Shown: in pieces, positions 1-64,000 of the stretch
Position numbering within the stretch: the stretch's first letter is position 1
How the letters are laid out: every line of letters begins with the position of its first letter
From: an uncultured Candidatus Saccharibacteria bacterium
GTDB lineage: Bacteria; Patescibacteriota; Minisyncoccia; Phycocordibacterales; JAKAEA01
Length of the DNA: 64,000 nt
Reading direction: 5' to 3'
Assembly (NCBI GenBank): GCA_964577595.1
Contig: CAZNZK010000004.1
Location: 27,294-91,293 of the forward strand
Program-made: the position numbers and the translations under genes
The notes under the pieces: generated by a model
The model's database searches: none
Seen by the model: the letters and a program-made list of their open reading frames with translations, nothing else
What the model was told of the DNA's origin: nothing

Positions 1-134
1 GCTTCCGTTATCGGCCATATCCTTATCACCACCGTGAACGCCGTTTTAACTGCTGGCGGCAACAATTTACCTAATCAGTCCGATCTAACTTGTACACAGT
101 AAAAGTGTATAATCATAATTAATTATCCACACCC

Positions 135-479
135 ATGACCAGCCTGCAACAACTCGTCGCCGCCCTTGTCGGCTTAGCCAATAGCATTATCCCGCTCATG
201 TTGGCGATTGCCGTCATTGTGTTTATTTGGGGCATCATTAATTTCCTCTGGCATCCTGACAAGCCAGATCTTCGTAGTCAAATGAAAACATTCATGATTA
301 TGGGTGTTATTTCCATTGCGGTCATTCTTTCTATTTGGAGCTTGGCTTCATTACTCAAAAACACCCTATTCCCCTCGGCGCCTTGCCCTATAGGCATTCC
401 TGGTTGTGGCGGTACCTCTTCCACGGCCTTGCCAACCTATTCTTCTGGTCCAACTCAAAGCGGTACACCACTTAATTAA
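135..479 (+). CDS. Small two-TM membrane protein, VirB2/TrbC pilin-like (paralog 1 of 3)
   Basis: 114 aa with two hydrophobic helices (…IIPLMLAIAVIVFIWGIINFLW… and …FMIMGVISIAVILSIW…) separated by a short charged loop. It shares the FIW and hydrophobic-FGI-like pattern with the next two ORFs. This topology is typical of conjugative T4SS pilins. Confidence 0.45.
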   Translation: MTSLQQLVAALVGLANSIIPLMLAIAVIVFIWGIINFLWHPDKPDLRSQMKTFMIMGVISIAVILSIWSLASLLKNTLFPSAPCPIGIPGCGGTSSTALPTYSSGPTQSGTPLN

Positions 480-602
480 CAAAATTTTTATAGACGAAGT
501 CTTATCCACAGGGTTATCTTCAGGCGCTTGCATTTATGGGGCGTGCTTATATAATGAAGACACAAAAATCGTCGCTTAATTAAAGAGCTTATTACTAAAA
601 AT

Positions 603-1031
603 ATGAAAAAAATCGCTTCTTCTGTTGGGCTCATTGTTGGGGGTTTACTCGCCGCTTTGCCGTTCTCAGCTCTTGCGGCCACTGATGCTGGTGGCGTTGG
701 TCAGAATATTATCGGTCAAGCTACCGGCATAGCGCAATCGGCTGGCACACTGGCTAACCAACTCACCCTTACGCTTAATCTTGTTATTGGTGTTCTTATT
801 GCCCTATCGATTGTTGTGTTTATTTGGAGTATTATCAGGTATATCCTTCTGGCGAAATCTGATGATGATAAGAACAGTGCAAAAAAGCAAATGTTGTGGA
901 GTATTGTAGCTATTGCTGTGATTGTTGGTATTTTTGGCATCGCCAACCTTCTTTTGGCCACGTTTGGTGTAAATAATAATCGTCTAAACAACAACCAAAT
1001 TCCAGTAGTTCCTGTTAATGTCTATCAATAA
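603..1031 (+). CDS. Small secreted two-TM membrane protein, VirB2/TrbC pilin-like (paralog 2)
   Basis: 142 aa with an N-terminal signal peptide (MKKIASSVGLIVGGLLAALPFSALA) followed by two TM helices carrying the conserved IVVFIWSII and IFGIANLL motifs. Confidence 0.5.
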   Translation: MKKIASSVGLIVGGLLAALPFSALAATDAGGVGQNIIGQATGIAQSAGTLANQLTLTLNLVIGVLIALSIVVFIWSIIRYILLAKSDDDKNSAKKQMLWSIVAIAVIVGIFGIANLLLATFGVNNNRLNNNQIPVVPVNVYQ

Positions 1032-1065
1032 TATTTAGGTTTTCAGTAGGGTAAATTACTAAATC

Positions 1066-1431
1066 GTGAACCCCTCTCACTTACTCGCGGCGACGGGCGC
1101 AGCAGCTAATGGTATTTCTGCCAGCCCGATATATCAGGCAATTCGCGACGACATTATTCTGCCACTCATTACTCTGGCTTTTGCTGTCGCGCTTATTATC
1201 TTTATTTGGGGCGCGCTCGGCTATATTTTAGCCTTGCGCAAGGGCGACACTGATGTGGGTCGGCAGAATGGCCAGCGACACATGTTTTGGGGCGCTATCG
1301 GCATGGCTATTATGATTTCCGTTTTCGGCATCCTGCAATTCATTATTGGCACCCTGCAAAGCCTACCGGGGGGTACTACCGGCTGGAATGGCCAGGCCCC
1401 CTACACGCCGCCGGAGGTGAGTGGTTTATAA
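1066..1431 (+). CDS. Small two-TM membrane protein, VirB2/TrbC pilin-like (paralog 3)
   Basis: 121 aa with the same architecture (…ALIIFIWGALGYILAL… then a basic loop, then …MAIMISVFGILQF…). It forms a tandem array with the two upstream paralogs. Confidence 0.45.
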   Translation: MNPSHLLAATGAAANGISASPIYQAIRDDIILPLITLAFAVALIIFIWGALGYILALRKGDTDVGRQNGQRHMFWGAIGMAIMISVFGILQFIIGTLQSLPGGTTGWNGQAPYTPPEVSGL

Positions 1432-1504
1432 AATTCTTTGCAAGAAAAAACCCCTCACCAATGTGGTGCGGGGTTTCGTGTTTTCGGCTTTCAGTTAACT
1501 AACG

Positions 1505-2545
1505 TCACTGGTCGTGCCGAAGTTCCAACCAGTAGGTGAAGGTGACATCCTTACTGCCGGTGTTGAGGACGCGAACGATGTTCTCGTTGATGTCGGGAAG
1601 CAGGTTCGTGCCCATTTCCGGCCGGAATTCATACCAGTCATCCTTGCTGGCGGGGTTTTGTTTGACGCACATTGCCACCTTGCCGGTTTCGCTGCAATGG
1701 AAGCGGTAGTGGCCGATGATTGCGCCGTTTGCCAGCTCAGTGAGCGTGATGTCGCACTCCTGACACGGTTTGAGAGTTACCACAACCGCTTCGCCCTTGC
1801 CGCTGAGGCTTTCCGGCAGGATGGGGGCGAGGCTGCCCGGCTGACGCGCGAACGTTGACTGGGTAGCTTTCGCAGGTGCTTCCGGGCCGACGGGCGCCTT
1901 TGGGGTTGCTGGGGTTTCAGGCAACATCACGAAACTTAAACTTTGCTTGTCGACCATAATGGTCATAAGCTTAGTACCGGCTTCGTTTTCGGCTGCTACC
2001 GCAACTTGATCCTGCCCCGCCGGAATAACAACCGGCACCTTGATGATTTGGCCGGGGGACGCGGCGTACCTGACGGTAGCGCCTGTTGCGTCCTTGCCAA
2101 CATCAAGGTAGACGATGTTGCTCGTCGTATTTTCATACGTGAGCGTTATCGTCACGGGCTGGGTGGTCGGCTGCGGATTGCTCGGGGTGGCAAAGAGCCA
2201 CCAGAAGAAATAGCAAACGACCACAAGCACGAGGATGCCAGCACTTGTTGCCACCACGGTGGCAATCAAGGTGCCAATAGCGCCAACGATCCACGCTGCC
2301 CACTTCTTGATTTTCTGGGCGATTGTTGCCCCGGGTACCGCTGTGCGAGCTGGCGGTGTTGCGGCGGGAGGGGTGCCGCCTGTTGCTGTGCCGGTGCCAG
2401 CCGCGGCGCTCGTCTTGTTTTTGTGCAAGAGAGCGACGAGCCCGGCAATACTGGCGCTGATGGCTGTGACGATTATGCCGACGATCACGCAAAGCGCGAT
2501 AATGAGCACAATCACACCGACTACGATCCATATCAAGGAACTCAT
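1505..2545 (-). CDS. Hypothetical membrane protein with a Cys-containing C-terminal domain
   Basis: 346 aa with N-terminal TM helices, a Pro/Thr/Ala-rich linker, and a C-terminal region with CQEC…HYRFHC…MC residues. It is a clean long ORF. Confidence 0.5.
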   Translation of the reverse strand: MSSLIWIVVGVIVLIIALCVIVGIIVTAISASIAGLVALLHKNKTSAAAGTGTATGGTPPAATPPARTAVPGATIAQKIKKWAAWIVGAIGTLIATVVATSAGILVLVVVCYFFWWLFATPSNPQPTTQPVTITLTYENTTSNIVYLDVGKDATGATVRYAASPGQIIKVPVVIPAGQDQVAVAAENEAGTKLMTIMVDKQSLSFVMLPETPATPKAPVGPEAPAKATQSTFARQPGSLAPILPESLSGKGEAVVVTLKPCQECDITLTELANGAIIGHYRFHCSETGKVAMCVKQNPASKDDWYEFRPEMGTNLLPDINENIVRVLNTGSKDVTFTYWLELRHDQ

Positions 2546-2671
2546 AGAAAATCTCCAATAAAGGGTTCTCCGGAAGTTTGTGTGTCCGAAACGTTCGGAA
2601 CAGGTAAATCTGCTAACATTCTAGCATATTATAGAAAAAAGTCAAGTGTTTCTACGGCCTAGCTTAGCCAT

Positions 2672-2697
2672 GAAAAAGCCAGTCCGGGGAGGACTGG
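2672..2697 (-). terminator. Rho-independent terminator downstream of the SPFH gene
   Basis: On the minus strand, CCAGTCC-TCCCC-GGACTGG is followed by CTTTTTCAT. Confidence 0.5.
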
Positions 2698-2728
2698 CTG
2701 GAAAGAACGGTTGAAAAACTAGAGGAAC

Positions 2729-4105
2729 TTAGGTGGAATTGGGCCGCTGTGCCTTGGGTCGTCCCGATTTGGACGGTGGTGCTGGTGCCGGAGGTTGGGC
2801 GGGCGCTGAGGCCTGGGGCGGCTCGGGCGCGTGAGTTGGGGGCGGAACCGGAGTGGGCTGGGGTGGCGGATTTAGGTTTACTAAAGGAGTAGCATTTGCT
2901 CCCGGGAAGAAAACAGTGCTTACTCCTTTGAGCCCTGAACCAAACGCCTCGTTGGCCGCAACTGTTGCCATGGCTGGCGAAGTGTTGAGGGCCGCACCTT
3001 GCTTGGTATAGATTTCGGCTTGCTGGTTACCGACAAGGTCAAGGGCCTGTTTTTTGCCCTCGGCTTCTAGGATGGCGGCCTGCTTGTTACCTTCAGCAAG
3101 AGTAATGAGCGCTTGTTTTTCACCAAGAGCTTGGACTGCTTTGGCTTTACCGGCCCGTTCTTTCTCGGCGATGTCCGCGTCACCCTTAAGTTCGGCTATT
3201 TTCTTGGCTTCCAGCGCTGTTTGTTCCGCGGGCTTGCCGACGCTATAACCCTTGAAGTCAAAGGAGATAACCTCCATACCCGACGTTCTTCTAACGCTAG
3301 TATCCAGCTTCATTGCCTCAAGAATCGCTTCTTCTAGATGAGCAAAGGTGCCCGGAGTACTGATGGTTCCCGGAGTGCCGACTTTGTCGGCGGCAAGAAA
3401 GTCATCAATTTTTTTGCCTCGAAGAGCGTTGATGAGGATGCCCTCTATAGCGGCTCGTACTTTTGCGAACCATTCGCCACGAAGAATGATTACCGGAGTG
3501 TATGGGTCAAATGCTCGTACAGTGAATGCGCCACGAATGGTGACACGAAATGCTCCTTCCAGTTCAATGTCTTTCACTGTGATGGGATAGACAAATTGGG
3601 AGGCTAGATAGTCCGTCCTCGTCGTGCGGTGCATGATTCCTTCAACCTCATCACGCGCATAGCCCTCCTGGTTGGGGGGGTCGCCGGGGCGGATTTCCCG
3701 ATCATAGGAGAAGTCGTAGTCCCAAATCCGATGGGGAGGAAGACCAATCAAATAGACGCCAAACAGTCTTTCACAAAAACTGGGCCGCTGTGATTCGTCT
3801 TCACTGTTAGGGTCTGGTTCTGTTTGCCAAGGATTCCGACAGTCTTCGGGGTGGTGGACAAGTTTCCATCCCCGTAGCCGGTAGATAATCTTGACGATAT
3901 CTCCAGATTTTTCGTAGCCGCCTTTCGTGAGGAATTTGAATTTTCCGTCCTCACGGAAGGTAAACAGAATGTTTTTTTCTGCCAGCAGGCTGAAAGCCTA
4001 ACGAAGCAGAACTAAACATCCGGGGAGCGCGATTGCCACAATGACAACCACGACAGCGATGCACAACAGTGCAAAGAGTAACAGGAATAGTAAAAACGCA
4101 AACAT
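2729..4105 (-). pseudogene. SPFH/band-7 (stomatin/HflC-like) membrane protein interrupted by one in-frame TAG at 4000..3998
   Basis: The minus-strand ATG at 4105 encodes an N-terminal TM helix (MFAFLLFLLLFALLCIAVVVVIVAIALPGCLVLLR). A TAG follows at 4000..3998. The same frame then runs without another stop into an SPFH domain (…KFLTKGGYEKSGDIVKIIYRLRGW…AILEAEGKKQA…) ending at 2729. The total of 1377 nt is divisible by 3. The ORF-track entry 2729..3751 is only the part after an internal TTG. Confidence 0.6.
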
Positions 4106-4248
4106 GCGAACCTCACTTTCAAGTCAAAGGTTTTGTTTCTAGTCAAATAACAATCTGTGCGTGATTATATCACTTTTTTGAGCTATGTCAATATTTTTTC
4201 AGGCCGTGAGGTGCGGTGCCCGACCAAAATAAGTGGTACCTCGTGTAG

Positions 4249-4331
4249 TGGGCGGGGAGGGACTTGAACCCTCAACCCCTTGCGGGACATGGTCCTAAGC
4301 CATGCGCGTCTGCCAATTTCGCCACCCGCCC
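4249..4331 (-). tRNA. tRNA-Leu (anticodon TAG)
   Basis: Cloverleaf GGGCGGG…CATGG-CTTAGGA-CCATG…long variable arm…GAGGG-TTCAAGT-CCCTC-CCCGCCC-A. CCA is not encoded. Confidence 0.8.
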
Positions 4332-4373
4332 GTTTTTACTGTTACTGCATTTCTTTATATCGTGTCTGCCGTG

Positions 4374-4446
4374 TCCGCCCAGTAGGAGTCGAACCTACGA
4401 CATTCCGCTTAAGAGGCGGCTACTCTACCAGCTGAGTTATGGGCGG
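4374..4446 (-). tRNA. tRNA-Lys (anticodon CTT)
   Basis: 73 nt with acceptor CCGCCCA/TGGGCGG, D-arm ACTC-AGCTGGTA-GAGT, anticodon loop CTCTTAA, T-arm GTAGG-TTCGACT-CCTAC. Confidence 0.75.
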
Positions 4447-5184
4447 GGTCTTCTTGTGTAGATTAGCAGGTCTTTTAGTGTTTCGCAATTTATTCCACCC
4501 CTGTTTGTGTATAGACGTATCTTTTATCGTGTCTTTTAGAGTGCCTTGGATCCAGCCAAATATTCTATGTTTTAAATCTGTACTTTTTGGAATAGTAATT
4601 TTTATGGTGCCATAATACAAAACATTTTTCTTCCAGTTTTTATTAGTCGGTTTGATATAACTTTTGCCGAAATTCTCCAGGGGGATATCGCACAACTCCG
4701 ACCAAAAACGTTTTATTGATTTTTCATTTTGTTGATTGTAAATATTGAGGCGGGCTCGCAGGAAGTGGGGTGAAATGAGAAATACCTCCTCAATCCAATG
4801 AACCATGAATAAAATTAAAGACGGATCGGAGTTGGTCATTTCAAATCCTTTACCTTTTGTTCCCTCTGCCCAATACAGAAAACAACCAAGAAGCCGCACG
4901 GTCTCCTTTGAAAGAGGCACCACTACTTCTTTTGAGGCGGTGTTGATGATTTCGTCGATCTCTTTTCTTCTACGCGCAGTCTGATTTTTTAGTGATGCAT
5001 TTAGTAGGATGATTTGTTTTGTGTATAAGGCCTTTCGTTGGCTTTCAGTAAGTACAATTTCTTTCAGAAAAAAACTTAAGGTACTTTTGGAAAGTCCGGT
5101 TTGTTTTCTGATATCTCCGTAACTCAATCCTTGTTTACGGAGGGTGATTGCTTTCTGTTTAATTTCCTCAGAGACTTTTCGCAC
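4420..5184 (-). CDS. HTH-domain protein with a LAGLIDADG-like (homing-endonuclease-like) core; its 3' end overlaps tRNA-Lys
   Basis: 254 aa. The N-terminal HTH (ITLRKQGLSYGDIRKQTGLSKSTLSFFLK) resembles resolvase/IS30-type HTH. The central LLGCFLYWAEGTKGKGF resembles the LAGLIDADG motif. The last 27 nt overlap the tRNA-Lys 5' region. Confidence 0.45.
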   Translation of the reverse strand: MRKVSEEIKQKAITLRKQGLSYGDIRKQTGLSKSTLSFFLKEIVLTESQRKALYTKQIILLNASLKNQTARRRKEIDEIINTASKEVVVPLSKETVRLLGCFLYWAEGTKGKGFEMTNSDPSLILFMVHWIEEVFLISPHFLRARLNIYNQQNEKSIKRFWSELCDIPLENFGKSYIKPTNKNWKKNVLYYGTIKITIPKSTDLKHRIFGWIQGTLKDTIKDTSIHKQGWNKLRNTKRPANLHKKTPPITQLVE

Positions 5185-5246
5185 CGAGGAATTTTATCAA
5201 CCAAAGATACTATCGGGGAATAGTATTTCTGTGTTTTAGTAAGAAT

Positions 5247-5612
5247 TTACTTGGCCAGCGTGCCTGGCGCAATTCCCGCATTTGGTTCAAGCAGGGAAAA
5301 ATTGCCGGCGGTGTCGGAAACGGCGAAAAGCATGCCGTTACTTTCGTGGCCGCGAATGGTACGGGGTTCCAAGTTAGCAACAAACATGCAGGTTTTGCCG
5401 ACGAGAATTGTCGGATCAGGGAAATACGCAGAAATGCCCGAAACAATTTGGCGTGGCTTTGGCTTTGTGGTGCCATCGACTGCTGTTTCGGTTTCAGCAA
5501 AATCAACCGAGAGTTTTAAAAGCTTGTCGGTATCAGGAATTTTTTCAGCCGAAAGGATTTTGCCGGCGCGAATTTCAATTTTTTTAAAGTCGTCAAAGGT
5601 GATAGTGCTCAT
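5247..5612 (-). CDS. tRNA-binding domain protein (CsaA/Trbp111/EMAP-like)
   Basis: MSTITFDDFKKIEIRAGKILSAEKIPDTDKLLKLSVDF…ILVGKTCMFVANLEPRTIRGHESNGMLFA matches the OB-fold tRNA-binding domain. Start chosen at the internal ATG 5612. Confidence 0.7.
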   Translation of the reverse strand: MSTITFDDFKKIEIRAGKILSAEKIPDTDKLLKLSVDFAETETAVDGTTKPKPRQIVSGISAYFPDPTILVGKTCMFVANLEPRTIRGHESNGMLFAVSDTAGNFSLLEPNAGIAPGTLAK

Positions 5613-5911
5613 GGTTTTGAATTCTCCTGCATAAAACGGAAATAATCGGCCCAGGTTTCTTCGGTAATAGCTTGGCAAGTTTCTTCCGAAAGGGGCGGCA
5701 GGGTGTTTTTATGCTCGGCAAAGTATGTGATAAGTTCTGGGCCGGAAAGGGCCGCGACGGCTTTTTGCGTGGCTTCGTCGGTCGTCTCAATGTATTTGGT
5801 AAGAATGTCCTCCGTAATTATGTCTTGTACCTCGGTAATAATAGCGTCAAGCTCGCCTTCTTCGGCACCAAGTGAAAGCAGTTTTTCTTTTGTGGTTGTG
5901 GTGTCGTGCAT
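5609..5911 (-). CDS. Hypothetical small acidic protein
   Basis: 100-aa ORF, 4-nt overlap with the downstream gene (operon-like). Confidence 0.4.
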   Translation of the reverse strand: MHDTTTTKEKLLSLGAEEGELDAIITEVQDIITEDILTKYIETTDEATQKAVAALSGPELITYFAEHKNTLPPLSEETCQAITEETWADYFRFMQENSKP

Positions 5912-5922
5912 AATCGCTTTAG

Positions 5923-6222
5923 TTATTTTTTCTCGGCAGGCTTCTTCTCCTCGGACTTCTTTTCTGTTGGTTTCTTGTCTGTGGATTTCCCTTTTGTGTC
6001 TTTAATGCCGGCGTACATGGCCGCGCCACCGCCGAGCATGATGGCGAAAGGGGTGGCCCAGCCGAGGGCGATGAGAGCGGCAACGCCGAGGCCTGTTGCC
6101 GTCACCGCCGACGCAATAGGGAAGGCTCTGCTATTTTTGATTTTCTCGCGGGACTTTTTCAGCCACTCCGCGTTGAGTAGGTTGAACGGTGATTTTTCCT
6201 GACTCGGTGCTTTTTCGCTCAT
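5923..6222 (-). CDS. Hypothetical small membrane protein with a Lys/Glu-rich tail
   Basis: 99 aa with a central TM segment and a KKPTEKKSEEKKPAEKK tail. Confidence 0.4.
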   Translation of the reverse strand: MSEKAPSQEKSPFNLLNAEWLKKSREKIKNSRAFPIASAVTATGLGVAALIALGWATPFAIMLGGGAAMYAGIKDTKGKSTDKKPTEKKSEEKKPAEKK

Positions 6223-6248
6223 AAAAAGAGTATAGCAGATTTTTAGTG

Positions 6249-6336
6249 TGGTGCCCGGGGCCGGAATCGAACCGGCAGGAGCGTTTGGCTCATAACATTT
6301 TAAGTGTTACGTGTTTACCAATTTCACCACCCGGGC
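6249..6336 (-). tRNA. tRNA-Leu (anticodon TAA), CCA encoded
   Basis: GCCCGGG acceptor, anticodon stem-loop TAACA-CTTAAAA-TGTTA, long variable arm, T-arm GG-TTCGATT-CC, 3' CCCGGGC-A-CCA. Confidence 0.8.
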
Positions 6337-6352
6337 AATTTACTTATCACGG

Positions 6353-6423
6353 CATCATTTTGCATGAGCTTTCGCCGGGGCTTGCATCGTTCATCTCCCC
6401 AAGAAAGCTCATGCAAAATGATG
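6353..6423. repeat. Perfect 21-bp inverted repeat (catcattttgcatgagctttc / gaaagctcatgcaaaatgatg) with a 29-nt spacer, lying between two tRNA genes
   Basis: The arms 6353..6373 and 6403..6423 are exact reverse complements. The right arm ends 2 nt before the tRNA-Cys 3' end. Confidence 0.7.
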
Positions 6424-6424
6424 T

Positions 6425-6500
6425 TGGAGGCGTAGACCGGAGTTGAACCGGTGCATAGCAGTTTTGCAGACTGCCGCGTTAACCACTTCGCCACTACGCC
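6425..6500 (-). tRNA. tRNA-Cys (anticodon GCA), CCA encoded
   Basis: GGCGTAG acceptor, anticodon arm GCAGT-CTGCAAA-ACTGC, T-arm ACCGG-TTCAACT-CCGGT, discriminator U followed by CCA. Confidence 0.8.
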
Positions 6501-6877
6501 GTTTTTTCTTCTATTGTTTCTATGCCGCGCTGAAATTGCTTTTGATGTGCTTCCTCCTGATTGGAAAGCTCGTCCATCCGCTGACGATTCTTTTCGCCGA
6601 CGTCAATGGCGAAAGCAACCTTTGGCAACATACGCATTCGCGCGTGTAAAATGACGTATGCTCCGAATTCTCGCCTTTTTCTGCCTAAGAAGTCAAGGAC
6701 GGCCGCTTCGCGTGTGGTGGGTAATACAGTTATATAGATAGTGATATTGCGGCCACGATTGGCTTCTTCGGCGTGGGTGACGGTGATTAGCGATTGGCCG
6801 GCCGATTCGCGGTTGATAAACTCCGCGGCTAGCTCCGCAAAGATAGTTTCAGCTCGGGCGCTTTTAAGGGAGGCCAT
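6494..6877 (-). CDS. rbfA: Ribosome-binding factor A
   Basis: 127 aa; …SLITVTHAEEANRGRNITIYITVLP… fits the RbfA pattern. It lies immediately downstream of infB, the canonical operon order. Confidence 0.75.
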   Translation of the reverse strand: MASLKSARAETIFAELAAEFINRESAGQSLITVTHAEEANRGRNITIYITVLPTTREAAVLDFLGRKRREFGAYVILHARMRMLPKVAFAIDVGEKNRQRMDELSNQEEAHQKQFQRGIETIEEKTA

Positions 6878-6878
6878 G

Positions 6879-8477
6879 TTATTTTTCTACGATAATAAAA
6901 GCTTCTAAGCGGTCGCCAGGCACAATGTCAAACTTTGATTCCACCATGGCGCCGAATTCCTGACCTTCCGGGATTTCGGTGGCTTTGGTTTTCTGACGCT
7001 GCAGTTCGCGCACTCGGCCGCGGCCGATTTCAAAGTCGCGGCGCATAATTTTTACTTCCGCGCCGAGTTTCATGAGACCTTTTTCCACGCGGCCGCCGAG
7101 GATCTGTTTGTCTTTTGCGCGACTGAAAAGTTTGAGGACTTTGGCGGTGCCGGTGGGCTCCTCCACTTTCATTTTTGGTACCTGATTTACCGCGTGTTCG
7201 CCGAGCCATTCGGAAAGCTTGTAAATAATGTCAAAAAGCTGGATGTTGACGCCACTATTTTGGCTCATGCCTTTGGCGGCACTACCGACACCAACACCGA
7301 AACCGAGAATAATTGCTTTTTTATCGGACAGGGCGGTTTTTATATCGCTTTCGTTAACATCGCCGATGCCGCTACTGACGACTTTGATAGTAAGGCGGTC
7401 GTGGTGGATTTTTGCCACTTCTTGTTTTAAAGCATCCAAGCCGCCGACGTCAGCGGCTTTGAGAATGAGGGGCAGAGAACCAACAGGCATTTCTTCGGCG
7501 GGTTCGGTGGTTGTTCCAGTAGCAGTAACAGCCGCTGGCTTAGCGCTTGGCCTCATCACTCGCGGTTTTTGTTCCGAACGCTTATTTTTTTCAGTTTCAA
7601 TGAATACCTCAGCTTCTTTCTTTGAATCAAATGTTTGAAATGGGGAACCGACGGGTGGTAATTCGCTCCAACCGAAAAGGCGCACAGGGCTTGAGAAGCT
7701 TGCCTCTTTTATAGGAGCGCCAGCGGTGGTTTCCATGACACGCACTGGGGTGGAGGCGAGGCCGGCGACAATAGTGGTCCCAGTGCGGATGGTGCCGTTC
7801 TTAATAATAAGCGTGGCAGCAATGCCTTTTTTGCGGTCTATGGCCGCGTCAACGATAATGCCGGTAGCCGGCACATTTGCGTCGCCAGTGAGCGCGGCAA
7901 GGTCGGCGGTCAAATCCACCATGTCCAAAAGCTCGGGCACGCCTTGGCCAGTTTTGGCCGAAATAGCTACCCAGGAGACGTCGCCACCGTAGCCTTCAAC
8001 ATAAATGTCATTTTCGGCGAGATTGGTTTTGGTGCGCTCTACGCTGGCGCCCTCTTTGTCTATCTTATTGATGGCAACAATAAAAGGGATTTTAGCGGTA
8101 CGGATAGCGTCGCGAGCTTCAATAGTTTGCGGGCGGACGCCATCTTCGGCGGAAACAACTAAAATGGCAATGTCGGCAACATTAGCACCGCGCGAACGGA
8201 TGGCGGAAAAAGCTTCATGACCAGGCGTATCCAAAAAAGTAATACGACGCAGAACAGCTTCTGCACCATTGCCGCCAGTGGCGGTGCGCTCCACTTCATA
8301 AGCCGAAACTTTCTGGGTAATGCCGCCAGCTTCGCCGTCAACGGTGTTGGTGCGGCGAATGTAATCCAAGAGGGTGCTTTTGCCGTGGTCAACGTGCCCT
8401 AAAACCGCCACCACCGGAGGGCGGGATAGGGTGCCGTTGTTGGCAATTTTTATGGTGTTTTTATTTTTTGTTGGCAT
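6879..8477 (-). CDS. infB: Translation initiation factor IF-2 (short form)
   Basis: G1 motif VAVLGHVDHGKSTLLD, DTPGH, NKID. It has domain II and the C-terminal domains but lacks the long N-terminal region. Confidence 0.9.
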   Translation of the reverse strand: MPTKNKNTIKIANNGTLSRPPVVAVLGHVDHGKSTLLDYIRRTNTVDGEAGGITQKVSAYEVERTATGGNGAEAVLRRITFLDTPGHEAFSAIRSRGANVADIAILVVSAEDGVRPQTIEARDAIRTAKIPFIVAINKIDKEGASVERTKTNLAENDIYVEGYGGDVSWVAISAKTGQGVPELLDMVDLTADLAALTGDANVPATGIIVDAAIDRKKGIAATLIIKNGTIRTGTTIVAGLASTPVRVMETTAGAPIKEASFSSPVRLFGWSELPPVGSPFQTFDSKKEAEVFIETEKNKRSEQKPRVMRPSAKPAAVTATGTTTEPAEEMPVGSLPLILKAADVGGLDALKQEVAKIHHDRLTIKVVSSGIGDVNESDIKTALSDKKAIILGFGVGVGSAAKGMSQNSGVNIQLFDIIYKLSEWLGEHAVNQVPKMKVEEPTGTAKVLKLFSRAKDKQILGGRVEKGLMKLGAEVKIMRRDFEIGRGRVRELQRQKTKATEIPEGQEFGAMVESKFDIVPGDRLEAFIIVEK

Positions 8478-8977
8478 ATGTTGATGGCCGACCGCTCTTC
8501 TTCAGAAAGTTCGTGATCGGAAACAAAATTTTTGACCGGCTTGCCGAAGACGCTGATGCGGTCGCGAGCGTAAAGGGAGGTGACCACGAGGCCGTCGCCG
8601 TGCTCATTAATAAACGCGGCACTGAAACTGTTATTGCCGCCGTTGCCGGTGCCTTGAAACGGGTTGTAGCGCACAGTGCCCACTGCTTGAACACTTTTTT
8701 TCAGGCGATGCTCAACGGTGAGCAAGTACTGCTCCATATCCTTAGTGAATTTTCGCAGCTCGGTTAAATCACTGGCGGCGCGCACCAAGGCTTGTTCAAT
8801 TGATTGAGCGCCCGTTTTATTACTGCCGCCGAAAATATCACCGACCGCCAGGACGCGGTTGATACGGTGATAGAGCCAGCCAACACGAAGCGTGATAATG
8901 ATCAAAAATAAGCCGATAGCAAATGCGGCCAAAAGCAAGAGGTGTTGACTAAGAACGGTAATCGTGTGCGCGAACAT
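8450..8977 (-). CDS. Membrane-anchored hypothetical protein, DUF4446-like (family assignment uncertain)
   Basis: 175 aa with an N-terminal TM helix and …VRYNPFQGTGNGGNNSFSAAFINEHGDGLVVTSLYARD… resembling DUF4446. Its 3' end overlaps the infB start by 28 nt. Confidence 0.5.
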   Translation of the reverse strand: MFAHTITVLSQHLLLLAAFAIGLFLIIITLRVGWLYHRINRVLAVGDIFGGSNKTGAQSIEQALVRAASDLTELRKFTKDMEQYLLTVEHRLKKSVQAVGTVRYNPFQGTGNGGNNSFSAAFINEHGDGLVVTSLYARDRISVFGKPVKNFVSDHELSEEERSAINICQQKIKTP

Positions 8978-9497
8978 GGTTTTTCCGCAGTTAAAATCTT
9001 TCTTAAGATTCTCTCAAATCTTTATGAACTGCCGATTTCCTTACTATACTACAAAAGCTGGCTTTCGCCAAAGCAGCTCTTGTTTTTTTGGCTGAAATAA
9101 TGTGTGCTGTTGTGCACGGTCAAGTATTTGGAGTGTGTTCTTCGTAACCGAATATAACTGGCGTTATTAGCTATTGATATGGTTTGGGAGGCGGTCGGTT
9201 CGCTTTCGCCAGTTTGTTCTTCGCGGTAGCTCAATTAAACCGTGCCTGTGAAAATGGGTACGGTTTTTTCTATGACGTTACTGTCATTTTAGTTTTCCCC
9301 TTACGGAAATTGTACTGAACAGTATTCCGATTTATTATGGTATTATATTTCGTAGTTTCGAAACTTTTGTGATCCTCCTTATAATCCATTCTTTACGTCG
9401 ATCCTTAGTTTTAAGCGCTTGTTCAGCGTTGGCGCTTCTTACTTTTTATATAACTCTCGAGCCTTTTTTCGCCATGGGCGCAACTTCGTAGGCCGTT

Positions 9498-10034
9498 GTG
9501 GTAACACTGAATGTGACGAGTGGCGTGGGAGTGACCGTTGATTCCAATGTGCTTGCTATGAGTACCAACTTGAGTATTAATCAAAACACTGCGGTAGCTA
9601 CCTCCACGTTTACCGTAAGCACAAACGATACTCTCGGCTATACATTTCAGTTGGCGGCAAGCACTAATCCTGCCATGCAGAGTGGTAGTAATAAAATTGC
9701 CGATTTTCCAACAACCACACCTCAGTTTTGGACGAGCGGTATTGGTAGCACCGACGCTCGTTTCGGTTTTTCGGTGGCGGGGAGTAATATAACGGGCGGC
9801 GCTGGTTACTGGGGTACGGGCAACTATTGCAATGGCGCCAGCACCAGCACTATTTCTACCACGCTTAAATATTTTGGTTTTTACACTACGGCCACAACAA
9901 CCGCAAAAAATTCCAGCACTACGACGCCTGCGGGCAACGCCACTACGGTGTGTTATGCGGTTAATCAAAATAATATGTTCATTTCAAGCGGTACGTACAC
10001 GGCAAACATTACGGGGACGGTGCTTGCTAACTAG
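9498..10034 (+). CDS. Hypothetical Thr/Ser/Asn/Gly-rich protein
   Basis: 178-aa ORF from a GTG start with no obvious signal peptide. It is preceded by ~450 nt of AT-rich non-coding DNA. The composition is biased but not simple-repeat. Confidence 0.35.
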   Translation: MVTLNVTSGVGVTVDSNVLAMSTNLSINQNTAVATSTFTVSTNDTLGYTFQLAASTNPAMQSGSNKIADFPTTTPQFWTSGIGSTDARFGFSVAGSNITGGAGYWGTGNYCNGASTSTISTTLKYFGFYTTATTTAKNSSTTTPAGNATTVCYAVNQNNMFISSGTYTANITGTVLAN

Positions 10035-10083
10035 GGTGGAATTTTCTTGTGTATTTTACGAAAAATCAGTAGAGTTAGGGGAA

Positions 10084-11289
10084 ATGTTTGCGAAAAAAAG
10101 AATCTATCTTGATTACGCGGCGGCAACGCCGGTGGATGGGCGCGTGGCTAAAGCGATGTGGCCATTTGCAGCAGAGAGGTTTGCCAATCCTTCAAGTATT
10201 CACGCGGAGGGAGTTCAGGCAAAAAAAGCCGTTACAGAAGCGCGTACGGGCATTGCTCGCATTTTAAACGTGCGTCCGGAAGAAATTATTTTTACAGCGA
10301 GCGGGACTGAGGCGGATAATTTGGCGATTGGCGGAGTGGTTATGGCGGCCCGCAAAAAGGGAATTACGGCACCGCATATTGTTACCACAAACATAGAGCA
10401 TCCGGCGATTCTGGAAACGTGCCGAGCGTTGGAGGAGTGGGGAATTAAAGTTTCTTACGTTCCGGTGGAATCTAACGGTATCATTGATGTAAAAAAAATC
10501 GCGGCGGCTGTAACGCCAGAAACAGTTTTGGTAACGGTGCAATTGGCCAATAGCGAAATCGGCACGATTCAACCGTTGCGTGAAATTGCGCGGGCTATTA
10601 CAGAATATAAAATTGCCCAGAATAAAAAAGATGAACCGACGCTCGGTCAGCTCAACTACCCCTACTTTCATACCGATGCTAGCCAGGGGCCCAATTTTCT
10701 GGATGTAAATTTTCAGAAATATGGCGTGGATATGATGACTTTGGATGCGGCTAAAATATACGGTCCGAAAGGTGTCGGTTTATTGGCGGTGAAGCGGCAA
10801 GTGACTCTGGAGCCCCAGATTTTAGGCGGAGGTCAAGAAGCTGGCCGGCGGGCGGGCACGGAAAATGTGCCGGCCATTATTGGTCTTGCCGAAGCTTTGA
10901 AAATTGCTGACCAAATGCGTGAAAAAGAGGCGACACGAATGGCCAAACTTCAGGAATATTTCATACAGTCTTTAGAAAAACTTTTCCCCATAAATAGGGT
11001 GATTTTGAACGGCGACCGTAATAAACGCTTGCCGAACAATGTTAATATAGGTGTGGGGGCGGCTGGAAAAGACGCGGAATTCATGGTTTTACAGCTAGAT
11101 AACCAGGGAATTGCGGCTTCGGCCGGCAGTGCCTGCACCAATCTCTCTACGGCGACGTATTCGTATGTGGTTGAGGCGATTAGTCCGGGATTAAAGAGTT
11201 CTTCAATCCGTTTCAGCTTCGGCCGCGGCACAAATCGTAAGGAATTAGATTTGACACTACGCATTCTGCGTTCTATAATAGAGTCCTAA
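10084..11289 (+). CDS. Cysteine desulfurase (NifS/IscS family, class V aminotransferase)
   Basis: ATG at 10084 after a GAGTTAGGGG RBS-like sequence. PLP-lysine context TLDAAKIYGPKGVG; active-site Cys in AASAGSACT. Confidence 0.85.
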   Translation: MFAKKRIYLDYAAATPVDGRVAKAMWPFAAERFANPSSIHAEGVQAKKAVTEARTGIARILNVRPEEIIFTASGTEADNLAIGGVVMAARKKGITAPHIVTTNIEHPAILETCRALEEWGIKVSYVPVESNGIIDVKKIAAAVTPETVLVTVQLANSEIGTIQPLREIARAITEYKIAQNKKDEPTLGQLNYPYFHTDASQGPNFLDVNFQKYGVDMMTLDAAKIYGPKGVGLLAVKRQVTLEPQILGGGQEAGRRAGTENVPAIIGLAEALKIADQMREKEATRMAKLQEYFIQSLEKLFPINRVILNGDRNKRLPNNVNIGVGAAGKDAEFMVLQLDNQGIAASAGSACTNLSTATYSYVVEAISPGLKSSSIRFSFGRGTNRKELDLTLRILRSIIES

Positions 11290-11301
11290 ATATATCACCA
11301 T

Positions 11302-14046
11302 ATGCCACCACTGCAACACTTCACCACAAAAGCAAAAGAAGCCATTAGAAAAGCTCACGAGCTAGCTATTGAGCGTGGTCAAAATCACGTTAATCCGCTC
11401 CATTTACTGGCGGCTTTAATATTGCAGGAAGAAAGCATGGTTAGTGCCATCTTAGACAAGCTTGAAATAGACACTATTCTGTTAACCGATTCCCTAATGG
11501 AGTCTATTGAAGGCCCGGAAGGCGGCTCCACGCTTAATCCTTCCTACCAAATTTACCTAACGCCGGACTTAGCCCAGGTGCTTGCCGACTCCGAGCGGGT
11601 GGCAAAATCGCTCAATGACGAATTCATTTCCACGGAACACCTTTTTGTGGCCATGCTTGACGTGGCTGGCGCCGCTCGCGACTTGCTCGCTCGTTTTCGC
11701 CTCAACCGCGACGCGGTGGTAAAGGTCTTGGAAGAACTGCGTGCCAACAAAGTGACCGACGTTCACGGGCCAAAAAAGCCGAAAGCGCTCGCTCGTTACA
11801 CTCGCTCGCTCACCAAGCTCGCCGCCGAAAACAAGCTTGATCCTGTTATTGGCCGTGACAATGAAATCATGCGCATCATTCAAATTCTTTCGCGCCGCAC
11901 CAAAAATAATCCCATTCTCATTGGCGAGGCCGGTGTTGGTAAAACCGCCATCGTTGAGGGCTTGGCTCTGCGCATGGCCCAGGGCGATGTACCAGAATCT
12001 TTGAAGGACAAAGAGCTGGTATCGCTTGACCTAGGCGCGCTGGTGGCGGGGACAAAGTATCGCGGCGAATTTGAAGAGCGTCTCAAAAATATTCTTAAAG
12101 AAATTGAGCGCGCGGCTGGCAAAATCATTCTTTTTATTGATGAAATCCACACTATTGTGGGCGCCGGCGCGGCCGAGGGCTCTTTGGACGCCTCCAACAT
12201 GTTGAAGCCCGCTTTGGCGCGCGGTGAGCTCCGAGCGATTGGCGCCACCACCATCAAGGAGTATCAAAAGCATATTGAAAAGGACCCGGCTCTGACGCGT
12301 CGCTTCCAGCCGGTGTTCGTAAACGAGCCGTCCCTTGATGACACAGTCGCCATTTTGCGCGGTTTGAAGGAAAAATATGAGCTTTACCACGGCGTGCGTA
12401 TTACCGACGACGCCATTGTCGCCGCCGCCACTCTTTCTTCTCGCTACATCACTGATCGTTACTTGCCCGATAAAGCCGTTGACCTTATTGATGAAGCCGC
12501 TTCTTTTTTGAAAATCACTCTGGAGGATATGCCGCCGGTTTTGCAGGAAACGCATGCCAAAATTATGCGCTTGGAAATTGAGCGCGAAGCTCTTAAAAAG
12601 GAAACCACCAAAACCGCCAAGGACAGGGTGAAAATCATTGAAGCGGAAATCGGCAATCTAAAAGAGCAAACTTCCGAAATTGAGCTTAAGTGGAAAAATG
12701 AAAAAGAGACACTTGGCGAAATTAAAACCATCAAGAAAGAGCTGGAGCAGTCACGCTTGGAAGCTGAAAGCGCCGAAGCTCATGCCGACCTTGGCAAAGC
12801 CGCAGAAATCCGCTACGGCCGCATTCCCCAGTTGGAAAAAGACCTTGACCTTAAACTCAAACGCTTGAAGAAGCTGCAGAGCTCGCGCCGCATTCTGAAA
12901 GAAGAAATTATGGAGCAGGATGTTGCCGATGTGGTTTCGCGTTGGACGGGTATCCCCGTGGCTCGCATGCTTGAGGGCGAGGCCGACAAGTTGAGTCGTA
13001 TGGAAGAAGAGCTTCGCAAGCGCATTGTTGGTCAAGATGAAGCCGTTAAGAAAATCGCCGACACGGTGAAGCGTTCGCGCGCCGGCATTAGCGACCCTAA
13101 CCGCCCTATTGGCTCATTTATTTTCCTTGGCCCCACGGGCGTCGGCAAAACCGAGCTCACGAAAGCACTGGCAGAATTTATGTTTGATGACGAAAAAGCT
13201 CTCGTTCGCTTAGACATGTCTGAATTTATGGAAAAACATTCCATTTCCAAGCTTATTGGTGCGCCGGCCGGCTATGTTGGCTATGAAGAAGGCGGCAACT
13301 TTACCGAAATGGTTCGTCATCGCCCCTATTCCGTTATTCTTTTGGATGAAATTGAAAAGGCCCACCCTGAAGTGTTCAACGTGCTCCTCCAAGTGCTTGA
13401 TAATGGCCAGCTCACCGATGCTAAGGGTCGCCGCGTCAATTTCCGCAACACCGTCATCATTATGACCTCCAACCTCGGTGCCAACTACATTGATAAAATG
13501 CAAAAATTCGGCTTCGGCAAGGCGGAGAAGGGTTCCATTGAGGAAGATGGCCAAAAGGTAGATTACGAGCAAATAAAAGAGCGTGTCACCGAATCGCTCC
13601 GTGAATTCTTCCGTCCCGAGTTTCTCAACCGCATTGATGACACCATCATCTTTGATATCCTGAGTCGCGATGCTATCCGTAAAATCGTTGAAATTCAGGT
13701 TAATCTTATTCAAGCACGTTTGGCTGCCAAAGAAATCACTCTGGAAATTTCACCGGAGGTTGTGGATTATCTCGCCCGCGAAGGTTACAACCCACAATAC
13801 GGTGCACGTCCTTTGAAGCGTCTCATTCAAAATAAAATTCTCACCCCCGTTGCTTCCATGATGATTTCCAAAGGAATCATGCGCGGTGGGGCAGTGAAAG
13901 TGAGCTTGAAAACTGGTAGCGGCACCGCCAAAACGGGTTCAGCCGAATTCACCTTTGATGTTAAAAAAGGCAAAAAGGGCAGTCTCCTGCGTGAAGATGT
14001 TCTGAGTACTATAGAAACCAATATTCCCGAAGAAGTCAGAAAATAA
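11302..14046 (+). CDS. clpB: ATP-dependent chaperone ClpB
   Basis: 914 aa with two AAA+ modules ([15 protein letters not shown]; [15 protein letters not shown]) and a long middle coiled-coil domain, which distinguishes ClpB from ClpA. Confidence 0.9.
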
Positions 14047-14051
14047 TCCTG

Positions 14052-14525
14052 TTAATTTGCCAGCTTAGGGTGCCAAAAAATCTTCTCTATTTTCCGCTCG
14101 ACCGGTTGCCAGGCGTGTTCTTGCGGTGAGCCGGCTTTTTCGTCGTTGCTGATAGCTTTCCCGTTACCGACATAGAAGCCGATATGGGCGTGAATGCCGC
14201 TCGTACCGAAATCTTTTTTCGCCCATACCAGCACGGCGCCGACCGGCGGCTCTTTTTCAAGCGGTAATTCTTGCCAACCGCTCGTTTGTAAGTCTGTCAC
14301 TGTGCTTTCAACAGTGGCGTGCGGATTTTTTATCAAACCCGAAGCCGCCAAAACCCACGAAGCAAAAAATGAGCACGAAAGCTCGCCATTTTTTGTGATA
14401 TCGGTTTTTAGACCGTTCACGGTCGCGTATAAATTACGAAACGTATGCGTGCCAACGCTGTTATGAATGACCGCCAGATAGGTGTCTAGTAATCGGAACT
14501 GCACTGTGGATTTTACTTCTGTCAT
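14052..14525 (-). CDS. NlpC/P60-family (C40) cell-wall peptidase-like protein
   Basis: Cys in ELSCSFFASWVL and His in …GAVLVWAKKDFGTSGIHAHIGFYVGNGKAISND follow the NlpC/P60 pattern (GDLVFF…HVGIYIGNG). Start set at the internal ATG 14525 so it does not overlap tRNA-Tyr. Confidence 0.55.
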   Translation of the reverse strand: MTEVKSTVQFRLLDTYLAVIHNSVGTHTFRNLYATVNGLKTDITKNGELSCSFFASWVLAASGLIKNPHATVESTVTDLQTSGWQELPLEKEPPVGAVLVWAKKDFGTSGIHAHIGFYVGNGKAISNDEKAGSPQEHAWQPVERKIEKIFWHPKLAN

Positions 14526-14527
14526 TG

Positions 14528-14611
14528 TGCGCAGGGAGGGATTTGAACCCCCGTAGCCCATAGGGCGTCAGATTTACAGTCTGATGCAATTGACCGCTCT
14601 GCCACCTGCGC
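14528..14611 (-). tRNA. tRNA-Tyr (anticodon GTA)
   Basis: GCGCAGG acceptor, anticodon arm TCAGA-CTGTAAA-TCTGA, long variable arm, T-loop TTCAAAT. Confidence 0.75.
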
Positions 14612-14676
14612 GTGAAAACCATTGTATTCTAGCGGCAAAAGCGGTTATAATCAAGTGTGTAGAAATTACTCTTTTT

Positions 14677-15525
14677 ATGACCCATTGCTATCTGAACGGA
14701 AAAATCATGCCACTAGCCGAAGCGAAGGTTGGCATTTTAGATATCGGCCTTTTGCGTGGCTACGCTATTTATGAGGCCTTGGCTGTTTACAATGGCCGGC
14801 CTTTTATGTTTGACGACCATATGGCCCGCTTTCGCCGCTCTGCCGAGGCCATGCGGCTCACTATTCCCGCCACGAATCAAAAAATTGCCGAGGCCATTTC
14901 CGCGCTCTTGAAGCGCAACAAGCTTACTGATGCTCGCATTAAATTTCTTCTTACGGGTGGCGAAACGGTTGATGGTATTGACTACAAGGGCGACAAGCTT
15001 ACGTTCTTTATCCTAGCCGAACCCTTTGACCCGTTGCCTAAAAAAATAAAGGATCATGGTTGCACGCTTATTAGTTACGAATTTCAGCGTCAATTTCCCG
15101 AATATAAAACGTCCAATTACATCACGGGCGTGTGGATGCAGCCGGCACGTAGAAAAGCTGGCGCGCTTGAAATACTCTTTACGTGGCAGGGCAGGGTGTT
15201 GGAGTGTTCCACCAGTAATTTTTTCATCGTTAAAAACGGGGCCATTATTACGGCCGCCCGGGACATTCTTTCCGGTATTACCCGCAAAGCCGTTTTGCGG
15301 TTGGCCAAGCACTCCGGCATGAAAGTGGAAGAGCGTGACCTCGGCGTAAGTGAGTTGGCCACTGCTGACGAAGCCTTCATTACTTCTAGTTTTAAGGAGA
15401 TAGTGCCGGTTATAAAAATAGACAACGTTACTATCGGCAACGGCAAACCGGGGGTGACTACTAAGAAATTAGCCACACTTTTTGAACACCACGTTGCAGA
15501 AGTCGCTTCAAGCTCGGTGGCTTAA
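14677..15525 (+). CDS. Class IV aminotransferase (branched-chain amino acid / D-amino acid aminotransferase family)
   Basis: YLNGKIMPLAEAKVGILDIGLLRGYAIYE… is a typical fold-type IV N-terminus. Start at ATG 14677 downstream of the tRNA. Confidence 0.8.
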   Translation: MTHCYLNGKIMPLAEAKVGILDIGLLRGYAIYEALAVYNGRPFMFDDHMARFRRSAEAMRLTIPATNQKIAEAISALLKRNKLTDARIKFLLTGGETVDGIDYKGDKLTFFILAEPFDPLPKKIKDHGCTLISYEFQRQFPEYKTSNYITGVWMQPARRKAGALEILFTWQGRVLECSTSNFFIVKNGAIITAARDILSGITRKAVLRLAKHSGMKVEERDLGVSELATADEAFITSSFKEIVPVIKIDNVTIGNGKPGVTTKKLATLFEHHVAEVASSSVA

Positions 15526-15581
15526 ACACTTGCCTTTTTTGCCAAGGTGTAGTATTTTTACGTCTCTAATCGTTTCAATAT

Positions 15582-15740
15582 ATGTCCCAAGATCGCCTCA
15601 TAAAACTCGCCTGCCAAACCTGTAAACGTATCAATTACTGGTCTAGCAAAAACAAGCGCAAAGTAGAGCGCAAAATTGAGCTGAAAAAATTCTGCAAATG
15701 GTGTGGCAAGAAGACCACTCACAAAGAAGTTAAGAAATAA
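15582..15740 (+). CDS. rpmG: 50S ribosomal protein L33
   Basis: 52-aa MSQDRLIKLACQTCKRINYWSSKNKRKVERKIELKKFCKWCGKKTTHKEVKK with a CxxC…CxxC zinc ribbon. It is not in the ORF track because it is short. Confidence 0.8.
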   Translation: MSQDRLIKLACQTCKRINYWSSKNKRKVERKIELKKFCKWCGKKTTHKEVKK

Positions 15741-15793
15741 TTCGCACTTCTTATTTCAAAGAAAAACGGCTGGCCTTGGGGCCAGCCGCGCGG

Positions 15794-16576
15794 TTATTCG
15801 CATTCCAGAAATTGTTTGAGCGATGGTCGCAAGCGGAGTAATTGCAGGGTGCTCCGGTGGATTTGTCGTACGAGCGATTCGCTGATGCCGAGCATTTCCG
15901 CCGTTTCTTTTACTTTCAGGTGTTCATAATAGCGGAGGATGAGTACTCTCCGGCTTCGTAGGTCAATACCCGAGAAGATGTGCCGAGAAGAATCTTCCAG
16001 GACAAGCCTTTGGTCGGGAGGTGCCTCTCGGTAATCTGCCGTTAGGTAGGAACTTCGTTGGTTTTCCGATTCTTCCGAAGAGCACACTATGTGGCTCATG
16101 AGCGGAAGCTGGTGTGTGCCGGAGGCGTATAGAGCTTTAAACGCCGCGGCGGGCAAGCCCAACTCTTCGTGCAATTCTTCAAAGTCCGGCTCGCGTCCCG
16201 AGCGCATTTTAAATGTGTTTCGTGCGGTTTCAATGCGCGTGTTACGTCGCCGAGCCACCACTGATACCCAGTCACACGCCCTCATTTGGTCAAGCATGGC
16301 GCCGCGAATGCGTTGGCTTGCGTACGTCTCAAAACGTACGCCCCGGTTTTGGTCGAAAGCCTGTATTGCTTTTCGGAGGCCGAGTATCCCAACTGAGTAT
16401 AAGTCGTCCTTATCTATAACGGCCTGCTCAGACAGGCGGGTATACATAACGCGAGCGAGAGTTCGAGCAAGTGGCGCGTAGTGCACGATAAGCTCGTTGC
16501 ACAACGCATTGGTTCTTTTGGCGCGATAACGGTTCCATACCTCCTGGATGGGTACTGCGGTTTTAGGCGTGCTCAT
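15794..16576 (-). CDS. RNA polymerase sigma factor (sigma-70 family, alternative/FliA-SigB-like size class)
   Basis: 260 aa with region 2 (DLYSVGILGLRKAIQAFDQNRGVRFETYASQRIRGAM), region 3, and a region 4 HTH (ETAEMLGISESLVRQIHRSTLQLLR). Confidence 0.8.
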   Translation of the reverse strand: MSTPKTAVPIQEVWNRYRAKRTNALCNELIVHYAPLARTLARVMYTRLSEQAVIDKDDLYSVGILGLRKAIQAFDQNRGVRFETYASQRIRGAMLDQMRACDWVSVVARRRNTRIETARNTFKMRSGREPDFEELHEELGLPAAAFKALYASGTHQLPLMSHIVCSSEESENQRSSYLTADYREAPPDQRLVLEDSSRHIFSGIDLRSRRVLILRYYEHLKVKETAEMLGISESLVRQIHRSTLQLLRLRPSLKQFLECE

Positions 16577-16708
16577 ACACTACTCCTTTTTGTAGGTACA
16601 ATTTTTAAAAGTCTGCGCTTAGGATACTCCAGCAATTTTTGTTTGGCAATATTAAGGAGGCTTCGCCCGGCAATTGCCTTTAGTGAACGGTCGTTCTATT
16701 ATTGGGTG

Positions 16709-17893
16709 ATGGAACCGCTTGCGTCTAAAATACGGCCGAAAAATTTGGGGGATTTTGTGGGGCAGGAGCATTTGGTGGGGGCAGGGAAGCCGCTGGCTAT
16801 TGCGGTGGCTGAGAAGCATTTGTTCTCATTTATTCTGTGGGGCCCGCCGGGGACGGGCAAAACCACGCTGGCGCGTATTTATGCCAATGCTTTGGACGCG
16901 CATCTTTTTGAGCTCTCGGCTGTTTCCGCGGGCAAGGATGACATTCGCGCTATTGTTGAGGACAGGAGTATTTTAGATCAGCGGCCCAAGCTCTTGTTTT
17001 TAGACGAAATTCACCGTTTTAATAAAGCTCAGCAGGATTTTCTGTTGCCGTTTGTGGAAAGCGGCGTGCTCACGCTCATCGGCGCGACCACCGAGAACCC
17101 AAGCTTTGAAGTCATCCCGGCGCTCCTTTCGCGCTGTCGTGTTTTTATTTTGAATGAGCTTTCTGAGGCAAATGTAGAGAAAATTATCGTGCGCGCGGCC
17201 AAAGAAGTCAAAATTAAAATCTTGAAAGAGGCACGCACGTGGCTGGCCAACATGGCCAATGGCGACGCCCGCCAGGCCATTACGGTGCTGGAAAATGCCC
17301 ACCAGCTTTATGGCGACAAAATCACCGTAGAGGCACTTAGGGAAACTATTCAAAATAAATTCTTGCGTTTTGATAAAAAAGGCGAGGAGCACTACAACGT
17401 CATCAGTGCGTTCATAAAAAGTATGCGGGCCAGCAATGCCGACGCTGCGCTCTATTATTTGGCGCGGATGCTGGACGCCGGCGAAGACCCAAAATTTATC
17501 GCCCGCAGAATGGTTATTTTTGCCTCGGAAGACATTGGCCTAGCCGCGCCCACCGCCCTTGTGGTGGCCAACGACGTATTCAGGGCGGTAGAAACCATTG
17601 GTATGCCTGAATGTGCCATCAACCTGGCTCATGGCGTTTCCTATCTCGCTGGGGCGCCTAAGGACCGGAGCTCCTATAACGCCCTTCAGGCCGCCACCAG
17701 CGACGTTAAAAAGTATGGCAACTTGCCCGTGCCTCTACGCTTGCGCAATGCGCCTACCAAGCTCATGAAAGAAATTGGCTATGGCGAAGGCTATGAAAAA
17801 TACAGCAAAGAAAGTTTTTTGCCCGATAAAATTAAAGATAACGTCTACCTCAAACGGCCGCCACAGACCCCCAAGAAAAAGGGGAATAAATAG
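16709..17893 (+). CDS. rarA: Replication-associated recombination protein A (AAA+ ATPase RarA/MgsA)
   Basis: MEPLASKIRPKNLGDFVGQEHL…LWGPPGTGKTTLARIYA…; start at ATG 16709. Confidence 0.85.
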   Translation: MEPLASKIRPKNLGDFVGQEHLVGAGKPLAIAVAEKHLFSFILWGPPGTGKTTLARIYANALDAHLFELSAVSAGKDDIRAIVEDRSILDQRPKLLFLDEIHRFNKAQQDFLLPFVESGVLTLIGATTENPSFEVIPALLSRCRVFILNELSEANVEKIIVRAAKEVKIKILKEARTWLANMANGDARQAITVLENAHQLYGDKITVEALRETIQNKFLRFDKKGEEHYNVISAFIKSMRASNADAALYYLARMLDAGEDPKFIARRMVIFASEDIGLAAPTALVVANDVFRAVETIGMPECAINLAHGVSYLAGAPKDRSSYNALQAATSDVKKYGNLPVPLRLRNAPTKLMKEIGYGEGYEKYSKESFLPDKIKDNVYLKRPPQTPKKKGNK

Positions 17894-17907
17894 CGCTTTT
17901 TGTGAAG

Positions 17908-17935
17908 TTGACGACATCGCCTCGTTTGCTATAAT
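17908..17935 (+). promoter_or_regulatory. Sigma-70-like promoter TTGACG-16 nt-TATAAT
   Basis: -35 at 17908..17913, 16-nt spacer, -10 at 17930..17935. The next downstream plus-strand ORF is the MGMT-family gene at 18535, separated from this promoter by the terminator at 18070..18102 and the minus-strand MazF-like gene. Confidence 0.55.
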
Positions 17936-17941
17936 TATAAG

Positions 17942-18102
17942 GACTTTTGGTTCTGGTGATTGTCCGTCGGATTATCATCACAGCCCCGCGGTGGCAGAAA
18001 TGCCGCCGCCGACAAAGTAAACAATGGCTTCGGCCCGACTCCATCGCAAGGTGGAGGCACACAAAGAGGAGACTCAAGGCAATAGGGCTTTGAGTCTTTT
18101 CG
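17942..18102 (+). ncRNA. Candidate ~160-nt structured small RNA (unknown family), bounded by the promoter above and an intrinsic terminator
   Basis: Helices capped by stable tetraloops: GCGGUGGCA-GAAA-UGCCGCCGC, GGC-UUCG-GCC, CCAUC-GCAA-GGUGG. The terminator AGACTCAA…TTGAGTCT+TTTTCG at 18070..18102 overlaps the 3' end of the convergent MazF-like gene. Confidence 0.4.
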
Positions 18103-18478
18103 TAAGTTCTTTAAATTCTTCTTCCTTCATAATACCTATTAGATTAGCCAAACGTTTTGTGTCAATTAATCGGAGTTGAGAAAGGATTACTGCGCCCCTA
18201 ATTAAATCTAGGGATGCAATGGGGAAATAATATTTTTGTAAATGGGTCGCCACCGCTCTATTCGAGGTTGTTACGGGTAGTACCCAGCATATATCTTTAC
18301 TAAACTTTCTAAAAATAATAATAGGGCGAGCAAATTCTTTCGAGTCCCCATCTTGTTCTGAGCCGATATTTATGCCGAGGTAGCAAAACCAAATTTCTCG
18401 TTCATGAAAAAATGGCCGATTCGTTTTCGCCTCAATAATTTTCTTCTTTTCGCTCCACTTTTGAAAATCTTTTTCCAC
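18074..18478 (-). CDS. MazF/PemK-family (CcdB/MazF fold) toxin-like protein with no adjacent antitoxin
   Basis: …REIWFCYLGINIGSEQDGDSKEFARPIIIFRKFS…ICWVLPVTTS…ILSQLRLID… parallels E. coli MazF (GDLIWVDFDPTKGSEQAGHRPAVVLS…CLCVPCTTQ…ADQVKSI). It is paralogous to 56725..57078. Confidence 0.55.
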   Translation of the reverse strand: MEKDFQKWSEKKKIIEAKTNRPFFHEREIWFCYLGINIGSEQDGDSKEFARPIIIFRKFSKDICWVLPVTTSNRAVATHLQKYYFPIASLDLIRGAVILSQLRLIDTKRLANLIGIMKEEEFKELTKRLKALLP

Positions 18479-18534
18479 CGTGCTACGCTAGCATGCGGGA
18501 GTTAAAATTCTCATCAATTTTTCTTAAATCTTCT

Positions 18535-18837
18535 ATGAAATCGTTCAAAGAAAAAGTCTACGCGCTCGCGCAAAAAATTCCAGCCGGAAAAGTGGCCACG
18601 TATGGTCAGCTTGCTACGATGGCGGGCAATTTCAAGGCGGCACGGGCAGTGGGGGCTCTCATGAGGCATAATCCCGACAATAAACTCGTTCCATGCCACC
18701 GCGTTGTAGCTGCGAATGGGGTATTAACAGGCTTCGCTTTTGGCGGCATCGTAGTTAAGAAGAAGAAACTTAAAAAGGAAGGAGTTGTTTTTAACGGCGA
18801 GCGCGTCAACGTGGCAATTTCTGGTTGGCGTCAATAA
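18535..18837 (+). CDS. MGMT-family protein (6-O-methylguanine-DNA methyltransferase DNA-binding/active-site domain)
   Basis: …VATYGQLATMAGNFKAARAVGALMRHNPDNKLVPCHRVVAANGVLTGFAFG… with the PCHRV active-site motif. Start at ATG 18535. Confidence 0.7.
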   Translation: MKSFKEKVYALAQKIPAGKVATYGQLATMAGNFKAARAVGALMRHNPDNKLVPCHRVVAANGVLTGFAFGGIVVKKKKLKKEGVVFNGERVNVAISGWRQ

Positions 18838-18897
18838 TTCCATATCGTTTTCAAAATGCCTGTTTTTTGCTACTATCAGGCTCGTAGCAAAGCATCT

Positions 18898-18969
18898 GGG
18901 CCTATAGTTTCAATGGTAAAACGACGGTCTCCAAAACCGCAGTTCCCCGTTCGAGTCGGGGTGGGCCCG
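18898..18969 (+). tRNA. tRNA-Trp (anticodon CCA)
   Basis: GGGCCTA acceptor, D-arm GTTT-CAATGGTA-AAAC, anticodon loop CTCCAAA, T-arm CCCCG-TTCGAGT-CGGGG, 3' TGGGCCC-G. Confidence 0.8.
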
Positions 18970-18984
18970 CAGTGAAGCACCACT
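18964..18984. repeat. Left copy of the 21-bp direct repeat ggcccgcagtgaagcaccact (last 6 nt of tRNA-Trp plus 15 nt downstream)
   Basis: Exact match to 22071..22091. Confidence 0.8.
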
Positions 18985-19184
18985 TTCAGTCCTGATAATT
19001 AATTTCTATGTCGCACGAGAGCGGCCGGAATCGTATTTCCGGACATTCCTTGCGCGTTATTGTAATTCAAAATATACTAGTCACATTGGAATTACATGTT
19101 TCTGAATTCGCATACACTTGAATTAGAGATAGTCTAATTCTAATCGATTTGAATTAAATTAACGCTAATTCTAATGCACTAAAT

Positions 19185-20318
19185 ATGGCTGAAAATAAGG
19201 CTAAAACACCATTTGATTTACCCAAACTTCCACCTTTAATTGATTATAAGGAGCTGGTTGAACATATAAGCTCTGCTCATGCGGCGTTGGCTCGGTTAGA
19301 TGAAATGCTTAAACACGTTAGCAACCCAGCTCTTATAGAAAGGACGTTTCTTACTCGCGAAGCTGTTTTGAGCTCTCAAATTGAGGGTACACAAGCAACT
19401 CTTGAAGAGGTTATGAAAAAAGAAGCGGAAGATGGAAAAAAGATTTCTGAAACGACGGAAAAAGCTCGCGATATTCAAGAAATCATTAATTATCGTGACG
19501 CTTTACGCGAAGGGGTGGAAATTATAAATCAAGGAGAATTTCTCGCGGAAAACAATGTTAAAAAACTCCACAGAATTCTTCTTGAATCGGTGCGTGGAAA
19601 AACCAGAGCGCCAGGTGAATTTAGACGAGAGCAAGTTTATATTGCACCGCCAGGAACTCCCATGTCGGAAGCCGGGTATATTCCTCCAGTACCACAAGAG
19701 GTTCCGGAGCTGTATGGAAATTTTGATAAATATCTCAATACTGCAACATCTGAAAGGGACGTGCTCGTGCAAATCGCAATTTCCCACTATCAATTTGAGG
19801 CAATTCACCCATTTAAAGATGGTAATGGCCGGATGGGGCGTCTGTTGATACCTTTGTTTTTGTATCAAAGGAAAATTATCGCTCGACCACTTATGTATAT
19901 TAGTCAATATTTTGAAGAACACCGACGGGATTATTACGACTTACTTGCGGATGTTAGCTATAAGGATGCTTGGATACCATGGCTACGTTTTTTTCTGAAC
20001 GGTTTAAAAGAACAAGCTCTGGATGCATGCCAATTGGCAGGTAAAATTATCACGCTCCGTGATGAGTATCAAAAACATCTCGCTGAATTTAATTCGACAT
20101 ATGCCTTTAATTTACTGGATGCTATCTTCGCCAGGCCAATTTTTACGGTTGTCAAAATTCAAGAAAGATCGGGAATCAAGGTTTACCAGACTCTATTAAA
20201 TTTGGTTGAAAAGTTTGTTGACGCGGGGATTTTGCAAGATTCCACTCCTGATAAAAAAAGAAATAAAATATATGAGTTCAAGCCCCTCCTAAAACTGTTG
20301 GAGAATAAAAAGGAGTAA
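19185..20318 (+). CDS. Fic family protein (AMPylase/Fido domain)
   Basis: Fic motif HPFKDGNGRMGRLLIPLFL, 377 aa. Confidence 0.85.
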   Translation: MAENKAKTPFDLPKLPPLIDYKELVEHISSAHAALARLDEMLKHVSNPALIERTFLTREAVLSSQIEGTQATLEEVMKKEAEDGKKISETTEKARDIQEIINYRDALREGVEIINQGEFLAENNVKKLHRILLESVRGKTRAPGEFRREQVYIAPPGTPMSEAGYIPPVPQEVPELYGNFDKYLNTATSERDVLVQIAISHYQFEAIHPFKDGNGRMGRLLIPLFLYQRKIIARPLMYISQYFEEHRRDYYDLLADVSYKDAWIPWLRFFLNGLKEQALDACQLAGKIITLRDEYQKHLAEFNSTYAFNLLDAIFARPIFTVVKIQERSGIKVYQTLLNLVEKFVDAGILQDSTPDKKRNKIYEFKPLLKLLENKKE

Positions 20319-20368
20319 ATAAACCAGGTGCTATCCGTGGATTTTCAGCTCAATTGTGGCTTAAAATA

Positions 20369-20397
20369 GTTCTAATACTGTCCCATACGGCCCGCAG
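20369..20397. repeat. Internal att-like repeat gttctaatactgtcccatacggcccgcag
   Basis: Matches 22051..22079 with 2 mismatches over 29 nt and shares the ggcccgcag core with the tRNA-Trp 3' end. Confidence 0.7.
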
Positions 20398-20491
20398 CAA
20401 GATAGTGTTTAATTGTGTGTAATGTAGTGATTTTATGAGGTAATGCATGGTCGTAAGCCGACCTCGTTTTACAGTAACTGAGGTTGAATAA

Positions 20492-21385
20492 ATGCCCTCA
20501 ATCTACTATAATTCGGGTATGGAAAAACCTAGTCTTGCGTCAGATGCGGCTCTCGCAAGCACACCAGTCGAAAAGGCGATTGAAAACGTGCACGCAGATG
20601 CTGAGGTGACTAAGGACACACGTCCTGACATGGATACCGAGGAAAAAATAACGCAGTTGTCTAAAAGTAAACTTGAATTAGGCTCAACAATTGATGATCT
20701 TGATTCAAGAATATCGCAACATACGCAATCATTACACAGTGTTCGGGCGGCGCTCGACTTGCCAGAGCGGGCTGTGACTAACGACCCCGGATCGGTTGAG
20801 CTTAAGGACTTGATTGATGCGAAGAAAAAAGCTGAAGATAAACTCGAAAAAAAAGATGCATCGTTGACTAGCGAAGAAATGAAAGCAGAAGATACTGAAC
20901 AAGAAAGATTGAACAACAAAAAGATACAAGAGGGCTTATATTACTGCTCTCAATCAACACAAAAATTTGCAAACACATTACACGAACGAGTTGAGAGTGG
21001 TTTTGATTCCCTTGTTGATGATCAAGGACTTTCTGCAATTGATATTGCAACTGGGGGTTTAGATCAGGTAGGTAGTGAAAAAGAGATTGACTCTGCTCAA
21101 TTGCAAAAAACAGTAAGTACGCTGTATCAAGGTTTAGATGCTTTTGGGCGAGCGGAATCTGACAATACCCATCCCGCCGATAGTGCCGAAAGTCTGGAGT
21201 CCATGGCTTATGCGTTGAAGTCACTGCACGAAGGTGTGGGTGTAGTAAAGAACGCACTCAGTGTGCAAGGAAAAAAGTATCTTGATTCAGTAAATATCCT
21301 GCAAAAAATAGAGGATGAGGTGATTCCGCCAAGATACGATTTTCTGGTCAGAAAAATCAATGTGCTTAATGAGTATTATAGATAA
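20492..21385 (+). CDS. Hypothetical acidic, predicted-helical protein
   Basis: 297 aa, rich in E/D/K. No recognisable motif. Confidence 0.45.
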   Translation: MPSIYYNSGMEKPSLASDAALASTPVEKAIENVHADAEVTKDTRPDMDTEEKITQLSKSKLELGSTIDDLDSRISQHTQSLHSVRAALDLPERAVTNDPGSVELKDLIDAKKKAEDKLEKKDASLTSEEMKAEDTEQERLNNKKIQEGLYYCSQSTQKFANTLHERVESGFDSLVDDQGLSAIDIATGGLDQVGSEKEIDSAQLQKTVSTLYQGLDAFGRAESDNTHPADSAESLESMAYALKSLHEGVGVVKNALSVQGKKYLDSVNILQKIEDEVIPPRYDFLVRKINVLNEYYR

Positions 21386-21416
21386 TATAGAGAGGCCACA
21401 ATAGTTTCTAAAGTGT

Positions 21417-21974
21417 ATGAAAATACTTGCCATATCGGATAGGCCGCCAAGAAAGGGATTGAAAGATTTGGTTGAAAAGGAAAACATAAAATTAATTATT
21501 ACACTCGGCGATCTTGAATATCTTCAACTAATTGAGCTTAATAATATTTCAATTCCCAAGATCGGAGTGTATGGGAATCATTGCTCAGGTAACTATTTTG
21601 ATGATCTGGGAATTAAAAATATGCACTTACAGACCTTTGGGTTTGGCGGATTAAGTTTTGGAGGATTTGAGGGGTCTCATAAATACAAAAATGATCCATA
21701 TGCAAAAATGTACACTCAAGACCAAGCAAGGGAACTATTGAAAGACTTCCCCCACGTCGACGTCTTTGTATCGCACTCTCCACCCAAGGGAATAAATGAC
21801 CAAGACGATCTCGCCCATGTTGGATTAGAAGCATTGAGGGTCTACGTCCAAGAAAAGAAGCCAAAATATTTTTTACACGGCCACACATATCCTAAACCAG
21901 GAGAAGAGGTTACGCATTTTGAATCGACGGAAATCATTTATGTTTACGGGGATAAAATAATAGATTTACATTGA
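21417..21974 (+). CDS. Metallophosphoesterase (calcineurin-like, YfcE-like)
   Basis: Motifs ISD…GD…GNHC…HSPP…GHTY in the usual order. Confidence 0.7.
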   Translation: MKILAISDRPPRKGLKDLVEKENIKLIITLGDLEYLQLIELNNISIPKIGVYGNHCSGNYFDDLGIKNMHLQTFGFGGLSFGGFEGSHKYKNDPYAKMYTQDQARELLKDFPHVDVFVSHSPPKGINDQDDLAHVGLEALRVYVQEKKPKYFLHGHTYPKPGEEVTHFESTEIIYVYGDKIIDLH

Positions 21975-22050
21975 CCATTAATATGCAAATTTCCGACTCA
22001 TACATATCTAAACTTTCCCCATAATTTGCGTATTATTTTTAAACAATTCC

Positions 22051-22091
22051 GTTCTAATGCCGTCCCATACGGCCCGCAGTGAAGCACCACT
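22051..22091. repeat. Right composite repeat: the att-like arm (22051..22079) fused to a 21-bp copy of the tRNA-Trp 3' flank (22071..22091)
   Basis: gttctaatgccgtcccatacggcccgcag + tgaagcaccact. Confidence 0.8.
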
Positions 22092-22111
22092 CGTGTAGTG
22101 TGCAAAAGGAT

Positions 22112-23056
22112 ATGAAAAAGGTATTCATTAGCAATTCTCCAATTCAGGGTAGGGGAGTATTTGCCGCAGAAAATCTAAAAAAGAATGAAAAAGTTTTCAT
22201 GGTGAAAGGGCCTGTAATTATCTATCCAACACTGCCAGACGGAAGAATTGGTTCAGATTGGATGCACGTAGGACACAATGCGTGGAAAATCGCATACCAT
22301 GGTAGTCCTTGGGTTTTTCTCAACCACTCTTGCCGGCCCAATGCTTTTTTAAAAAATAAGTCTGACGTCGTGGCCATAAGGCCGATTAAAAAAGGTACAG
22401 AAATAACGCTGGATTATTCTTTCACTGAAGGGGGTCAAAATTGGAAAATGAAATGTCGGTGTGGTCTGCCCGAATGCAGAAAACAGATTCGAAGTATACA
22501 ATCTTTGCCGGAAACATTATTTAGGAAATACCAAGAGTATGTGCCCTCTTTTTTACAAAAAGAGTATTTAAAGCAGAAGGTATATGTTGGAAAAATAAAA
22601 TCAGGCCGTACTGTTTTTGTAAAGCGGCTAATAAAGAAAGGGGAAATATTATTTACCGTAGAAGGGCCACGCATCAGATTCCGAAAACCTCCAAAAGATA
22701 GCATTGGTTTTAAGTGGCTTGGTATTAGTAAAAACGAATGGTGTATTCCATTCAGAACCAATCCTTGGTTTTATGTGAGGCATTCGTGTGATCCGAATGT
22801 TGGTCTAGTCGATAAAAATAATGTGGTAGCACTAAAAATTATTGAGGCAAATGAAGAGATAGTCGTCGATGATTCAATTACAGAAGCTCAGGCAACATGG
22901 AAGGTGAAGTGTCATTGTGGCTCTAAAAATTGCCGCGGTATTATTAGGTCCATTCAGTTTTTGCCTAAAAAACAGTTTAAAAAATATTTACCCTACATCC
23001 CCGACTATTTTCAGAAAATATACAAACTCTATGCCGCACAAGATGGGTCGGTTTAG
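22112..23056 (+). CDS. Protein with two tandem SET domains (putative protein-lysine methyltransferase)
   Basis: Two SET cores (…VFLNHSCRPNAF…TEITLDYSF… and …FYVRHSCDPNVGL…EEIVVDDSI…), each followed by a post-SET Cys cluster (CRCGLPECRKQIRS and CHCGSKNCRGIIRS). Confidence 0.7.
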   Translation: MKKVFISNSPIQGRGVFAAENLKKNEKVFMVKGPVIIYPTLPDGRIGSDWMHVGHNAWKIAYHGSPWVFLNHSCRPNAFLKNKSDVVAIRPIKKGTEITLDYSFTEGGQNWKMKCRCGLPECRKQIRSIQSLPETLFRKYQEYVPSFLQKEYLKQKVYVGKIKSGRTVFVKRLIKKGEILFTVEGPRIRFRKPPKDSIGFKWLGISKNEWCIPFRTNPWFYVRHSCDPNVGLVDKNNVVALKIIEANEEIVVDDSITEAQATWKVKCHCGSKNCRGIIRSIQFLPKKQFKKYLPYIPDYFQKIYKLYAAQDGSV

Positions 23057-23163
23057 ATGCTGAAAATAAACAAAACAGTCCACTCAAATTTATTGTTCTG
23101 ACACAAATAAAAGAAAACCGTATAAAAGATTATGTAAAATGCAATATCTAATCGCGAGATTGG

Positions 23164-23850
23164 TTATTTCATTGCAACTGCCGCCTGAAAATCGCCGAGG
23201 GTGGAAAAAGTGCCGTGGACTTTATTATTGATGATGAAAAAAGGCGGGGTAGTGGTGACAGGAATTTTCGGCAAGGAGAGAAGCGATTGCACGGCGGCGA
23301 AATCATTGGTGTAGTCAAAAGAATACACATAGGCTTGTGGATTTTGCTGTTTAACGGCGCCGAGAATATATTCTTGAGCAAGGCACTGGTCGCAGGATGC
23401 GTCGGGATAAAAGTAGAGGACAAAAAGTGGGCTACTGGTGGCGGAAATCGGTGTCGCGGTTTTTGGTGCCGGGTTTAGTGCGCGCTCCAAAAGGTAGGCC
23501 TTTATTTCCAACAGAGAAAAGTAGCGTTCCAAGCGGAAAAGATCGGGATTCTCGGGCCCGAGCTGGTCTTGCATGAAGGCAAGCTTGGCCTGGAGATCAT
23601 TCATGTTAGAGGCGATAACGGCGGCGGTGCTGGTGGCGGAAGCATTGGCACCACTGCGCAAAACTTGCGCGGCGGTGAGTTCGGATTGTGCTTGTAGGGA
23701 AAGAATCTGGGTGGCCACAGCATCTTCCTCGTTCTGGAGAGAAATAGTTTTTCTATAATTTAAATAGTTACTGACGAGCCAGGCGCCGAAGAAAAGCGCC
23801 AGCGTCGCCCCTAGTGTTAGGGCGTAGAGCCATATGGGGATTTTTTTCAT
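23164..23850 (-). CDS. Membrane-anchored hypothetical protein with a C-terminal CxxC (thioredoxin-like?) region; co-operonic with the GT2 gene
   Basis: N-terminal TM, predicted coiled-coil middle, …YFYPDASCDQCLAQEY…; 4-nt overlap with the upstream GT2 gene. Confidence 0.5.
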   Translation of the reverse strand: MKKIPIWLYALTLGATLALFFGAWLVSNYLNYRKTISLQNEEDAVATQILSLQAQSELTAAQVLRSGANASATSTAAVIASNMNDLQAKLAFMQDQLGPENPDLFRLERYFSLLEIKAYLLERALNPAPKTATPISATSSPLFVLYFYPDASCDQCLAQEYILGAVKQQNPQAYVYSFDYTNDFAAVQSLLSLPKIPVTTTPPFFIINNKVHGTFSTLGDFQAAVAMK

Positions 23851-25166
23851 AGCGAAGGAGAGTTGGAATTTTTCACCGTGACAACGGCGCGCTCTTTTTG
23901 CCAGCTGGGGGCGTGCGAGATGGCCGCATTATACACCGACTTTATAATCCACCATGGCGAGAGAAGCGGAAAGAGAATAAAGTAGAGAACGGTGGAGCGG
24001 CCAAAAAGTGTTTTCTCGCCGGCCAGGATGCGGGCCTCAATAATCATGCCAATCATCAAGAAGTAGACGACGGCGATAAGCAGAAAGTGAGCTTGGGTGC
24101 TCACAAAAAACCAGTTCCAGGCAAAGTGCGGTGCTTGCCAGCCCACCACGCGCATTTGCACGGAGAAGTGCCAGAGGCTCAAAATGAAGCGGTAGATAAT
24201 AAAAGCGACGGAAGAGACAACGCCGATAATCATTGCCACACCAATGGGGACGGTGAAGAGGGCGAGGTTGCCGTAGCGTGGGTTCAGGAGCATGTGGCGG
24301 TAATCGCGGACGTTGAGGAGGAAGCCAGAGGTCCAGCGCACTCGTTGGCGATAGAGCTTGGCGATGGTGGCGGGGCCGGCGGTATACACTATTGCATCAT
24401 GGACATTTTCAATGTGTAAATGGCTGGCCTGAATGCGAAAAGCCAATTCCATATCCTCGGTGTTATGGGCGTGCTGGAAGTAGCCGATTTTCGCGAAAAG
24501 ATCGCGACGGAAAAGCGAAAATGGCCCGGGCGTAACATAAATAGCGCCGATGCAAGCCTGGACTTTTTTAACGAGCATACCAACAAGGTATTCGGTGTAT
24601 TGGAGTACTTGGATAAGCGTCTTCGGTTTATAGATTTTCATACCCGGAGTGACGGCGGCAACCATCGCGCCTGGCGTGCCTAATGGGGCGCTAAGGTCGC
24701 CAAAAAATGGCACCATTTTTTTCAAGGCATCGGAGGCAACGAGCGAGTCGGCATCCAGGCAACCAACAATGTCGGTACTGGCGTGCTCTATTGCGTAATT
24801 GAGGGCGGTATATTTGCCACCGTTTTCTTTGCGGTGAATTTCAAGCATTGCATAGCGGCTTTGCAGGTTTTGTAAAACGCTCCAGGTGTTGTCGCGCGAG
24901 CCGTCGTCTACGGCAACAATGCGCAATTTTCCGGCAGGATATTTAAGCGCGGCTAGGGATTCAACGGTTTTACCCACCGTTTTTGCCTCGTTGTAGCAAG
25001 GAACGATAATGGTGACGGAAGGGTAGAGGGCTGGCTCCCGCTCGGCTTTGGCCCTGTCGTCGCGGATTTTGCGTCGATTAACGGTGTAGACAACCAGAAT
25101 AAAGACCTGAAAATAAAGGCCGACGAATAAAAAGCAGTAAAGGGCTATATTCTGGAGCGTTTCCAT
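23847..25166 (-). CDS. Family-2 processive glycosyltransferase (cellulose/chitin/PNAG/hyaluronan-synthase-like), membrane-integrated
   Basis: VTIIVPCYNEAKTV…VAVDDGSRDNT…DAD…QRVRWTSG (QxxRW) plus multiple C-terminal TM helices. Start placed at ATG 25166 (METLQNI…) so it does not run into pheS. Confidence 0.8.
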   Translation of the reverse strand: METLQNIALYCFLFVGLYFQVFILVVYTVNRRKIRDDRAKAEREPALYPSVTIIVPCYNEAKTVGKTVESLAALKYPAGKLRIVAVDDGSRDNTWSVLQNLQSRYAMLEIHRKENGGKYTALNYAIEHASTDIVGCLDADSLVASDALKKMVPFFGDLSAPLGTPGAMVAAVTPGMKIYKPKTLIQVLQYTEYLVGMLVKKVQACIGAIYVTPGPFSLFRRDLFAKIGYFQHAHNTEDMELAFRIQASHLHIENVHDAIVYTAGPATIAKLYRQRVRWTSGFLLNVRDYRHMLLNPRYGNLALFTVPIGVAMIIGVVSSVAFIIYRFILSLWHFSVQMRVVGWQAPHFAWNWFFVSTQAHFLLIAVVYFLMIGMIIEARILAGEKTLFGRSTVLYFILFPLLSPWWIIKSVYNAAISHAPSWQKERAVVTVKNSNSPSL

Positions 25167-25221
25167 GAAAAGTGTTGTGCAGTATAGCAAAAACAGGCGG
25201 TTTGAGCTATGATGGCTCATT

Positions 25222-26364
25222 ATGACTAGAAAGATTGTCATTGCCGACCCGCAGGAGGACGCTCTCGTCGCCGAGCTAGAAAAAAGAACCGATGTTAAGG
25301 CCGAGCGCGTAAAACGGCTTTTACGCTTGCCCGACTTAACGAAAAAAGCCAACTCGCCCGTAAAAATTCTTTTTGATCAAATAATTTCTTTGCCTCGCTT
25401 TAAAAATTTTGACCTCGTTGATTTTCCGCGGATAGTGACGGTGGAGCAAGATTTTGACCTCCTTAATACACCCGCCAACCATCCAAGCAGAAAAGAAACC
25501 GACACCTATTATGTGGACGAAAACCATGTACTCAGAACGCAAATGACCGTTATGTGGTCGTTTTATCTGAAAGACAAAGACATTTTGAAAAAACTGGAAA
25601 CCGAGGGCGAAATCGGGGCGCTTTCAACCGGTATCGTTTTTCGCAAGGACGAAATTGACCGCCACCACTACCCGGCGTTTCACCAAATTGACGGTCTCTA
25701 CGTGTGTAAGCGGTCAAAAAAAGTTATCACCCAGAAAGATCTGGAGGAGGTGCAGGTTGATATGGCCAAAAGCATTTTCGGCGACGCCATAGAATACAAA
25801 TTTCTGGTGGATACATTTCCGTTTACCGACCCTTCCGTGGAAATGGACATGAAATTCCGTGGCGAGTGGATGGAGGTCAACGGCGCTGGCTTGGTGCATC
25901 CGCAGGTGCTGAAAAATTTTGGCTTGGATCCGGAAATCTACAATGGCTGGGCTTTCGGTTTCGGCGACCGTTTGGCAATGGTAAAAATGGGCATTCCTGA
26001 CATTCGTATTTTATGGTCGGAGGATTCGCGTATCACCTCGCAATTCAAAGACATTAACAGCACGTTTAAAGAAATCAGCAAATATCCGGCCGTGGTGCGC
26101 GACATTTCTTTCGTTGTGGACAAAAGCGTCACGCTTAATAATTATTACGAAATTATCAGAGATGAGGCCGAAAATCTCATTGAAGAAGTGAAGCTTATAG
26201 ATACGTTTGAAAATGAGAAAAAATTCGGTCCCGGCAAAATTTCCCATACCTTCAGAATCACCTATCGGTCATTAGACAGAACGCTCACTAATGACGAAAT
26301 AAACCGCATCCACGATGCGATCGTGAAAAAAACCGAGAAAGAGTTGCAGGCGGTGGTGCGGTAA
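25222..26364 (+). CDS. pheS: Phenylalanine--tRNA ligase alpha subunit
   Basis: …FPFTDPSVEMDMKFRGEWMEVNGAGLVHPQVLKNFGLDPEIYNGWAFGFGDRLAMVKMGIPDIR… class II core. No pheT follows. Confidence 0.85.
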   Translation: MTRKIVIADPQEDALVAELEKRTDVKAERVKRLLRLPDLTKKANSPVKILFDQIISLPRFKNFDLVDFPRIVTVEQDFDLLNTPANHPSRKETDTYYVDENHVLRTQMTVMWSFYLKDKDILKKLETEGEIGALSTGIVFRKDEIDRHHYPAFHQIDGLYVCKRSKKVITQKDLEEVQVDMAKSIFGDAIEYKFLVDTFPFTDPSVEMDMKFRGEWMEVNGAGLVHPQVLKNFGLDPEIYNGWAFGFGDRLAMVKMGIPDIRILWSEDSRITSQFKDINSTFKEISKYPAVVRDISFVVDKSVTLNNYYEIIRDEAENLIEEVKLIDTFENEKKFGPGKISHTFRITYRSLDRTLTNDEINRIHDAIVKKTEKELQAVVR

Positions 26365-26381
26365 TATGTTAAAATAAAAAC

Positions 26382-27056
26382 ATGAATCCGGAAAAATTTT
26401 CACCGTCCGCTTCTCTCGGAGACTCCCCAAAACCTGTTAGCTTGTCTGCCGGTAAGCGTTTAGAAGCTCAGCTTTTTAAGGAACTGGAGTGCGGCTGGGA
26501 TGGCGAGAAATGGGTGGAGTTGGCCAAACATAATCACCGCGAGGCGCAAAAAGTTTTTAATGATTGGGTCAACCACAATAGCACCGGCAAAGTAGAAGCC
26601 GCGTTGATAGATTGGGTTAAGGAGCATCAACCTGAAGGCTGGGATCCACACGAGCCGCCCGTCATTAAATTTGTGGAGAAAAAAGGAAGCGCAGTTCGTG
26701 ATGTCCGAAGCGAAGCCCCTGGCAACCTGCACTACTTTGTCATGGAGCAGCTTGGCGTTGACGATTTGGGCGAGCTAGCTTTTTACACCAGTGCGGGAAC
26801 GCCCTTGGATACCCTCTACGGCATTGATGGTTTCTTTGAATGGCAGGGGATGCGGGTTACACTGGACATCACCAAGAATCGCGACAAACTTGAATATGGC
26901 CGGGCTCAGAAAAAAGCTAATGTTATTTTTACGCTGAACGATGTGGATGAAGACGGTTGGTTTCAAAAAATTCCCGAGAGTGATCTGCGTCTAGCAGCCA
27001 TGAAAATTGCCGATGAGTTTAAATTCAAGCAACGAGTTCGTCAGCAGGCGGCCTAA
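26382..27056 (+). CDS. Hypothetical protein
   Basis: 224-aa clean ORF. No motif recognised. Confidence 0.45.
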   Translation: MNPEKFSPSASLGDSPKPVSLSAGKRLEAQLFKELECGWDGEKWVELAKHNHREAQKVFNDWVNHNSTGKVEAALIDWVKEHQPEGWDPHEPPVIKFVEKKGSAVRDVRSEAPGNLHYFVMEQLGVDDLGELAFYTSAGTPLDTLYGIDGFFEWQGMRVTLDITKNRDKLEYGRAQKKANVIFTLNDVDEDGWFQKIPESDLRLAAMKIADEFKFKQRVRQQAA

Positions 27057-27126
27057 CTTGCTTTTTAACAATAACCGTGTTATTATAGAATTTAGTTGAT
27101 TTTGGAGGCTTTTTTAGGAGGAAACT

Positions 27127-27351
27127 CTGGAAAAGATTCAATACAGTATCAAGTGCCCGCGTTGTGGCGAGCGCACAGTGTCCGCAATGGAATTTTTAGA
27201 GCTGCTGCCCGCCGATGTTAAAACTCGGCTTTCGGTAGCGGTGGAAAGGAGGAAAGCCAAAGGAGTTCTGCTTGATCTGGAAACTCCGTGTGGCCGGTGT
27301 GAGCAACCCTTCCTTCGTTGGAAAGGCCAGCTTCTCATCCTTTCCGAGTGA
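27127..27351 (+). CDS. Possible small zinc-ribbon protein starting at a non-canonical CTG
   Basis: AGGAGG at 27115..27120, then 6 nt, then CTG. The ORF (L)EKIQYSIKCPRCGERTV…ETPCGRCEQPF… has CxxC…CxxC. An intrinsic terminator follows directly. Confidence 0.3.
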   Translation: MEKIQYSIKCPRCGERTVSAMEFLELLPADVKTRLSVAVERRKAKGVLLDLETPCGRCEQPFLRWKGQLLILSE

Positions 27352-27370
27352 GTTTGAACAATAGAACAGC

Positions 27371-27405
27371 AACCCGGCGATTGGCACGCCGGGTTTTCTT
27401 TTTGC
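27371..27405 (+). terminator. Rho-independent terminator (AACCCGGCG-ATTGGCA-CGCCGGGTT + TTTCTTTTT)
   Basis: Perfect 9-bp stem followed by a T-run. Confidence 0.6.
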
Positions 27406-27490
27406 AAAAAATGGAAAAATGGGGCCAGACCCCAATTAAAAAGCCCCACTTGGTGGTGGGGCCGGAAGTGCTCGTTGGGGTTCGGCGGGG

Positions 27491-27985
27491 CTAGGCAAAA
27501 TTCGTGGCTAGCCCGTGGTCAATTGCTTGGTTCATGTTGAGAACGAGACGGAGCTTGATGAGGTGAAGTGCTCCTACGGTGTTGAGGCGGTATCTGTCTG
27601 ATACGGTCGATTTCCTTGAGACGTCGGCAATCATCTCGGCAATTTGATAGTCCCACAACCTGGAACGATCGGTTTCGGTCATTTTATTTGAATCTTGCAA
27701 CTTCTCTTTAAGGGGAGTAAGACGTATTTCGCCTCGGTAGGCAATGAGTCGATCCTGGCCGGCAAGAAAGATTGGTAGAGCTGCCATATCCAGCTCTATA
27801 GGAGCGATGGTGCGCACGGCGATTTTTTCCTCGGTGACGCGTCGATAAAAATTTATAGCGGCCTGGGCGTTCTGTTCCCCGGTGCGTATGAATAGTTCGC
27901 TTTCCCGATTCAGTTGTAGCTGGTGGAGAAGGCTGTTCAGCTCGCGAGCGTTTGCGACTGCGGTGTAACTGCGAATACCAGACAT
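27491..27985 (-). CDS. Hypothetical protein
   Basis: 164-aa ORF. No motif recognised. Confidence 0.45.
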   Translation of the reverse strand: MSGIRSYTAVANARELNSLLHQLQLNRESELFIRTGEQNAQAAINFYRRVTEEKIAVRTIAPIELDMAALPIFLAGQDRLIAYRGEIRLTPLKEKLQDSNKMTETDRSRLWDYQIAEMIADVSRKSTVSDRYRLNTVGALHLIKLRLVLNMNQAIDHGLATNFA

Positions 27986-28077
27986 AAGTACTCCTTTTGT
28001 GGTTGTTTAAAAAGTCTGCTTTCACACTACGACATTTAGCGCTTTTAAACAAGGCGCACATGGTTTATGATGTTTTT

Positions 28078-28635
28078 ATGAAGCTTATCGCTATTACAGG
28101 CACGCTTGGCGCCGGCAAGGGGGCGGTGGTTGCGTACTTGGAAGAAAAGGGTTTTAGACACTATTCGGTGCGCGAATATTTATCGCGGGAGGTTACTCGG
28201 CGCGGTTTGCCACCAACACGTGACAGTTTGCGCGATGTGGGAAATGACTTGCGTAAACAACACGGTGCCGGCTACATTATTGGCGAACTTCTCCGAGAGG
28301 CGCGGGTGGCCGGTGGTGATGCGATTATTGAATCTATCCGAGCCGCGGGCGAAGTGGCGCTTTTGCGCGCGGAGGCGCCGGAATGTATTTTGTTGGCTGT
28401 TGACGCACCTATAAAAACTCGGTACGAAAGAATTGTTGGGCGTGGCTCAAGCACCGACCACGTTAGTTTTGAAAAATTCAAAGCCGATGAAGAGCGCGAA
28501 ATGGCCGCTTCAGAGCCGTGGGACATGAATATTTCCGCCTGCATGGTCGCGGCTGACGTTCGCTTGGAAAATGGCGGCACTTTGCAAGAATTGCAGAGCC
28601 AAACCGACGCTATTTTGAAGCGTATTTCCGCCTAA
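28078..28635 (+). CDS. P-loop NTPase, putative nucleoside/nucleotide kinase (dephospho-CoA kinase / cytidylate kinase-like)
   Basis: Walker A IAITGTLGAGKGAV at the N-terminus, ~185 aa. Start at ATG 28078. Confidence 0.5.
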   Translation: MKLIAITGTLGAGKGAVVAYLEEKGFRHYSVREYLSREVTRRGLPPTRDSLRDVGNDLRKQHGAGYIIGELLREARVAGGDAIIESIRAAGEVALLRAEAPECILLAVDAPIKTRYERIVGRGSSTDHVSFEKFKADEEREMAASEPWDMNISACMVAADVRLENGGTLQELQSQTDAILKRISA

Positions 28636-28697
28636 GTTTTTACCTCATTTTTCACTTTCTTTCCAGGGGCTTTTATGCTATACTAAACGCACAACAA

Positions 28698-30833
28698 ATG
28701 GCTGAAACTAAGGATAAAACAACAAAAAAACCAGCTTCGCATTACAGCGCCGAAGACATCCAGGTTTTGGAGGGGTTAGAGCCCGTGCGCAAGCGCCCGG
28801 GCATGTATATTGGCACCACTGGGCCGGACGGCTTCCATCACCTCGTTACGGAAATTTTTGACAACTCGCGCGATGAAGCGATGGGTGGCTTTGCTAATGA
28901 TATTGAAATTGTGCTGTTGCCGGCGGCCGCTGGCGGCCTGGAGCGCGTGCGCGTGGTAGACAACGGCCGTGGTATTCCAGTGGACATGCATAAGCAAACC
29001 AAAGTGTCCGCTTTGGAAACTATTATGACCACTTTGCATGCCGGTGGAAAATTCGGCGGCGAGGGCTACAAAGTTTCCGGCGGTTTGCACGGCGTGGGCG
29101 CTTCCGTCGTGAACGCTCTTTCCGATTGGTGTCAGGTTATCGTTCATAAAAGCGATGGCACGGTGAAGAATGGTATTTACATTCAGGAATATAAGCGCGG
29201 CAAAGCGGCCTTTAAGGTAAAAAATGTTGGTTCTACAAAAAATAACGGCACCATTGTTTCTTTTGCTCCTGATTCCCAAATTTTCGGCGATCAAAAATTT
29301 GATTTCCAGCGCATCGTCAATCATATGCGCCAGCAGGCCTACTTGGTGAAGGGTTTACGTATTAGCGTTATTGACGCACGCGCCGTTACTGATACAAAAA
29401 CGCTTGCCAAGCTTGAAGAGGTTTTTTACGCTCGGGAACTTTTTGGCCAGCCTGGCTTGGATGCGCCGTCACACACCTTCTATTTTGAAGGTGGTTTGCG
29501 TTCACTGGTAAAATTCCAAAATCAGGTTTTGAAGCCGGTCCACAAAAACATTTTTTATGTTGAGAAAAAGACCAATGAGTATGAGTCGGCTGAAATCGCC
29601 TTGCAATATGTAGACGACATCGCCAGTCGCGTTTTGCCATTTGCGAACAATATCTACAACAGCGAAGGTGGCACACACGTCACTGGTTTTAAAACTGCCC
29701 TCACTCGCACCCTCAATGCCTATGGCCGCAAAAACAATCTCATTAAGGAATCCGAAGACAGCTTCACCGGTGAAGATGTTTTGGAAGGGTTGACCGCCGT
29801 CATTTCCGTTAAAATCCGCGAAATTCAGTTTGAAGGCCAAACAAAGGCCAAGCTCGGCACCGTGGAAGCACGCGGTATCGTGGAAAGTGTTTTCGGCGAA
29901 GCCTTCTCAGCCTTTTTGGAAGAAAACCCCGATGACGCCCGGGCTATTATCGGCAAGGTAGTGCTGGCTCTGAAGGCCCGCAAAGCCGCCAAGGCCGCCA
30001 AGGATTCCGTTCTGCGCAAGGGCGCTTTAGAGGGTTTTGCTTTGCCGGGCAAGCTTGCCGACTGCCAAAGTAAAGATGCATCAGAAAGCGAGCTCTTTAT
30101 TGTAGAAGGCGATTCAGCCGGTGGCACCGCCAAGCAGGGCCGCGATAGGCGCACCCAAGCCGTCCTGCCACTTCGCGGTAAAATCCTCAACGTGGAGCGT
30201 GCTCGCTTGGATAAGATGCTGGAATCGCAGGAAATCAAAAACCTGGTCATCGCCCTCGGCACGGCTATTGGCGACACTTTTGACGTCACCAAGCTCCGTT
30301 ACCACAAAATCATTATTGCTACCGATGCCGACGTTGACGGCGCCCACATTCGCACACTTTTGCTGACCCTTTTCTATCGTCATTTCCGCCCGCTCGTTGA
30401 TGGTGGCTTCATTTACATCGCCCAGCCACCGCTTTTCAAAATCAAAAAAGGCAAGGAAATTTTCTACGCCTATTCCGATGAAGAGCGAAATAAAATAATC
30501 GGTAAAGCCGACGTTGCCGAAATTGAGGAAGTAGACAGTGCAAACCCGGGCGAAGCTTCCGCCACGGAAGAAGTCGCTGGCGACGAAAAAGAGGGCGAAG
30601 CCACCAAGAAAGTCGCCAAAATTTCCATCCAGCGCTACAAGGGTTTGGGCGAAATGAATGCCGAAGAGCTCCAGGAAACCACCATGGACATCACTAAGCG
30701 CATTCTTAAAAAAGTCACCGTTGACGACGTTCAGGACGCCGACAAAATTTTTGATATCCTGATGGGTACCGATGTGCCTTCCCGCAAATCGTTCATCCAG
30801 TCCAATGCCAAAAAAGCCACTCTTGATATTTAA
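28698..30833 (+). CDS. gyrB: DNA gyrase subunit B (type IIA topoisomerase B subunit)
   Basis: GHKL ATPase N-terminus (…HLVTEIFDNSRDEAMGG…), TOPRIM (…LFIVEGDSAGG…), and a C-terminal tail. 711 aa. Confidence 0.85.
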   Translation: MAETKDKTTKKPASHYSAEDIQVLEGLEPVRKRPGMYIGTTGPDGFHHLVTEIFDNSRDEAMGGFANDIEIVLLPAAAGGLERVRVVDNGRGIPVDMHKQTKVSALETIMTTLHAGGKFGGEGYKVSGGLHGVGASVVNALSDWCQVIVHKSDGTVKNGIYIQEYKRGKAAFKVKNVGSTKNNGTIVSFAPDSQIFGDQKFDFQRIVNHMRQQAYLVKGLRISVIDARAVTDTKTLAKLEEVFYARELFGQPGLDAPSHTFYFEGGLRSLVKFQNQVLKPVHKNIFYVEKKTNEYESAEIALQYVDDIASRVLPFANNIYNSEGGTHVTGFKTALTRTLNAYGRKNNLIKESEDSFTGEDVLEGLTAVISVKIREIQFEGQTKAKLGTVEARGIVESVFGEAFSAFLEENPDDARAIIGKVVLALKARKAAKAAKDSVLRKGALEGFALPGKLADCQSKDASESELFIVEGDSAGGTAKQGRDRRTQAVLPLRGKILNVERARLDKMLESQEIKNLVIALGTAIGDTFDVTKLRYHKIIIATDADVDGAHIRTLLLTLFYRHFRPLVDGGFIYIAQPPLFKIKKGKEIFYAYSDEERNKIIGKADVAEIEEVDSANPGEASATEEVAGDEKEGEATKKVAKISIQRYKGLGEMNAEELQETTMDITKRILKKVTVDDVQDADKIFDILMGTDVPSRKSFIQSNAKKATLDI

Positions 30834-31470
30834 ATTCCTCGGCATTGCCGCCGCAGTATTCATTGTTACTTTCATTGTGTTTTACCTGGTTGGTGCGGTT
30901 CCAGCCGAATTTCAATTTTTTACGGAAACGCCAACCTATCAGCCGCCGACTATCTCGATAACAGCTACCAGCACTAACGGCAAGCCGGTCACTCAGTCCA
31001 GTCAGCCGGTTGTTGTAAATGGCTTTTTCGCCGGCGCAAATTTCCCAGAACGCATCATTATTCCTTCTATTAGCGTTAATAGCGTGGTGCTCAACCCGCA
31101 AACCACCGACGTGGTCGCGCTCGATGACTTGCTTTTGAAAGGCGCGGTGCGTTACCCAACTTCCGGCCAGCTAGGGCAGGGAACCGTTTTCATTTTCGGC
31201 CATAACACCGGCTTGGCCGCTTTTAATCCGGCCTATAAAACTTTTAACGGCTTGCGTACTATAAAAAATGGCGCGCAAATAGAAGTTGATTCCGCCAGCG
31301 CCCGCTACTTTTACACCGTCACTTCACTTGAATTGGTAGACAGCGACACGGCATATGTGAACGTTTCCGCTACCGATAACGAGCTAGTTATTGCCACCTG
31401 CAATGTTTTCGGCGCCAAGGAACAGCGCTATGTAGTGCATGCGGCTCCGGCGGGGCAAAGCGCTCTGTAA
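30805..31470 (+). CDS. Sortase-family transpeptidase
   Basis: N-terminal TM anchor, His in IFGHNTGLAAF, Cys in LVIATC, Arg in RYVV. Its start overlaps the gyrB end. Confidence 0.7.
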   Translation: MPKKPLLIFKFLGIAAAVFIVTFIVFYLVGAVPAEFQFFTETPTYQPPTISITATSTNGKPVTQSSQPVVVNGFFAGANFPERIIIPSISVNSVVLNPQTTDVVALDDLLLKGAVRYPTSGQLGQGTVFIFGHNTGLAAFNPAYKTFNGLRTIKNGAQIEVDSASARYFYTVTSLELVDSDTAYVNVSATDNELVIATCNVFGAKEQRYVVHAAPAGQSAL

Positions 31471-31536
31471 AGAAGCGCTTGACAGCGTACTTATATATGT
31501 TATAATGGTTAGGTTCAGGTTAAATGAACAAACATT

Positions 31537-32565
31537 ATGACCAAAAAACTCATATTTACAGCCATTATTTGTGCCATCGTTGTTGGCGCTTTCAGCGTGT
31601 CTGTTTCTAACGCCTCAGCCTGTAGCTCAGGTTGCTATGGTTACGGAAACCATTATACGTACGATTACGATCACACTTCTAATTGTAGCTGTACTCATCC
31701 AACACCGGCTCCAACGCCTGCGCCTACTCCAGTGCCCCCGCCGGTAGTTACTCCGCCGGTCTACAATCCTCCGGTATATAACCCGCCCGTTTACAATCCT
31801 CCTGTCTATAACCCACCTGTATACAATCCACCAGTGTATAACCCTCCGGTCTACAATCCTCCGGTTGTTTACCAAGCTCCGATTGTGTATCAGGCCCCGA
31901 TTGTCTACCAAGCTCCAGTTATCCAAACGTATGCTCCGCTTAGCGTAACATGTCAGGCTAATCCCGTTCACGCTACTGTTGGTAGCACGATTACGTGGAC
32001 GGCCATCATCTCTGGTGGTAATGATTCCTACAATGGTTACAATTCCTACGGTTATAACACCTATAACCCGTACAATAACGGTAGCTACTACAATGATTCG
32101 TACAACGGTTCCTATAACGGCGGTTACTCCCTCACCTGGACCGGTACTGATGGTTTGGGTAACAATGGCAGTACGATCATTTCCAAGACCTATGTGACTC
32201 CGGGCCAGAAAGTGGCCACTGTCACGGTTTACGAAAATGGTCAGAATGTGACTGCTAGCTGTGCCAGCTATGTTGGTGCGCCTATCGTCACTCCGTATGG
32301 TGGTTCTACACAGCGTGTCTACTTGAATCAGGTTCCGTATACCGGTGCCGGTAGTACTACGAAGGTTGTTCTCTTTCTTGCCATTATGGCCGCTTGGAGC
32401 GCCTTGGTTGCTTACGTCATTATGAAGCGCCGCGCCTCTGCCACTTCCACGACTGCCCGTTTGGCCGCCGCCGGTATCACTACGACAGCCGCTCCCACTG
32501 CAGAAACTTCCAGCAACTTCTTGACCAACTACGTCGCCAAGCTTCGTAATCAGGCCAATCAGTAA
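31537..32565 (+). CDS. Secreted surface protein with Pro-rich tandem repeats and a C-terminal sorting-signal-like segment (VPYTG + TM + KRR)
   Basis: Signal peptide; (PPVYN)x7; (YQAPIV)x3; a Tyr/Asn/Gly-rich block; then LNQVPYTGAGSTTK-VVLFLAIMAAWSALVAYVIM-KRR and a further ~40-aa tail. Confidence 0.65.
   Translation: MTKKLIFTAIICAIVVGAFSVSVSNASACSSGCYGYGNHYTYDYDHTSNCSCTHPTPAPTPAPTPVPPPVVTPPVYNPPVYNPPVYNPPVYNPPVYNPPVYNPPVYNPPVVYQAPIVYQAPIVYQAPVIQTYAPLSVTCQANPVHATVGSTITWTAIISGGNDSYNGYNSYGYNTYNPYNNGSYYNDSYNGSYNGGYSLTWTGTDGLGNNGSTIISKTYVTPGQKVATVTVYENGQNVTASCASYVGAPIVTPYGGSTQRVYLNQVPYTGAGSTTKVVLFLAIMAAWSALVAYVIMKRRASATSTTARLAAAGITTTAAPTAETSSNFLTNYVAKLRNQANQ
31754..31920 (+). repeat. Coding tandem repeats: seven 15-nt units (PPVYN) then three 18-nt units (YQAPIV)
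   Basis: ccnccngtntayaay units read directly from the sequence. Confidence 0.8.
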
Positions 32566-32588
32566 AACTAAATTATTATAAAACAAAA

Positions 32589-32613
32589 TCCGCCCTCACA
32601 AGGGGTGGATTTT
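32589..32613. terminator. Bidirectional intrinsic terminator between the surface-protein gene and thrS
   Basis: ATCCGCCC-TCACAA-GGGGTGGAT with T-runs on both strands. Confidence 0.55.
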
Positions 32614-32614
32614 G

Positions 32615-34372
32615 CTATGCTTTGTTTTTGATTTCAGCTTGTAGTTTTCCAAGAACTTCATCCAACGCAAATTGGCCCAATGGGCCTTTGTCGCGACTTT
32701 CCAGTGTTACTTTTTTGGCTTCTATATCTTTATCACCAATAATAATAAAGTAGGGGATTTTTTGTTCCTTAGCAGCGCGGACTTTTTTGCCCATGTTGGC
32801 GTCACTTTCATCACACTTCGCGCGGATGCCGGCGGTCACAAGCGCTTCGGTTACTTCTTTTGCTGTTGCTGTATGCTCATCACGAACGGGAATAACTGAA
32901 ACCTGTACGGGTGAAAGCCAGAGTGGGAAGTTGCCGGCAAGGTGCTCAATAAGCGTAGCCATGAAGCGCTCAATAGAACCCATGATGGCGCAGTGAATCA
33001 TGACGATGGGCTCTTTCTCGCTTTTCTCATTGATGCAGTAGAGGCCGAAACGCTCGGGCATGTTGAAATCGAGCTGAATGGTAGCTACTTGCAGGACGCG
33101 GCCGAGCGAGTCGTGGGCAATGAAGTCAATTTTCGGGCCATACATGGCCGCTTCGCCCTTGCCGTCTATATAGTTTTTGACGCCGCGCTTTTCAATGATT
33201 GCTTTAATTTGATCCTCGGCGCGTTGCCAGGTTTCTTTGGTGCCGATGTATTTCTCAAAATGGTCCGGGTCGTGGCGGGACATGCGGATTTGCAGATTCT
33301 TGAAGCCGAAGGTGGTGTAGAACGTATCAATAATGTCCCAAATGGCGAACATTTCCTGTTCTATTTGGGAGGCGCGGCAGAAAACGTGGGCGTCGTCTTG
33401 AGTGATGGAGCGGACACGCGAAAGGCCGGAAAGCTCGCCGCTTTGCTCGTCGCGGTAAACCATGGTGGTTTCAGCATAGCGCTGGGGCATGTCGCGGTAG
33501 CTGTGTTGCTCGGAAGCAAAAATTTGCGTGTGGTGCGGGCAATTCATGGGCTTCATGGCAAAAACATGGCCTTCGCGGGTGTTGATTTTAAAGAGTTCGT
33601 CTTTGAATTTTGCCCAGTGGCCGGAGGTTTCGTAAAGTTCTTTTTTTGTAATGTGGGGGATGGTCACTTTTTGGTAGCCCTTAGCTTTGCGCAGTTCCCA
33701 GACGTAGTCGTTCAAAAGCTCACGGATGAACGTACCTTTGGGTGTCCAGAGGGGCAGACCACTTCCGACGAGGTCGGAAAAAACAAAAAGCCCCATTTCT
33801 TTGCCGATTTTTTTATGGTCGCGTTTTTTAGCTTCTTCTTGGGTGGCGAGGTATTCGTCCAACTCTTTTTTAGTGGCGAAAGCGAGGCCGTAAATGCGGG
33901 TGAGCATTTTATTCTTTTCGTCACCGCGCCAATAGGCACCGGCAATGCGCTCTAGTTTGAAAGATTCCGGATTAATACTTTGTGCATCCTCTACGTGGCC
34001 ACCGCGGCACAAGTCGGTAAAACGGCCAGAGGTATAAAGGGTGATTTTCTCGCCCTTGCTGACAATTTCATCTATGAGCTCAAGTTTGTAGGGGTTGCCC
34101 TTAAAATGTTCGCGAGCTTCCTTTTCGGTAACTTCTTTGGCGTCAAAAGACTTCCAGTCTTTGAGCGTCTCGCGCATCTTTTTCTCAATTTTAGGCAGAT
34201 CTTTTTCAGTGATTGGCTCTTTGAATTCAAAATCGTAGTAAAAACCATTATCAACAGCAGGGCCAATGGTGTTTTTTGTTTCTGGCCAAAGGCGCAGAAC
34301 TGCCGCCGCCAAAAGGTGGGCGAGGGAGTGGCGAGCGTGCTCAAGGTTTTGAGAGTTGTCAGAATTTTTCAT
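32615..34372 (-). CDS. thrS: Threonine--tRNA ligase (short form lacking the N-terminal TGS region)
   Basis: Class II core motifs (…HCAIMGSIERFMATLIEHLAGNFPLWLSPVQ…) and a C-terminal anticodon-binding domain. It uses TAG as its stop. Confidence 0.9.
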   Translation of the reverse strand: MKNSDNSQNLEHARHSLAHLLAAAVLRLWPETKNTIGPAVDNGFYYDFEFKEPITEKDLPKIEKKMRETLKDWKSFDAKEVTEKEAREHFKGNPYKLELIDEIVSKGEKITLYTSGRFTDLCRGGHVEDAQSINPESFKLERIAGAYWRGDEKNKMLTRIYGLAFATKKELDEYLATQEEAKKRDHKKIGKEMGLFVFSDLVGSGLPLWTPKGTFIRELLNDYVWELRKAKGYQKVTIPHITKKELYETSGHWAKFKDELFKINTREGHVFAMKPMNCPHHTQIFASEQHSYRDMPQRYAETTMVYRDEQSGELSGLSRVRSITQDDAHVFCRASQIEQEMFAIWDIIDTFYTTFGFKNLQIRMSRHDPDHFEKYIGTKETWQRAEDQIKAIIEKRGVKNYIDGKGEAAMYGPKIDFIAHDSLGRVLQVATIQLDFNMPERFGLYCINEKSEKEPIVMIHCAIMGSIERFMATLIEHLAGNFPLWLSPVQVSVIPVRDEHTATAKEVTEALVTAGIRAKCDESDANMGKKVRAAKEQKIPYFIIIGDKDIEAKKVTLESRDKGPLGQFALDEVLGKLQAEIKNKA

Positions 34373-34599
34373 ATGGTTGTAATTGGTTTACATCATACCA
34401 GTTTTGTTTTCCATTTAAAAGTGACACTTGCGCATAAAAATTTCATGGTAAAATAGAGGCACAACAGTTCCCAACTCCTTCGCTTTTGCCAAAACGTGTG
34501 TTGTAGTGCTCGTTTTTAACAAAACTTTATGAATCATTGATGAGAATTTTAACTACGAGTGTTTATAATTGCGCCATTACCAAGTAATTACTAAAAACT

Positions 34600-34992
34600 A
34601 TGCCTACACTACAGGATGTTGTAAACAAAATAGACGGTCTTCCTACGAAGCAAGATGTTATAAGTATAATAGACAGTAAGATAGGGGGTCTTGCAACCAA
34701 GCAAGATGTCATGAATAAAATAGATGGTCTCGCAACCAAGCAAGATGTTACGAATAAGAGGCTAGATGGTCTCGCGGCAAAGCAGGATGCTATGAGTAAG
34801 CAGATTAGCGATTTTGTGGCTATAACCGAACAGCGGTTTAATGATGTGGATAACCGTCTTGATGTGATTGAAACAATTTCGGCTCAAATGCAGGAGGTGT
34901 TACAAGAAAAGTTTGTCAAAATAGATACCCTTACCACTTCAATCGTAAAACACGAAAAGCGGATTTTGAAACTGGAAACAAAGTGTGCCTAA
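34600..34992 (+). CDS. Hypothetical coiled-coil protein with four KIDGL(A/P)TKQDV repeats
   Basis: 130 aa with ~33-nt coding repeats. Confidence 0.45.
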   Translation: MPTLQDVVNKIDGLPTKQDVISIIDSKIGGLATKQDVMNKIDGLATKQDVTNKRLDGLAAKQDAMSKQISDFVAITEQRFNDVDNRLDVIETISAQMQEVLQEKFVKIDTLTTSIVKHEKRILKLETKCA

Positions 34993-34995
34993 AAC

Positions 34996-37900
34996 TTACA
35001 GCGCTTTAGCTTTTTCCACAATTATAGAGGGTGCGTCGTTGCGCTTGGAGAGGCGGCCTTTCAAGGCCACGCAGGTGTCGGGCATAAAAAGCTCGGGGTA
35101 GAGCTTAAGGGTTTTGGGGAACACAACACCTTCTATGTTGCCGGTATAATCACCCACTTTTATAAAAAGCATTTTCTCATTATTTTTGGTGGCGAACTGT
35201 TTGACCTCTTCAAGGATGCCATACACAACAATGGTTGCGCCCTCGGGCATTTCGCGGAGCCGGCTTATGGGCGCACCGCTGCCGTCTTTTTCCTTCGCTT
35301 CAAGTTTCTCGCGGTGCTTATCAAGCGGGTGGCCGGAAATGTAGAGGCCGAGCAACTCTTTTTCCCAGGCAAGCTTTTCAGTAGGGTTGGCAACCGCCAT
35401 TTGCTTAAGGCGCAGGGTGGGTACGCTTGAGGAGTCGCTCATGAGGGCGAAAAGCGAATCCTCGGCGCTGGCTGTTTTGGCTGCCTCTTTATTGTAGGCA
35501 AGCAAGTCGTCTATGTTACCAATGAGCTGGCCACGTTCGCATTTTTCATCATTGCCGGAAAGAGAGAGTTGGTCAAAGGCACCGGCCTTAATGAGTGATT
35601 CCAGTGATTTTTTATTGAGGTTGCGATCCTTGATGCGGTTAAGAAAATCGGTGAGCGATTTAAAGTGGCCGCCGGCTTTGCGTTCGGCAATAATAATATC
35701 GGCAATGCCTTCGCCAACATTCTTGACGGTATAGAGGCCGAAGCGGATTGCATCACTATTTGCGGGGTCAGGCACCGCCGCGGAGCCTGACCCCTTTGAC
35801 CCTTTAATAACGGTGAAGCCGCCAAAACTCTCGTTAATGTCTGGCGGCAGAACGGGGATTTTCATATGCTTGCACTCGGCAATAGTTTCGGCAATAGTTT
35901 CAATGTTGCCGCTTTCAGCAGTTAAAACAGCGCACATATACACGGCGGGGAAGTTGGCCTTCATGTAGGCGGTTTGGTAGGCGACGCGGCCGTAGCTGGC
36001 GGCATGAGCTTTGTTAAAACCGTAGGCGGCAAATGGTTCAATCAGCTTCCAAATAGTTTCGGCTTTTTCCTGCTTCATACCGTGCGAAAGTAGGCCCTTC
36101 ATAAGCTTGTCTTTTTCGGCCTGCATAACTTCCGGAATTTTCTTACCCATGGCCTTGCGGAATTTGTCGGCTTCAAGCCAGGAGTAGCCGGCGAGCTTAA
36201 TGGCGGTCAAAAGCACATCGTCTTGGTATACAAGCAAGCCGTAGGAAAAATCCAAATACTCCTTCATACGCGGGTCTAAATAACGCACCAGGGCCGGATT
36301 ATGCTTACGCTCAATGTATTGCGGAATAACTTCCATTGGGCCCGGGCGATAGAGGGCAACCATGGCGTTGATGTCGTGAATGGTGCTCGGTTTCAGTTCT
36401 TTCAAAAAGCGGGTCATGCCGGAGCCGTTGAGCTGGAAGAGGCCAATGGTTTCGCCGCGGGCGAGCATTTCAAAAGTTTTTTTGTCGTCCAGGGGAATGT
36501 GTTCAATATCCACGTCGGCATTCTCAACTTTTTTAGCCAAGTGAACGGCGTCGGAAAGAATGGCCAGGTTGCGAATGCCAAGGAAGTCGAATTTGAGCAA
36601 GCCAGCATCCTCAACCGACCACATATCATATTGCGTGATGATTTTTCCGCCCGTACCATCGCCGGCACTCTTTGGGTCAATTTGAAGTGGTACGAAATCG
36701 GTGAGGGCGGTTGGGGCCATAACCACACCGGCGGCATGCACGGAAATGTGACGGGCCCGGCCTTCAATTTTAAGGGCAATATCCATGATTTCACGCACTT
36801 CCGTTTCTTTGTCATAGCTTTTTTTAAGCTCCGGTTCCAATTCCATAGCCTTTTCCAGCGTCATGGGAAAACCCTGCGAGCCCATGGGAATGAGCTTGGC
36901 CAGACGGTCGCCCACGGTGTAGGGGTAGCCAAGGGCGCGGGCGATGTCGCGCACGGAGCCGCGGGCCATCATGGTGCCGAACGTACCGATTTGAGCGACC
37001 TTGTCGTAGCCGTATTTTTTCTTGGCATACTCAATCATCTCGTCGCGACGATTATCGGCGTAGTCCATGTCAATATCGGGCGCGCTCGGGCGTTCGGGGT
37101 TCAAGAAGCGTTCAAATGGCAACTTATATTCCAACGGGTCCACATTCGTGATGCCGGCCAGGTAGGTCACAAGCGAACCGGCAACCGAACCTCTAATAGT
37201 GGTAAAAATGCCTTCCTGGTGGGCGTGATTGAGAAGGTCGGCAACTACGAGGAAGTATGGCGAATAGCCTTTGGTCTTAATAATCTCCAGCTCGTACTCC
37301 ATGCGGTCACGGACTTTTTTGAGTTCGGCCGCGTCGGTATATTTTTCGTCAAATTTTCGCTTGTGAAAACCGGTTTCCACAAGTTGGCGCAAAGCGTCGT
37401 CCGCGGAAGCTACGCCTGGCGGCAAGTCAAATTTCGGAAAGAACCATTTGCCCAGGGTAATTTCTACGTTGCACATGTCGGCTATTTTAGCCGTGTTGAG
37501 AATTGCTTCGGGGTGGTGTTTGAAAAACTTTTCTGCCTGTTCGGGAGAAATAAAAGAAAAATCCTCCTCCACATCTTCAAAACCACCGCGCTCCAGAGCA
37601 TCGCCATCGTGCTGGATAGACATAAGCGTCTCGCGGGCCAAATGGTCGCTTGGCGACAAGTAATAGGTGTCGTGCGCGGCCACGAGCGGCACCTCGGCAC
37701 TTTTGGCAAATGCCACCAATTTTTTCATCGCCTCTTCGTGATTAGGGATTTCGGGGTGGTGGGTGAGCTCTATATAGAAGCGGTCGGGGCCAAAAAGCTT
37801 TTTGTAATAGTCCGCCAACTCCTGTGCCTTCGCTTGGTCGCCCATTTTGAGCGCCGCCACAATGTCGCCCGAAAACGACGGTGAAATGCAAATCAGTCCC

Positions 37901-38292
37901 TCGGAATATTTTTCCAAAAGCTCGCGGTCAATGCGCGGCTTGTAGTAAAAACCCTCCAAATACGAATCGGTAACCAGCTTAATGAGATTTTTATAGCCCA
38001 CATTGCTCATGGCTAAGAGCACCAGGCGGTTGCGCTTGTTATCTACACCCGTTTGTTTATCGGCACGGGTGCGGGCGGCAAGGTAGGCATCAACGCCGAT
38101 GATGGCTTTTATGCCGGCGCTCTTGCATTCTTTATAAAATTCAATAGCGCCATAGAGATTGCCGTTATCGGTCAGCGCCAAAGCAGTCATTCCGTGCTTT
38201 TTAGCCGCTTCCACGAGCTCGTCAATTTTTGGCAAGGCCGAAAGCAGGGAATAGTGCGAATGCACATGCAGATGGACGAAACGTGAAGTCAT
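34996..38292 (-). CDS. dnaE: DNA polymerase III alpha subunit
   Basis: 1098 aa with an N-terminal PHP domain (MTSRFVHLHVHSHYSLL), the polymerase core, and an OB fold. Confidence 0.9.
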   Translation of the reverse strand: MTSRFVHLHVHSHYSLLSALPKIDELVEAAKKHGMTALALTDNGNLYGAIEFYKECKSAGIKAIIGVDAYLAARTRADKQTGVDNKRNRLVLLAMSNVGYKNLIKLVTDSYLEGFYYKPRIDRELLEKYSEGLICISPSFSGDIVAALKMGDQAKAQELADYYKKLFGPDRFYIELTHHPEIPNHEEAMKKLVAFAKSAEVPLVAAHDTYYLSPSDHLARETLMSIQHDGDALERGGFEDVEEDFSFISPEQAEKFFKHHPEAILNTAKIADMCNVEITLGKWFFPKFDLPPGVASADDALRQLVETGFHKRKFDEKYTDAAELKKVRDRMEYELEIIKTKGYSPYFLVVADLLNHAHQEGIFTTIRGSVAGSLVTYLAGITNVDPLEYKLPFERFLNPERPSAPDIDMDYADNRRDEMIEYAKKKYGYDKVAQIGTFGTMMARGSVRDIARALGYPYTVGDRLAKLIPMGSQGFPMTLEKAMELEPELKKSYDKETEVREIMDIALKIEGRARHISVHAAGVVMAPTALTDFVPLQIDPKSAGDGTGGKIITQYDMWSVEDAGLLKFDFLGIRNLAILSDAVHLAKKVENADVDIEHIPLDDKKTFEMLARGETIGLFQLNGSGMTRFLKELKPSTIHDINAMVALYRPGPMEVIPQYIERKHNPALVRYLDPRMKEYLDFSYGLLVYQDDVLLTAIKLAGYSWLEADKFRKAMGKKIPEVMQAEKDKLMKGLLSHGMKQEKAETIWKLIEPFAAYGFNKAHAASYGRVAYQTAYMKANFPAVYMCAVLTAESGNIETIAETIAECKHMKIPVLPPDINESFGGFTVIKGSKGSGSAAVPDPANSDAIRFGLYTVKNVGEGIADIIIAERKAGGHFKSLTDFLNRIKDRNLNKKSLESLIKAGAFDQLSLSGNDEKCERGQLIGNIDDLLAYNKEAAKTASAEDSLFALMSDSSSVPTLRLKQMAVANPTEKLAWEKELLGLYISGHPLDKHREKLEAKEKDGSGAPISRLREMPEGATIVVYGILEEVKQFATKNNEKMLFIKVGDYTGNIEGVVFPKTLKLYPELFMPDTCVALKGRLSKRNDAPSIIVEKAKAL

Positions 38293-38406
38293 AGAGCGAT
38301 TATAACAGAATTTTGCCGAGATAAAATCGAGATAAAATTTTTCTCAAATGAAAATAAAGAAGCCCTGGTGATTGGCCAGGGCTCTTTGCGATTGGGTTTG
38401 GGATGC

Positions 38407-38682
38407 TCAGGCAGTTACGGCCGCGAGTTCCTCCCCCCAAAGAAAATCTTCCGCTTGCGATACCATTTGATGCAAGCCTTCGGGCGTGCGCGGCGTTTCC
38501 TTCAGGGTGGAACACTGAGCGGCGAGGTTTTCCATGGCAGAAATTGCCGCTGGGGAAAGCTCAACCTCATTCTTGCCCTTTTTTACAACAGCGGCGCCAG
38601 TCACTTCCAGTGTCTGAAGGGATTCCAGTGGGTCCGCGATGGCGTGGTCACTGAAGAGGTGTACGTGGTATCCAGGGATCAT
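38407..38682 (-). CDS. Hypothetical small protein
   Basis: 91 aa preceded on the minus strand by AAAGGAGCTCGT before the ATG. Non-biased composition. Confidence 0.4.
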   Translation of the reverse strand: MIPGYHVHLFSDHAIADPLESLQTLEVTGAAVVKKGKNEVELSPAAISAMENLAAQCSTLKETPRTPEGLHQMVSQAEDFLWGEELAAVTA

Positions 38683-38787
38683 ACGAGCTCCTTTCGTTGT
38701 GACATGACCTGATTACCGAATCAATCCTGTGATAAATGCTACGCTTCATAACGGGAAAATGCAAACATAAAGGGGTATACTAATTTT

Positions 38788-39381
38788 ATGTACAGCAAGA
38801 TGATTATCGGCATAGATGAGGTGGGGCGCGGGCCATTGGCCGGGCCGGTGACGCTCTGTGCGTGCGCGATTCCTGCCGGCCAGCTGAAAAAGTTTTTTGC
38901 TGGTGAGTTTAAAGGTATAAAAGATTCCAAAAAACTCAGCCCACAAGCGCGCGAATTCTTTTTTGAAAAAGTGAAAGCAAAGCGAGGGCAGGGGAGTGTC
39001 GTGTATGCAGTGTCGCATGTCAGTGCGGTTATTATTGACCGCATTGGCATTTCAAAAGCAGTAGCCCGCGCTCTTAAGCGTTGTCTTATTAAACTTGATC
39101 TTACTGCCGCGCGTTGCCAGGTATTGCTTGATGGCAGTTTGAAAGCGCCCGCACATTTTCAAAATCAAAAAACCATTATTCGTGGTGATGCCACCGTGCC
39201 GATTATCTCTCTCGCCTCTGTTATCGCCAAAGTTACTCGCGACCGCAAAATGACCCGCCTCGCTAAGGAGTTTCCGGAATATGGCCTAGAAATTCATAAA
39301 GGCTATGGCACGCTTTTGCACCAAAAAGCCCTTAAAAAGCACGGTTTGTCGCCCTTACATAGGCGCTCCTTTTGTCATTGA
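38788..39381 (+). CDS. rnhB: Ribonuclease HII
   Basis: MIIGIDEVGRGPLAGPVTLCA… is the canonical RNase HII N-terminus. Confidence 0.85.
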   Translation: MYSKMIIGIDEVGRGPLAGPVTLCACAIPAGQLKKFFAGEFKGIKDSKKLSPQAREFFFEKVKAKRGQGSVVYAVSHVSAVIIDRIGISKAVARALKRCLIKLDLTAARCQVLLDGSLKAPAHFQNQKTIIRGDATVPIISLASVIAKVTRDRKMTRLAKEFPEYGLEIHKGYGTLLHQKALKKHGLSPLHRRSFCH

Positions 39382-39472
39382 CAAACAGCTTTATAAATGC
39401 TATCATTTAGGAGTATTTGGGAGGAGTGTTTCCTCTCAAAATTTCGGTTCTTTTCCATGGAAGGAGGGCTTT

Positions 39473-40480
39473 ATGCCCACACCCAACACAACGCCGATCA
39501 ATCTCATTTGGACGCATCACCGTCCGCATCTGGACGAGCTTGTCGCTATTGACATGCTCAGGAGCGAAGGTCAGGACATTTTTCCTGGCATCGCGAACGC
39601 GCGGGTTGTCTTTATCCGCAACGGTGCTTTGCCTGTCGGAAAAACCTGGCAGGAGCTTCTGGACCAACGCATTCTTTTGGTTGGTATCGGCGGTAGCCCG
39701 TTTGATGAGCATGGCCGCACTGGCGTTGCTCGCAAAGAAGGGCAGTCTGCATGCTCACTGGTCGCGGACGCCCTCAACCTGAGGAAGCACCCGGTGTACA
39801 AGCGGCTCATTGAGTTGGCCACGGAGGCCGACCTTGGCGGCGTACACCAGTTGCACCTCGCTAATCTGCTCAAGCTTCGCTATCGGCTCTATCCGGATTC
39901 TCCGGAGATTGTCATGGCGTTGGCGATGTCGTTCATTAACGACCTGAAGGCAGAACAACGGGCGTTTCTCGCCGGTCAACGCGTTATCAGCGAGTTGCGT
40001 AAGAGTCCGTCTACACGATGTGAGATGCCGAGCGCCATTGGTCGCTTGGAAATCATCACGGCCAGGTCTGACAACTTCAAGTTGTCGGCGGCCGCACGCT
40101 CACTCAGTGTGGCGATTCTTGTCCAGGCTGAACTTGTTGGTGATCGGCCCCACGTGCAGATTTTCTCCAACACCAGCCGGCACAAATTCAGTATGCGTTT
40201 CGTTGCTGCTGAATGGCGCCGGCGGGAGCTGCTCGCTATGGGTATGTCTCCAGCCGGAGTCCAAAAACTCGACCAGGACGACTACCTTGCAAGTGAGGAC
40301 AGTATCGCCGAAGTGCCGAACATTTTCTACCACAAGATTGCGGAGAATGTGTTCAATGGCACCGAGACGACGCCTGCCGTGACTCCCACCCGGGTGTCGC
40401 TGGAGGACATCACGCGTATTGTACGGAAGTACACCTACGTGATGGCTCCCGAGCAAGCGCCCATAACCCAGTCAGTGTAA
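39473..40480 (+). CDS. Hypothetical protein (possible metal-dependent phosphohydrolase; weak DHH-like HHRPHLDE motif)
   Basis: AAGGAGGG RBS 5 nt before ATG 39473. 335 aa. Confidence 0.5.
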   Translation: MPTPNTTPINLIWTHHRPHLDELVAIDMLRSEGQDIFPGIANARVVFIRNGALPVGKTWQELLDQRILLVGIGGSPFDEHGRTGVARKEGQSACSLVADALNLRKHPVYKRLIELATEADLGGVHQLHLANLLKLRYRLYPDSPEIVMALAMSFINDLKAEQRAFLAGQRVISELRKSPSTRCEMPSAIGRLEIITARSDNFKLSAAARSLSVAILVQAELVGDRPHVQIFSNTSRHKFSMRFVAAEWRRRELLAMGMSPAGVQKLDQDDYLASEDSIAEVPNIFYHKIAENVFNGTETTPAVTPTRVSLEDITRIVRKYTYVMAPEQAPITQSV

Positions 40481-40506
40481 CCTTCCTGTTTCCCAGTCCC
40501 TTTTGT

Positions 40507-40534
40507 AAAAGCCCCTCCCCGGGGCTTTTCTTTT
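40507..40534 (+). terminator. Rho-independent terminator (AAAAGCCCC-TCCCC-GGGGCTTTT + CTTTT)
   Basis: Stem-loop plus T-run after 39473..40480. Confidence 0.6.
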
Positions 40535-40593
40535 GGCTGGATATTGCCTAAAAAGGGCTTTTGGGGTACTATATTTAGCCTATGGTAAATCAT

Positions 40594-40812
40594 ATGCGAC
40601 ATACCCGGTCCCAGACCGGCCAGCGCCGTTCTCACGACGCCCTCAAAAATCAAAATATCGGCTTCTGCTCTAAATGCGGTGCCGCTAAGCCCTCGCACGT
40701 TATGTGCCCGCACTGTGGCTTCTATGGCGACAAAACTGTAGTGGATATCCAGTCTGCCATCGTTAAGAAAGCAGAACGCCAGAAGAAAGCCGCTTCCAAG
40801 ACAAGTAAATAA
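40594..40812 (+). CDS. rpmF: 50S ribosomal protein L32 (zinc-ribbon type)
   Basis: MRHTRSQTGQRRSHDAL…CSKCG…CPHCG. A GC hairpin plus T-run terminator follows at ~40830..40855. Confidence 0.8.
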   Translation: MRHTRSQTGQRRSHDALKNQNIGFCSKCGAAKPSHVMCPHCGFYGDKTVVDIQSAIVKKAERQKKAASKTSK

Positions 40813-40892
40813 GACAAATCAATAATCCCCAAAAGTCCCCGCAAGGGGCTTTTTGATGGGCTGGTATGCTATACTAGAAGCAAAGTTCTGCA

Positions 40893-41825
40893 ATGGCCAA
40901 CCGGCACCTTTCACGTTCGTTAGTTCTACAATCTCTCTACGAGTGGGATTTCAACCCCGATGGAAAAAAGCCAGGAAAGAATGAAGGCCGGGCCGATATT
41001 GCTCCTATAATTGCCCGCAATCAGAAAGAATTTGGCGAAGGTCAAACCGATGAGCATTTTGCTGAAAACTTGGCTCGGGGTGTTTTGGCTAAGCAAAGTG
41101 AGCTTGATACTATTATTGCCAAGGCCGCTCCGGATTGGCCGCTGGATAAAATCTCGGTTATGGACCGCAATATTCTGCGTATCGGTCTTTACGAATTGCT
41201 TTTTTCCGATAGGGCAGAGGTGCCAGCCAAAGTGGCCATTAATGAGGCCATAGAGCTGGCAAAAGGCTATGGAGGCGACACTTCCGGTCGGTTTATAAAC
41301 GGCGTTTTGGGTGCGGTGTATAAAGAAATCGGCGAGCCAGGCAAGGATGAAATCTCTAAGAAAGTCGGAAAGGGTGTGCCGGGAGCACCCAAAAAAGAAA
41401 TTCCCATTCAACACTTGGGTGGCGCTGTGGTTTACGCTCGTGAGGGTGATGAGGTGTACTTGGCTTTGGTGCACGATGTCTTTGGTCACTGGACGTTAAC
41501 AAAAGGCGGCATTGAAGCCGAAGAAAAAGTGGAGCAGGGCACCTTGCGAGGTGTCACAGAAGAGCTCGGCCTCAAAAAACTCACCATTAAAGAGAAATTG
41601 GACGAAAATACCTACGTTGCCTACAGCCCGGAGAGTGGCAAGAAGAAAAAGCACGTTACCTATTTCCTGGTTGAGTCGCCATTTGCGGAACTAAAGCTTG
41701 AAGAAAAGGGTGGCTTGGATGACGCGAAGTGGTTTAAGATGAAAGATATTCTGGAGTTGAATTTTTATAACGATATTTTGCCGATAGTTACCAAGGCGAT
41801 TAATTTGATTTTAGCCCAAAAATAG
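40893..41825 (+). CDS. nusB: NusB antitermination factor fused to a C-terminal Nudix hydrolase domain
   Basis: NusB core (RSLVLQSLYEWDF…DRNILRIGLYELLF…AINEAIELAKGYGG) then a Nudix box GGIEAEEKVEQGTLRGVTEELGL (GX5EX7R[G]VxEExGL) in a single 310-aa ORF. Confidence 0.75.
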   Translation: MANRHLSRSLVLQSLYEWDFNPDGKKPGKNEGRADIAPIIARNQKEFGEGQTDEHFAENLARGVLAKQSELDTIIAKAAPDWPLDKISVMDRNILRIGLYELLFSDRAEVPAKVAINEAIELAKGYGGDTSGRFINGVLGAVYKEIGEPGKDEISKKVGKGVPGAPKKEIPIQHLGGAVVYAREGDEVYLALVHDVFGHWTLTKGGIEAEEKVEQGTLRGVTEELGLKKLTIKEKLDENTYVAYSPESGKKKKHVTYFLVESPFAELKLEEKGGLDDAKWFKMKDILELNFYNDILPIVTKAINLILAQK

Positions 41826-41843
41826 CGTACAACGTATCTACAT

Positions 41844-42539
41844 ATGCCGAAAGATCTCTCCCTATTTGAAAAAGGAATCGGCGTGGAGTTTAAGGATAAA
41901 AACCTTTTGCGCCAAGCTTTTACCCACCGCTCGTTTTTGAATGAAAACAAGGGGTCCGATTTGGCCGACAACGAGCGCTTGGAATTTCTGGGTGACGCTG
42001 TTCTACAGTTGGTGGTTACCGACCACCTTTTTGGCCAGTATGGCGACAAGCCAGAAGGCGAGCTCACTGCTTACCGCTCGGCCTTGGTGAACGCACAAAC
42101 GCTCAGTAAGGTGGCTTTGGATATTGGCATGAATGACTATTTACTGCTTTCGCATGGCGAGCGGCGCGACACTGGCCGGGCTCGCAGTATTATTCTGGCG
42201 AATGCTTTTGAGGCGATTGTGGGAGCGATTTATTTGGATGGTGGCTATGCTGTTGCCGCTGGCTTTATTGCCGCCAAAATCTTTTCACTTATTCCTGATG
42301 TGGTGGCTGGCAAGCTCTGGCTTGACGCCAAGAGCCGTTTTCAGGAAGCTGCCCAAGAACACGCGAGCACCACACCTGTCTATAAAACCACTAAAGAAAC
42401 CGGCCCCGACCATGACCGTATTTTTACCGTTGGTGTGTATTTAGCCAAAGAGCTCGTGGCTTCAGGTGAAGGGCCAAGCAAGCAGGATGCCGAGCAGGAA
42501 GCGGCTCGCAAGGCGCTTGAAAGCCGCGGCTGGCTCTAA
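41844..42539 (+). CDS. rnc: Ribonuclease III
   Basis: Signature ERLEFLGDAVLQLVVTDHLF plus a C-terminal dsRBD. Confidence 0.9.
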   Translation: MPKDLSLFEKGIGVEFKDKNLLRQAFTHRSFLNENKGSDLADNERLEFLGDAVLQLVVTDHLFGQYGDKPEGELTAYRSALVNAQTLSKVALDIGMNDYLLLSHGERRDTGRARSIILANAFEAIVGAIYLDGGYAVAAGFIAAKIFSLIPDVVAGKLWLDAKSRFQEAAQEHASTTPVYKTTKETGPDHDRIFTVGVYLAKELVASGEGPSKQDAEQEAARKALESRGWL

Positions 42540-42604
42540 GGGGTGCGGTTAGGGGCAGGCACTATTTTTTAAAATCATGTTCCGACAGAAAGTCCTTTTA
42601 GGCG

Positions 42605-42870
42605 GGGTACAGAAAATGCTCTAAAAACCTGTCAAATCTGGCAAAAAATTAATTTTCTTCCCGTAGAAGCCCTAACTAAAGTGCTTTTTTACCATGCAAA
42701 ACATATGCGAAAATATGCATATGTTTTTTTGTGATGCAATGTGGTAGGCGGTGGCTTCACTTAGTCATCTCCAAAATCAAAAAGATGAAGAAAAAATGAA
42801 AACTCTCATTTCTTGAGTGCTTTTATGTAGGTGCCCGAAAAGGCGTTTCTAAAAACTCATCAGAGAACGA
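42605..42870 (+). repeat. Copy A of a ~260-bp hairpin-rich intergenic element (also at 51850..52105)
   Basis: About 80% identical to copy B. Shared blocks: aaaac(c/t)tgtcaaat…ttttcttcccgt…, aaacatatgc(g/a)…gcatatgttt (palindrome), gtgatg(c/t)aatgtgg…ggtggcttca(c/t)ttag(t/c)catctccaaaat(c/a)aaaaagatgaagaaaaaatgaaaa. Confidence 0.75.
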
Positions 42871-42929
42871 GCGGATGTGTCATAATTAGCCGAAAGAGCT
42901 TTTTTCTTATATAATTCGGGGCATATTCC

Positions 42930-45236
42930 ATGCGTCTCAAATCTCTGGAAATCAGCGGGTTTAAATCATTCGCCAAGAAAACGGCGTTAGAATTTGGCAC
43001 GGCTATTACGGGCATTGTCGGCCCCAACGGCTCCGGCAAAAGCAATGTGGCGGAAGCCTTTCGTTTTGTGCTCGGTGAGCAGTCTATGAAATCGCTTCGC
43101 GGCAAGCGCGGCGAGGATTTAATTTTCAATGGCGGGGCGAGCGCTGGCCGGCAAAATCGGGCCAGTGTGAAGCTGGTTTTTGACAATACCGACCGCGCTT
43201 TGGGGCTGGATTTTGACGACGTAACGCTTGAACGCGTGGTGCACCGCGATTCGGCCAATGAGTATTTTATTAATGGCTCGCCGGCGCGCCTTAAAGACAT
43301 CGTTGAATTGCTTTCCGGCGCGCACATTGGCGCTTCTGGGCACCACATAATTTCCCAGGGCGAAGCCGACCGTATTTTAAATGCGAATTTGAAGGAGCGT
43401 CGCGAAATGATAGAAGATGCGCTCGGCTTGAAAATTTATCATTATAAGCGTGAGGAAAGCGAGCGTAAGCTTGAGAAAACCGCTGAAAACATTGGTCAAG
43501 TGGAGAGTTTGCGCAAGGAAATTGCCCCGCACTTGCGCTTCCTGGAAAAGCAGATGGAAAAGGTGGAGAAAACAGAAAAAGTGCGCCAGGATTTGCTAGA
43601 GCGGGCTAAAGAGTATTTTAAGCGCGAAAGCATTTATGTGCGGGTGCAAAACGTGCGCATTCAGGAAGAAGAAGGGCCGCTTCTCAAAAATAAACACGCC
43701 TTGGAGCAGGAATTAAACGCCGCAAAAGCGGTATTGGAAAAAGCCGCAGGGCGCGATGGCAAGCAAGATGCTACCACTGCCGCCCTTTTAGATGTTGAGA
43801 AAAAACTGGCAACGGTGCGGGCCGAGCGCGAGGAGCTTTCGCGCCATGTAGGCCGGATTGAAGGGGAAATCGCTTCCGAGGAACGAGCTATTCGCCGTGA
43901 GGAAGCTATGGCCAAAACCCGCGCCGGCCAAACGGTACCGCTTGCAGAAGTAGAATCTGCTATTGCCACTATTAATGAGCGCTTGCAAGAAGCGGAAACC
44001 ACCGGCGACCCGAGTGTGTTTGCAAAAATCGCCAGCGGCATCAAAGAATTTCTCTCGCAATTTTTGCATCGCTACCGCGAGGGCACCAGTGAAAATGCTG
44101 TGGGAGCTATTGCCGCCAGCCGGCTTGAAATAGAGCGCCTAGCAGGCGAGCAGAAATCCGCCGCCCTGAAAACGCAGGCCCTGGCTAAGGCGGAAAGCGA
44201 TCTCATTGCCGATACCGAAAAACTCCGCCAGCATATTGAAAAGGAGAAGGATAGCAATCGCGACGCTGAAAAAGCCGTGTTTCGTATCATGGCTGAGCAT
44301 AATGAGCTTATTTCCAAGCTGGCCGGTGTGCGGGCGCGCCAGGAAGTTTTGACGGCAATTGAAAATGCATTTAAAAATGACTTGGGTGACATGGCCGCCA
44401 TGGCCGGCCGGGCTATTGTGGATTTTGACCAGCACCAGCTGGCTAACCTTTCTGATGATGAAGTGGCCGCCGAGCCGCGTGCTGAGCAGGAGGGCCGCCG
44501 CAAACTTTTGGAGCGCCTCAAAATCCGCATTGAAGAAGCGGGCGCGGGCAATAGCGACGACATCACCAAAGAATATAAAGAAGCCAAGGAACGCGACGAG
44601 TTTTTAGCGCGTGAGCTTGCCGACTTGGCCAAATCTGCCGAAACTTTGCGTATTTTGATTGCTGACTTGGCGGAAAAACTAGATACCGACTTCAAAGCCG
44701 GCGTCACTAAAATTAATGAGCAGTTCGGTCAATTTTTCGCCCTCATGTTTGGCGGCGGCGCGGCCGAGCTTTTGGTAGTGAAAGCGGCATCGCGGCCGAA
44801 GCGCAAAAATGACACTGACGACCTTGCCGATATTACCGGCGAGAGCGACGGTGAAGAAATGGCGGAGGCCGAAGAAAGCGAGGAGGGAATTGACATCAGC
44901 GTCAATTTGCCCAAAAAGCGCATTAAAGGCTTAGCTATGCTCTCTGGCGGCGAGCGCGCGCTCACGAGCATTGCCCTCCTTTTCGCCGTCTCTCAAGTGA
45001 ACCCGCCACCTTTTATTATTTTAGACGAAACCGACGCCGCTTTAGACGAAGCCAATTCCCGCAAATATGGCGACATGATAGAAAATCTTTCCAAATATTC
45101 CCAGCTCATTCTCATTACCCACAACCGCGAAACCATGTCGCGCGCCGGCATTCTTTATGGCGTCACTATGAGCTCTGAAGGCGCCTCCAAGCTTCTCTCT
45201 ATTAAATTTGACCAGGCTGTAGAGGTGGCGAAATAA
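42930..45236 (+). CDS. smc: SMC-family chromosome-segregation ATPase (short, hinge-less form)
   Basis: N-terminal Walker A (GIVGPNGSGKSNV), long coiled-coil, and C-terminal signature/Walker B (LSGGERALTSIALLFAV…IILDETDAALD). 768 aa. Confidence 0.65.
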   Translation: MRLKSLEISGFKSFAKKTALEFGTAITGIVGPNGSGKSNVAEAFRFVLGEQSMKSLRGKRGEDLIFNGGASAGRQNRASVKLVFDNTDRALGLDFDDVTLERVVHRDSANEYFINGSPARLKDIVELLSGAHIGASGHHIISQGEADRILNANLKERREMIEDALGLKIYHYKREESERKLEKTAENIGQVESLRKEIAPHLRFLEKQMEKVEKTEKVRQDLLERAKEYFKRESIYVRVQNVRIQEEEGPLLKNKHALEQELNAAKAVLEKAAGRDGKQDATTAALLDVEKKLATVRAEREELSRHVGRIEGEIASEERAIRREEAMAKTRAGQTVPLAEVESAIATINERLQEAETTGDPSVFAKIASGIKEFLSQFLHRYREGTSENAVGAIAASRLEIERLAGEQKSAALKTQALAKAESDLIADTEKLRQHIEKEKDSNRDAEKAVFRIMAEHNELISKLAGVRARQEVLTAIENAFKNDLGDMAAMAGRAIVDFDQHQLANLSDDEVAAEPRAEQEGRRKLLERLKIRIEEAGAGNSDDITKEYKEAKERDEFLARELADLAKSAETLRILIADLAEKLDTDFKAGVTKINEQFGQFFALMFGGGAAELLVVKAASRPKRKNDTDDLADITGESDGEEMAEAEESEEGIDISVNLPKKRIKGLAMLSGGERALTSIALLFAVSQVNPPPFIILDETDAALDEANSRKYGDMIENLSKYSQLILITHNRETMSRAGILYGVTMSSEGASKLLSIKFDQAVEVAK

Positions 45237-45248
45237 GCTACATAAAAA

Positions 45249-47033
45249 ATGAATACTCCCAAAATTACAGTCGGTAAGTTACTCAGGGCTTTTTGGAACG
45301 GTTTAGCTCCTCAAAAGTGGTTTTTTCTTACAACCATTGGCACGTTTGTCGTTGGAAGCATTTTGTACGTTCTAGTACCAACTTTTTACAAATCCTTTTT
45401 TGATCTGATTACCAATACGTCCGACAAAGTTTCCGCTGTTCCCGCATTACTGAAAATCATCATTGAAATTCTGATCATTAATGGCACTTCAACGGTGCTG
45501 TATTGGATTGGGATGTTCACCGCAAGTTACTACGATCCGAAAACACAAGCGACATTGCGCCAGCAGGCATTTTCCTACATTATCGACCATTCCTACACCT
45601 ATTTTGCCGATAATTTTACAGGTTCAATTACGTAACGGGTTAACCGTTATGCCCGAGCTTTTACTCGCCTTAACGGGCAACTTTTGTGGACAATTTTACC
45701 TCTTTCTATATATGTTGCTGGCGTAACGATAGTGCTCTGGTTTGTTAATCCCATTTACTCCTTAATTGTTGTTGTGTGGATTGGTTCCTTTTGGACGATA
45801 AACTACTTTTCTTCCAAATGGAAATTGAAGTATGACATTGCCGCTTCAGAAGCTGACTCCAAAAGCACGGCAATTCTCTCCGACAGCATTACCAATCACT
45901 CGGTAGTCCAACTTTTTGCTCGGAGCAAGGCAGAATCGACACATTTTACACAGCTAACAGACCTCCAAGCCCGCAAAGAGGCCTTTACGGGATATTTGTC
46001 CACGCTTATCAATGTTGTTTGGGGCACGCTTAACGTAACGGTGGAATTTTTGATTTTCTTTTTGCTGATACATTATTGGCAGGAAGGATTAATTACTATC
46101 GGCACATTTGTACTGGTCCAGGTCTACTTTCTGGGCTTGGCTACTCGATTGTGGGATTTGACGCGCATTGTTCCGGAAGTGTACCAAGCCTTTGCCGATG
46201 CTAAGGAGGCACTTGAAATGATGACTACTCCATACGAGGTACGAGATATCCCTCATGCTAAAAAACTAACGATTACCGATGGCGTCATCGAGTTCGGTAA
46301 TATAAGCTTCAGTTTTAATGAAACACGAGAGGTTCTTAAGGGTATCACTCTGAAAATTCAAGCCAAAGAAAAAGTGGCTCTCATTGGTCCTTCCGGCTCG
46401 GGCAAGTCAACGCTCGTACGGCTTCTTATGCGACTCTATAACCTGGAAAGCGGCGCTATTTTTATTGATCACCAGAACATCCAACAAGTAACACAAGAAA
46501 GCTTGCGCCTGAATATTGCTTTTGTACCTCAAGACCCAACTCTTTTCCACCGAACGATAGCGGAAAATATCCGGTATGGTAAACCAGATGCAACCGACGA
46601 GGAGGTTGTCGCAGCGGCAAAACTCGCTCATTGCGATGAATTTATTACAGAGTTACCGTCGGGCTACAAAACGTATGTTGGCGAGCGAGGCATCAAACTC
46701 TCCGGCGGCGAGCGCCAGAGGGTGGCAATTGCCCGGGCGATTTTAAAAAACGCCCCAATCCTTGTTCTCGACGAAGCCACGTCAAGTCTGGATTCACACT
46801 CAGAGGCTCTTATTCAGGACGCTCTGAATGTGCTCATGAAGGATAAAACGGTTATTGTTATTGCTCACCGTCTTTCAACTATCAGAAAAATGGATAGAAT
46901 AATCGTGCTTAAAGAAGGTGCAATTATTGAGGAGGGATCACACGAGATGCTTTTGGAAAATTCCACTGGTCTGTATAAAAAACTTTGGGATCTTCAGGCG
47001 GGGGGATTCCTTAAGGAAGATATTGTTGGGTAA
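45249..47033 (+). pseudogene. ABC exporter (fused permease + ATPase, MsbA-like) interrupted by one in-frame TAA at 45633..45635
   Basis: ORFs 45249..45635 and 45684..47033 share one frame. Translation across the stop reads …FADNFTGSIT*RVNRYARAFTRLNGQLLWTILPLS…, a continuous ABC transmembrane-domain sequence. The NBD carries LSGGERQRVAIARAIL and Walker motifs. Confidence 0.65.
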
Positions 47034-47255
47034 AATAGGGTCAGGCACCGTTTTTAATCGACACCCACCTCTCTAAAAAGTCAAAAATCAACATTTAAAA
47101 GTTGAAAATTTCAGTGCTGCTGGCCTTTCATCTTTTCTTCTCGGGAATTTATTTTGCTTAAAATTACTATAAGGACAATGACGTTCATGACGAGAACGCA
47201 AAAAATATAGAAAAGGAGCATGAAAGTATCAGAGTTCATAGGATAAGTGTAGTAT

Positions 47256-47456
47256 TTATTTTGATAAAATCAAGCCAATAGACCAGCAGATAGCAATAGA
47301 GACAAGGCCACCGCCAAAAAGTAACACGTTAATTTTCTGGTTAATCATTGGCTCAATAACTATTGACGCTAAGATAACCTGGCTCACGTTCAAACAAACC
47401 TCGACCAAGGTTGTTCGTTGTTGTGCGGACAGGGTAAAGAACCATTTTCTTGGCAT
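47256..47456 (-). CDS. Possible small hydrophobic membrane peptide
   Basis: 66-aa ORF in a 480-bp gap. No RBS. Confidence 0.2.
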   Translation of the reverse strand: MPRKWFFTLSAQQRTTLVEVCLNVSQVILASIVIEPMINQKINVLLFGGGLVSIAICWSIGLILSK

Positions 47457-47518
47457 GCCCTTAGTATAATAGGCACTCCTAAAATAGTTCTGAAGAAAAA
47501 ATAAAATATATAGTTACA

Positions 47519-49627
47519 CTACGCTACGATTTTGTAGTCAAGAGTTTTACTATCCAAATCGGCGCGGACGACGGCGAAGCGCACGGTGTCACCAAGGCGG
47601 TATTTTTTGCGGGTTTTTTCGCCTTCAACGGTATAGGTTTTGGGATTGAAAATGAAGTAGTCGTTGCCGAGCTCGCGGAGTGGCACCATGCCTTCACAAC
47701 GCGTTTCGGCATCTTCTATATATATGCCCCAGTCGGTGACGCCGGAAATGGTACCGGTAAACTGCTTGCCGATGCGTTCGCTCATGTATTCCACCTGCTT
47801 GTATTTAATAGAGGCGCGTTCGGCTTCGGCGGCGACAATTTCGCGCTCGCTGGCGTGGCTGGAAATTTTTTCAAGATTTTTCTGGCCTTCGGGCGAGCCG
47901 CTCAAAATGTCGGCGAGAACGCGGTGCACCACCAAATCAGTGTAGCGGCGAATAGGCGAGGTGAAGTGCGTATAAAAAGAAAAGCCGAGGCCGAAGTGAC
48001 CAATGTTTTGCGTGGAATACGCGGCCTTGGCCATGGAACGAATGGTGGCGGTTTTGATGAGTGATTCTTCCGGCACGCCGCGCACGCTCTCCAAAAGCAC
48101 GTTAATGTCGCGGGCGGTGATTTTGCCCTGCTTCACCGGCAGGTTGTAGCCCAGGGCCTGCAAAAACATGGCCAGCTCAGTGAGGCGCTCGCGCTCGGGT
48201 AAATCGTGAATGCGATAAATGGAAGCGTCGCGATTGCCGCTCATTTCGCCACCAACATGCACGTGCTTATTTTGTTTCTTGAAAATAAACTCAGCCACTT
48301 CGCGGTTGGCGAGCAACATGTATTCTTCCACCAGCTTGTGCGTATCAAGGTGCGGTTTTTTGATAATGGCGATAGGCTTGCCTTTGGCATCAAGCTTGAA
48401 TTTCACTTCGTCTTGGGCAAAATCAATGGCGCCCTTTTTATAATTCTCTGCCTGCATTTTCTTGGCAATCTGATTGAGTTTGGTAAGCTCGGCAACATAT
48501 TCATGACCGCCGGGCCCTACGCGGTTGGCATTGGCGTCGCTCGTGAACTTTAAATTTTTATCCAATACAGCCTGAGCGCTTTCATAGCTGAAGCGATGGT
48601 CGGAATTAATAACCGTGCGGCCAAACCACCGGTCATGCACATGGCCAGCGTCATCTATCACACAAATGCAAGAAAAAGCGAAGCGATCTTCGTGGGGATT
48701 CAAACTGCACAGGTCATTGGAAAGGACTTCCGGCAACATGGGGATGGTGCGGTCAACCAAATACACACTGAAACTGCGCTTCAGAGCTTCTTCGTTGAGA
48801 GCTGTGCCGGGGCGGACGTAATAGGAAACGTCGGCAATGTGCACACCAATTTCATAGCGGCCGGCATGGGGGCCATCAGTAATTTTCTTGAAAGAAATGG
48901 CGTCGTCAAAATCCTTGGCATCCACGGGGTCAATGGTAAATGTAAGCGTTTTTCTCACGTCGCGGCGCTTGGCGATTTCGGCTGGCTGGAGCGGATGCTC
49001 GCTTTGCTCAATTTTTTTCGCCTCGGCCAACACGTTTTCTGGAAAGGCTTGGTCAATGCCTCGATCAAGCAGGATGGATTGAATCTCAACCTCATGTTCA
49101 CCTTTGTTGCCAATAACTTGAACAACTTCGCCGGTAGGGAATTGTTCATTGGGGCGCCACTGCACCAACTTCACTACGACTTTTTCGGCGGCGGTTTTGA
49201 TTTCTGTTGGTTGTGGGGCGTTTGGAATTAAAAATTCAGCATACATGCGCCGGTCATCAGGCTTCACCCACGTTTTGTTGTCGTGCTTTACTAGCGTGCC
49301 CACAAACTGGGTGCGAGCGCGGCGCATTACTTGGGTCACTTGACCGGCCATTTGCACGAAATCGCCCTGTTCTACGCTCGTCCGGCGGGCTGATTTGCCC
49401 TTTTTAACGTCAAAATACTTGCCGGTAATGATAATAGCCACTTCGTCTCCATTAAAGGCTGTATTGACGAATTCGGGGTTAATAACCACCTCTTCGTCGC
49501 GTTTTTTCTTGCCGGTTTTGGGCGCGGCACCCGTTCCGGTAATAGTGACGAAGCCGAAGCCTTTGGCATTCGTTCTTATGATACCTACAGCGCTTCCTGT
49601 GCTTTCGTGAGAGGTTTTTTCGGGCAT
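47519..49627 (-). CDS. rnr: Ribonuclease R (RNB family 3'-5' exoribonuclease)
   Basis: Cold-shock/OB N-terminus, RNB catalytic domain (…SNDLCSLNPHEDRFAFSC…), and a C-terminal S1 domain. Start at ATG 49627 so it does not overlap rpsP. Confidence 0.85.
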   Translation of the reverse strand: MPEKTSHESTGSAVGIIRTNAKGFGFVTITGTGAAPKTGKKKRDEEVVINPEFVNTAFNGDEVAIIITGKYFDVKKGKSARRTSVEQGDFVQMAGQVTQVMRRARTQFVGTLVKHDNKTWVKPDDRRMYAEFLIPNAPQPTEIKTAAEKVVVKLVQWRPNEQFPTGEVVQVIGNKGEHEVEIQSILLDRGIDQAFPENVLAEAKKIEQSEHPLQPAEIAKRRDVRKTLTFTIDPVDAKDFDDAISFKKITDGPHAGRYEIGVHIADVSYYVRPGTALNEEALKRSFSVYLVDRTIPMLPEVLSNDLCSLNPHEDRFAFSCICVIDDAGHVHDRWFGRTVINSDHRFSYESAQAVLDKNLKFTSDANANRVGPGGHEYVAELTKLNQIAKKMQAENYKKGAIDFAQDEVKFKLDAKGKPIAIIKKPHLDTHKLVEEYMLLANREVAEFIFKKQNKHVHVGGEMSGNRDASIYRIHDLPERERLTELAMFLQALGYNLPVKQGKITARDINVLLESVRGVPEESLIKTATIRSMAKAAYSTQNIGHFGLGFSFYTHFTSPIRRYTDLVVHRVLADILSGSPEGQKNLEKISSHASEREIVAAEAERASIKYKQVEYMSERIGKQFTGTISGVTDWGIYIEDAETRCEGMVPLRELGNDYFIFNPKTYTVEGEKTRKKYRLGDTVRFAVVRADLDSKTLDYKIVA

Positions 49628-49688
49628 AGAGCGCCTAGTATAGCAATAATATTGACCTTTTACCATAGCTCTGCTACTATATCTGCCT

Positions 49689-50033
49689 ATGTTAAAAATC
49701 CGTTTACAGCGAGTTGGCCGCGTGCACGAACCCGTTTTCCGCGTGGTTGTAACCGACTCCCGCAACAGCACGAAAAGCGGCAAGGCCTTGGAAGTCGTTG
49801 GCTCGCACGATCCTCGCCATAAAGACAAAACTGCCTTGGATGTTGACCGCATCAAGCACTGGCTCTCTGTTGGTGCTCAGCCCACTATCACCATGCGCAA
49901 CATGTTTATCTCCAAGAAAATCATGGAAGGCAAGAAAATCAACGCTTTGCCGAAAAAGACCGTCCAGAAGAAAGAGGAAGTTGCCGCTGAAAGTGCCCCC
50001 AAAGCCGCTCCTGTCGAAAATCCAGCCGCATAA
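49689..50033 (+). CDS. rpsP: 30S ribosomal protein S16
   Basis: MLKIRLQRVGRVHEPVFRVVVTDSRNS…. Confidence 0.9.
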   Translation: MLKIRLQRVGRVHEPVFRVVVTDSRNSTKSGKALEVVGSHDPRHKDKTALDVDRIKHWLSVGAQPTITMRNMFISKKIMEGKKINALPKKTVQKKEEVAAESAPKAAPVENPAA

Positions 50034-50041
50034 TCGTATAT

Positions 50042-50070
50042 ATTGACAAAAACTCCAGCCCATGATATTA
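50042..50070 (+). promoter_or_regulatory. Sigma-70-like promoter TTGACA-17-TATTAT whose -10 sits in the loop of a CAGCCCAT/ATGGGCTG hairpin
   Basis: Read directly: attgacaaaaactccagcccatgatattatatgggctg. It lies upstream of the transglycosylase gene. Confidence 0.45.
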
Positions 50071-50161
50071 TATGGGCTGTTCAGCTAGAATGCTGATTAC
50101 TTTACCGGGGCGGATGCCTCGCGGAAAGTGCTCGGAGAGCGGCCTTTAAAGGGCTACTCCT

Positions 50162-50599
50162 ATGAAGACGTTCGTTTCTATTTTCGTAGTGGCGATAGTT
50201 GCTTTTCTTGGTGTGGTGCGGGCTCGGGCGGATAGTCCGCCCGATACCCTTATTGCGGCGCTGATTCAAAAAGAATCAAAAGGCAAGGACAAGGCGATTG
50301 GCGACACACAATTGCCCGATCATGCCTATGGTCCCTTGCAGATTCGTCAGCCATGCGTTGATGACGTGAACCGCGTCTGCTGCACGCACTACAAGGCCAG
50401 CGACTGTCTCGGTAATCGCACGCTGTCAATATGGATTTGTCGGGAGTACATCAATATGTACGCCACAAAAACGCACATCGGCCACGTGCCTACCACGGAA
50501 GATATGGCCCGGATATGGAATGGCGGAGGTCCACAAGGATTCAAAATCTCCCGCACGCTCCGTTACTGGGCCGACATCAAAAAGCTCCTTGGGAAGTAA
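50162..50599 (+). CDS. Secreted lysozyme-like / lytic transglycosylase (SLT, GH23-like) domain protein
   Basis: Signal peptide; IQKESKG (catalytic Glu context) …YGPLQIRQ. Confidence 0.5.
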   Translation: MKTFVSIFVVAIVAFLGVVRARADSPPDTLIAALIQKESKGKDKAIGDTQLPDHAYGPLQIRQPCVDDVNRVCCTHYKASDCLGNRTLSIWICREYINMYATKTHIGHVPTTEDMARIWNGGGPQGFKISRTLRYWADIKKLLGK

Positions 50600-50606
50600 T
50601 TCCCGG

Positions 50607-50641
50607 CGTCGCAGGCACAATGCTTGCGACGCTTTTTTTTA
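50607..50641 (+). terminator. Strong rho-independent terminator (CGTCGCAGGC-ACAAT-GCTTGCGACG + T8)
   Basis: 10-bp stem plus TTTTTTTT. Confidence 0.7.
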
Positions 50642-50789
50642 TACCCACTCTTTCGGATGAAATCTTTCTAAAGCACTCTGCACAGGTGTAATTGACGCGC
50701 CTCGCGGCGGTCTGTTACAATTGAGCCGTAAGCGATGATATCCCGCTTCACCGCTTTGTCAGTTACTTATCCAGTTAATACCGCACACT

Positions 50790-51101
50790 ATGGAAAACGA
50801 CGCACAATTTCTTGACTACGTTATTAAAGCTTTAGTTGAAAATCCCGCCGACGTAAAAATTACTCGCACAGTAGATGAAATGGGGGTCCTGCTCACGCTT
50901 ATGGTGAACCGCGCCGATATGGGCAAAATCATCGGCCGCACCGGCAATACCGCCAAGGCCGTTCGCACGCTCTTGCGAGTAGTGGGAATGAAAAACAATG
51001 CCCGCGTTAACCTGAAAATCAATGAGCCCGAAGGCGGCCCGATGCCCCGCGAATCCGTCACTAAAACGGTAGATGAGGCGATGGAGGATATTAAGCTCTA
51101 A
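50790..51101 (+). CDS. KH-domain RNA-binding protein (KhpA/YlqC-like)
   Basis: …GKIIGRTGNTAKAVRTLL… GxxG KH motif, and the conserved rpsP-KH-trmD neighbourhood. Confidence 0.8.
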   Translation: MENDAQFLDYVIKALVENPADVKITRTVDEMGVLLTLMVNRADMGKIIGRTGNTAKAVRTLLRVVGMKNNARVNLKINEPEGGPMPRESVTKTVDEAMEDIKL

Positions 51102-51146
51102 ATTTGTATTTGGACAAAATTGAAATTTCATGGTATTTTATATGCC

Positions 51147-51821
51147 ATGCGGTTTCACATTATTTCACTTTTTCCGAGTGCTTTTGATTCGTATTTAGGC
51201 GAGTCAATTTTGAAGCGGGCGATTGAAGACGGCAAAATTGCCGTGCGTTTTTATAATCCCCGTGATTTTGCCGCGGGCAATAGCGGCCGGGCGGTGCGGG
51301 TTGACAAGCGGCCTTATGGTGGCGGCCCGGGCATGGTTATTGAGGCGTTGCCGGTGGTGAAGGCTGTTGAAAAAGCTCTTGCGGCAGTAAAAAAGAATAA
51401 AAAAGCCAGGGAAAAAATAAAGACGAAAATAATTTGGCTGGCGCCAGGTGCCAAGCAGTTTGATACTGAGTATGCGGGTGCAACTGCGCAAAAATATACC
51501 GATATCATCATTATCTGTGGCCGCTATGAAGGCATTGACGCGCGGGTCAAAAAAATATTCAAATGTGAGGAAATTTCCATTGGGCCTTTTGTGCTTACGG
51601 GTGGTGAATTACCAGCCATGCTCATTATTGATTGTGTTAGTCGCCAAGTTTCCGGCGTTTTGGGTGATTTCAATTCTTTGGAGGAAAGTCGTGTGGCTAG
51701 TCACGATGTATACACTCGGCCGGAAAAGCTTGTCTACAAAGGTAAAAAGTACAACGTGCCGCCGATTCTGCTTTCTGGCCATCAGGCTAAAATTGAGGAG
51801 TGGAAACAAAAGCAGGGTTAA
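51147..51821 (+). CDS. trmD: tRNA (guanine37-N1)-methyltransferase
   Basis: MRFHIISLFPSAFDSYLGESILKRA…, SPOUT fold motifs. Confidence 0.9.
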   Translation: MRFHIISLFPSAFDSYLGESILKRAIEDGKIAVRFYNPRDFAAGNSGRAVRVDKRPYGGGPGMVIEALPVVKAVEKALAAVKKNKKAREKIKTKIIWLAPGAKQFDTEYAGATAQKYTDIIIICGRYEGIDARVKKIFKCEEISIGPFVLTGGELPAMLIIDCVSRQVSGVLGDFNSLEESRVASHDVYTRPEKLVYKGKKYNVPPILLSGHQAKIEEWKQKQG

Positions 51822-51849
51822 AGGGGTGTTCTGGCCGGGGCTCTTTGTG

Positions 51850-52105
51850 TGGCTACAGAAAAGTGTTAAAAAACTTGTCAAATTTCTTGAAAAACAAATT
51901 TTCTTCCCGTTCGAGCCTTTTAATCAGGGCTTATTTTGCACATAAAACATATGCAGAAAAACGCATATGTTTTTCTGTGATGTAATGTGGCACGGGGTGG
52001 CTTCATTTAGCCATCTCCAAAATAAAAAAGATGAAGAAAAAATGAAAATCCTATCTTTTGAGGGTTTTTCTGTAGGTACCCAAAAAGGTTGTACTGATTC
52101 TGGTG
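51850..52105 (+). repeat. Copy B of the ~260-bp intergenic element
   Basis: See copy A. Located between trmD and the PIG-L deacetylase gene. Confidence 0.75.
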
Positions 52106-52138
52106 TCAGATAAAAATTGCTATATAATAAGAGTGATG

Positions 52139-53053
52139 TGGAATACTCGACGAATTCTGTTCATTATTTTCGCTATTATTTTCATTTTTGTGCTGATTGC
52201 CGGCACGCATGCTTTAGTGAAGCGCTATCAGGGTGTGACCTTGCCGCCGAATGCTCCGGGCACCACTTTGCCTGGCAATGGCCCTATCACTATCATTCTC
52301 GCTCCGCATTTTGACGACGCTGTTCTGCCGCTCGGCGGCCTTCTAGCCCGGCATGACAGACCGGCTCTTGTCGCCACGTTTTTCACCGGAGCACCCGCTG
52401 TGGCTACGAGCACCGATTGGGATACTCGTGCTGGCTTTACCGATAGTACTATCGCCACGAACGTTCGTATGGCTGAAAATCAAAATGCGCTAGGGAAGCT
52501 CGGCGTCGTCGGCGAAAATTACGGCTATCTTGATTTGCAATATGGTCGGCCTATTTCAAGCGATATTCTTGAGAGTACTATTGCCCAAGATATTCAGGCG
52601 CTTTTGGTCGCCAATACTGGCCGCGCGGTGAATATATATGGACCTTCCACTTTCGGTGCTCCCGCTGAAATGACTCATCCCGACCATCAAATTCTTCACG
52701 ATGCTTTTACGGACGTTGCTCAGAATTTTCCTGCCAAAAACGTGCGATTCTTTTATTATGAGGACTATCCTTATGTCACGCATTTTGCCAGCACGTCGGT
52801 AATCTCTTTGCAAAAATATCTGGAAAATAGTACCGGCTTTTCTTTAAACGAAATAGATATTCCACTTTCAGCCGGCCAGGTTGCCGCGAAAATTTCTGCG
52901 CTGAAGCAATATGGCTCGCAAATTCAAGCCTTTACTTCGGACGGTAAGGACTTGATAGGCGGCTCGAAAAAATACACCTCTACCCGCTGTGCCGGCCAGG
53001 CCTGCGAGGTTGTCTATCAAATTATTCCAGGAACTTCTGGGTTGCCGCAGTAA
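52139..53053 (+). CDS. LmbE/PIG-L family deacetylase with an N-terminal membrane anchor
   Basis: …ILAPHFDDAVLPLGG… and …THPDHQILHD… motifs. Start at ATG 52139 (MWNTRRILFIIFAIIF…) preferred. Confidence 0.6.
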   Translation, partial: WNTRRILFIIFAIIFIFVLIAGTHALVKRYQGVTLPPNAPGTTLPGNGPITIILAPHFDDAVLPLGGLLARHDRPALVATFFTGAPAVATSTDWDTRAGFTDSTIATNVRMAENQNALGKLGVVGENYGYLDLQYGRPISSDILESTIAQDIQALLVANTGRAVNIYGPSTFGAPAEMTHPDHQILHDAFTDVAQNFPAKNVRFFYYEDYPYVTHFASTSVISLQKYLENSTGFSLNEIDIPLSAGQVAAKISALKQYGSQIQAFTSDGKDLIGGSKKYTSTRCAGQACEVVYQIIPGTSGLPQ

Positions 53054-53951
53054 TAGAACGGCGGTCCTTGGCGCTTGTGGAAGAGTACCAGTGAATTTTA
53101 GTGTCGCGTTTAAACCATTGATTTTGGCGGCGGGCATAGTGCCAAATGGCGTGTTGTAGCTCGGTTTCCATTTCTTCGCGGGAGATTTTCTTTTGTAAAA
53201 AGCGGGCGAGTGAGCGGTATTCAAGGCCGAGCATTTCCATTTTTGTGTAGGAAAGGCCGGCGGCATGGAGGCGTTTTGCTTCCGGAATCATTCCGTGCGA
53301 AAGGCGCGCGTGCAGGCGTGTGGCGATTTTTTCTTTTAAGATTTCCGACGGCAATTTCAAGCCAATGAAAAATGGTTGATAGGGAAGGTCTGTTTTCTTG
53401 GTGTCCGCCTGTTCCGGCACTTTTCCGAGTGCCTCCACAATTTCCAAGGCGCGAATAAGCCGGCGGGGATTATTGCGGTCAATTTCCGCCGCTCGGCGTG
53501 GATCCTTTTTTGCGAGCATGGCGAAAAGTTGGGCTGGCGTTTTCCGCGCTAATTTTTTGCGCAAAGCCACATTGGGCGGAACATCGGGAAAAACCGTGCC
53601 GTTTACCAATGCTTGAATATAAAAACCGGTGCCGCCGCAAATTATCGGCACTTTGCCGCGGGCGATAATGTCAACAATAGCCTTTTCTCCAAGCTGGCGG
53701 AATTTTTCGGCAGTAAATTGCTTTTTAGTGCCAACTGTTTTCGGCGAGGCAACGTCTAGTAGGTGGTGCTGTACACCCTGCATTTCGCGCTTAGTAATTT
53801 TCCCCGTGCCAATATTCAGGCCGCTATACACTTGCCGTGAATCGGCAGAAATAACTTCACCATTAAAACGCCGCGCTAACTCCACCGCCAGCGTGCTTTT
53901 ACCCACGGCGGTGGGGCCCAGTACCACTATCACTTTTGTTTTCTCTTTCAT
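53022..53951 (-). CDS. miaA: tRNA dimethylallyltransferase
   Basis: VIVVLGPTAVGKSTLAVELARRFNGEVISADSRQVY…. Confidence 0.9.
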   Translation of the reverse strand: MKEKTKVIVVLGPTAVGKSTLAVELARRFNGEVISADSRQVYSGLNIGTGKITKREMQGVQHHLLDVASPKTVGTKKQFTAEKFRQLGEKAIVDIIARGKVPIICGGTGFYIQALVNGTVFPDVPPNVALRKKLARKTPAQLFAMLAKKDPRRAAEIDRNNPRRLIRALEIVEALGKVPEQADTKKTDLPYQPFFIGLKLPSEILKEKIATRLHARLSHGMIPEAKRLHAAGLSYTKMEMLGLEYRSLARFLQKKISREEMETELQHAIWHYARRQNQWFKRDTKIHWYSSTSAKDRRSITAATQKFLE

Positions 53952-53979
53952 ACAAACTTAACAGATATTTCTGAAAAGG

Positions 53980-54063
53980 TGCCGAGAGAGGGACTCGAAC
54001 CCTCATGACCTTGCGATCGATAGATTTTGAATCTATTGCGTCTACCAATTCCGCCATCTCGGC
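53980..54063 (-). tRNA. tRNA-Leu (anticodon CAA)
   Basis: GCCGAGA acceptor, anticodon arm ATAGA-TTCAAAA-TCTAT, long variable arm, T-loop TTCGAGT. Confidence 0.8.
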
Positions 54064-54138
54064 ATAGATAACCCACTCAGCATACCCGATTTTGGCCAAA
54101 AATCAAAACCAGAAAATCTCAGTTTCTTTTATGATATA

Positions 54139-55131
54139 ATGGCAGAAAACAACATGTCCCAATTTCATCAAGACGCAATTTTCTGGATAGAAGTAGATAA
54201 AATCAAGCCGAACCCGTTCCAGCCGCGGCGTGATTTTGACCAGGCGGCTTTGCAAGCCCTTTCCGATTCTATTCGCCAATATGGCGTGCTCCAAGCCCTG
54301 GTGGTGACGCGTAAGGAAGTGGTGAAGCCCGATGGTGGCCTCACTACCGAATACGAGCTCATCGCCGGTGAACGCCGCCTCCGCGCTTCTAAGCTGGCTG
54401 GCATTCGCGAAGTGCCCTGCCTCATTAAAGTTGATGAACAAGGTGGCGACAACGATCTTCTCAAGCTTGAGCTGGCGATTATTGAAAATGTTCAGCGTGA
54501 GGATTTGAATTCCGTTGACCGCGCCCGGGCTTTTCGCCGCCTGGCCGACGAGTTCGGTTTCAAACAGCATCAAATCGCCGCTAAAGTTGGCAAGAGCCGC
54601 GAATATGTCGCCAATACCATGCGCATTTTAGATTTACCGCAGGTTATTCTGGACGCGCTTTCCGCCGGCACTATTAGCGAAGGCCACTCGCGGCCCTTGC
54701 TCATGCTCGCCGATAGGCCTGCCGAGCAAGACACGCTTTTCAAGGAAATTATTGCTAAAAAATTAACTGTTCGTGACGCCGAGCGCATTGCCCGCCACAT
54801 TGCCGTGGAGCGCACAAGGAAGCGCGATCCGCTTTTTGATCAGGACATGTTGGACATGGAAAAGAAGCTGGCTGACACCCTCGGCACCCGCGTGCACATT
54901 GAGAAGCGCGAAAGTGGCGGCAAAATCATGATTGACTTTTTCTCCAAGGACGATCTGCAGACTCTTTTGAATTTAGTGAATGGTATTAAAATTCCGGCAA
55001 CACTGGCAAAAGAATTAAAAGCTGACGCCAAAGCCGAAGCGGCCGCCGGCCCTATTGACGATCGTACTCCCGCCGAAATCAAGCAGGAAGAAAACGAGGA
55101 CATTTACTCTGTTAAGAATTTTAGTTTGTAA
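54139..55131 (+). CDS. parB: ParB/Spo0J-family partition protein (no parA adjacent)
   Basis: …IELIAGERRLRASKLAGIREVPCLI… ParB box and HTH. Confidence 0.8.
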   Translation: MAENNMSQFHQDAIFWIEVDKIKPNPFQPRRDFDQAALQALSDSIRQYGVLQALVVTRKEVVKPDGGLTTEYELIAGERRLRASKLAGIREVPCLIKVDEQGGDNDLLKLELAIIENVQREDLNSVDRARAFRRLADEFGFKQHQIAAKVGKSREYVANTMRILDLPQVILDALSAGTISEGHSRPLLMLADRPAEQDTLFKEIIAKKLTVRDAERIARHIAVERTRKRDPLFDQDMLDMEKKLADTLGTRVHIEKRESGGKIMIDFFSKDDLQTLLNLVNGIKIPATLAKELKADAKAEAAAGPIDDRTPAEIKQEENEDIYSVKNFSL

Positions 55132-55149
55132 CTGTCATAGAAAAGCGGT

Positions 55150-55710
55150 ATGAGAAAAATCATCGTCTCAAATATGATTTCGGTGGATGGGTATTTTGCC
55201 GGGCCCAACGAGGAATTGGATTGGCATGTGGTAGATGACGACTTTAATACGTACGCCCTTGAAATGCTCGCTTCCGTAGACACGCTTATTTTTGGCCGAG
55301 TCACCTACGACATGATGGCTAGCTATTGGCAGAGCAAGGCAGGTGTGGAAGACAGTCTAGAGGTAGCGCAGGCCATGAATGCGTTGCGGAAAATTGTCTT
55401 TTCAAGAGACATGCAAAAGGCCAACTGGAATAATACGAAGGTGGTGAACGAGATTGATGCGGCGGCTATCACGGCAATGAAAAACGAGCCAGGCAAAGAC
55501 ATGGTTATTTTGGGTAGTGGCACCATTGTCCAACAGCTCACCGACCTCGGCTTAATAGACGAATACCGACTTATTGTTGCGCCCGTGGCTCTGGGCGTCG
55601 GCAAAGCGCTTTTTGGTGGCATTCAGAAGCGCCTCAAACTCACGCTTACTGGCACGAAAGTTTTAGCGTGCGGTGATGTCATTATGTATTACAAGCCCAT
55701 AACCCAATAA
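55150..55710 (+). CDS. Dihydrofolate-reductase-family protein (RibD C-terminal-domain-like)
   Basis: MRKIIVSNMISVDGYFAGPNEELDWH…LIFGRVTYDMM…MVILGSGTIVQQL…. Confidence 0.7.
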   Translation: MRKIIVSNMISVDGYFAGPNEELDWHVVDDDFNTYALEMLASVDTLIFGRVTYDMMASYWQSKAGVEDSLEVAQAMNALRKIVFSRDMQKANWNNTKVVNEIDAAAITAMKNEPGKDMVILGSGTIVQQLTDLGLIDEYRLIVAPVALGVGKALFGGIQKRLKLTLTGTKVLACGDVIMYYKPITQ

Positions 55711-55715
55711 AAATC

Positions 55716-56222
55716 GTGAAAAATCTTACGACGTGCATTTGGTTTGATACGCAGGCGGAAGAAGCGGCACATTTTTACGTTAACCTTTTTACTGAGGCTG
55801 GCCACAAGGGCACGCTCGGCCAAGTGATGCGTTACGGTAAAGCTTCTGAAGAGGTGTCGGGCAAGCCGGCCGGCTCGGTGATGACGGCAGTTTTTGAGCT
55901 GGATGGTCAGGAATTTATGGCGCTCAATGGTGGCACTCACTTTACACTTTCGGGTGCCATTTCATTTATTATTACCTGCGAAACGCAAAAAGAAATAGAT
56001 TTATTCTGGAATAAGCTTTCCGAAGGTGGTGAGGCAGGCCAGTGCGGCTGGATCAACAAAGATAAATTTGGTGTAACATGGCAAATTACTCCGAGCATTT
56101 TGCCCAAACTCCTTTCTAATAAAAATAAACAAAAGTCCGAAGCAGCCATGAAGGCGATGCTTGGTATGACAAAACTAGATATTGCCACGCTTCAAAAAGC
56201 GTTTGACGAAGCGGGGGAATAA
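55716..56222 (+). CDS. VOC-superfamily protein, PhnB-like
   Basis: …CIWFDTQAEEAAHFYVNLF…TAVFELDGQEFMALNGG… Its last 19 nt (tgacgaagcgggggaataa) recur at 57241..57259. Confidence 0.6.
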   Translation: MKNLTTCIWFDTQAEEAAHFYVNLFTEAGHKGTLGQVMRYGKASEEVSGKPAGSVMTAVFELDGQEFMALNGGTHFTLSGAISFIITCETQKEIDLFWNKLSEGGEAGQCGWINKDKFGVTWQITPSILPKLLSNKNKQKSEAAMKAMLGMTKLDIATLQKAFDEAGE

Positions 56223-56226
56223 AAAC

Positions 56227-56625
56227 TTATTTAAAAACTACTTCAAGTTTAATACGGTCAGGATCTTCAAAATAGATCGCGTAATATGTTGGCCCGTATT
56301 CTGGCATGGGTTTCGGGCTACTATAAAGAGGTACTATTTTTCTCGGCTTCAAAAATTCTTTAGTAAAAGTATCAACGTCTTTCTTAGGTTCTACCCGAAA
56401 AGCAAGATGATTGAGCCCCGTCGCTTTGCGATGAAACGAAAGTGATTGAAATTTTGCATCAGTCTGCATTATCCAAATAACAGTGCCGCCATTACTTGCT
56501 CCTATATGTTCAGAGCTTTCGTCAATGATTTTATATTCTAAATAAGCAAAGAGGTCCTTATAAAAAGGAAGGGAAACGGCGGCCGAAGAGACGTTGATTT
56601 GGATGTGGTAGAGAGAAGCTTTCAT
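56227..56625 (-). CDS. Glyoxalase/bleomycin-resistance (VOC) family protein
   Basis: MKASLYHIQINVSSAAVSLPFYKDLF…HLAFRVEP…. Confidence 0.65.
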   Translation of the reverse strand: MKASLYHIQINVSSAAVSLPFYKDLFAYLEYKIIDESSEHIGASNGGTVIWIMQTDAKFQSLSFHRKATGLNHLAFRVEPKKDVDTFTKEFLKPRKIVPLYSSPKPMPEYGPTYYAIYFEDPDRIKLEVVFK

Positions 56626-56724
56626 TAATTTAGTGTAACATGGCCGTTAGTATTTTACTTATTATGCTATTCTTTATAATAGATTTAAGAAAATTTTGAC
56701 CTATGGAATACGCTTAAAAAGCAG

Positions 56725-57078
56725 TTGCATGCTTCGTTTTTAGATGCAACTAACTTTCCCAAAGAAGGTGAGGTGTGGGTGGCGATACTTGGTAAGAATA
56801 TAGGGTCTGAGATAAACGGTGGTTTGCATAATTTCTCCCGGCCGGTTCTGGTTGTGAAAAAGTTTAGTAATCAAATATATTGGGCGGTTCCGCTTTCCAC
56901 TAAGCAAAAATCCTTGGATTTCTACCTTAATTTTACTGATGTTGATGGCCAGAAAGTGGCACTAATTTTAGCCCAATTACGCTTAATCAACATACGAAGA
57001 TTTCGAAGAAAAGTGTATGATATCGCGCCAGAAATCTTTAGGGATATTCGCCAACGGCTGATAGGCTATCTTACATAA
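56725..57078 (+). CDS. MazF/PemK-family toxin-like protein (paralog of 18074..18478) with no adjacent antitoxin
   Basis: …GEVWVAILGKNIGSEINGGLHNFSRPVLVVKKFS…IYWAVPLSTK…ILAQLRLIN… has the same conserved blocks as the other copy. Confidence 0.55.
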   Translation: MHASFLDATNFPKEGEVWVAILGKNIGSEINGGLHNFSRPVLVVKKFSNQIYWAVPLSTKQKSLDFYLNFTDVDGQKVALILAQLRLINIRRFRRKVYDIAPEIFRDIRQRLIGYLT

Positions 57079-57079
57079 T

Positions 57080-57170
57080 CGAAATCCCCGCAAATGCGGG
57101 GATTTCTCGAACCACTGATTTCTCAGGGTGCTATATATCGAAACCCCCAAAGAGGTTTCTCGAACTATTG
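57080..57170. repeat. Two related GC hairpins in tandem (GAAATCCCCGC-AAAT-GCGGGGATTTC and GAAACCCCC-AAAG-AGGTTTC, each followed by tcgaac…)
   Basis: Read directly. The first is immediately 3' of the MazF-like gene and probably acts as a terminator. Confidence 0.6.
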
Positions 57171-57240
57171 GTTACCCAACAGCACTATGTAAGGAGAATT
57201 ATACGCCAGCATTTTATCCCGTCAACTGATTTTACTCAAC

Positions 57241-57259
57241 TGACGAAGCGGGGGAATAA
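57241..57259. repeat. Second copy of the 19-bp direct repeat tgacgaagcgggggaataa (first copy 56204..56222)
   Basis: Exact 19/19 match. The repeats bracket 1018 bp holding the VOC and MazF-like genes. Confidence 0.8.
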
Positions 57260-57261
57260 CG

Positions 57262-57640
57262 CGGTTTACAAAAAATTTTCCAAAAGAAATCCCCCTTACA
57301 GACCTGCCGATATAGTCTGAGGGGGATTCGAATGTGTGTGGCTTACGACTCCTTTCGTTGTCATAGATCCGCGGCGGAATTGCTCTGCCAATTTGTACGC
57401 ATTTCGGTGGGATTGCCAGTCCACGTCTGAGAGTTACTTTTTGTCCAGCGACCCTTCTCGGGCACGGTACTGAACCGTTTTCACTCAACCGTTTTTCAAC
57501 GCGCACATCTTCCGTTGTGTTCCAGGAAGACTTATGGGGAGCTTTTCCGTCGTTACGGTTTCTTTGAGTCCCATTACTGGGAGCCCAAGTATCCCTAGGG
57601 CTTACGATCTTTTTCCCGAGGGACAGCCGAATACTCTGAA
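57262..57640. ncRNA. Candidate ~380-nt structured RNA (family and strand unresolved; plus-strand motifs resemble bacterial RNase P RNA)
   Basis: No credible ORF on either strand. The plus strand carries GGCACGGTACTGAACCG (cf. E. coli M1 …CCCGUACUGAACCCGG…), AGAAATCCCCC (cf. GGAAAGUCCGG, P4 5' side) and CCCTAGGGCTTACGATC (cf. ACAGAACCCGGCUUAUCGGUC, P4 3' side) at compatible spacing. The minus strand carries a TTGACA-17-TATCAT promoter at 57673..57645. Confidence 0.3.
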
Positions 57641-57644
57641 GAGT

Positions 57645-57673
57645 ATGATAGCATATACTATTACTAATGTCAA
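57645..57673 (-). promoter_or_regulatory. Sigma-70-like promoter (TTGACA-17 nt-TATCAT) on the minus strand, overlapping the topA stop and pointing into the non-coding region
   Basis: -35 at 57673..57668, -10 at 57650..57645. Confidence 0.4.
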
Positions 57674-57677
57674 GGGT

Positions 57678-60071
57678 TTATGCTATTTTACTTTTACGAG
57701 CAAAGCCGCGGGGCTTTTTGGGTTCGGCGAGAATTTCTAAGGCGCGGGGCAATTCAATGGTGTAGACGTCATCTTTTTTAAGCGAGCGGAAGTCAGTGTC
57801 GTGCACAACATAGGGGCCAAAGCGGCCGATGTTGGCACTAATTGGCTTGCCAGTTTGGGGGTGGTTACCAAGAACACGCGGCAAGCTCAAGTAGTGGAGG
57901 GCGTCGGCAACGGTAACGGTGCTTGGATCCTTAATTTTAGGAATACTAGACATGCGGGGCTTGGCAACTGGGGCGGTGGCAGGCGCGGCCTCGGCGCTGG
58001 CATCCGTAGTGCCATCTTCAGCGACCACTTTCTTCTTTTTTGATTTTGGCACCTTTGGCATTTTCTTGGGGGTTTCGCCAAGCTGAACATAGGGGCCAAA
58101 GCGGCCGATTTTTACGAAAATAGGCAAGTTGGTGGCCGGATCTGTGCCGATGGGTTTATCGGCGGCAATTTCCTTACCATCAATAGTAAGAGCGCCGGTG
58201 CAGTTGGGGAAACGGGAACAGCTCATAAACTTGCCGTTTTTACCGAGCTTAATAATCATGCTGGAGCCGCAGATAGGACATTTAAACTCGGCGGGGGCGG
58301 CACCAAGATCAGTAATTTTTTTAGTATTTTTCTCTTTTTCTTTTACTTCTTTGCTGAAGGGTTTATAAAAAGCGGCCAGCACGGGAATATATTCTTTCTC
58401 GCCGTTGGCGATATCGTCCAACTTGTTTTCCATTTCTGCGGTGAATGAGTCGCTGATATATTCAGCAAAATTTTCCTCCAAGAAAGAACTCACCACATCG
58501 CCGGTGTCGGTGGGTTTCAGGGCGCGGTCAATTTTTTCCACGTAGCCACGGTCAACAATTGTCTTAATAATAGAAGCGTAGGTAGAAGGCCGGCCGATGC
58601 CGCGGGCTTCAAGCTCCTTCACTAGGCCAGCTTCAGAATAGCGGGCGGGCGGCTGGGTTTGCTTTTCGTCGGTTTTAATTTCAACGAGAGTGAGAGCATC
58701 GTTCTCATGAACGCGCGGCAAAATCACATCATCTTGCTGGCCTTCTGGGTCGGCTTTGAGCCAGCCATCAAAAAGGACGCGCGAGCCGTTAATGGTGAAA
58801 TCGGGGATTTTTAATCCAGCACCACTTTTTATTGCGCCGCCATTTTTTGCGTTAGCAGCCAAATCTGTATCTGAAAGTGGTGCTCCATAAACAGCGTTCG
58901 CTGTTACTTTTGTGCGCAGGGTTTTCGCGTCGCTCATTTGCGAAGCGATGGTGCGTTGCCAAATGAGCTGATAGAGCTTTTTCTGTTCGTCGTTATGGCC
59001 GGCGCTGGTTTTTTCCACATGACTGGGGCGAATGGCTTCGTGGGCTTCCTGAGCGTTCTTGCTCTTGGTTTGATACTGTCGCGCTTCTAAATAATCGGCG
59101 CCATACAGCTTCTGCACTAAATTAGAAATTTGCCCCATGGCCTGGCCACCGAGGGTGGTGCTGTCGGTGCGCATGTAGGTAATGAAACCGGCTTCGTAAA
59201 GCTTCTGGGCAATAAGCATGGTGCGCGAAGGCGAGAAGCCGAGGCGCGAGCTGGCGGCTTGCTGGAGCGTGGAAGTAGTAAAGGGTGGCTTGGCGGCACG
59301 CTTCACTTCCGTTTCTTTTACGTCAATAACTTTCCAAGCGTTTTTAGCACCGGCTTCGCGTCCGACGGCTAAAATTCGCTCCATTTCTTTTTGGTCGCGC
59401 GGCTCTTCGGTGCATTCTAAGAGAAGCGTTTTGCCGGCTTCTTTACCTTCTGCGATTTTTGTTTCAGCCGTAATTACCCAAAATGTCTCAGGCTTGAAAG
59501 CGCGGATTTCTCGTTCGCGCTCCATTAATATGCGTAAAGCGGGGGATTGCACCCGGCCAGCAGAAAGGCCGTAGCGCACCTTCTTCCATATAAGGCCTGA
59601 AAGATCGTAGCCCACGAGCCTATCCAGCACACGGCGCGCCTCCTGGGCCTCCTTAAGGCGCATATCTATAGAGCGGGGGTGCAGAAGGGCCTCCTCAACC
59701 GCCTCCTTGGTAATTTCATGAAAAACGACGCGCTTTGGGTGCACTAAATGGGCGGCCTGAGCTACGTGCCAGGCAATAGCTTCACCTTCACGGTCGGGGT
59801 CGGTTGCGAGTAGAACCTCATCGGCTTTTTTAGCCAGCGCCTCAATTTCCGCCACCACACCCTCTTTGCCTTTGGAAATTTCATAATGCGGCACGAAGCC
59901 AGCCGGAATATCAATGGCTTTATTGTTGTTCTTGGGCAAATCGCGCACGTGGCCCACCGAGGCCACTACCTGGTAGCCGCCCTTGCCGGCGATTTTTGCG
60001 TCGGCGTCGCCGCTCAAATATTTAGAAATTGTTTTCGCTTTTGAGGGCGATTCCACGATAAGTAATTTCAT
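57678..60071 (-). CDS. topA: DNA topoisomerase I
   Basis: TOPRIM N-terminus (MKLLIVESPSKAKTISKYL), catalytic Tyr region, and C-terminal zinc ribbons (CPICGS…CSRFPNC). 797 aa. Confidence 0.9.
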   Translation of the reverse strand: MKLLIVESPSKAKTISKYLSGDADAKIAGKGGYQVVASVGHVRDLPKNNNKAIDIPAGFVPHYEISKGKEGVVAEIEALAKKADEVLLATDPDREGEAIAWHVAQAAHLVHPKRVVFHEITKEAVEEALLHPRSIDMRLKEAQEARRVLDRLVGYDLSGLIWKKVRYGLSAGRVQSPALRILMEREREIRAFKPETFWVITAETKIAEGKEAGKTLLLECTEEPRDQKEMERILAVGREAGAKNAWKVIDVKETEVKRAAKPPFTTSTLQQAASSRLGFSPSRTMLIAQKLYEAGFITYMRTDSTTLGGQAMGQISNLVQKLYGADYLEARQYQTKSKNAQEAHEAIRPSHVEKTSAGHNDEQKKLYQLIWQRTIASQMSDAKTLRTKVTANAVYGAPLSDTDLAANAKNGGAIKSGAGLKIPDFTINGSRVLFDGWLKADPEGQQDDVILPRVHENDALTLVEIKTDEKQTQPPARYSEAGLVKELEARGIGRPSTYASIIKTIVDRGYVEKIDRALKPTDTGDVVSSFLEENFAEYISDSFTAEMENKLDDIANGEKEYIPVLAAFYKPFSKEVKEKEKNTKKITDLGAAPAEFKCPICGSSMIIKLGKNGKFMSCSRFPNCTGALTIDGKEIAADKPIGTDPATNLPIFVKIGRFGPYVQLGETPKKMPKVPKSKKKKVVAEDGTTDASAEAAPATAPVAKPRMSSIPKIKDPSTVTVADALHYLSLPRVLGNHPQTGKPISANIGRFGPYVVHDTDFRSLKKDDVYTIELPRALEILAEPKKPRGFARKSKIA

Positions 60072-60348
60072 ATGATGCCTTCAATTAATACTACGCATCA
60101 GTTTTTTTAGCAAATAAAGCGGGGGATAGCGCTTCAGAAAACCTTTAAGAAACATTGATGAGATTTTTAACCCTAGTGTGCTAGATAAATTCATATTCGC
60201 ATATGTAGAAACGTCCACCAAAGACATGCTCTAGTGGACGTTCCTAATCTTCTGACCCCTCAAAGAACTTTTGGAAGGTTCCTTTTTGAGGCGGGGTGCC
60301 GAAGCACAATGGGTGAAGTATAGCAAAAAGAAAAACGAGGTCAATTAG

Positions 60349-60377
60349 TTGACGAAAGCCACATTTTATAGTAATAT
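60349..60377 (+). promoter_or_regulatory. Promoter TTGACG-17-TAATAT for the 60443 gene, overlapping an inverted repeat GTCAA-TTAG-TTGAC (60340..60353)
   Basis: Read directly. AAAGGAG RBS at 60431..60437 precedes ATG 60443. Confidence 0.45.
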
Positions 60378-60442
60378 TTTAGACGGCATATTCCATTAGT
60401 ATTTTCTGATCTTTTCACAATCAATTACAAAAAGGAGTTGGT

Positions 60443-61021
60443 ATGAGTTCGACAGATCCCGTCGCCGATGTAAGTGATGCGCGCGACGTGCCTGGCCTCG
60501 TTCTTCAGGAACTCCGGAGGCAGTATGCGCCGGAAAAAGAGTTGAACCTGAAGTACGCTTCCCGGCGCTTCGGTTTTATTAACGGGCAGTTTGCGGCCTC
60601 GTTCCTGGAAAAGAATCATTGCGTTCTTTTCCTTCAGGAAGGTAAGCGCATTTGCCGGTTAATTCTGGCTTTCTGCGCGCCCGATGACGAATCTGACGAC
60701 TCTGCTGTCTCGGGAAAAGGCCGACTTCGGCTTTTGGAGCCCAGTCTTATTATCAGTGGCGGTCTTTTTATGCCACTGGCGGGAGTGGCAAAGCCTGAAA
60801 TGACCCTGAAGAGCGCAGTTCGTTTCTTGGCTCCGCCCTCAACATCGCGTCCTGAACATCTGGAATTTCTCGGCACACTTATAACGGTGGCGGCACGCAT
60901 TGTCGGCGCAGCAAACTATGAACGCGTTTGCGTTTCGCAATCCGACTTACGTGAGGCCCGCATCCTTGACGATATCACTGTCTCCTATCTTGTCACCGAT
61001 TTTAACTTCGGTGAGCTGTAG
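60443..61021 (+). CDS. Hypothetical protein
   Basis: 192 aa with good promoter and RBS context. No motif recognised. Confidence 0.5.
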   Translation: MSSTDPVADVSDARDVPGLVLQELRRQYAPEKELNLKYASRRFGFINGQFAASFLEKNHCVLFLQEGKRICRLILAFCAPDDESDDSAVSGKGRLRLLEPSLIISGGLFMPLAGVAKPEMTLKSAVRFLAPPSTSRPEHLEFLGTLITVAARIVGAANYERVCVSQSDLREARILDDITVSYLVTDFNFGEL

Positions 61022-61108
61022 TAACCCGCGCTTGAAATTGTAGTTGCGAGCAAAAATATCATAACCGTGGCGATTCAGTTCGTCACGGTTTTTTCTTGTT
61101 GCAAGCTA

Positions 61109-61600
61109 CTATAGCGCCGAAATATCCTTCAAAATCTCGCCCGCATGGCTGGCGGGGTCTACTTTTGGATAGGCCTTAATAATATTACCCGCATTTGGGC
61201 CTATAGCGGCGATAAGGTAGGAAATGCGTGCTGTGCCGCCGCGAAAATAACCCGATTCGCGGATAGCGCCATATGCCTTAATGGTGACTTTCTCCGGATC
61301 GCTCAAAAGTGTAAAGGGCAGGCTGTATTTTTCGGCAAACTTCTTATGGCTCTCGGGCGAATCCTTGCTGATGCCAAAAACCTTCACGCCCGCCGTCGCA
61401 AAATCGGTATAGGCCTCGCGAATAACGCAAGCTTCCTGCGTACAGCCCGGCGTGTCGTCTTTCGGATAAAAATACACCAGAATATATTTTATAAGGGGTA
61501 CCTCTTTTGTCGCATTTGCCACGTGCCACGCCAGCGAGTGCATCGCGCCATTTTGGTCGGGGAGATTAAAATCTGGGGCTTTGGTGCCGTGTTTGAGCAT
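61109..61600 (-). CDS. bcp: Peroxiredoxin (Bcp/thiol peroxidase, AhpC-TSA family)
   Basis: …YFYPKDDTPGCTQEACVIREAY… peroxidatic Cys motif. Start at ATG 61600 (MLKHGTKAPDF…). Confidence 0.8.
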   Translation of the reverse strand: MLKHGTKAPDFNLPDQNGAMHSLAWHVANATKEVPLIKYILVYFYPKDDTPGCTQEACVIREAYTDFATAGVKVFGISKDSPESHKKFAEKYSLPFTLLSDPEKVTIKAYGAIRESGYFRGGTARISYLIAAIGPNAGNIIKAYPKVDPASHAGEILKDISAL

Positions 61601-61695
61601 AGGTATGATTGTACTACGAATAAAAATGAAGAAAAGATGAAGCCCAATCCACTTTTTAAAAGAAGAGTGGCGAATGCTCATGCTAGAGTAGGTGT

Positions 61696-62184
61696 ATGAA
61701 AAAAATTGTATCCGAACCCGCTCATAACGGTAACCAAAAGAAAGAACTCATTCTCTACACCGACAAGCGGGGAAACGTAGAACTACACGCCGATGTTGAA
61801 AAAGAGACAATTTTGGCGACCCTTGATCAAATCGCTCAAATTTTTGGCCGTGACAAATCGGTCATTTCCCGTCACTTGAAAAATATATTTTCCAGTGCCG
61901 AATTGAATCGGGATTCAGTTGTTGCAAAAAATGCAACAACTGCCACGGATGGAAAAACGTATATCGTGGAATATTTTAATCTTGACGCAATACTTTCCGT
62001 CGGTTATCGCGTGAATTCAAAACAAGCCACAGCTTTCCGTCAGTGGGCTACGAGAACGTTACGTGACTATTTGGTCAAAGGAATTGTGTTAAATACCCGT
62101 CGCATTCATCGGTTGCATAAAAAAGATGCCAAAAAATTCAAACAAACATCAGCAAAATCAGCCATAGTGTTACTGGTAGCTTAA
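61696..62184 (+). CDS. RhuM-family protein (N-terminal domain only)
   Basis: …ELILYTDKRGNVELHADVEKETILATLDQIAQIFGRDKSVISRHLKNIF…YFNLDAILSVGYRVNSKQATAFRQWATRTLRDYLVKG… follows the RhuM pattern. Confidence 0.65.
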   Translation: MKKIVSEPAHNGNQKKELILYTDKRGNVELHADVEKETILATLDQIAQIFGRDKSVISRHLKNIFSSAELNRDSVVAKNATTATDGKTYIVEYFNLDAILSVGYRVNSKQATAFRQWATRTLRDYLVKGIVLNTRRIHRLHKKDAKKFKQTSAKSAIVLLVA

Positions 62185-62191
62185 AGGAACA

Positions 62192-62963
62192 TTACTTCCA
62201 CATCACCTCGGCTGGAGCATCTTTGCCGGCTTCAAGGGTTTCTATTATTTTTCCGGCGACTAATTCTGGCGCGTCGGCAACGGGCATCGCTTGCCCATTC
62301 GGCCCCGTTGCCCGCTCACGCGAAACCATACCTTCCATACCCGGCGCACGCACGGCATTCTTGCCAAAATCCGTCGCGGTGAGGCCCGGATGCACCACCG
62401 AAACGACAATCCCATCCTTGGCCAATTCTACCCGGGCAGTGAGCGAGAGGGCATTCAGCGCATATTTCGTGGACGCATAGCCGCCCAAATACGGAAAGGT
62501 ATTCTTGGAAACCATGGAGCTCACGTTCACAATCTGCCCGCGCAGGCCCGTACCACCTTTCTCGCTCGCTGAAACCCCGTCTTCCACCGGCTTCTGTTTG
62601 CGCATGAGCGGAATGATTTCCTGCATCGCCGCCAGCGGCCCCACCACGTTGAGCGCCCACACGCTCGCATAATCTTCCAAATTAATATTTTCTACCGGCC
62701 CATACAAGCCAACGCCCGCATTGTTGACGATAGCATCAACCCGGCCGAATTTTTTCTCCACCGTCGCCACCATTTTCTTCACATCGGCATTCTTGGCCAT
62801 GTTGGCCGGTAGCGCCACCGCGCCAGGCAAGGCCTTTTCCAGAATGGCCAGCTTCTCCCTGGAACGCGCGACCAGCACCACTCGCGCCCCTTTGGCCACC
62901 AAAAGCTTTGCCGTGGCCTCGCCAATACCCGCCGACGCATATATCTTAGAAAGAAAGCAGTGA
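62192..62963 (-). CDS. Short-chain dehydrogenase/reductase (SDR), N-terminus uncertain (possible frameshift)
   Basis: Degenerate Rossmann (KIYASAGIGEA…), NNAG, and S…YxxxK (…YASTKYA…) motifs. The long ORF-track N-terminal extension is antisense to 62985..63530 and is junk. No canonical start is in frame; the ATG at 62986 is +1 out of frame across a CTTTCTTTCT tract. Confidence 0.55.
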
Positions 62964-62984
62964 ATGTTGTAAAATACTACCCAT

Positions 62985-63530
62985 ATGCCCGACGACACTA
63001 CTGCTACTACTGACGATGGAACGGAGGGGGAACAAGACGTGAGCGAGACGTCTACGCCAACAATACCCGCGCCAGCGTTAACACCCGCCATAACGCCAAC
63101 CCTAAGGGGAGCGGAGCCGGAATCGCCACCTGAACCCGAACCGCAACCCCAACAGGACGCGTCGGCGGCGGATGTGGCTAATTCACCCCCAGAAGCCCCA
63201 GAACCGACCACGGAACCCACCCCAGAACCAAGCATAGGCGCGGCTCCTGCGGAGGTGCGGGAGAACACCACCCCGATGGCGCCATCTAAAAGCTGGGCAC
63301 TTTCCCTGCTGGCCTTGGCCCGCGCAAAAATGCAGTTTAAAAAGCAGAAAAAGCTGGACGAAATTATGGCGTTGGCGGGGCAGAGGCGGGTGGTGGTGAG
63401 CCGCGACATTGAGCTCCTGCTCCATGTGTCGGCGGCAACGGCGACGCGATACTTGGAGGCATTGGTGAAAGCGGGCCGCCTGCACCCCTCGGGCGCGTTT
63501 CGGCATACGAAGTATGAGGTGGTGGGGTGA
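62985..63530 (+). CDS. Hypothetical protein with an acidic Pro/Thr/Glu-rich disordered N-terminus and a C-terminal winged-helix-like domain
   Basis: …LDEIMALAGQRRVVVSRDIELLLHVSAATATRYLEALVKAGRL… looks like an HTH. The antisense frame shows typical G/S-rich junk. Confidence 0.45.
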   Translation: MPDDTTATTDDGTEGEQDVSETSTPTIPAPALTPAITPTLRGAEPESPPEPEPQPQQDASAADVANSPPEAPEPTTEPTPEPSIGAAPAEVRENTTPMAPSKSWALSLLALARAKMQFKKQKKLDEIMALAGQRRVVVSRDIELLLHVSAATATRYLEALVKAGRLHPSGAFRHTKYEVVG

Positions 63531-63594
63531 GTTTGCGCTACATTTTCCACCAGTACACAAGATTGTTTTTCGACTGTCATGCGGTATACTAGCC

Positions 63595-63810
63595 ATGCTA
63601 ATGGATCGCAAGTCTCTATTTCTGAAGACCTATGCTAATTTGCCGCGGGGTAGCCGTGAGGAGATTGTGGCTGTAGTAGAAGGTGAGCCATATACCTGGC
63701 AATCGGCTAAGCTTGAGGTTGAGCAAGATACGCCGATTGGCACTAAAATTTTGGAAGTGTTGGTAGCACTCAAAATTCTCCATGAAAGAACAACAGAAAA
63801 ACCAAATTGA
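63595..63810 (+). CDS. Hypothetical small protein
   Basis: 71-aa ORF (MLMDRKSLFLKTYANLPRGSREEIVAVVEGEPYTWQ…) with no RBS. It overlaps the next ORF by 29 nt. Confidence 0.25.
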   Translation: MLMDRKSLFLKTYANLPRGSREEIVAVVEGEPYTWQSAKLEVEQDTPIGTKILEVLVALKILHERTTEKPN

Positions 63811-64000
63811 TGAGGTTATTGCCGACCCAGAACTTCGCAAACAGCTAAAGGCCATTGTACTGGAGCGGGCTATGGCCATGCCGGCGAGCTTGCGGGTGGC
63901 TATTGGCTCGGACCACATCTCTCAAAAAGAGCTCGTGAAGCATATCCAGGATGAAGATGAGATTGGCAAACAAATGATGGCTATTGACCTTGGCTTTTTG
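63782..64000 (+). CDS. Hypothetical protein, 5' partial (runs off the window)
   Basis: MKEQQKNQIDEVIADPELRKQLKAIVLERAMAMPASLRVAIGSDHISQKELVKHIQDEDEIGKQMMAIDLGFL…. Confidence 0.35.
   Translation, partial: MKEQQKNQIDEVIADPELRKQLKAIVLERAMAMPASLRVAIGSDHISQKELVKHIQDEDEIGKQMMAIDLGFL

What the first reader, a model, noticed from the sequence alone, without database searches (positions are those of the whole stretch)
17908..18102. Unannotated small RNA with its own near-consensus promoter and terminator, convergent with the MazF-like gene
- TTGACG-16-TATAAT (17908..17935) is followed ~150 nt later by an 8-bp stem plus T-run (18070..18102).
- The intervening RNA has three helices closed by stable tetraloops (GAAA, UUCG, GCAA) and no plausible ORF.
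- Its terminator overlaps the last codons of the antisense MazF-like gene, so the two transcripts would collide or overlap at their 3' ends. That gives a possible cis-antisense relationship.
- I could not match it to SRP, 6S or tmRNA by eye.
Basis: seen in the sequence. Interest (0 to 1): 0.55.

Follow-up and report, generated by a model that had tools for sequence, protein, structure and literature searches.

The report
Small RNA partner of MazF toxin
The flagged stretch is a real, previously undescribed small RNA gene that always sits tail-to-tail with a MazF-type RNA-cutting toxin gene that has no protein antidote, so the RNA is most likely the toxin's antidote.

Summary
Window 17908-18102 carries an 11/12 extended -10 promoter, a strongly structured transcript (z = -5.7) and a hairpin/U-tract inside the last codons of a convergent MazF/PemK gene. 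No Rfam family matches.

Only the 3' half (18020-18100) is conserved. It has a 5' AACAAU, an invariant GGC-UUCG-GCC hairpin (P1), a covarying 7-bp GNRA hairpin (P2) and a terminator (P3).

This RNA, with its own TTGACA/TGnTATAAT promoter, lies convergent to the homologous toxin gene in 80 of 80 metagenome loci. The same holds for 5 of 5 more distant toxin representatives, and for the only strong hit in 827 kb of unrelated Patescibacteria DNA. No conserved protein antitoxin gene exists.

The 19-nt 5' domain is 95% identical across loci, against 65% for the toxin CDS. It has no conserved complement in the toxin mRNA.

Toxin homologues in Campylobacterota show the same layout. On C. jejuni pVir the convergent RNA (CJpv3, 77 nt) was detected by Northern blot.

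Best reading: an RNA antitoxin of a genuine MazF toxin. It most likely acts on the protein (type III-like), with a 3'-overlap antisense mode (type I-like) as the main rival. This is a new variant of a known kind.

The parts
17908..17935 (+). sRNA promoter: -35 TTGACG (17908-17913), 16-nt spacer carrying TG at 17927-17928, -10 TATAAT (17930-17935)
   Evidence: One search gives 11 of 12 matches with TG present. The same TTGAC / TGnTAnnnT arrangement occurs in 72 related loci, with -10 T/A/T at 90/90/92% and TG at about 80%.
17942..18102 (+). Predicted sRNA transcript in this genome, about 160 nt
   Evidence: The TSS is inferred 7 nt after the -10. This rule reproduced the published TSS of CJpv3 on pVir exactly. 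The fold has z = -5.7.
17949..18009 (+). Genome-specific 5' extension: hairpin H1 (17949-17985) and hairpin H2 (17988-18009, GAAA loop)
   Evidence: It is structured, z = -4.1. It is absent from all 80 related loci and gets no CM hit beyond 4.8 bits. It may be a degenerate duplicate of the P1-P2 module; this is inference.
18020..18025 (+). Conserved single-stranded leader AACAAU (family consensus ACAAAY)
   Evidence: Column conservation is 90-100% for the three A's before Y-GG. In most loci this is the 5' end of the RNA.
18026..18035 (+). P1: GGC-UUCG-GCC hairpin
   Evidence: It is invariant in 44 of 44 sequences of the main class. Compensatory variants occur in distant members: GCC/GGC in L024, UCC/GGA in L225, CGAC/GUCG in L224.
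18039..18056 (+). P2: 7-bp helix CUCCAUC/GGUGGAG with GCAA tetraloop
   Evidence: Six of 7 pairs show changes on both sides. GNRA to UUCG loop swaps also occur.
18070..18101 (+). P3: terminator hairpin (18070-18080 / 18087-18097) plus U-tract. It is built from the toxin's last codons (family C-terminus LKALLP*) and acts as a bidirectional terminator in most loci.
   Evidence: Eight of 11 pairs have compensatory changes. Across P2 and P3, G-U cells outnumber A-C/C-A cells by about 45 to 3, which favours the sRNA strand.
18074..18478 (-). MazF/PemK-family toxin gene, 134 aa, GTG start
   Evidence: - Pfam PF02452, E = 5e-8.
- PDB profile hit to B. subtilis MazF/EndoA, E = 5e-5, with the catalytic Arg (RP) and Thr (PLTK) conserved.
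- The Foldseek top 50 are all MazF/Kid/PemK.
18485..18493 (-). Putative toxin promoter: extended -10 TGC-TAGCGT, 6 nt before the GTG. This implies a leaderless toxin mRNA.
   Evidence: This is inference from the sequence. Many related loci have TATAAT-like boxes 6-8 nt before the ATG and no Shine-Dalgarno sequence.

Best explanation
The region is a two-gene toxin-antitoxin-like module.

**Shown**
- The toxin is a genuine MazF/PemK endoribonuclease with its catalytic residues intact. It has no protein antitoxin.
- Its only conserved partner is a convergently transcribed, strongly promoted sRNA of about 80 nt (about 160 nt in this genome).

**Proposed mechanism (inferred)**
- The invariant 5' domain (AAAY leader, P1 UUCG hairpin, short linker, P2 hairpin) binds the toxin protein, probably in its RNA-binding groove as a substrate mimic. 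This keeps the toxin inactive, as type III RNA antitoxins do.
- The strong sRNA promoter set against a weak, leaderless toxin gene keeps the RNA in excess.
- Loss of sRNA synthesis would then free the toxin.
- The shared bidirectional terminator gives about 35-45 nt of 3' complementarity. This may add a secondary antisense effect on toxin mRNA stability.
For: - **Real RNA on the + strand.** Folding gives z = -5.7. In the 44-sequence alignment 96.9% of pair cells are paired, against 88.4% in shuffles and 26-59% in slid controls. Fourteen pairs have double changes, and no shuffle in 500 reached the observed value on any of the five measures, including covariation score (0/500). RNAalifold finds the same structure. 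CM hits score 76-99 bits on the sRNA strand against 20-36 bits on the toxin strand.
- **Conserved promoter** at a fixed distance from the RNA start.
- **Obligate linkage to the toxin.** It holds in 80 of 80 metagenome loci and in 5 of 5 distant representatives. The only strong CM hit in 827 kb of unrelated Patescibacteria DNA is also convergent with a MazF-like ORF.
- **No protein antitoxin.** Upstream neighbours are unrelated in all 80 loci. In the window the divergent gene starts 14 nt from the toxin start.
- **The toxin is a bona fide MazF** with catalytic R and T conserved.
- **5' domain conservation.** It is 95% identical across loci, against 65% for the CDS, 45% for third codon positions and 62% at the amino-acid level.
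- **No complementary site in the toxin mRNA.** The longest complementary run averages 7.94 nt against 7.75 for shuffles, at scattered positions. RNAduplex energies are no better than shuffles.
- **Accessory module.** The closest relative, L001, has RarA followed directly by the tRNA, with none of this segment.
- **Same layout in Campylobacterota**, where the toxin homologues also face a convergent RNA. On pVir that RNA, CJpv3, was seen on a Northern blot. Its published TSS equals the one predicted from the promoter.
- **Type III precedent.** Type III toxins are structurally MazF/Kid-like and cut A-rich sites such as AA/AU (PMC5086642).
Against: - No experiment or transcript data exist for this organism.
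- Protein binding is inferred only from the conservation pattern.
- All known type III systems place tandem RNA repeats upstream of the toxin, on the same strand and under one promoter. Here the RNA is convergent and usually a single module.
- All known convergent RNA antitoxins are type I.
- The AF2 model is only moderate (pLDDT 72) and no RNA-protein modelling was possible.
- The invariant 5' hairpin could instead serve RNA stability or recognition by a host factor.
Confidence: 0.45

Rival explanations
1. This is a type I-like antisense antitoxin. The sRNA pairs with the 3' end of the toxin mRNA through the shared terminator region, with loop-loop contact followed by duplex formation. That triggers RNase III or 3' exonuclease decay, as in RatA/txpA, SR4/bsrG or par RNA II/Fst. 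On this view the conserved 5' domain only stabilises the RNA or recruits a host factor.
For: - The transcripts are convergent, and 29 nt of the CDS plus the 3' UTR overlap the sRNA.
- Most loci have a bidirectional terminator: an A-tract, the hairpin, then a U-tract.
- All convergent RNA antitoxins known so far are type I (own knowledge).
- C. jejuni pVir carries a validated type I RNA antitoxin, CjrA.
- On pVir the toxin mRNA has no obvious terminator before the sRNA gene, so a longer overlap is possible there.
Against: - The overlap consists only of the self-folded terminator hairpin.
- The part of the RNA under the strongest selection (95% identity) lies outside the overlap and has no complement in the toxin mRNA.
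- The toxin mRNAs look leaderless, so there is no Shine-Dalgarno sequence to mask.
- The toxin is a 134-aa soluble RNase, not a small membrane peptide.
Confidence: 0.27
2. The sRNA is not an antitoxin. It is a dedicated substrate, cofactor or regulator. For example, the MazF-like enzyme may process it, or it may guide or limit the enzyme toward particular cellular RNAs, or it may act in trans on other genes. On this view the pair is a regulatory RNase-RNA module.
For: - Linkage is strict while the 5' domain is more conserved than the toxin itself. This could reflect a partner or target shared by all hosts.
- The module occurs at roughly one copy per Mb of Patescibacteria DNA sampled.
Against: - The catalytic residues of a toxic RNase family are intact and no other inhibitor is encoded.
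- The module is accessory and mobile, sitting in varied contexts and absent from the closest relative.
- A strong promoter for the RNA and a weak one for the enzyme is the usual toxin-antitoxin logic.
- No second copy of the 5' motif was found elsewhere in about 0.9 Mb of Patescibacteria sequence (the 80 RarA loci and the window).
Confidence: 0.15
3. There is no functional RNA. The hairpin is just the toxin gene's terminator, and the promoter and upstream helices are chance or DNA-level signals.
For: - The terminator hairpin is palindromic and also scores on the toxin strand.
- A single promoter-like site is not significant on its own.
Against: - P1 and P2 lie beyond the toxin mRNA terminator and still covary.
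- G-U cells outnumber A-C cells by about 45 to 3, favouring the sRNA strand.
- The promoter is conserved at a fixed distance in 72 loci.
- The equivalent RNA on pVir was detected experimentally.
Confidence: 0.02
4. The transcript is a leaderless mRNA for a small protein that starts at the ATG in AAATGGCTTCGG (MASARL...).
For: ORF 18024-18179 (51 aa) starts in the conserved core. The ATG lies 4 nt from the usual TSS.
Against: - The ATG is ACG in 24 of 72 loci.
- The variable codons change at all three positions, non-synonymously, while keeping base pairs.
- The ORF runs through the terminator without a conserved stop.
Confidence: 0.02

Closest known systems
CJpv3 sRNA / pVir0047 (PemK/MazF-family protein) on Campylobacter jejuni 81-176 plasmid pVir
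   Same: - The toxin is a homologue of the same length: 134 aa, 27% identity, tblastn E = 1e-6, and it shares the N-terminal F-x-x-W-N-x-x-K-K helix.
- No protein antitoxin is annotated next to it.
- A 77-nt sRNA runs convergently from its own TGnTATAAT promoter and ends 5 nt from the toxin stop. It was detected by dRNA-seq and Northern blot (PMC3656092 Table S12).
   Different: - The RNA sequence is unrelated at the level a CM can detect.
- It has three AU-rich hairpins rather than the ACAAAY-P1-P2-terminator layout.
- I found no function assigned to this pair.
- pVir has a validated type I system, CjrA/CjpT (Shen et al. 2016, cited). That paper is not held here, so I could not tell whether CjrA is CJpv3 or CJpv2. 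CJpv2 lies antisense to small hydrophobic ORFs.
Type III toxin-antitoxin systems (ToxIN, CptIN, TenpIN)
   Same: - The toxin is an endoribonuclease of the MazF/Kid-like fold class with an RNA partner and no protein antitoxin.
- The RNA has a conserved A-rich single-stranded motif (AAAU). Type III toxins cut AA/AU or A/AAA.
- Tandem modules occur occasionally: a degenerate one in the window and a clear one in L146.
   Different: - The toxin belongs to Pfam PemK (PF02452) and its fold hits are MazF, not ToxN, AbiQ or CptN.
- The RNA is normally a single unit of two hairpins, not 2-5 tandem repeats of 36-45 nt.
- The RNA is convergent with its own promoter, not upstream of the toxin under a shared promoter with an intervening terminator.
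Type I systems with 3'-overlapping convergent antitoxin RNAs (RatA/txpA, SR4/bsrG, par RNA II/Fst with a shared bidirectional terminator)
   Same: - The RNAs are transcribed convergently and overlap at their 3' ends.
- They share a bidirectional terminator.
- The antitoxin promoter is strong and the toxin promoter is weak.
   Different: - The toxin is a 134-aa soluble MazF RNase, not a peptide of under 60 aa that acts on the membrane.
- The overlap is only the terminator.
- The conserved part of the RNA is not complementary to the toxin mRNA.
Type II MazEF / PemIK
   Same: The toxin has the same fold, family and catalytic Arg/Thr.
   Different: No MazE/PemI gene is present. Upstream neighbours are unrelated in all 80 loci.
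Rfam pemK motif (RF02913)
   Same: It is an RNA motif named for its association with pemK genes. My recollection is that it lies upstream of pemK genes in Firmicutes.
   Different: There is no CM match in the window or in 12 related loci, even at permissive thresholds. Rfam classes the motif as cis-regulatory on the same strand as the gene, whereas this RNA is convergent at the 3' end.

Membership tests
Type III TA (ToxIN/CptIN/TenpIN) | The toxin belongs to the ToxN/AbiQ, CptN or TenpN sequence families | tested here: not met
   Pfam gives PemK only. The Foldseek PDB top 50 are all MazF/Kid/PemK.
Type III TA (ToxIN/CptIN/TenpIN) | The antitoxin is an array of short tandem direct repeats | tested here: not met
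   Almost all loci have a single P1-P2 module. Only L146 has two modules in tandem, and the window may carry a degenerate second one.
Type III TA (ToxIN/CptIN/TenpIN) | Operon order is promoter, RNA repeats, terminator, toxin, all on one strand | tested here: not met
   The RNA is convergent with the toxin and has its own promoter in every locus.
Type III TA (ToxIN/CptIN/TenpIN) | The RNA binds and inhibits the toxin protein and is processed by it | not testable with these tools
   This is inferred only from the conservation of the non-overlapping 5' domain.
Type I TA (3'-overlap class) | The antitoxin RNA is transcribed from its own promoter and overlaps the toxin transcript in antisense | tested here: met
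   Twenty-nine nt of the CDS plus the UTR lie under the sRNA terminator in the window. The same holds in the related loci.
Type I TA (3'-overlap class) | The toxin is a small hydrophobic peptide | tested here: not met
   The toxin is a 134-aa MazF-fold protein.
Type I TA (3'-overlap class) | The RNA-mRNA duplex lowers toxin translation or mRNA stability | not testable with these tools
   No expression data are available.
Type II MazEF/PemIK | MazF/PemK toxin with catalytic Arg and Thr/Ser | tested here: met
   R51-P52 is invariant and the T70 of PLTK is at least 90% conserved. Both align to the catalytic region of B. subtilis MazF.
Type II MazEF/PemIK | An adjacent co-transcribed protein antitoxin gene | tested here: not met
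   All-against-all BLAST of upstream ORFs from the 80 loci finds no shared family. The upstream gaps are often under 30 nt.
Rfam RF02913 pemK motif | A covariance-model match | tested here: not met
   cmscan gives no match in the window at E <= 10, or in 12 related loci at E <= 1.
pVir CJpv3 / pVir0047-type module | A homologous toxin with a convergent, self-promoted sRNA ending at its stop codon | tested here: met
pVir CJpv3 / pVir0047-type module | Homology of the RNA itself | tested here: inconclusive
   CM R1 gives no hit on the pVir, Nitratiruptor, H. suis or CJIE4 loci. The Nitratiruptor RNA shares the AUAAAU leader and two-hairpin layout only by eye.

The most novel reading that the evidence does not exclude
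A widespread class of toxin-antitoxin systems spans at least two phyla, Patescibacteria and Campylobacterota. In it, genuine MazF endoribonucleases are neutralised at the protein level by a convergently encoded structured sRNA that mimics the toxin's substrate, rather than by MazE. This would be a type II toxin with a type III-style antidote in a type I-style gene layout. It would also be a living link between the MazF and ToxN lineages.
Probability: 0.35. Interest if true: 0.85.

Novelty: new variant of a known kind. Interest (0 to 1): 0.72.

Why it matters
- **An unrecognised antidote for MazF.** MazF is the textbook type II toxin, defined by its protein antidote MazE. This subfamily has at least 1,654 clusters at 50% identity. 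Its only conserved partner is an sRNA, so a whole branch of "orphan" MazF genes may have an RNA antitoxin that annotation misses.
- **It blurs the type I, II and III categories.** It offers an evolutionary bridge to the structurally related type III toxins.
- **A new RNA family for Patescibacteria.** These organisms are uncultured and their regulatory RNAs are almost unknown. This adds a well-supported, covarying RNA family that is missing from Rfam.
- **A testable role for CJpv3.** It suggests a concrete function for the uncharacterised sRNA CJpv3 on the Campylobacter jejuni virulence plasmid, which can be tested in a culturable organism.

Tried and rejected
- **Known RNA families.** These include SRP, 6S, tmRNA and the pemK motif. 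Nothing matched in Rfam.
- **Conservation downstream of RarA.** None of 80 RarA loci carries the RNA at that position. The closest relative lacks the whole segment. The RNA therefore travels with the toxin, not with RarA.
- **Protein antitoxin upstream of the toxin.** None is conserved.
- **Pairing of the conserved 5' domain with the toxin mRNA.** Neither the 5' region nor the whole CDS is better than shuffles. The one exception is L145, which has a second sRNA copy over the toxin start.
- **Coding potential of the MASARL ORF.** Rejected.
- **Phage origin.** A 16-mer scan of IMG/VR gave 59 hits. None passed the CM convincingly and none had a MazF-like gene.
- **Defence-system and NCBIfam models for the toxin.** No hits.
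- **A cellular RNA that the 5' domain might mimic.** No second copy within 3 mismatches was found outside the IMG/VR loci (which the motif itself had selected): about 0.9 Mb of Patescibacteria sequence (the RarA loci and the window). No rRNA was available to test.
- **Whether the validated pVir antitoxin CjrA is CJpv3.** The paper (pmid 27291507) is not held, and the secondary sources do not say.
- **Homology of the window's 5' extension to the core module.** Not detectable.

Full report
**1. The observation**

- TTGACG-16-TATAAT (17908-17935) matches 11 of 12 positions and has an extended -10 TG. It is the best promoter-like site in 6 kb.
- The transcript predicted from 17941 folds at -71.8 kcal/mol. 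Shuffles give -48.3 +/- 4.1 (z = -5.7, 0 of 200 as good).
- It forms five hairpins: H1 (17949-17985), H2 (17988-18009, GAAA loop), P1 (18026-18035, UUCG), P2 (18039-18056, GCAA) and a terminal hairpin.
- The terminal hairpin has an 11-bp stem (18070-18080 with 18087-18097), not 8 bp. Its U-tract is weak (UUUCG), and the simple terminator scan missed it.
- The convergent ORF 18074-18478 (-) is a PemK/MazF protein (Pfam E = 5e-8). Twenty-nine nt of its CDS lie inside the hairpin.
- Rfam 15 gives nothing here, either at gathering score or at E <= 10.

**2. Where the RNA travels**

RarA relatives show that the organism belongs to the Patescibacteria (CPR, Paceibacterota-like). None of 80 RarA loci has the RNA next to RarA.

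In the closest relative (L001, 86% RarA identity) RarA is followed directly by the tRNA. In the window that tRNA lies at 18898-18969. The segment holding the sRNA, the MazF-like gene and an MGMT-like gene is therefore an indel.

Fetching 80 metagenome loci by the toxin gave a different result. nhmmer finds window 18020-18109 conserved right at the toxin's 3' end in the great majority.

Inspection shows one unit in each of these loci:
- a TTGACA / TGnTAnnnT promoter;
- about 7 nt later, ACAAAY-GGCUUCGGCC-(CGA)-P2;
- an A-rich linker;
- a hairpin plus U-run built from the toxin's last codons (family C-terminus LKALLP*).

The two loci without the exact motif carry P1 loop variants of the same unit. 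The count is therefore 80 of 80.

In the window the promoter sits 85 nt further upstream, and H1 and H2 are inserted between it and the core. This extension has no homologue elsewhere, although it is itself structured (z = -4.1).

**3. It is an RNA, on the + strand**

A 44-sequence MAFFT alignment (A2) supports three helices.

| Measure | Observed | Control |
|---|---|---|
| Pair cells forming standard pairs | 96.9% | 88.4% in column shuffles; 26-59% with partners slid |
| Pairs with changes on both sides | 14 | 7.0 |
| Covariation score | 0.350 | 0.175 |
| Shuffles reaching the observed value | 0 of 500 | |

RNAalifold independently returns the same structure.
- P2 has compensatory changes in 6 of 7 pairs and shows GNRA to UUCG loop swaps.
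- P1 is invariant in the main class. It covaries in distant members: GCC/GGC in L024, UCC/GGA in L225 and CGAC/GUCG in L224.
- G-U cells (about 45) far outnumber A-C cells (3), so the helices are optimised on the sRNA strand.
- A CM built from A2 scores 80.1 bits on window 18020-18100 and nothing else real in the window. In the related loci it scores 76-99 bits on the sRNA strand. On the toxin strand it scores 20-36 bits, which reflects the palindromic terminator only.
- The -10 positions are 90-92% conserved and the TG about 80% conserved. The spacing is fixed and puts the TSS at the A of ACAAAY.
- Coding is excluded. The ATG is ACG in a third of loci, and the variable codons change non-synonymously while staying paired.

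**4. Linkage to the toxin**
- In 827 kb of unrelated Patescibacteria sequence the CM has one strong hit (L024, 40.9 bits). It too is convergent with a diverged MazF-like ORF.
- Five further representatives of the toxin family were taken from a whole-library HMM search. That search found 1,654 clusters at E <= 1e-10. All five carry a convergent CM hit at their 3' end.
- No conserved protein is encoded upstream of the toxin. In the window the divergent neighbour starts 14 nt away.
- Loci with two modules in tandem (L115, L121, L130) carry RNAs of different P2/linker classes.

**5. The toxin**

A profile search of the PDB hits B. subtilis MazF/EndoA (E = 5e-5). The catalytic Arg (invariant R-P) and Thr (PLTK) align.

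The AF2 model (pLDDT 72) has S. aureus, B. subtilis, M. tuberculosis and E. coli MazF and Kid as its top 50 fold matches. ToxN, AbiQ and CptN are absent from that list. NCBIfam and PADLOC have no specific model for it.

Many toxin genes have a -10 box 6-8 nt before the start codon and no Shine-Dalgarno sequence. This suggests weakly expressed, leaderless mRNAs.

**6. Mechanism**

The module has the usual toxin-antitoxin logic: an accessory two-gene unit, a strong promoter for one partner and a weak one for an intact RNase toxin.

The decisive pattern is where selection acts.
- The 19-nt 5' domain is 95% identical across loci.
- The toxin CDS is 65% identical, third codon positions 45% and the protein 62%.
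- The 5' domain lies outside the overlap and has no conserved complement in the toxin mRNA. The longest complementary run averages 7.94 nt against 7.75 for shuffles, at scattered positions. Duplex energies are no better than shuffles.

Antisense pairing can therefore explain only the terminator overlap of about 35-45 nt. A sequence-specific partner is needed for the 5' domain, and the obvious candidate is the toxin's own RNA-binding groove.

Type III toxins are structurally MazF/Kid-like and cleave A-rich sites such as AA/AU (PMC5086642). The sRNA's best-conserved single-stranded element is AAAY.

I therefore favour a protein-level, type III-like substrate-mimic antitoxin (0.45). A type I-like 3'-overlap antisense mechanism is the main rival (0.27). 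A non-antitoxin RNase-RNA partnership is third (0.15). Binding, processing and toxicity are all inferred, not shown.

**7. Comparison with what is known**

tblastn against annotated plasmids and phages finds homologues only in Campylobacterota:
- C. jejuni pVir (134 aa, 27% identity, E = 1e-6);
- a Nitratiruptor plasmid (34% identity);
- Helicobacter suis small plasmids;
- CJIE4 prophages.

Each of the four homologous loci inspected (C. jejuni pVir, the Nitratiruptor plasmid, an H. suis plasmid and a CJIE4 prophage) has a convergent TGnTATAAT promoter and a multi-hairpin RNA ending at the toxin stop. The CM does not recognise these RNAs.

For pVir the RNA is experimentally documented. Dugar et al. 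2013, Table S12, list CJpv3 on the minus strand at 31119-31043. It is 77 nt long, lies between pVir0047 and pVir0048, and was detected on a Northern blot.
- pVir0047 is the MazF homologue.
- The published TSS equals the one I predicted from the promoter.

pVir also hosts the validated type I antitoxin CjrA (Shen et al. 2016, cited). I could not obtain that paper. CjrA might be CJpv3, or it might be CJpv2, which is antisense to small hydrophobic ORFs.

The system fails the defining tests of type III: toxin family, repeats and operon order. It fails the small-peptide criterion of type I and the MazE criterion of type II. It does not match Rfam's pemK motif.

**8. Verdict**

The RNA family is new to Rfam and I found no description of it in the searchable literature. 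I rate the module a new variant of a known kind: a toxin-antitoxin system with an RNA antidote, but with a genuine MazF toxin and a convergent layout. Interest 0.72.

Noticed in passing
window 17900-18850, compared with L001 7180-7300: The closest relative has RarA followed directly by the tRNA. The window has about 950 bp more, holding the sRNA, the MazF-like gene and a 114-aa MGMT DNA-binding-domain protein (18493-18837). A Fic-domain gene (19185-20318) follows the tRNA, so this looks like a small variable island.
   Followed up: partly
window 18074-18100, and the C-termini in alignment A1: The toxin family's nearly invariant C-terminus LKALLP* is encoded by the two arms of the terminator hairpin (CUCAAAG...CCUUGAG). 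The protein end and the RNA structure therefore constrain each other.
   Followed up: partly
L146 3377-3484: This sRNA carries two P1-P2 modules in tandem before one terminator. The first is of the 'CCCC-GUAA-GGGG' class and the second of the main class. This is the only clear repeat array seen.
   Followed up: no
L145 2897-2977: A second sRNA copy (50.6 bits) lies upstream of the toxin gene on the sRNA strand. Its promoter overlaps the toxin's first codons, and no second toxin gene is nearby. It may be the remnant of a lost module.
   Followed up: no
L115, L121, L130 (also L102, L140, L153): Two toxin genes sit in tandem in each of these loci. In L115, L121 and L130 each toxin gene was seen to have its own convergent sRNA, and the two sRNAs differ in P2/linker class; the sRNAs of L102, L140 and L153 were not examined. 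This is consistent with orthogonal cognate pairs.
   Followed up: partly
loci L081-L160, the 75 nt upstream of toxin starts; window 18479-18493: Toxin genes commonly have a TATAAT-like box 6-8 nt before the start codon and no Shine-Dalgarno sequence. This suggests leaderless mRNAs. In the window the start codon is GTG.
   Followed up: partly
window 16481-17893: The mechanical ORF for RarA/MgsA begins at GTG 16481 (470 aa). Homologues start at the Met at 16706 (MEPLASKIRP...), so the real gene is probably 395 aa.
   Followed up: no
L232 (pVir NC_008770 25228-25703): The published sRNA CJpv2 (25268, + strand) lies antisense to unannotated small hydrophobic ORFs of 35-58 aa on the minus strand. 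This is the layout of a classical type I toxin-antitoxin locus.
   Followed up: partly
window 15794-16576 (-): A sigma-70-family factor with regions 2 and 4 only (FliA/sigma-28-like) lies next to RarA. The same neighbour is seen in the Logan contig L161.
   Followed up: no

Follow-up and report, generated by a model that had tools for sequence, protein, structure and literature searches.

Unlike genes and a shared 65-nt repeat at a low-GC hotspot beside tRNA-Trp in a Patescibacteria lineage

The tRNA-Trp locus and its cargo

Within the window, the whole 64-kb stretch analysed here of a Paceibacterota (CPR) MAG, an intact tRNA-Trp gene (CCA anticodon) occupies positions 18898..18969 of the forward strand (Rfam RF00005, 54 bits; ARAGORN places its end at 18970). 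Its CCA end is not encoded, and it is 95-100% identical to the tRNA-Trp of the three closest relatives with which we compared the locus: L003 (JAJYGQ010000017), L141 (GCA_027341405.1) and L119. Directly upstream, on the same strand, lies a gene for a short MGMT-type protein (18535..18837; Pfam DNA_binding_1, PCHR motif) with a 77% identical orthologue at the same position in L119. Adjoining the tRNA on its 3' side is a variable region of ~4.2 kb, 18985..23163, which composition and inter-genome alignment delimit from the tRNA-Trp trailer to the stop codon of p228; its GC content is 39.2%, compared with 49-50% in the flanks. The foreign DNA begins at 18985, past the trailer, and leaves the tRNA intact. 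The distal edge is p228 itself (23164..23850, reverse strand), a conserved gene of the right flank that belongs to no Pfam family and is followed by GT2 and PheS; L003 and L141 have orthologues of it, with 53-54% identity, in the corresponding position.

The cargo blocks all lie on the forward strand. The first (18985..20362, 39% GC) holds a Fic AMPylase gene at 19185-20318 (Pfam Fic_N and Fic), preceded by two AATTCTAAT boxes (19136-19144 and 19167-19175). Its product matches the PADLOC SoFic model PDLC03963 over model positions 11-359 of 361 (E=1e-110) and the SoFic structures 3EQX, 3ZCN and 9TC4 in the PDB (E~1e-35); the translation contains a catalytic HPFKDGNGR, which fits HPFx[D/E]GN[G/K]R, and an N-terminal inhibitory SSQIEG, which fits (S/T)xxxE(G/N). 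We predict from these matches and motifs a full-length SoFic-type defence protein. SoFic is a single-gene anti-phage Fic AMPylase system whose homologues protect by abortive infection (PMC12249575).

The second block (20398..22044, 40% GC) encodes an all-helical orphan protein of 297 aa (20492-21385) and a divergent metallophosphoesterase (21417-21974), the latter a marginal pass for Metallophos_2/Metallophos at 27.6 bits against a cutoff of 27. The orphan has no match in Pfam or PADLOC; among 1.84 billion representatives it gave 11 matches at E<=0.001, with two clear relatives (E 8e-68 and 2e-25), and its AF2 model (pLDDT 81), in which helices run throughout, found no match in a fold search. 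The initial annotation had already placed a Fic protein, an unknown helical protein and a phosphoesterase between the repeats described below, and these identities hold. Its description of the cargo as defence-like applies to the Fic protein, by PADLOC and PDB; the phosphoesterase, the orphan and the neighbouring SET protein match no known defence system.

The third block carries a gene for a double-SET-domain protein (22112..23056), with two stretches that match Pfam SET. It had been placed outside the right-hand 21-bp repeat, at which the islet was thought to end. The gene does lie beyond that repeat, but it is still within a low-GC variable block (22110-23163, 37.5% GC) and has no match in the L003 or L141 hotspots, where a Y/N-rich small protein takes its place. 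Since the SET gene shares the low GC of the other blocks and is missing in relatives, the repeat is not the boundary and the hotspot extends to 23163.

Comparison with the relatives, which the initial annotation had called for, revealed unlike cargo at a syntenic site. The left flank, from ClpB through RarA to tRNA-Trp, is syntenic in L003, L141 and L119, and the right flank (p228-GT2-PheS) in L003 and L141, whereas the sequence 3' of tRNA-Trp is wholly different in each: L003 carries a gene of 1543 aa combining HTH, SNF2 and methyltransferase parts, with matches to ZorD, DpdE and DrmD-like helicases; L141 carries a GNAT gene, small ORFs and Zn-ribbon proteins; and L119 has yet other genes. 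All the hotspots compared are low in GC. Only the tRNA and the copies of a short element (below) align between the window and the others; L003 and L141 additionally share the Y/N-rich gene. The DNA 3' of tRNA-Trp is accessory, and the same flanks around unlike cargo in the closest relatives make this a variable low-GC hotspot. An empty site, with tRNA-Trp joined directly to the SET gene, had been named as the arrangement to look for; none was present among 52 metagenomic tRNA-Trp loci or in seven strain-level contigs, which are identical, and no circular form or alternative junction was found. In the more distant L087 and L097, inserts of 130-150 nt between 13-14-nt repeats of the tRNA-Trp 3' end are read as scars and count in favour of insertion.

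Repeats and a conserved intergenic element

Two exact copies of a 21-bp direct repeat, GGCCCGCAGTGAAGCACCACT, occur in the 64 kb. The left copy (18964..18984, forward strand) spans the final 6 nt of the tRNA, GGCCCG, and the 15-nt trailer, AGTGAAGCACCACT, as previously described, and the right copy is at 22071-22091; the trailer AGYGARGCRYYACT also stands 3' of tRNA-Trp in L003. A second, 29-nt repeat, GTTCTAAT(ACT/GCC)GTCCCATACGGCCCGCAG, relates 20369-20397 to 22051-22079 with 27/29 identities, which bears out the two mismatches reported for it, and the 9-mer GGCCCGCAG is found within the window solely at the three repeat sites. This layout is consistent with the earlier proposal that two insertions followed one another at the 3' end of the tRNA; tRNA-Trp would be the anchor of the hotspot, on the attB side.

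These repeats are well above chance level: no shuffled sequence out of 100 matched the 21-bp repeat with up to three mismatches allowed. The locus has the same sequence in seven contigs from at least four samples (99.99-100% identity), which rules out an assembly artefact. The repeats are short, and nothing else speaks for chance similarity or misassembly; with the shuffles, the identical independent assemblies and the homologous copies in two other genomes against it, that origin is refuted, and we give it practically no credence.

Both repeats are parts of a conserved element of ~65 nt, here called E, in which the core GGCCCGC is set between a left arm, AATTCCGTTCTAAT, with its small hairpin and a right arm. 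We found seven copies in three genomes (two in the window, two in L003 and three in L141), all intergenic, between cargo blocks and in the same orientation as the tRNA. The first copy in the window, W_M (20363..20397, forward strand), has the left arm AAAATAGTTCTAAT, the hairpin ACTGT-CCCAT-ACGG and a 9-nt core, GGCCCGCAG; the left-arm model recovers it with nhmmer at E=6e-7, and its right arm is not recognisable. The second, W_R (22045..22109, forward strand), has the left arm AATTCCGTTCTAAT, the hairpin GCCGT-CCCAT-ACGGC, the right-hand 21-bp repeat and the right arm ACTCGTGTAGTGTGCAAAAGG, which ends in AAGGA, spaced from the start codon of the SET gene as a ribosome-binding site would be. 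Copies bearing the arm concerned score between E=1e-5 and 3e-12; L003 R1, whose left arm is partial, reaches 6e-3 with it, and W_R, whose right arm has diverged, gives a non-significant 0.8 for that arm. No further copy was detected by nhmmer elsewhere in the 64-kb window or in ~290 other loci. E is known from just three genomes in one narrow clade and could therefore be an ancestral native element rather than one borne by cassettes.

The arms of E differ in how they are shared. The left arm of W_R is identical to that of L141 E1 at 30/33 positions and to that of L003 R2 at 28/33, compared with 27/33 between the two left arms of the window genome; with the whole ~65-nt element common to relatives, the repeats are not the private target duplications for which they had been taken. 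Core and right arm, on the other hand, form a repeat pair that flanks one cargo block per genome, matching at 21/21 positions in the window, 30/30 in L141 and 31/33 in L003 (38/45 overall). The distal copy of each such pair has a conserved left arm in every genome. The most distal copy in L141, E3, lacks its left arm, for which a model of inserted cassettes requires extra decay steps. E also aligns to the T-arm, 3' end and trailer of tRNA-Trp, significantly so against the L003 tRNA (shuffle p=0.003-0.03) and weakly against the window's own (p=0.2-0.3), and to judge from this alignment it looks like a diverged copy of that part of the tRNA gene.

Proposed serial insertion and its alternatives

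The initial annotation noted the absence of an integrase from the islet, and this stands: Pfam searches of the four cargo ORFs and their neighbours, of the 64-kb window and of ~13 kb of adjoining contig (~77 kb in total) yielded no recombinase. None was present in any of the five cargo blocks of the three genomes, and none linked to E was found. Searches of IMG/VR and of phage and plasmid collections for an autonomous partner that uses E returned only chance matches to the E patterns. Where relatives' loci have an ORF of 230-520 aa 3' of tRNA-Trp, the 25 commonest Pfam families among such ORFs are all housekeeping and include no integrase family.

Decayed tRNA-linked islands without integrases are common, and the locus could be read as a single 3.1-kb islet (18985-22070) that brought its own tyrosine integrase, inserted in two steps beside a native SET gene and later lost the integrase by deletion. 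An exact 21-bp repeat containing the tRNA 3' end, an internal partial copy and low GC would all be expected of it. We nevertheless think this improbable: the SET gene, supposedly native, matches the islet in its low GC and is missing from all relatives; the left arms, more alike across species than within this genome, predate its insertions or are independent of them; and the same arm borders unrelated integrase-less cargo in two other species, so that five independent integrase losses would be needed. Of the two fates first suggested for the islet, decay or mobilisation in trans, the five recombinase-less blocks in three genomes favour the latter, as cassettes, over one decayed island. Unlike genes in the relatives, together with the same repeat and no recombinase, mark the locus as a small hotspot of gene swapping and not as a single island in decay.

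Our preferred explanation, which we hold to be somewhat more probable than not, is that a recombinase acting in trans has inserted non-autonomous cassettes, one after another, into an att site derived from the tRNA. Observed are the repeats, a family of E copies spread over three genomes, a syntenic site that holds unlike cargo, the composition and no recombinase; from these we infer site-specific recombination, an order of events and action in trans. The tRNA-Trp 3' flank in this Paceibacterota lineage (CPR) would be a recombination hotspot to which recombinase-less cassettes are added one after another. Each cassette would end in a left arm of ~35 nt, (TTCAAT)AATTCCGTTCTAAT plus a hairpin of 4-5 bp, joined to the core GGCCCGC, which would be the last bases of the tRNA; every insertion would displace the native trailer and right arm distally, and left arm, core and right arm together would make up E as a tRNA-derived att site. 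In the window, a cassette with the orphan helical protein and the metallophosphoesterase may have entered first, at the tRNA, producing W_R, in which its left arm and the core are followed by the native trailer and by native sequence from farther downstream. The SoFic cassette would then have entered at the junction beside the tRNA, leaving W_M (left arm plus 9-nt core) and restoring, beside the tRNA, the 21 bp made up of tRNA end and trailer. The SET gene would be a separate acquisition distal to the site, probably older, and the recombinase would be encoded elsewhere or lost.

We also considered E as a native cis-acting element (a promoter with a leader, a terminator or a small RNA) that descends from the original tRNA-Trp downstream region, the hotspot being turned over by homologous recombination after DNA uptake; the conserved flanks and E copies would supply the homology, and the repeats would be duplicated regulatory sequence. 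Every E copy has a same-strand ORF downstream, and three begin 44-45 nt past the preceding stop codon. An extended -10-like TGTTATAAT precedes E by 5-6 nt in L003 R2 and L141 E2, with weaker -10-like boxes upstream of other copies, and the AAGGA of W_R is spaced as a ribosome-binding site for the SET gene. Right arms are homogenised within a genome (26/26 in L141, 24/26 in L003), as expected of gene conversion; the organism has DprA, which makes natural transformation plausible; and this reading accommodates the failure of every search to find a recombinase. However, a generic scan called neither a promoter nor a terminator at those E copies of the window and L003 that it covered, and an Rfam scan of 17000-24000 (E<=1) matched the tRNA alone, with no family at the E copies there. 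The E RNAs fold no more stably than shuffled sequences (z +0.9 to -2.0), and their two hairpins lack significant covariation, with two double-sided changes, a count that 91 of 500 shuffles reached as well. RecA would have very short homology to work with, in arms of 21-45 nt, and the exact start of the repeat at the tRNA 3' end would go unexplained. A native element is a possibility that we take seriously and yet find doubtful.

Under serial insertion, a bolder extension is that E marks an undescribed Patescibacteria cassette system in which a chromosomal recombinase captures short integrase-less cassettes and stacks them at the tRNA-Trp 3' end through conserved hairpin-GGCCCGC arms that mimic its T-arm and acceptor end, as a functional integron analogue with the tRNA as attI; we consider this a long shot. 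The genomes of Patescibacteria are tiny, and few accounts exist of how these bacteria acquire accessory or defence genes. The tRNA-Trp 3' end together with the conserved 65-nt element is a sequence-defined candidate acquisition site, at which three related species have different small cargo stacked with no local recombinase. Should a recombinase that acts in trans come to light, the locus would represent a compact system of gene capture and might offer genetic tools for the group a landing pad; if none does, it is a clear tRNA-anchored variable hotspot with a SoFic-type gene in a CPR bacterium, a useful if unsurprising annotation.

Comparison with known systems

The locus resembles tRNA-linked islands and streptococcal CIMEs in its insertion at an intact tRNA 3' end, in direct repeats that contain that end, in its atypical composition and in tandem att-type copies that part unrelated cargo into blocks lacking a recombination module. 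As in a CIME or accretion array, each of the five blocks in the three genomes has the tRNA end or E at its borders and no recombinase inside. The blocks here are, however, very small (1.4-4.8 kb), and the element-side arm is kept across species beside wholly different cargo; the host is a Patescibacteria bacterium with a reduced genome, in which no excision or empty site was seen. Unlike CIMEs, the site has no autonomous partner (ICE, IME or prophage) that searches of IMG/VR, phage and plasmid collections could find, and unlike a tyrosine-integrase tRNA island, the hotspot contains no integrase gene.

Integron arrays are similar in stacking short recombinase-less cassettes in one orientation by a fixed anchor site, with a conserved end site of ~60 nt that has a small hairpin, and in their accessory or defence-like cargo. 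Here, in contrast, a tRNA 3' end rather than attI serves as the anchor. The genes upstream of the array (the MGMT-like gene, PemK and RarA) include no IntI, and one cassette at least, that of the Fic gene, comes with an upstream region of its own that contains operator-like boxes. An attC site is an imperfect palindrome with R''/L''/L'/R' boxes, of the RYYYAAC and GTTRRRY types; E is no extended palindrome of this kind, has stems of only 4-5 bp and lacks the GTTRRRY core, which its GTTCTAA does not fit.

IMEX and pdif modules are likewise integrase-less, tandem at one chromosomal site and in need of a host recombinase. Unlike IMEX, the site is not at the replication terminus (GC skew is almost uniformly positive, with no sign change or cumulative turning point in the 64 kb), its core is a tRNA 3' end and E, on reading its sequence, has no 11-6-11 dif-like palindrome.

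The predicted Fic protein agrees with SoFic in its full-length PADLOC and structure matches, its HPFkDGNGR and its N-terminal SxxxEG inhibitory motif; it departs from it in modest identity to the solved proteins (E~1e-35) and in having no evident small AS1-like antitoxin downstream. As in defence-island hotspots, a variable slot amid conserved genes holds unlike defence-like genes in each lineage, SoFic here and the SNF2 helicase-methyltransferase in L003. The SET, orphan helical, phosphoesterase, GNAT and Zn-ribbon cargo matches no known defence system, in contrast to such islands, and a dedicated repeat punctuates this hotspot.

A tRNA-Trp-anchored hotspot and its limits

The locus is a variable hotspot (18985–23163) anchored at tRNA-Trp, punctuated by copies of a repeat element of about 65 nt, E, and filled with integrase-less cassettes, a configuration common to a small Paceibacterota clade. 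The intact tRNA-Trp(CCA) gene (18898–18969; ARAGORN; Rfam, 54 bits) lacks the CCA end in its sequence; its six terminal bases plus 15 nt of trailer form a 21-bp repeat, GGCCCGCAGTGAAGCACCACT, present in exactly two exact copies in the window (18964–18984 and 22071–22091), with no third copy there at up to 3 mismatches and no match in any of 100 shuffles. Directly 5' of the right copy lies GTTCTAATGCCGTCCCATAC, which, extended by the repeat's first 9 nt, has a second copy at 20369–20397 (27/29 identity), and GGCCCGCAG is found at these same three repeat places and nowhere else in the window. Seven contigs, drawn from at least four samples, show an identical arrangement, so we rule out an assembly artefact. 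The factual statements of the initial annotation concerning the tRNA, both repeats and the ORF content (the last by Pfam) thus all hold.

By its RarA relatives the window belongs to Patescibacteria/Paceibacterota, and we compared four members of one narrow clade: the window, L003 (JAJYGQ010000017; ClpB 88% and RarA 86% identity to the window), L119 (VFSW01017100; ClpB 88%, RarA 85%) and L141 (GCA_027341405.1), whose orthologue of the conserved right-flank gene p228 is 54% identical to that of the window. All four have the left order ClpB–p169–aminotransferase–L33–RarA–tRNA-Trp, and the window, L003 and L141 have the right order p228–GT2–PheS; the L119 sequence stops short of this region. From tRNA-Trp to p228, content differs in every genome compared: Fic, orphan protein, phosphoesterase and SET genes in the window; one 1543-aa protein (HTH repeats, SNF2 helicase, SAM methyltransferase) and a Y/N-rich small protein in L003; a GNAT gene, three small ORFs, two Zn-ribbon proteins, a 185-aa protein and the same Y/N-rich protein in L141; and other genes, on the opposite strand, in L119. 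Short-word BLAST between hotspots aligned the tRNA and the repeat copies and otherwise only the Y/N-rich gene of L003 and L141. In the relatives, the gene native to the position beside p228 encodes this small secreted protein (YYGGYQNYNGYHYY..., with NYNYN repeats; L003 16394–16735; L141 10746–11093, minus strand); the window lacks it and has the SET gene there instead.

Hotspots are AT-rich in all genomes compared; in the window, GC is 39.2% over 18985–23163 versus 49–50% on either side, and lowest, at 37.5%, in the SET block. Because GC stays low as far as the p228 stop codon, the variable unit runs from the tRNA trailer to that codon; it extends past the right copy of the 21-bp repeat, which makes SET a cargo gene too, and the earlier boundary at 22091, with SET outside, is not borne out. 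The empty site that the initial annotation called for was not found: scanning metagenomes with the 3' half of tRNA-Trp gave 52 loci, none of which joined tRNA-Trp to the SET gene or p228, and strain-level contigs reached via Fic, p228 and MGMT all had the identical arrangement.

The upstream side of tRNA-Trp is variable as well, since a PemK/MazF-like toxin gene (18074–18478, minus strand; 37.5% GC) between RarA and an MGMT-like gene is absent from L003, L141 and L119; it has no adjoining antitoxin ORF, and its position is taken by an unrelated 247-aa ORF in L141 and by nothing in L003. Between the L33 gene and RarA, only the window genome carries a sigma-70-family gene (regions r2 and r4; 15794–16576, minus strand), which has no match in the three relatives and, unlike the hotspot, has normal GC of about 53%. 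More distant relatives have inserts of 130–150 nt immediately 3' of tRNA-Trp (L087 1450–1600; L097 6653–6820), bracketed by 13–14-nt direct repeats of its 3' end (GGGGTGGGCCCGC); these are classic integration/excision scars, of the same kind as the window pattern. Some Paceibacterota contigs hold two convergent tRNA-Trp copies with a short hairpin between them, and others have a terminator hairpin in which the acceptor end of the tRNA recurs as its reverse complement (both groups drawn from L104 1650–1779; L099 and L112, downstream of tRNA-Trp; L110).

Element E and a possible order of insertion

In L003 the 1543-aa gene lies between the two copies of a 45-nt direct repeat (11389–11433 and 16204–16248; 38/45), and L141 has three related copies (14290–14348, about 11593–11650, and 11183–11214), all on the tRNA strand. 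Aligning these with the two window copies, W_M (20363–20397) and W_R (22045–22109), defined E: a left arm, (TTCAAT)AATTCCGTTCTAAT, and after it a small hairpin, ACTGT-N5-ACGG; a core, GGCCCGC; and a right arm, usually CCA, then ACTCGTG-N5-CACGAAAGGCGT. The seven copies, from three genomes, all lie in tRNA orientation between cargo blocks, and nhmmer found no others in the window, another 13 kb of its contig or about 290 other loci. In W_R the tRNA trailer AGTGAAGCACC stands where 'CA' usually follows the core, and after it comes ACTCGTGTAGTGTGCAAAAGG, recognisable as a right arm. The trailer AGYGARGCRYYACT also lies 3' of tRNA-Trp in L003 and is thus native to the tRNA locus of the clade.

Roughly 60 nt of E can be aligned to the T-arm, 3' end and trailer of tRNA-Trp (CCGTTCgAgT against CCGTTCtAaT, then GGCCCGC, then GAGGCG..AC..GAAAG.CG), a similarity with shuffle p values of 0.003–0.03 against the L003 tRNA and not significant against the window's own. 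From this alignment, E would most simply be a diverged paralogue of the 3' part of the tRNA and its downstream region, which is what integration at a tRNA gene yields. In each genome one cargo block lies between near-perfect repeats of core plus right arm: 3.1 kb in the window (21/21 identity), 4.8 kb in L003 (31/33) and 2.7 kb in L141 (30/30). The distal copy has the conserved left arm in all three genomes, and left arms resemble each other as much across species (W_R against E1 of L141, 30/33; against R2 of L003, 28/33) as inside the window (27/33). These brackets, with left arms alike across species, fit elements whose attachment site comprises left arm, core and right arm, and whose recombination partner is the tRNA end or a copy already in place.

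The repeat layout also fits the two successive insertions proposed earlier, to which an order can now be added. The block with the orphan protein and phosphoesterase would have entered first at the tRNA, producing W_R from the element's left arm, the core, the native trailer and native downstream DNA. The Fic block would then have entered at the tRNA-side junction, leaving W_M as its own left arm and 9 nt of core followed by the left end of the first block; the 21-bp tRNA end and trailer now adjoining the tRNA would be the copy that the Fic block brought.

A same-strand ORF follows every E copy, a TGTTATAAT box lies 5–6 nt upstream of two of them and the W_R right arm supplies the Shine-Dalgarno of the SET gene, all as expected if E were a native regulatory element and homologous recombination drove hotspot turnover; the homogenisation of right arms within each genome and the presence of DprA in the organism agree with this. 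However, a generic scan called no promoter or terminator at E, E folds no better than shuffles, its hairpins lack significant covariation and Rfam has no match, so that we rejected E both as a canonical promoter or terminator and as a structured RNA; nor does regulation explain why the repeats start at the last bases of the tRNA. Weighed on seven copies from three genomes, the regulatory explanation seems rather unlikely, and with modest confidence we prefer to read the E copies as attachment sites. A viral origin of the repeat was also rejected, four IMG/VR pattern scans giving only chance matches in high-GC coding DNA and one giving none; BLAST against phages and plasmids matched only a short stretch of Fic coding sequence. 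Our literature search found no such site described for Patescibacteria.

Cargo genes and other features of the contig

The first cargo ORF encodes Fic_N and Fic domains (Pfam), with the catalytic motif HPFKDGNGR and the N-terminal inhibitory motif SSQIEG; the protein matches the PADLOC SoFic model over its full length (E = 1e-110) as well as solved SoFic structures. SoFic has been described as an AMPylase that defends by abortive infection (PMC12249575). The description of the cargo as defence-like is therefore apt, judging by this match, for Fic alone: the SET, phosphoesterase, orphan, GNAT and Zn-ribbon proteins matched no known defence system, the phosphoesterase having only a partial PDC-S10 match, and 'effector-like' for Fic plus SET is speculation. 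The L003 cargo gave helicase matches to ZorD, DpdE and DrmD.

Fic homologues of 65–72% identity are widespread in Patescibacteria. Two that we inspected (68% and 70%) are single genes in unrelated contexts with neither E nor tRNA-Trp beside them, and we dropped mobility of the Fic gene as a lead. Just upstream of the Fic start codon lie direct-repeat boxes whose sequence varies with the homologue: AATTCTAAT twice in the window (19136–19144 and 19167–19175), AATTCCAGT three times in L146 (about 6890–7000) and AACTCTAAY three times in L152 (about 3110–3185). They resemble an operator, perhaps one for the winged-helix domain at the C-terminus of SoFic-type proteins. TTCTAAT has nine matches in the window, four of them in intergenic islet DNA.

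For the other three ORFs, Pfam gave no family for the 297-aa protein, a marginal Metallophos_2 match for the phosphoesterase and two SET stretches for the last protein. Two proteins, at 50% and 30% identity, are clear relatives of the acidic 297-aa orphan (20492–21385) in a set of 1.84 billion cluster representatives; the closer one sits on a 1.8-kb contig among neighbours unlike those in the window, and we did not retain the orphan as a mobile-gene lead. Its AF2 model predicts, with confidence, a long-helix bundle with 45 disordered N-terminal residues and no fold match.

On the right flank, PheS (25222–26364; L003 18889–20022; L141 7474–8613) is a 380-aa single chain that joins a tRNA-synt_2d catalytic core to FDX-ACB, the architecture of mitochondrial PheRS, the usual bacterial form being alpha/beta; PheT is not adjacent. 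RhuM-family fragments and a PIF1-type helicase near the window end (61696–62184 and, beyond it on the contig, L294 7511–8458 and 6008–7492), with a second, weak PemK-like ORF (L294 16503–16856), may form another accessory patch. DprA lies at L294 2057–3595, and four small T4SS pilin/TrbC-like genes cluster about 3 kb upstream of the window start (L139 17047–19261).

Recombinase search and comparison with known systems

The five cargo blocks, the 64-kb window and the next 10 kb of the contig yielded no recombinase of the tyrosine or serine type, extending the earlier observation that the islet has no integrase. The orphan protein was rejected as a hidden recombinase, as its predicted fold is an all-helical bundle with no significant PDB match. 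Among 77 ORFs downstream of tRNA-Trp in relatives, the commonest Pfam families are housekeeping (for example MiaA, alanine racemase and ParB), and no integrase is among the 25 commonest of 61 families, a count that a single integrase could escape. It is likelier that the cassettes never had an integrase than that five of them lost theirs independently, and we therefore favour mobilisation in trans over decay, the other option offered earlier. What stands of the original reading is variable, integrase-less DNA at tRNA-Trp with a layout that fits two insertions; what does not is a single decayed island ending at 22091. The value of the hotspot would rise sharply if a trans-acting recombinase or further E-bearing cassettes were found.

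Mobilisation in trans, which we favour for these cassettes, is also the mode of CIMEs, integron cassettes and Xer-dependent elements. However, an integron should have an IntI gene beside its array and attC-type palindromes, whereas the window array has no adjacent IntI and E is not such a palindrome; Xer-dependent elements should show a dif-like site and a GC-skew switch, neither of which was found in the window, and E was rejected as dif on the missing switch. By these defining features the locus belongs to neither family. The hotspot is instead kin to tRNA-linked islands, accretion arrays and CIMEs, from which it differs in form.

Follow-up and report, generated by a model that had tools for sequence, protein, structure and literature searches.

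A Patescibacterial tandem SET protein that joins a predicted methyltransferase domain to a conserved pseudo-SET paralog

The lysine methyltransferases of eukaryotic chromatin are mainly SET-domain enzymes, and beyond a few pathogen effectors little is understood of their relatives in prokaryotes. The lysine methyltransferases of the MLL/SET1-ASH1-SET2 type share with the N-terminal domain of the protein described here the fold, the GxG, NHSC, and ELxxDY motifs, and a CxCx4C zinc cluster that is completed by the Cys of NHSC. However, our protein is built from a minimal module of ~155 aa that ends in a prokaryote-specific two-helix C-terminal hairpin, has no pre-SET, AWS, or reader domains, and is a tandem in which the second copy is degenerate. 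That second (C-terminal) domain resembles the inactive SET domains of MLL5, yeast Set3, and Drosophila UpSET. As in MLL5, the XGXG motif is lost, Arg replaces the Asn of the NH motif, and the active-site Tyr is missing, with the fold and the post-SET zinc cage kept. The MLL5-type proteins, in contrast, have a single dead SET domain together with PHD fingers and belong to deacetylase complexes, whereas here a pseudo-SET is fused to a paralogous SET that is predicted to be active.

Small SET proteins that consist of a single module of similar size and associate with themselves are also known, namely vSET of PBCV-1 (a side-by-side homodimer) and BurB of Burkholderia (a tetramer), and such a state is the probable ancestor of the fused pair. 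These are homo-oligomers of identical active subunits, whereas the pair described here is covalently linked and asymmetric. Other prokaryotic SET-domain proteins include Chlamydia NUE, Legionella RomA/LegAS4, Bacillus BaSET, and archaeal Go1-SET, the last of which methylates the native chromatin protein MC1-alpha and provides a precedent for an endogenous target. Outside of the SET fold, METTL3-METTL14 and DNMT3A-DNMT3L each combine a catalytic paralog with a degenerate paralog that is kept as a scaffold or substrate platform. Both are class I Rossmann enzymes made of separate polypeptides, such that the analogy to our protein is one of mechanism only. In the literature, we found nothing that links "SET domain" with Patescibacteria, and no report of tandem, two, dual, or double SET domains in prokaryotes.

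In this work, we analyzed a SET gene in a 64,000-nucleotide stretch of DNA (hereafter the window; Table 1). With a predicted SET methyltransferase joined to a conserved pseudo-SET paralog, its product is a variant, undescribed though hardly radical, of a familiar type of enzyme. Its family would mean that a small SET module is maintained in bacteria of the candidate phyla radiation, and that two copies were fused in one lineage, with one of them fixed as a pseudoenzyme, which repeats the evolutionary logic of METTL3-METTL14 and DNMT3A-DNMT3L but with the SET fold and in ~310 residues. Such a protein may provide a compact and easily expressed model for a dead SET domain supporting a live one, as well as a starting point for studying protein methylation in minimal-genome organisms.

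Table 1. Coordinates of the SET/pseudo-SET gene, its motifs, and the surrounding hotspot in the window.
Feature	Position	Strand	Remarks
tRNA-Trp(CCA)	18898..18970	+	Anchor of the variable hotspot; ARAGORN
21-nt repeat, copy 1	18964..18984	+	Final 7 nt of tRNA-Trp and 14 nt of flanking sequence; exact repeat at 22071-22091
Low-GC accessory block	18971..23163	.	SoFic, 297-aa unknown, metallophosphoesterase, and SET/pseudo-SET genes; from tRNA-Trp to the TM-GT2-PheS block
SoFic-type Fic protein	19185..20318	+	Neighboring cargo; Pfam Fic_N and Fic; PADLOC SoFic 1.1e-110, full length
tRNA-3'-end-like border element	20369..20397	+	29 nt, 93% identical to 22051-22079; between SoFic and the next cassette
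Gene for 297-aa unknown protein	20492..21385		Between the Fic and SET genes
Gene for 185-aa metallophosphoesterase	21417..21974		Between the Fic and SET genes
Border element plus 21-nt tRNA-end repeat	22051..22091	+	20 nt upstream of the SET start
SET/pseudo-SET fusion gene	22112..23056	+	314 aa plus stop; intact ORF counted from ATG
N-terminal module (residues 1-155)	22112..22576	+	Intact SET, post-SET zinc cluster, two-helix hairpin
G-R-G (residues 13-15)	22148..22156	+	SAM-binding GxG of the N domain; G15 invariant, G13 >=90%
N-H-S-C (residues 71-74)	22322..22333	+	Cofactor-binding motif and first zinc Cys; N71, H72, and C74 invariant
D101-Y102	22412..22417	+	Predicted catalytic Tyr of the N domain; invariant (32/32)
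Post-SET CxCx4C of the N domain (C115/C117/C122)	22454..22477	+	Cys invariant
C-terminal module (residues 156-314)	22577..23053	+	Putative pseudo-SET; fold, zinc cluster, and helical hairpin kept, cofactor and catalytic residues degenerate
R-H-S-C (residues 223-226)	22778..22789	+	C domain; Arg in place of the NHSC Asn
D253-D254	22868..22873	+	C domain; Asp where the catalytic Tyr would be
Post-SET CxCx4C of the C domain (C267/C269/C274)	22910..22933	+	Cys invariant

The Met taken as the first residue (M1) is the N-terminal start in all aligned homologs, and the length of the product is matched by P0248, which belongs to the same 90% cluster. An in-frame GTG upstream (22079) is an unlikely start because the homologs begin at M1 and this 314-aa protein exists. 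Another database entry, P0001, is shortened to 285 aa through the use of an internal Met. A scan for promoters and terminators around the gene gave matches at or under the shuffled expectation. Pfam detected no domain besides SET in the product, and NCBIfam, PADLOC, and PHROGs assigned no family to it.

The original prediction held that two homologous SET plus post-SET modules lie within one 314-aa polypeptide, and both profile searches and the comparison of the two halves confirm this. The Pfam SET profile (PF00856) matched the whole protein in two stretches (5.5e-21), and each half alone exceeded the gathering score of 22.4 bits (N half: 2e-13, 51.1 bits; C half: 2.1e-6, 28.6 bits). Aligned to each other, the halves share 44% identity across 140 residues (E 4e-43), a similarity that lies far beyond chance. 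Each half has its own SET signature, as had been noted (NHSCRPN at residues 71-77 and TLDY at 99-102; RHSCDPN at 223-229 and VVDD at 251-254), and its own post-SET cysteine cluster (C74/C115/C117/C122 and C226/C267/C269/C274).

An AlphaFold2 model of the tandem protein, for which 32 family sequences served as the input, has a pLDDT of 92.9 and a pTM of 0.82. Each half of the model contains a beta-rich SET core that is followed by a short strand and then by the two-helix hairpin; the helices at residues 134-154 lead directly into the strand at 157-162 of the second domain, and a disordered linker is absent. From this model, we infer that the two domains are in contact. The top Foldseek matches in the PDB were MLL1/3/4, ASH1L, SETD2/NSD, BurB, and vSET. 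All matches in the PDB and BFVD were to single domains (at most ~154 aligned columns at good rmsd, TMq at most 0.36), and Foldseek found no solved (PDB) or viral (BFVD) chain that spans both domains.

For the residues expected to carry the activity, we compared the protein of the window with 31 full-length homologs that are 33-60% identical (n = 32). In the N domain, G15, F17, N71, H72, C74, D101, Y102, C115, C117, and C122 are invariant. In the C domain, GxG is not conserved, the Asn of NHSC is lost from 29 of the 32 members (the position holds R in 18, K in six, N in three, and other residues in five), and the catalytic Tyr is likewise replaced by Asp or Asn in 29 (D in 26, N in three, Y in three). 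The three proteins that keep this Tyr are P0023, P0032, and P0064. The H, S, and C of NHSC and the preceding Asp are kept in the C domain, and all eight zinc cysteines of the two domains are invariant. The pair Y102 and D254 is the sole position that is conserved in both domains but with differing residues.

A precedent for such losses is human MLL5, in which XGXG is lost, NH is changed to RR, and the active-site Tyr is missing; in experiments, neither SAM nor substrate was bound by this domain (PMC5094779). Given that the motif losses match the substitutions that abolish SAM binding and activity in MLL5, the C domain can probably no longer bind SAM or catalyze methyl transfer, although the retained His, Ser, Cys, and zinc site make it possible that some ligand binding is left. 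Judging from the alignment, this domain is a pseudo-SET under selection rather than one in decay, because the mean pairwise identity among the C halves (48%) is no lower than that among the N halves (46%) and the change from Tyr to Asp is fixed. The description of the protein as having two complete SET domains thus holds for the presence of two SET modules and fails for their completeness; by motif comparison, one pocket is intact and the other is that of a degenerate pseudo-SET.

Taken together, we consider it fairly probable that this protein is a zinc-binding, cytoplasmic, SAM-dependent SET methyltransferase that forms a covalent pair of an active and an inactive domain, was acquired through a hotspot, and has a target class and a division of labor of the kind proposed below. 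The N-terminal module would be the enzyme that performs SAM-dependent methyl transfer. The C-terminal pseudo-SET would be a permanently attached, obligatory partner subunit that provides structural support, substrate docking, or both. The fusion may thereby be the covalent counterpart of oligomers such as those of small SET proteins. This idea of a partner is proposed because small SET proteins oligomerize, because Verrucomicrobia have adjacent unfused pairs of SET genes in which both copies are intact, and because, in the model, pTM is high and no linker separates the domains.

As the methyl acceptor, we consider most likely a lysine on a protein that is acidic or associated with nucleic acids, such as a nucleoid or ribosomal protein. 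We propose a target of this kind because the whole family is strongly basic: the protein of the window has a pI of 9.8 and a net charge of +29, the pI of family members is mostly 9.2-10.2, and the single-domain relatives have a mean net charge of +16.6. The proteins encoded by the neighboring genes are mostly acidic or neutral, unlike the basic SET protein. As a pointer to the substrate class, the basic charge is a weak indicator. Alternatively, the N domain may methylate a small molecule in the manner of BurB (e.g., methionine to S-methylmethionine) rather than a lysine in a protein. BurB is a single-domain SET protein of similar size (172 aa) that resembles the N domain in structure (Foldseek E 2e-9) and, over residues 69-136 only, in sequence (E 4.5e-7). 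However, the closest sequence match of the N half in the PDB is the SET domain of the lysine methyltransferase MLL1/KMT2A, which is stronger (1.2e-12). We also examined the BurB contact residues as a means to distinguish a lysine from a methionine substrate, but they are non-diagnostic; BurB holds Met through main-chain atoms, which leaves the sequence unable to exclude this substrate. Homologs of the BurI/D/E-type genes of the DMSP/malleicyprol pathway, to which BurB is linked, were absent among the neighbors in the ten gene contexts described below, and the strong positive charge of the family would be unexpected of a metabolic enzyme. A small-molecule substrate is accordingly unlikely, and we favor a protein lysine as the substrate.

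In this genome, the SET gene is horizontally acquired accessory cargo of a tRNA-Trp cassette hotspot, given that its block is low in GC3 and that relatives have the same flanks and the same border element with other cargo. Judged by PheS, the genome belongs to a Patescibacterium of the Paceibacterota/Parcubacteria type. The GC3 of the four genes in the block is 0.33-0.36, compared with 0.51-0.61 for the flanking genes. Two relatives that we reached through PheS homologs (L171 and L172; PheS 82% and 78% identical, respectively) have, in this order, MgsA, tRNA-Trp, a low-GC block of ~5 kb, a TM protein, GT2, PheS, and GyrB. The flanks are kept in both, but the cargo is entirely unlike that of the window: a 1543-aa SNF2 helicase-methyltransferase in L171 and nine small ORFs in L172. 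Related copies of the tRNA-3'-end-like border element were found in both. A separate metagenome scan based on MgsA returned 80 loci (best 76% identity), none of which had synteny past MgsA. The SET gene lies inside the variable block and distal to the last recognizable repeat. The association with a tRNA-Trp islet that had been predicted is therefore real, as judged by GC3 and by the cargo of the relatives, but the claim that the SET gene sits next to a Fic gene is inaccurate, since two genes intervene (Table 1). In other genomes, the GC3 of the family gene is only mildly low or neutral. The border repeats were considered as a regulatory element and ruled out, as the gap between them and the following gene start ranges from ~20 to ~200 nt. 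With its recurring tRNA-like border element, this hotspot provides a small and tractable case of accessory-gene turnover in Patescibacteria.

The gene contexts of the window and of nine other family members were compared. The contexts include alaS, GtrA, and a ribosomal operon; FtsJ, GidB, and RsmE in two related genomes (P0014 and P0022); BipA, L20, L35, and IF3; RNase H and CysS, with HicA and TraG near; and OCD and PALP beside a small Fic/Doc pair. Several further contexts contain unknown genes alone. No partner gene recurs across the ten contexts, and FtsJ and GidB are common only to the close relatives P0014 and P0022. Genes for secretion were absent from all ten, except for a TraG-like gene near P0028.

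Patescibacteria are generally episymbionts, and a further possibility is that the protein is an effector that the Patescibacterium secretes to methylate host-cell proteins, in the manner of NUE, RomA/LegAS4, and BaSET. The setting had been described as reminiscent of effector loci, in part for the presence of the Fic gene. The characterized bacterial SET proteins are often effectors (PMC3980110), and here the gene is cargo of a horizontally acquired hotspot with foreign codon usage. However, the product has no signal peptide by inspection, and its N-terminus is the first beta-strand of the SET domain. Secretion genes are not adjacent, and the nine other contexts are unrelated and often housekeeping (alaS/ribosomal operon, FtsJ/GidB/RsmE, BipA/L20/L35/IF3, and CysS). 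Unlike NUE, RomA/LegAS4, and BaSET, the protein is a tandem, has no targeting domains such as ankyrin repeats, and comes from an organism with no eukaryotic host; the likely hosts are prokaryotes that do not have histones H3/H4. The Fic neighbor itself is an anti-phage defense gene of the SoFic type and is thus a poor marker of an effector locus. These observations do not sustain the comparison with effector loci, and secretion into a host cell is distinctly unlikely.

The defense character of that neighbor raises the question of whether the SET protein is a component of a conflict system, either anti-phage defense or counter-defense, within a hotspot that resembles a defense island. In the same hotspot, a full-length SoFic gene is accompanied by a metallophosphoesterase gene with a weak PADLOC candidate match, L171 has its SNF2 helicase-methyltransferase at this site, and other family members are found near Fic/Doc, HicA, Cas2-like, and TraG genes. 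The SET protein, however, has no PADLOC or PHROG match, several family members reside in plainly housekeeping neighborhoods, and a partner gene is conserved nowhere. We regard this role as improbable to much the same degree as secretion into a host. A more specific form, which is speculative and as doubtful, is that of a mobile Patescibacterial conflict protein, acquired beside SoFic as hotspot cargo. It would methylate lysines in the nucleic-acid-associated proteins of either a phage or the host bacterium, and the pseudo-SET, in which the Asp is fixed, would dock or read the target. If true, this would be the first SET-domain enzyme implicated in conflict between prokaryotes or between a prokaryote and a phage.

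This family consists of ~30 clusters of ~310 aa in Patescibacteria, and ~30 full-length homologs are 40-61% identical to the protein of the window. The named members come from MAGs of Magasanikbacteria, Uhrbacteria, and the 'Patescibacteria group' and are annotated as SET-domain methyltransferases. A neighbor-joining tree was inferred from the N and C halves together with 53 single-domain relatives. In this tree, for 30 members, the N halves form one clade and the C halves another, and the two clades are sisters (bootstrap support of 63%, 83%, and 85% for the N, C, and joint clades, respectively), which indicates one ancestral tandem duplication, after which the halves diverged together. P0023, in which the C domain retains NHSC and DY, was placed at the base of the C clade with weak support (42%); this placement is consistent with the loss of catalytic residues after the duplication. 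P0032, in which both sites are intact, and P0064 look like independent duplications.

The single-domain relatives carry the whole module, including the hairpin, and have a wide distribution that includes, among others, Patescibacteria, DPANN and other archaea, Verrucomicrobia, Anaerolineae, and Gemmatimonadota. This distribution and structure indicate that the ancestral unit was probably a prokaryotic module of ~155-180 aa made of SET, post-SET, and the helical hairpin. In the proposed history, one tandem duplication of this module gave rise to the fused protein, and the second active site would have been given up afterwards. A scan of species-representative genomes found 545 loci that encode relatives, and the tandem form was present in two of the best 80 (L007 and L008).

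In a profile search against 1.84 billion representative proteins, many further proteins with at least two SET units were found among the top 150 matches, and the majority of them are intact at both sites, with 36 tandem architectures of this kind. A dead second domain is therefore not demanded by the tandem architecture, since in most of the other tandems neither site is lost. That both SET domains of our protein are active and form a bivalent enzyme with two catalytic sites is nevertheless very unlikely: these intact tandems, the score of each half above the Pfam gathering threshold, and the retention of H-S-C, the preceding Asp, and the full zinc cluster in both halves speak for it, but the C domain has no GxG and carries the Asn-to-Arg and Tyr-to-Asp changes consistently (29/32), and the equivalent changes abolish SAM binding in MLL5 (PMC5094779). 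The tandem SET as such recurs, and the fixed combination of an active domain and a pseudo-SET is what sets the Patescibacterial family apart. The architecture had been called unusual, which is apt for this combination but not for the duplication, considering the ~30 clusters of the family and the multi-SET proteins in many lineages. Among the multi-SET proteins that can be named, most are eukaryotic (Closterium, Aphanomyces, Balamuthia, Thraustotheca, and Mesostigma), and a 1449-aa protein of Trypanosoma has eight SET units. One of the named proteins comes from a Pirellula MAG and, like tandem SET proteins of protists, has both domains intact.

The tRNA-Trp hotspot, in which a tRNA-Trp gene and conserved genes enclose variable cargo, carries at its cassette borders an element of 45-80 nt (AATTCCGTTCTAATnCnGTCCnAnACGGCCCGC...) that is similar to tRNA-Trp over the T-arm and the 3' end of the acceptor. 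This element is repeated in the hotspots of three related Patescibacterial genomes, among which the cargo is wholly different. No integrase was seen in the hotspots of the window and of the relatives' loci L171 and L172 (3/3). The copies have the look of remnants left by serial att sites, or of a site for cassette recombination. In L171 and L172, the stretch from the last border element to the conserved TM-protein gene contains small Tyr/Asn-rich ORFs consisting of 12/18-nt tandem repeats; in the window, this slot is occupied by the SET gene.

Coordinates of features in and beside the hotspots and of unfused SET gene pairs
Feature	Locus	Coordinates	Strand	Size (aa)
Border element copies	Window	18964-18984, 20355-20397, 22037-22091
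Border element copies	L171	2504-2548, 7319-7363
Border element copies	L172	4249-4329, 6946-7026, 7402-7430
SoFic-type protein (Fic_N+Fic)	Window	19185-20318	+	377
Strongly acidic protein	Window	20492-21385	+	297
Metallophosphoesterase	Window	21417-21974		185
GT2 glycosyltransferase, longest ORF (TTG start)	Window	23847-25352	-	501
GT2 glycosyltransferase, shorter start	Window	23847-25166	-	439
'PheS'	Window	25222-26364	+	380
Repeat-built small ORF	L171	7536-7850		104
Repeat-built small ORF	L172	7615-7902		95
Adjacent small-SET-module genes	L034	4908-5486, 5724-6212	same strand
Adjacent small-SET-module genes	L047	4983-5489, 5663-6277	same strand

The first cassette following the tRNA-Trp in the window is the SoFic gene. 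Its product aligned end to end with the SoFic family of anti-phage defence proteins in PADLOC (1.1e-110, full length); the NCBIfam SoFic match (5e-53) is under the model's cut-off. The acidic protein (pI 4.7, net charge -20) matches nothing in Pfam, NCBIfam, PADLOC, or PHROGs, and the metallophosphoesterase encoded in the same cassette has a weak PADLOC candidate match (PDC-S10, 1.8e-11).

Among the flanking genes, 'PheS' joins an FDX-ACB anticodon-binding domain to a class II catalytic core (tRNA-synt_2d), a domain arrangement typical of the monomeric mitochondrial PheRS, not of the bacterial alpha2-beta2 enzyme. No PheT gene adjoins the window 'PheS'. More than 4500 homologs were scored in the search; nearly all of the top matches listed have a length of ~380 aa, and several carry the annotation 'hypothetical'. 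The longest GT2 ORF would overlap the start of the 'PheS' gene by ~130 nt; the shorter start, used by gene callers and in relatives, removes this overlap.

For the SET family itself, a full tandem member (47% identity) was found in L008 (CAZRYK010000031.1), whose label reads 'uncultured Gammaproteobacteria'. The probable explanation is mis-binning of a Patescibacterial contig, with transfer as the alternative. An unfused counterpart of the tandem architecture is found in the Verrucomicrobial MAG loci L034 and L047, each with two adjacent genes whose SET copies all have intact GxG, NHSC, and DY motifs. Among eukaryotes, 4-8 SET-like units occur in P0093/P0095 (Trypanosoma, ~1450 aa), P0099 (Mesostigma, 1415 aa), P0146, P0184, and P0191. 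In the trypanosome proteins, degenerate units alternate with intact-looking ones (pattern axaxaxaa), which suggests a larger-scale series of active/pseudo pairs.
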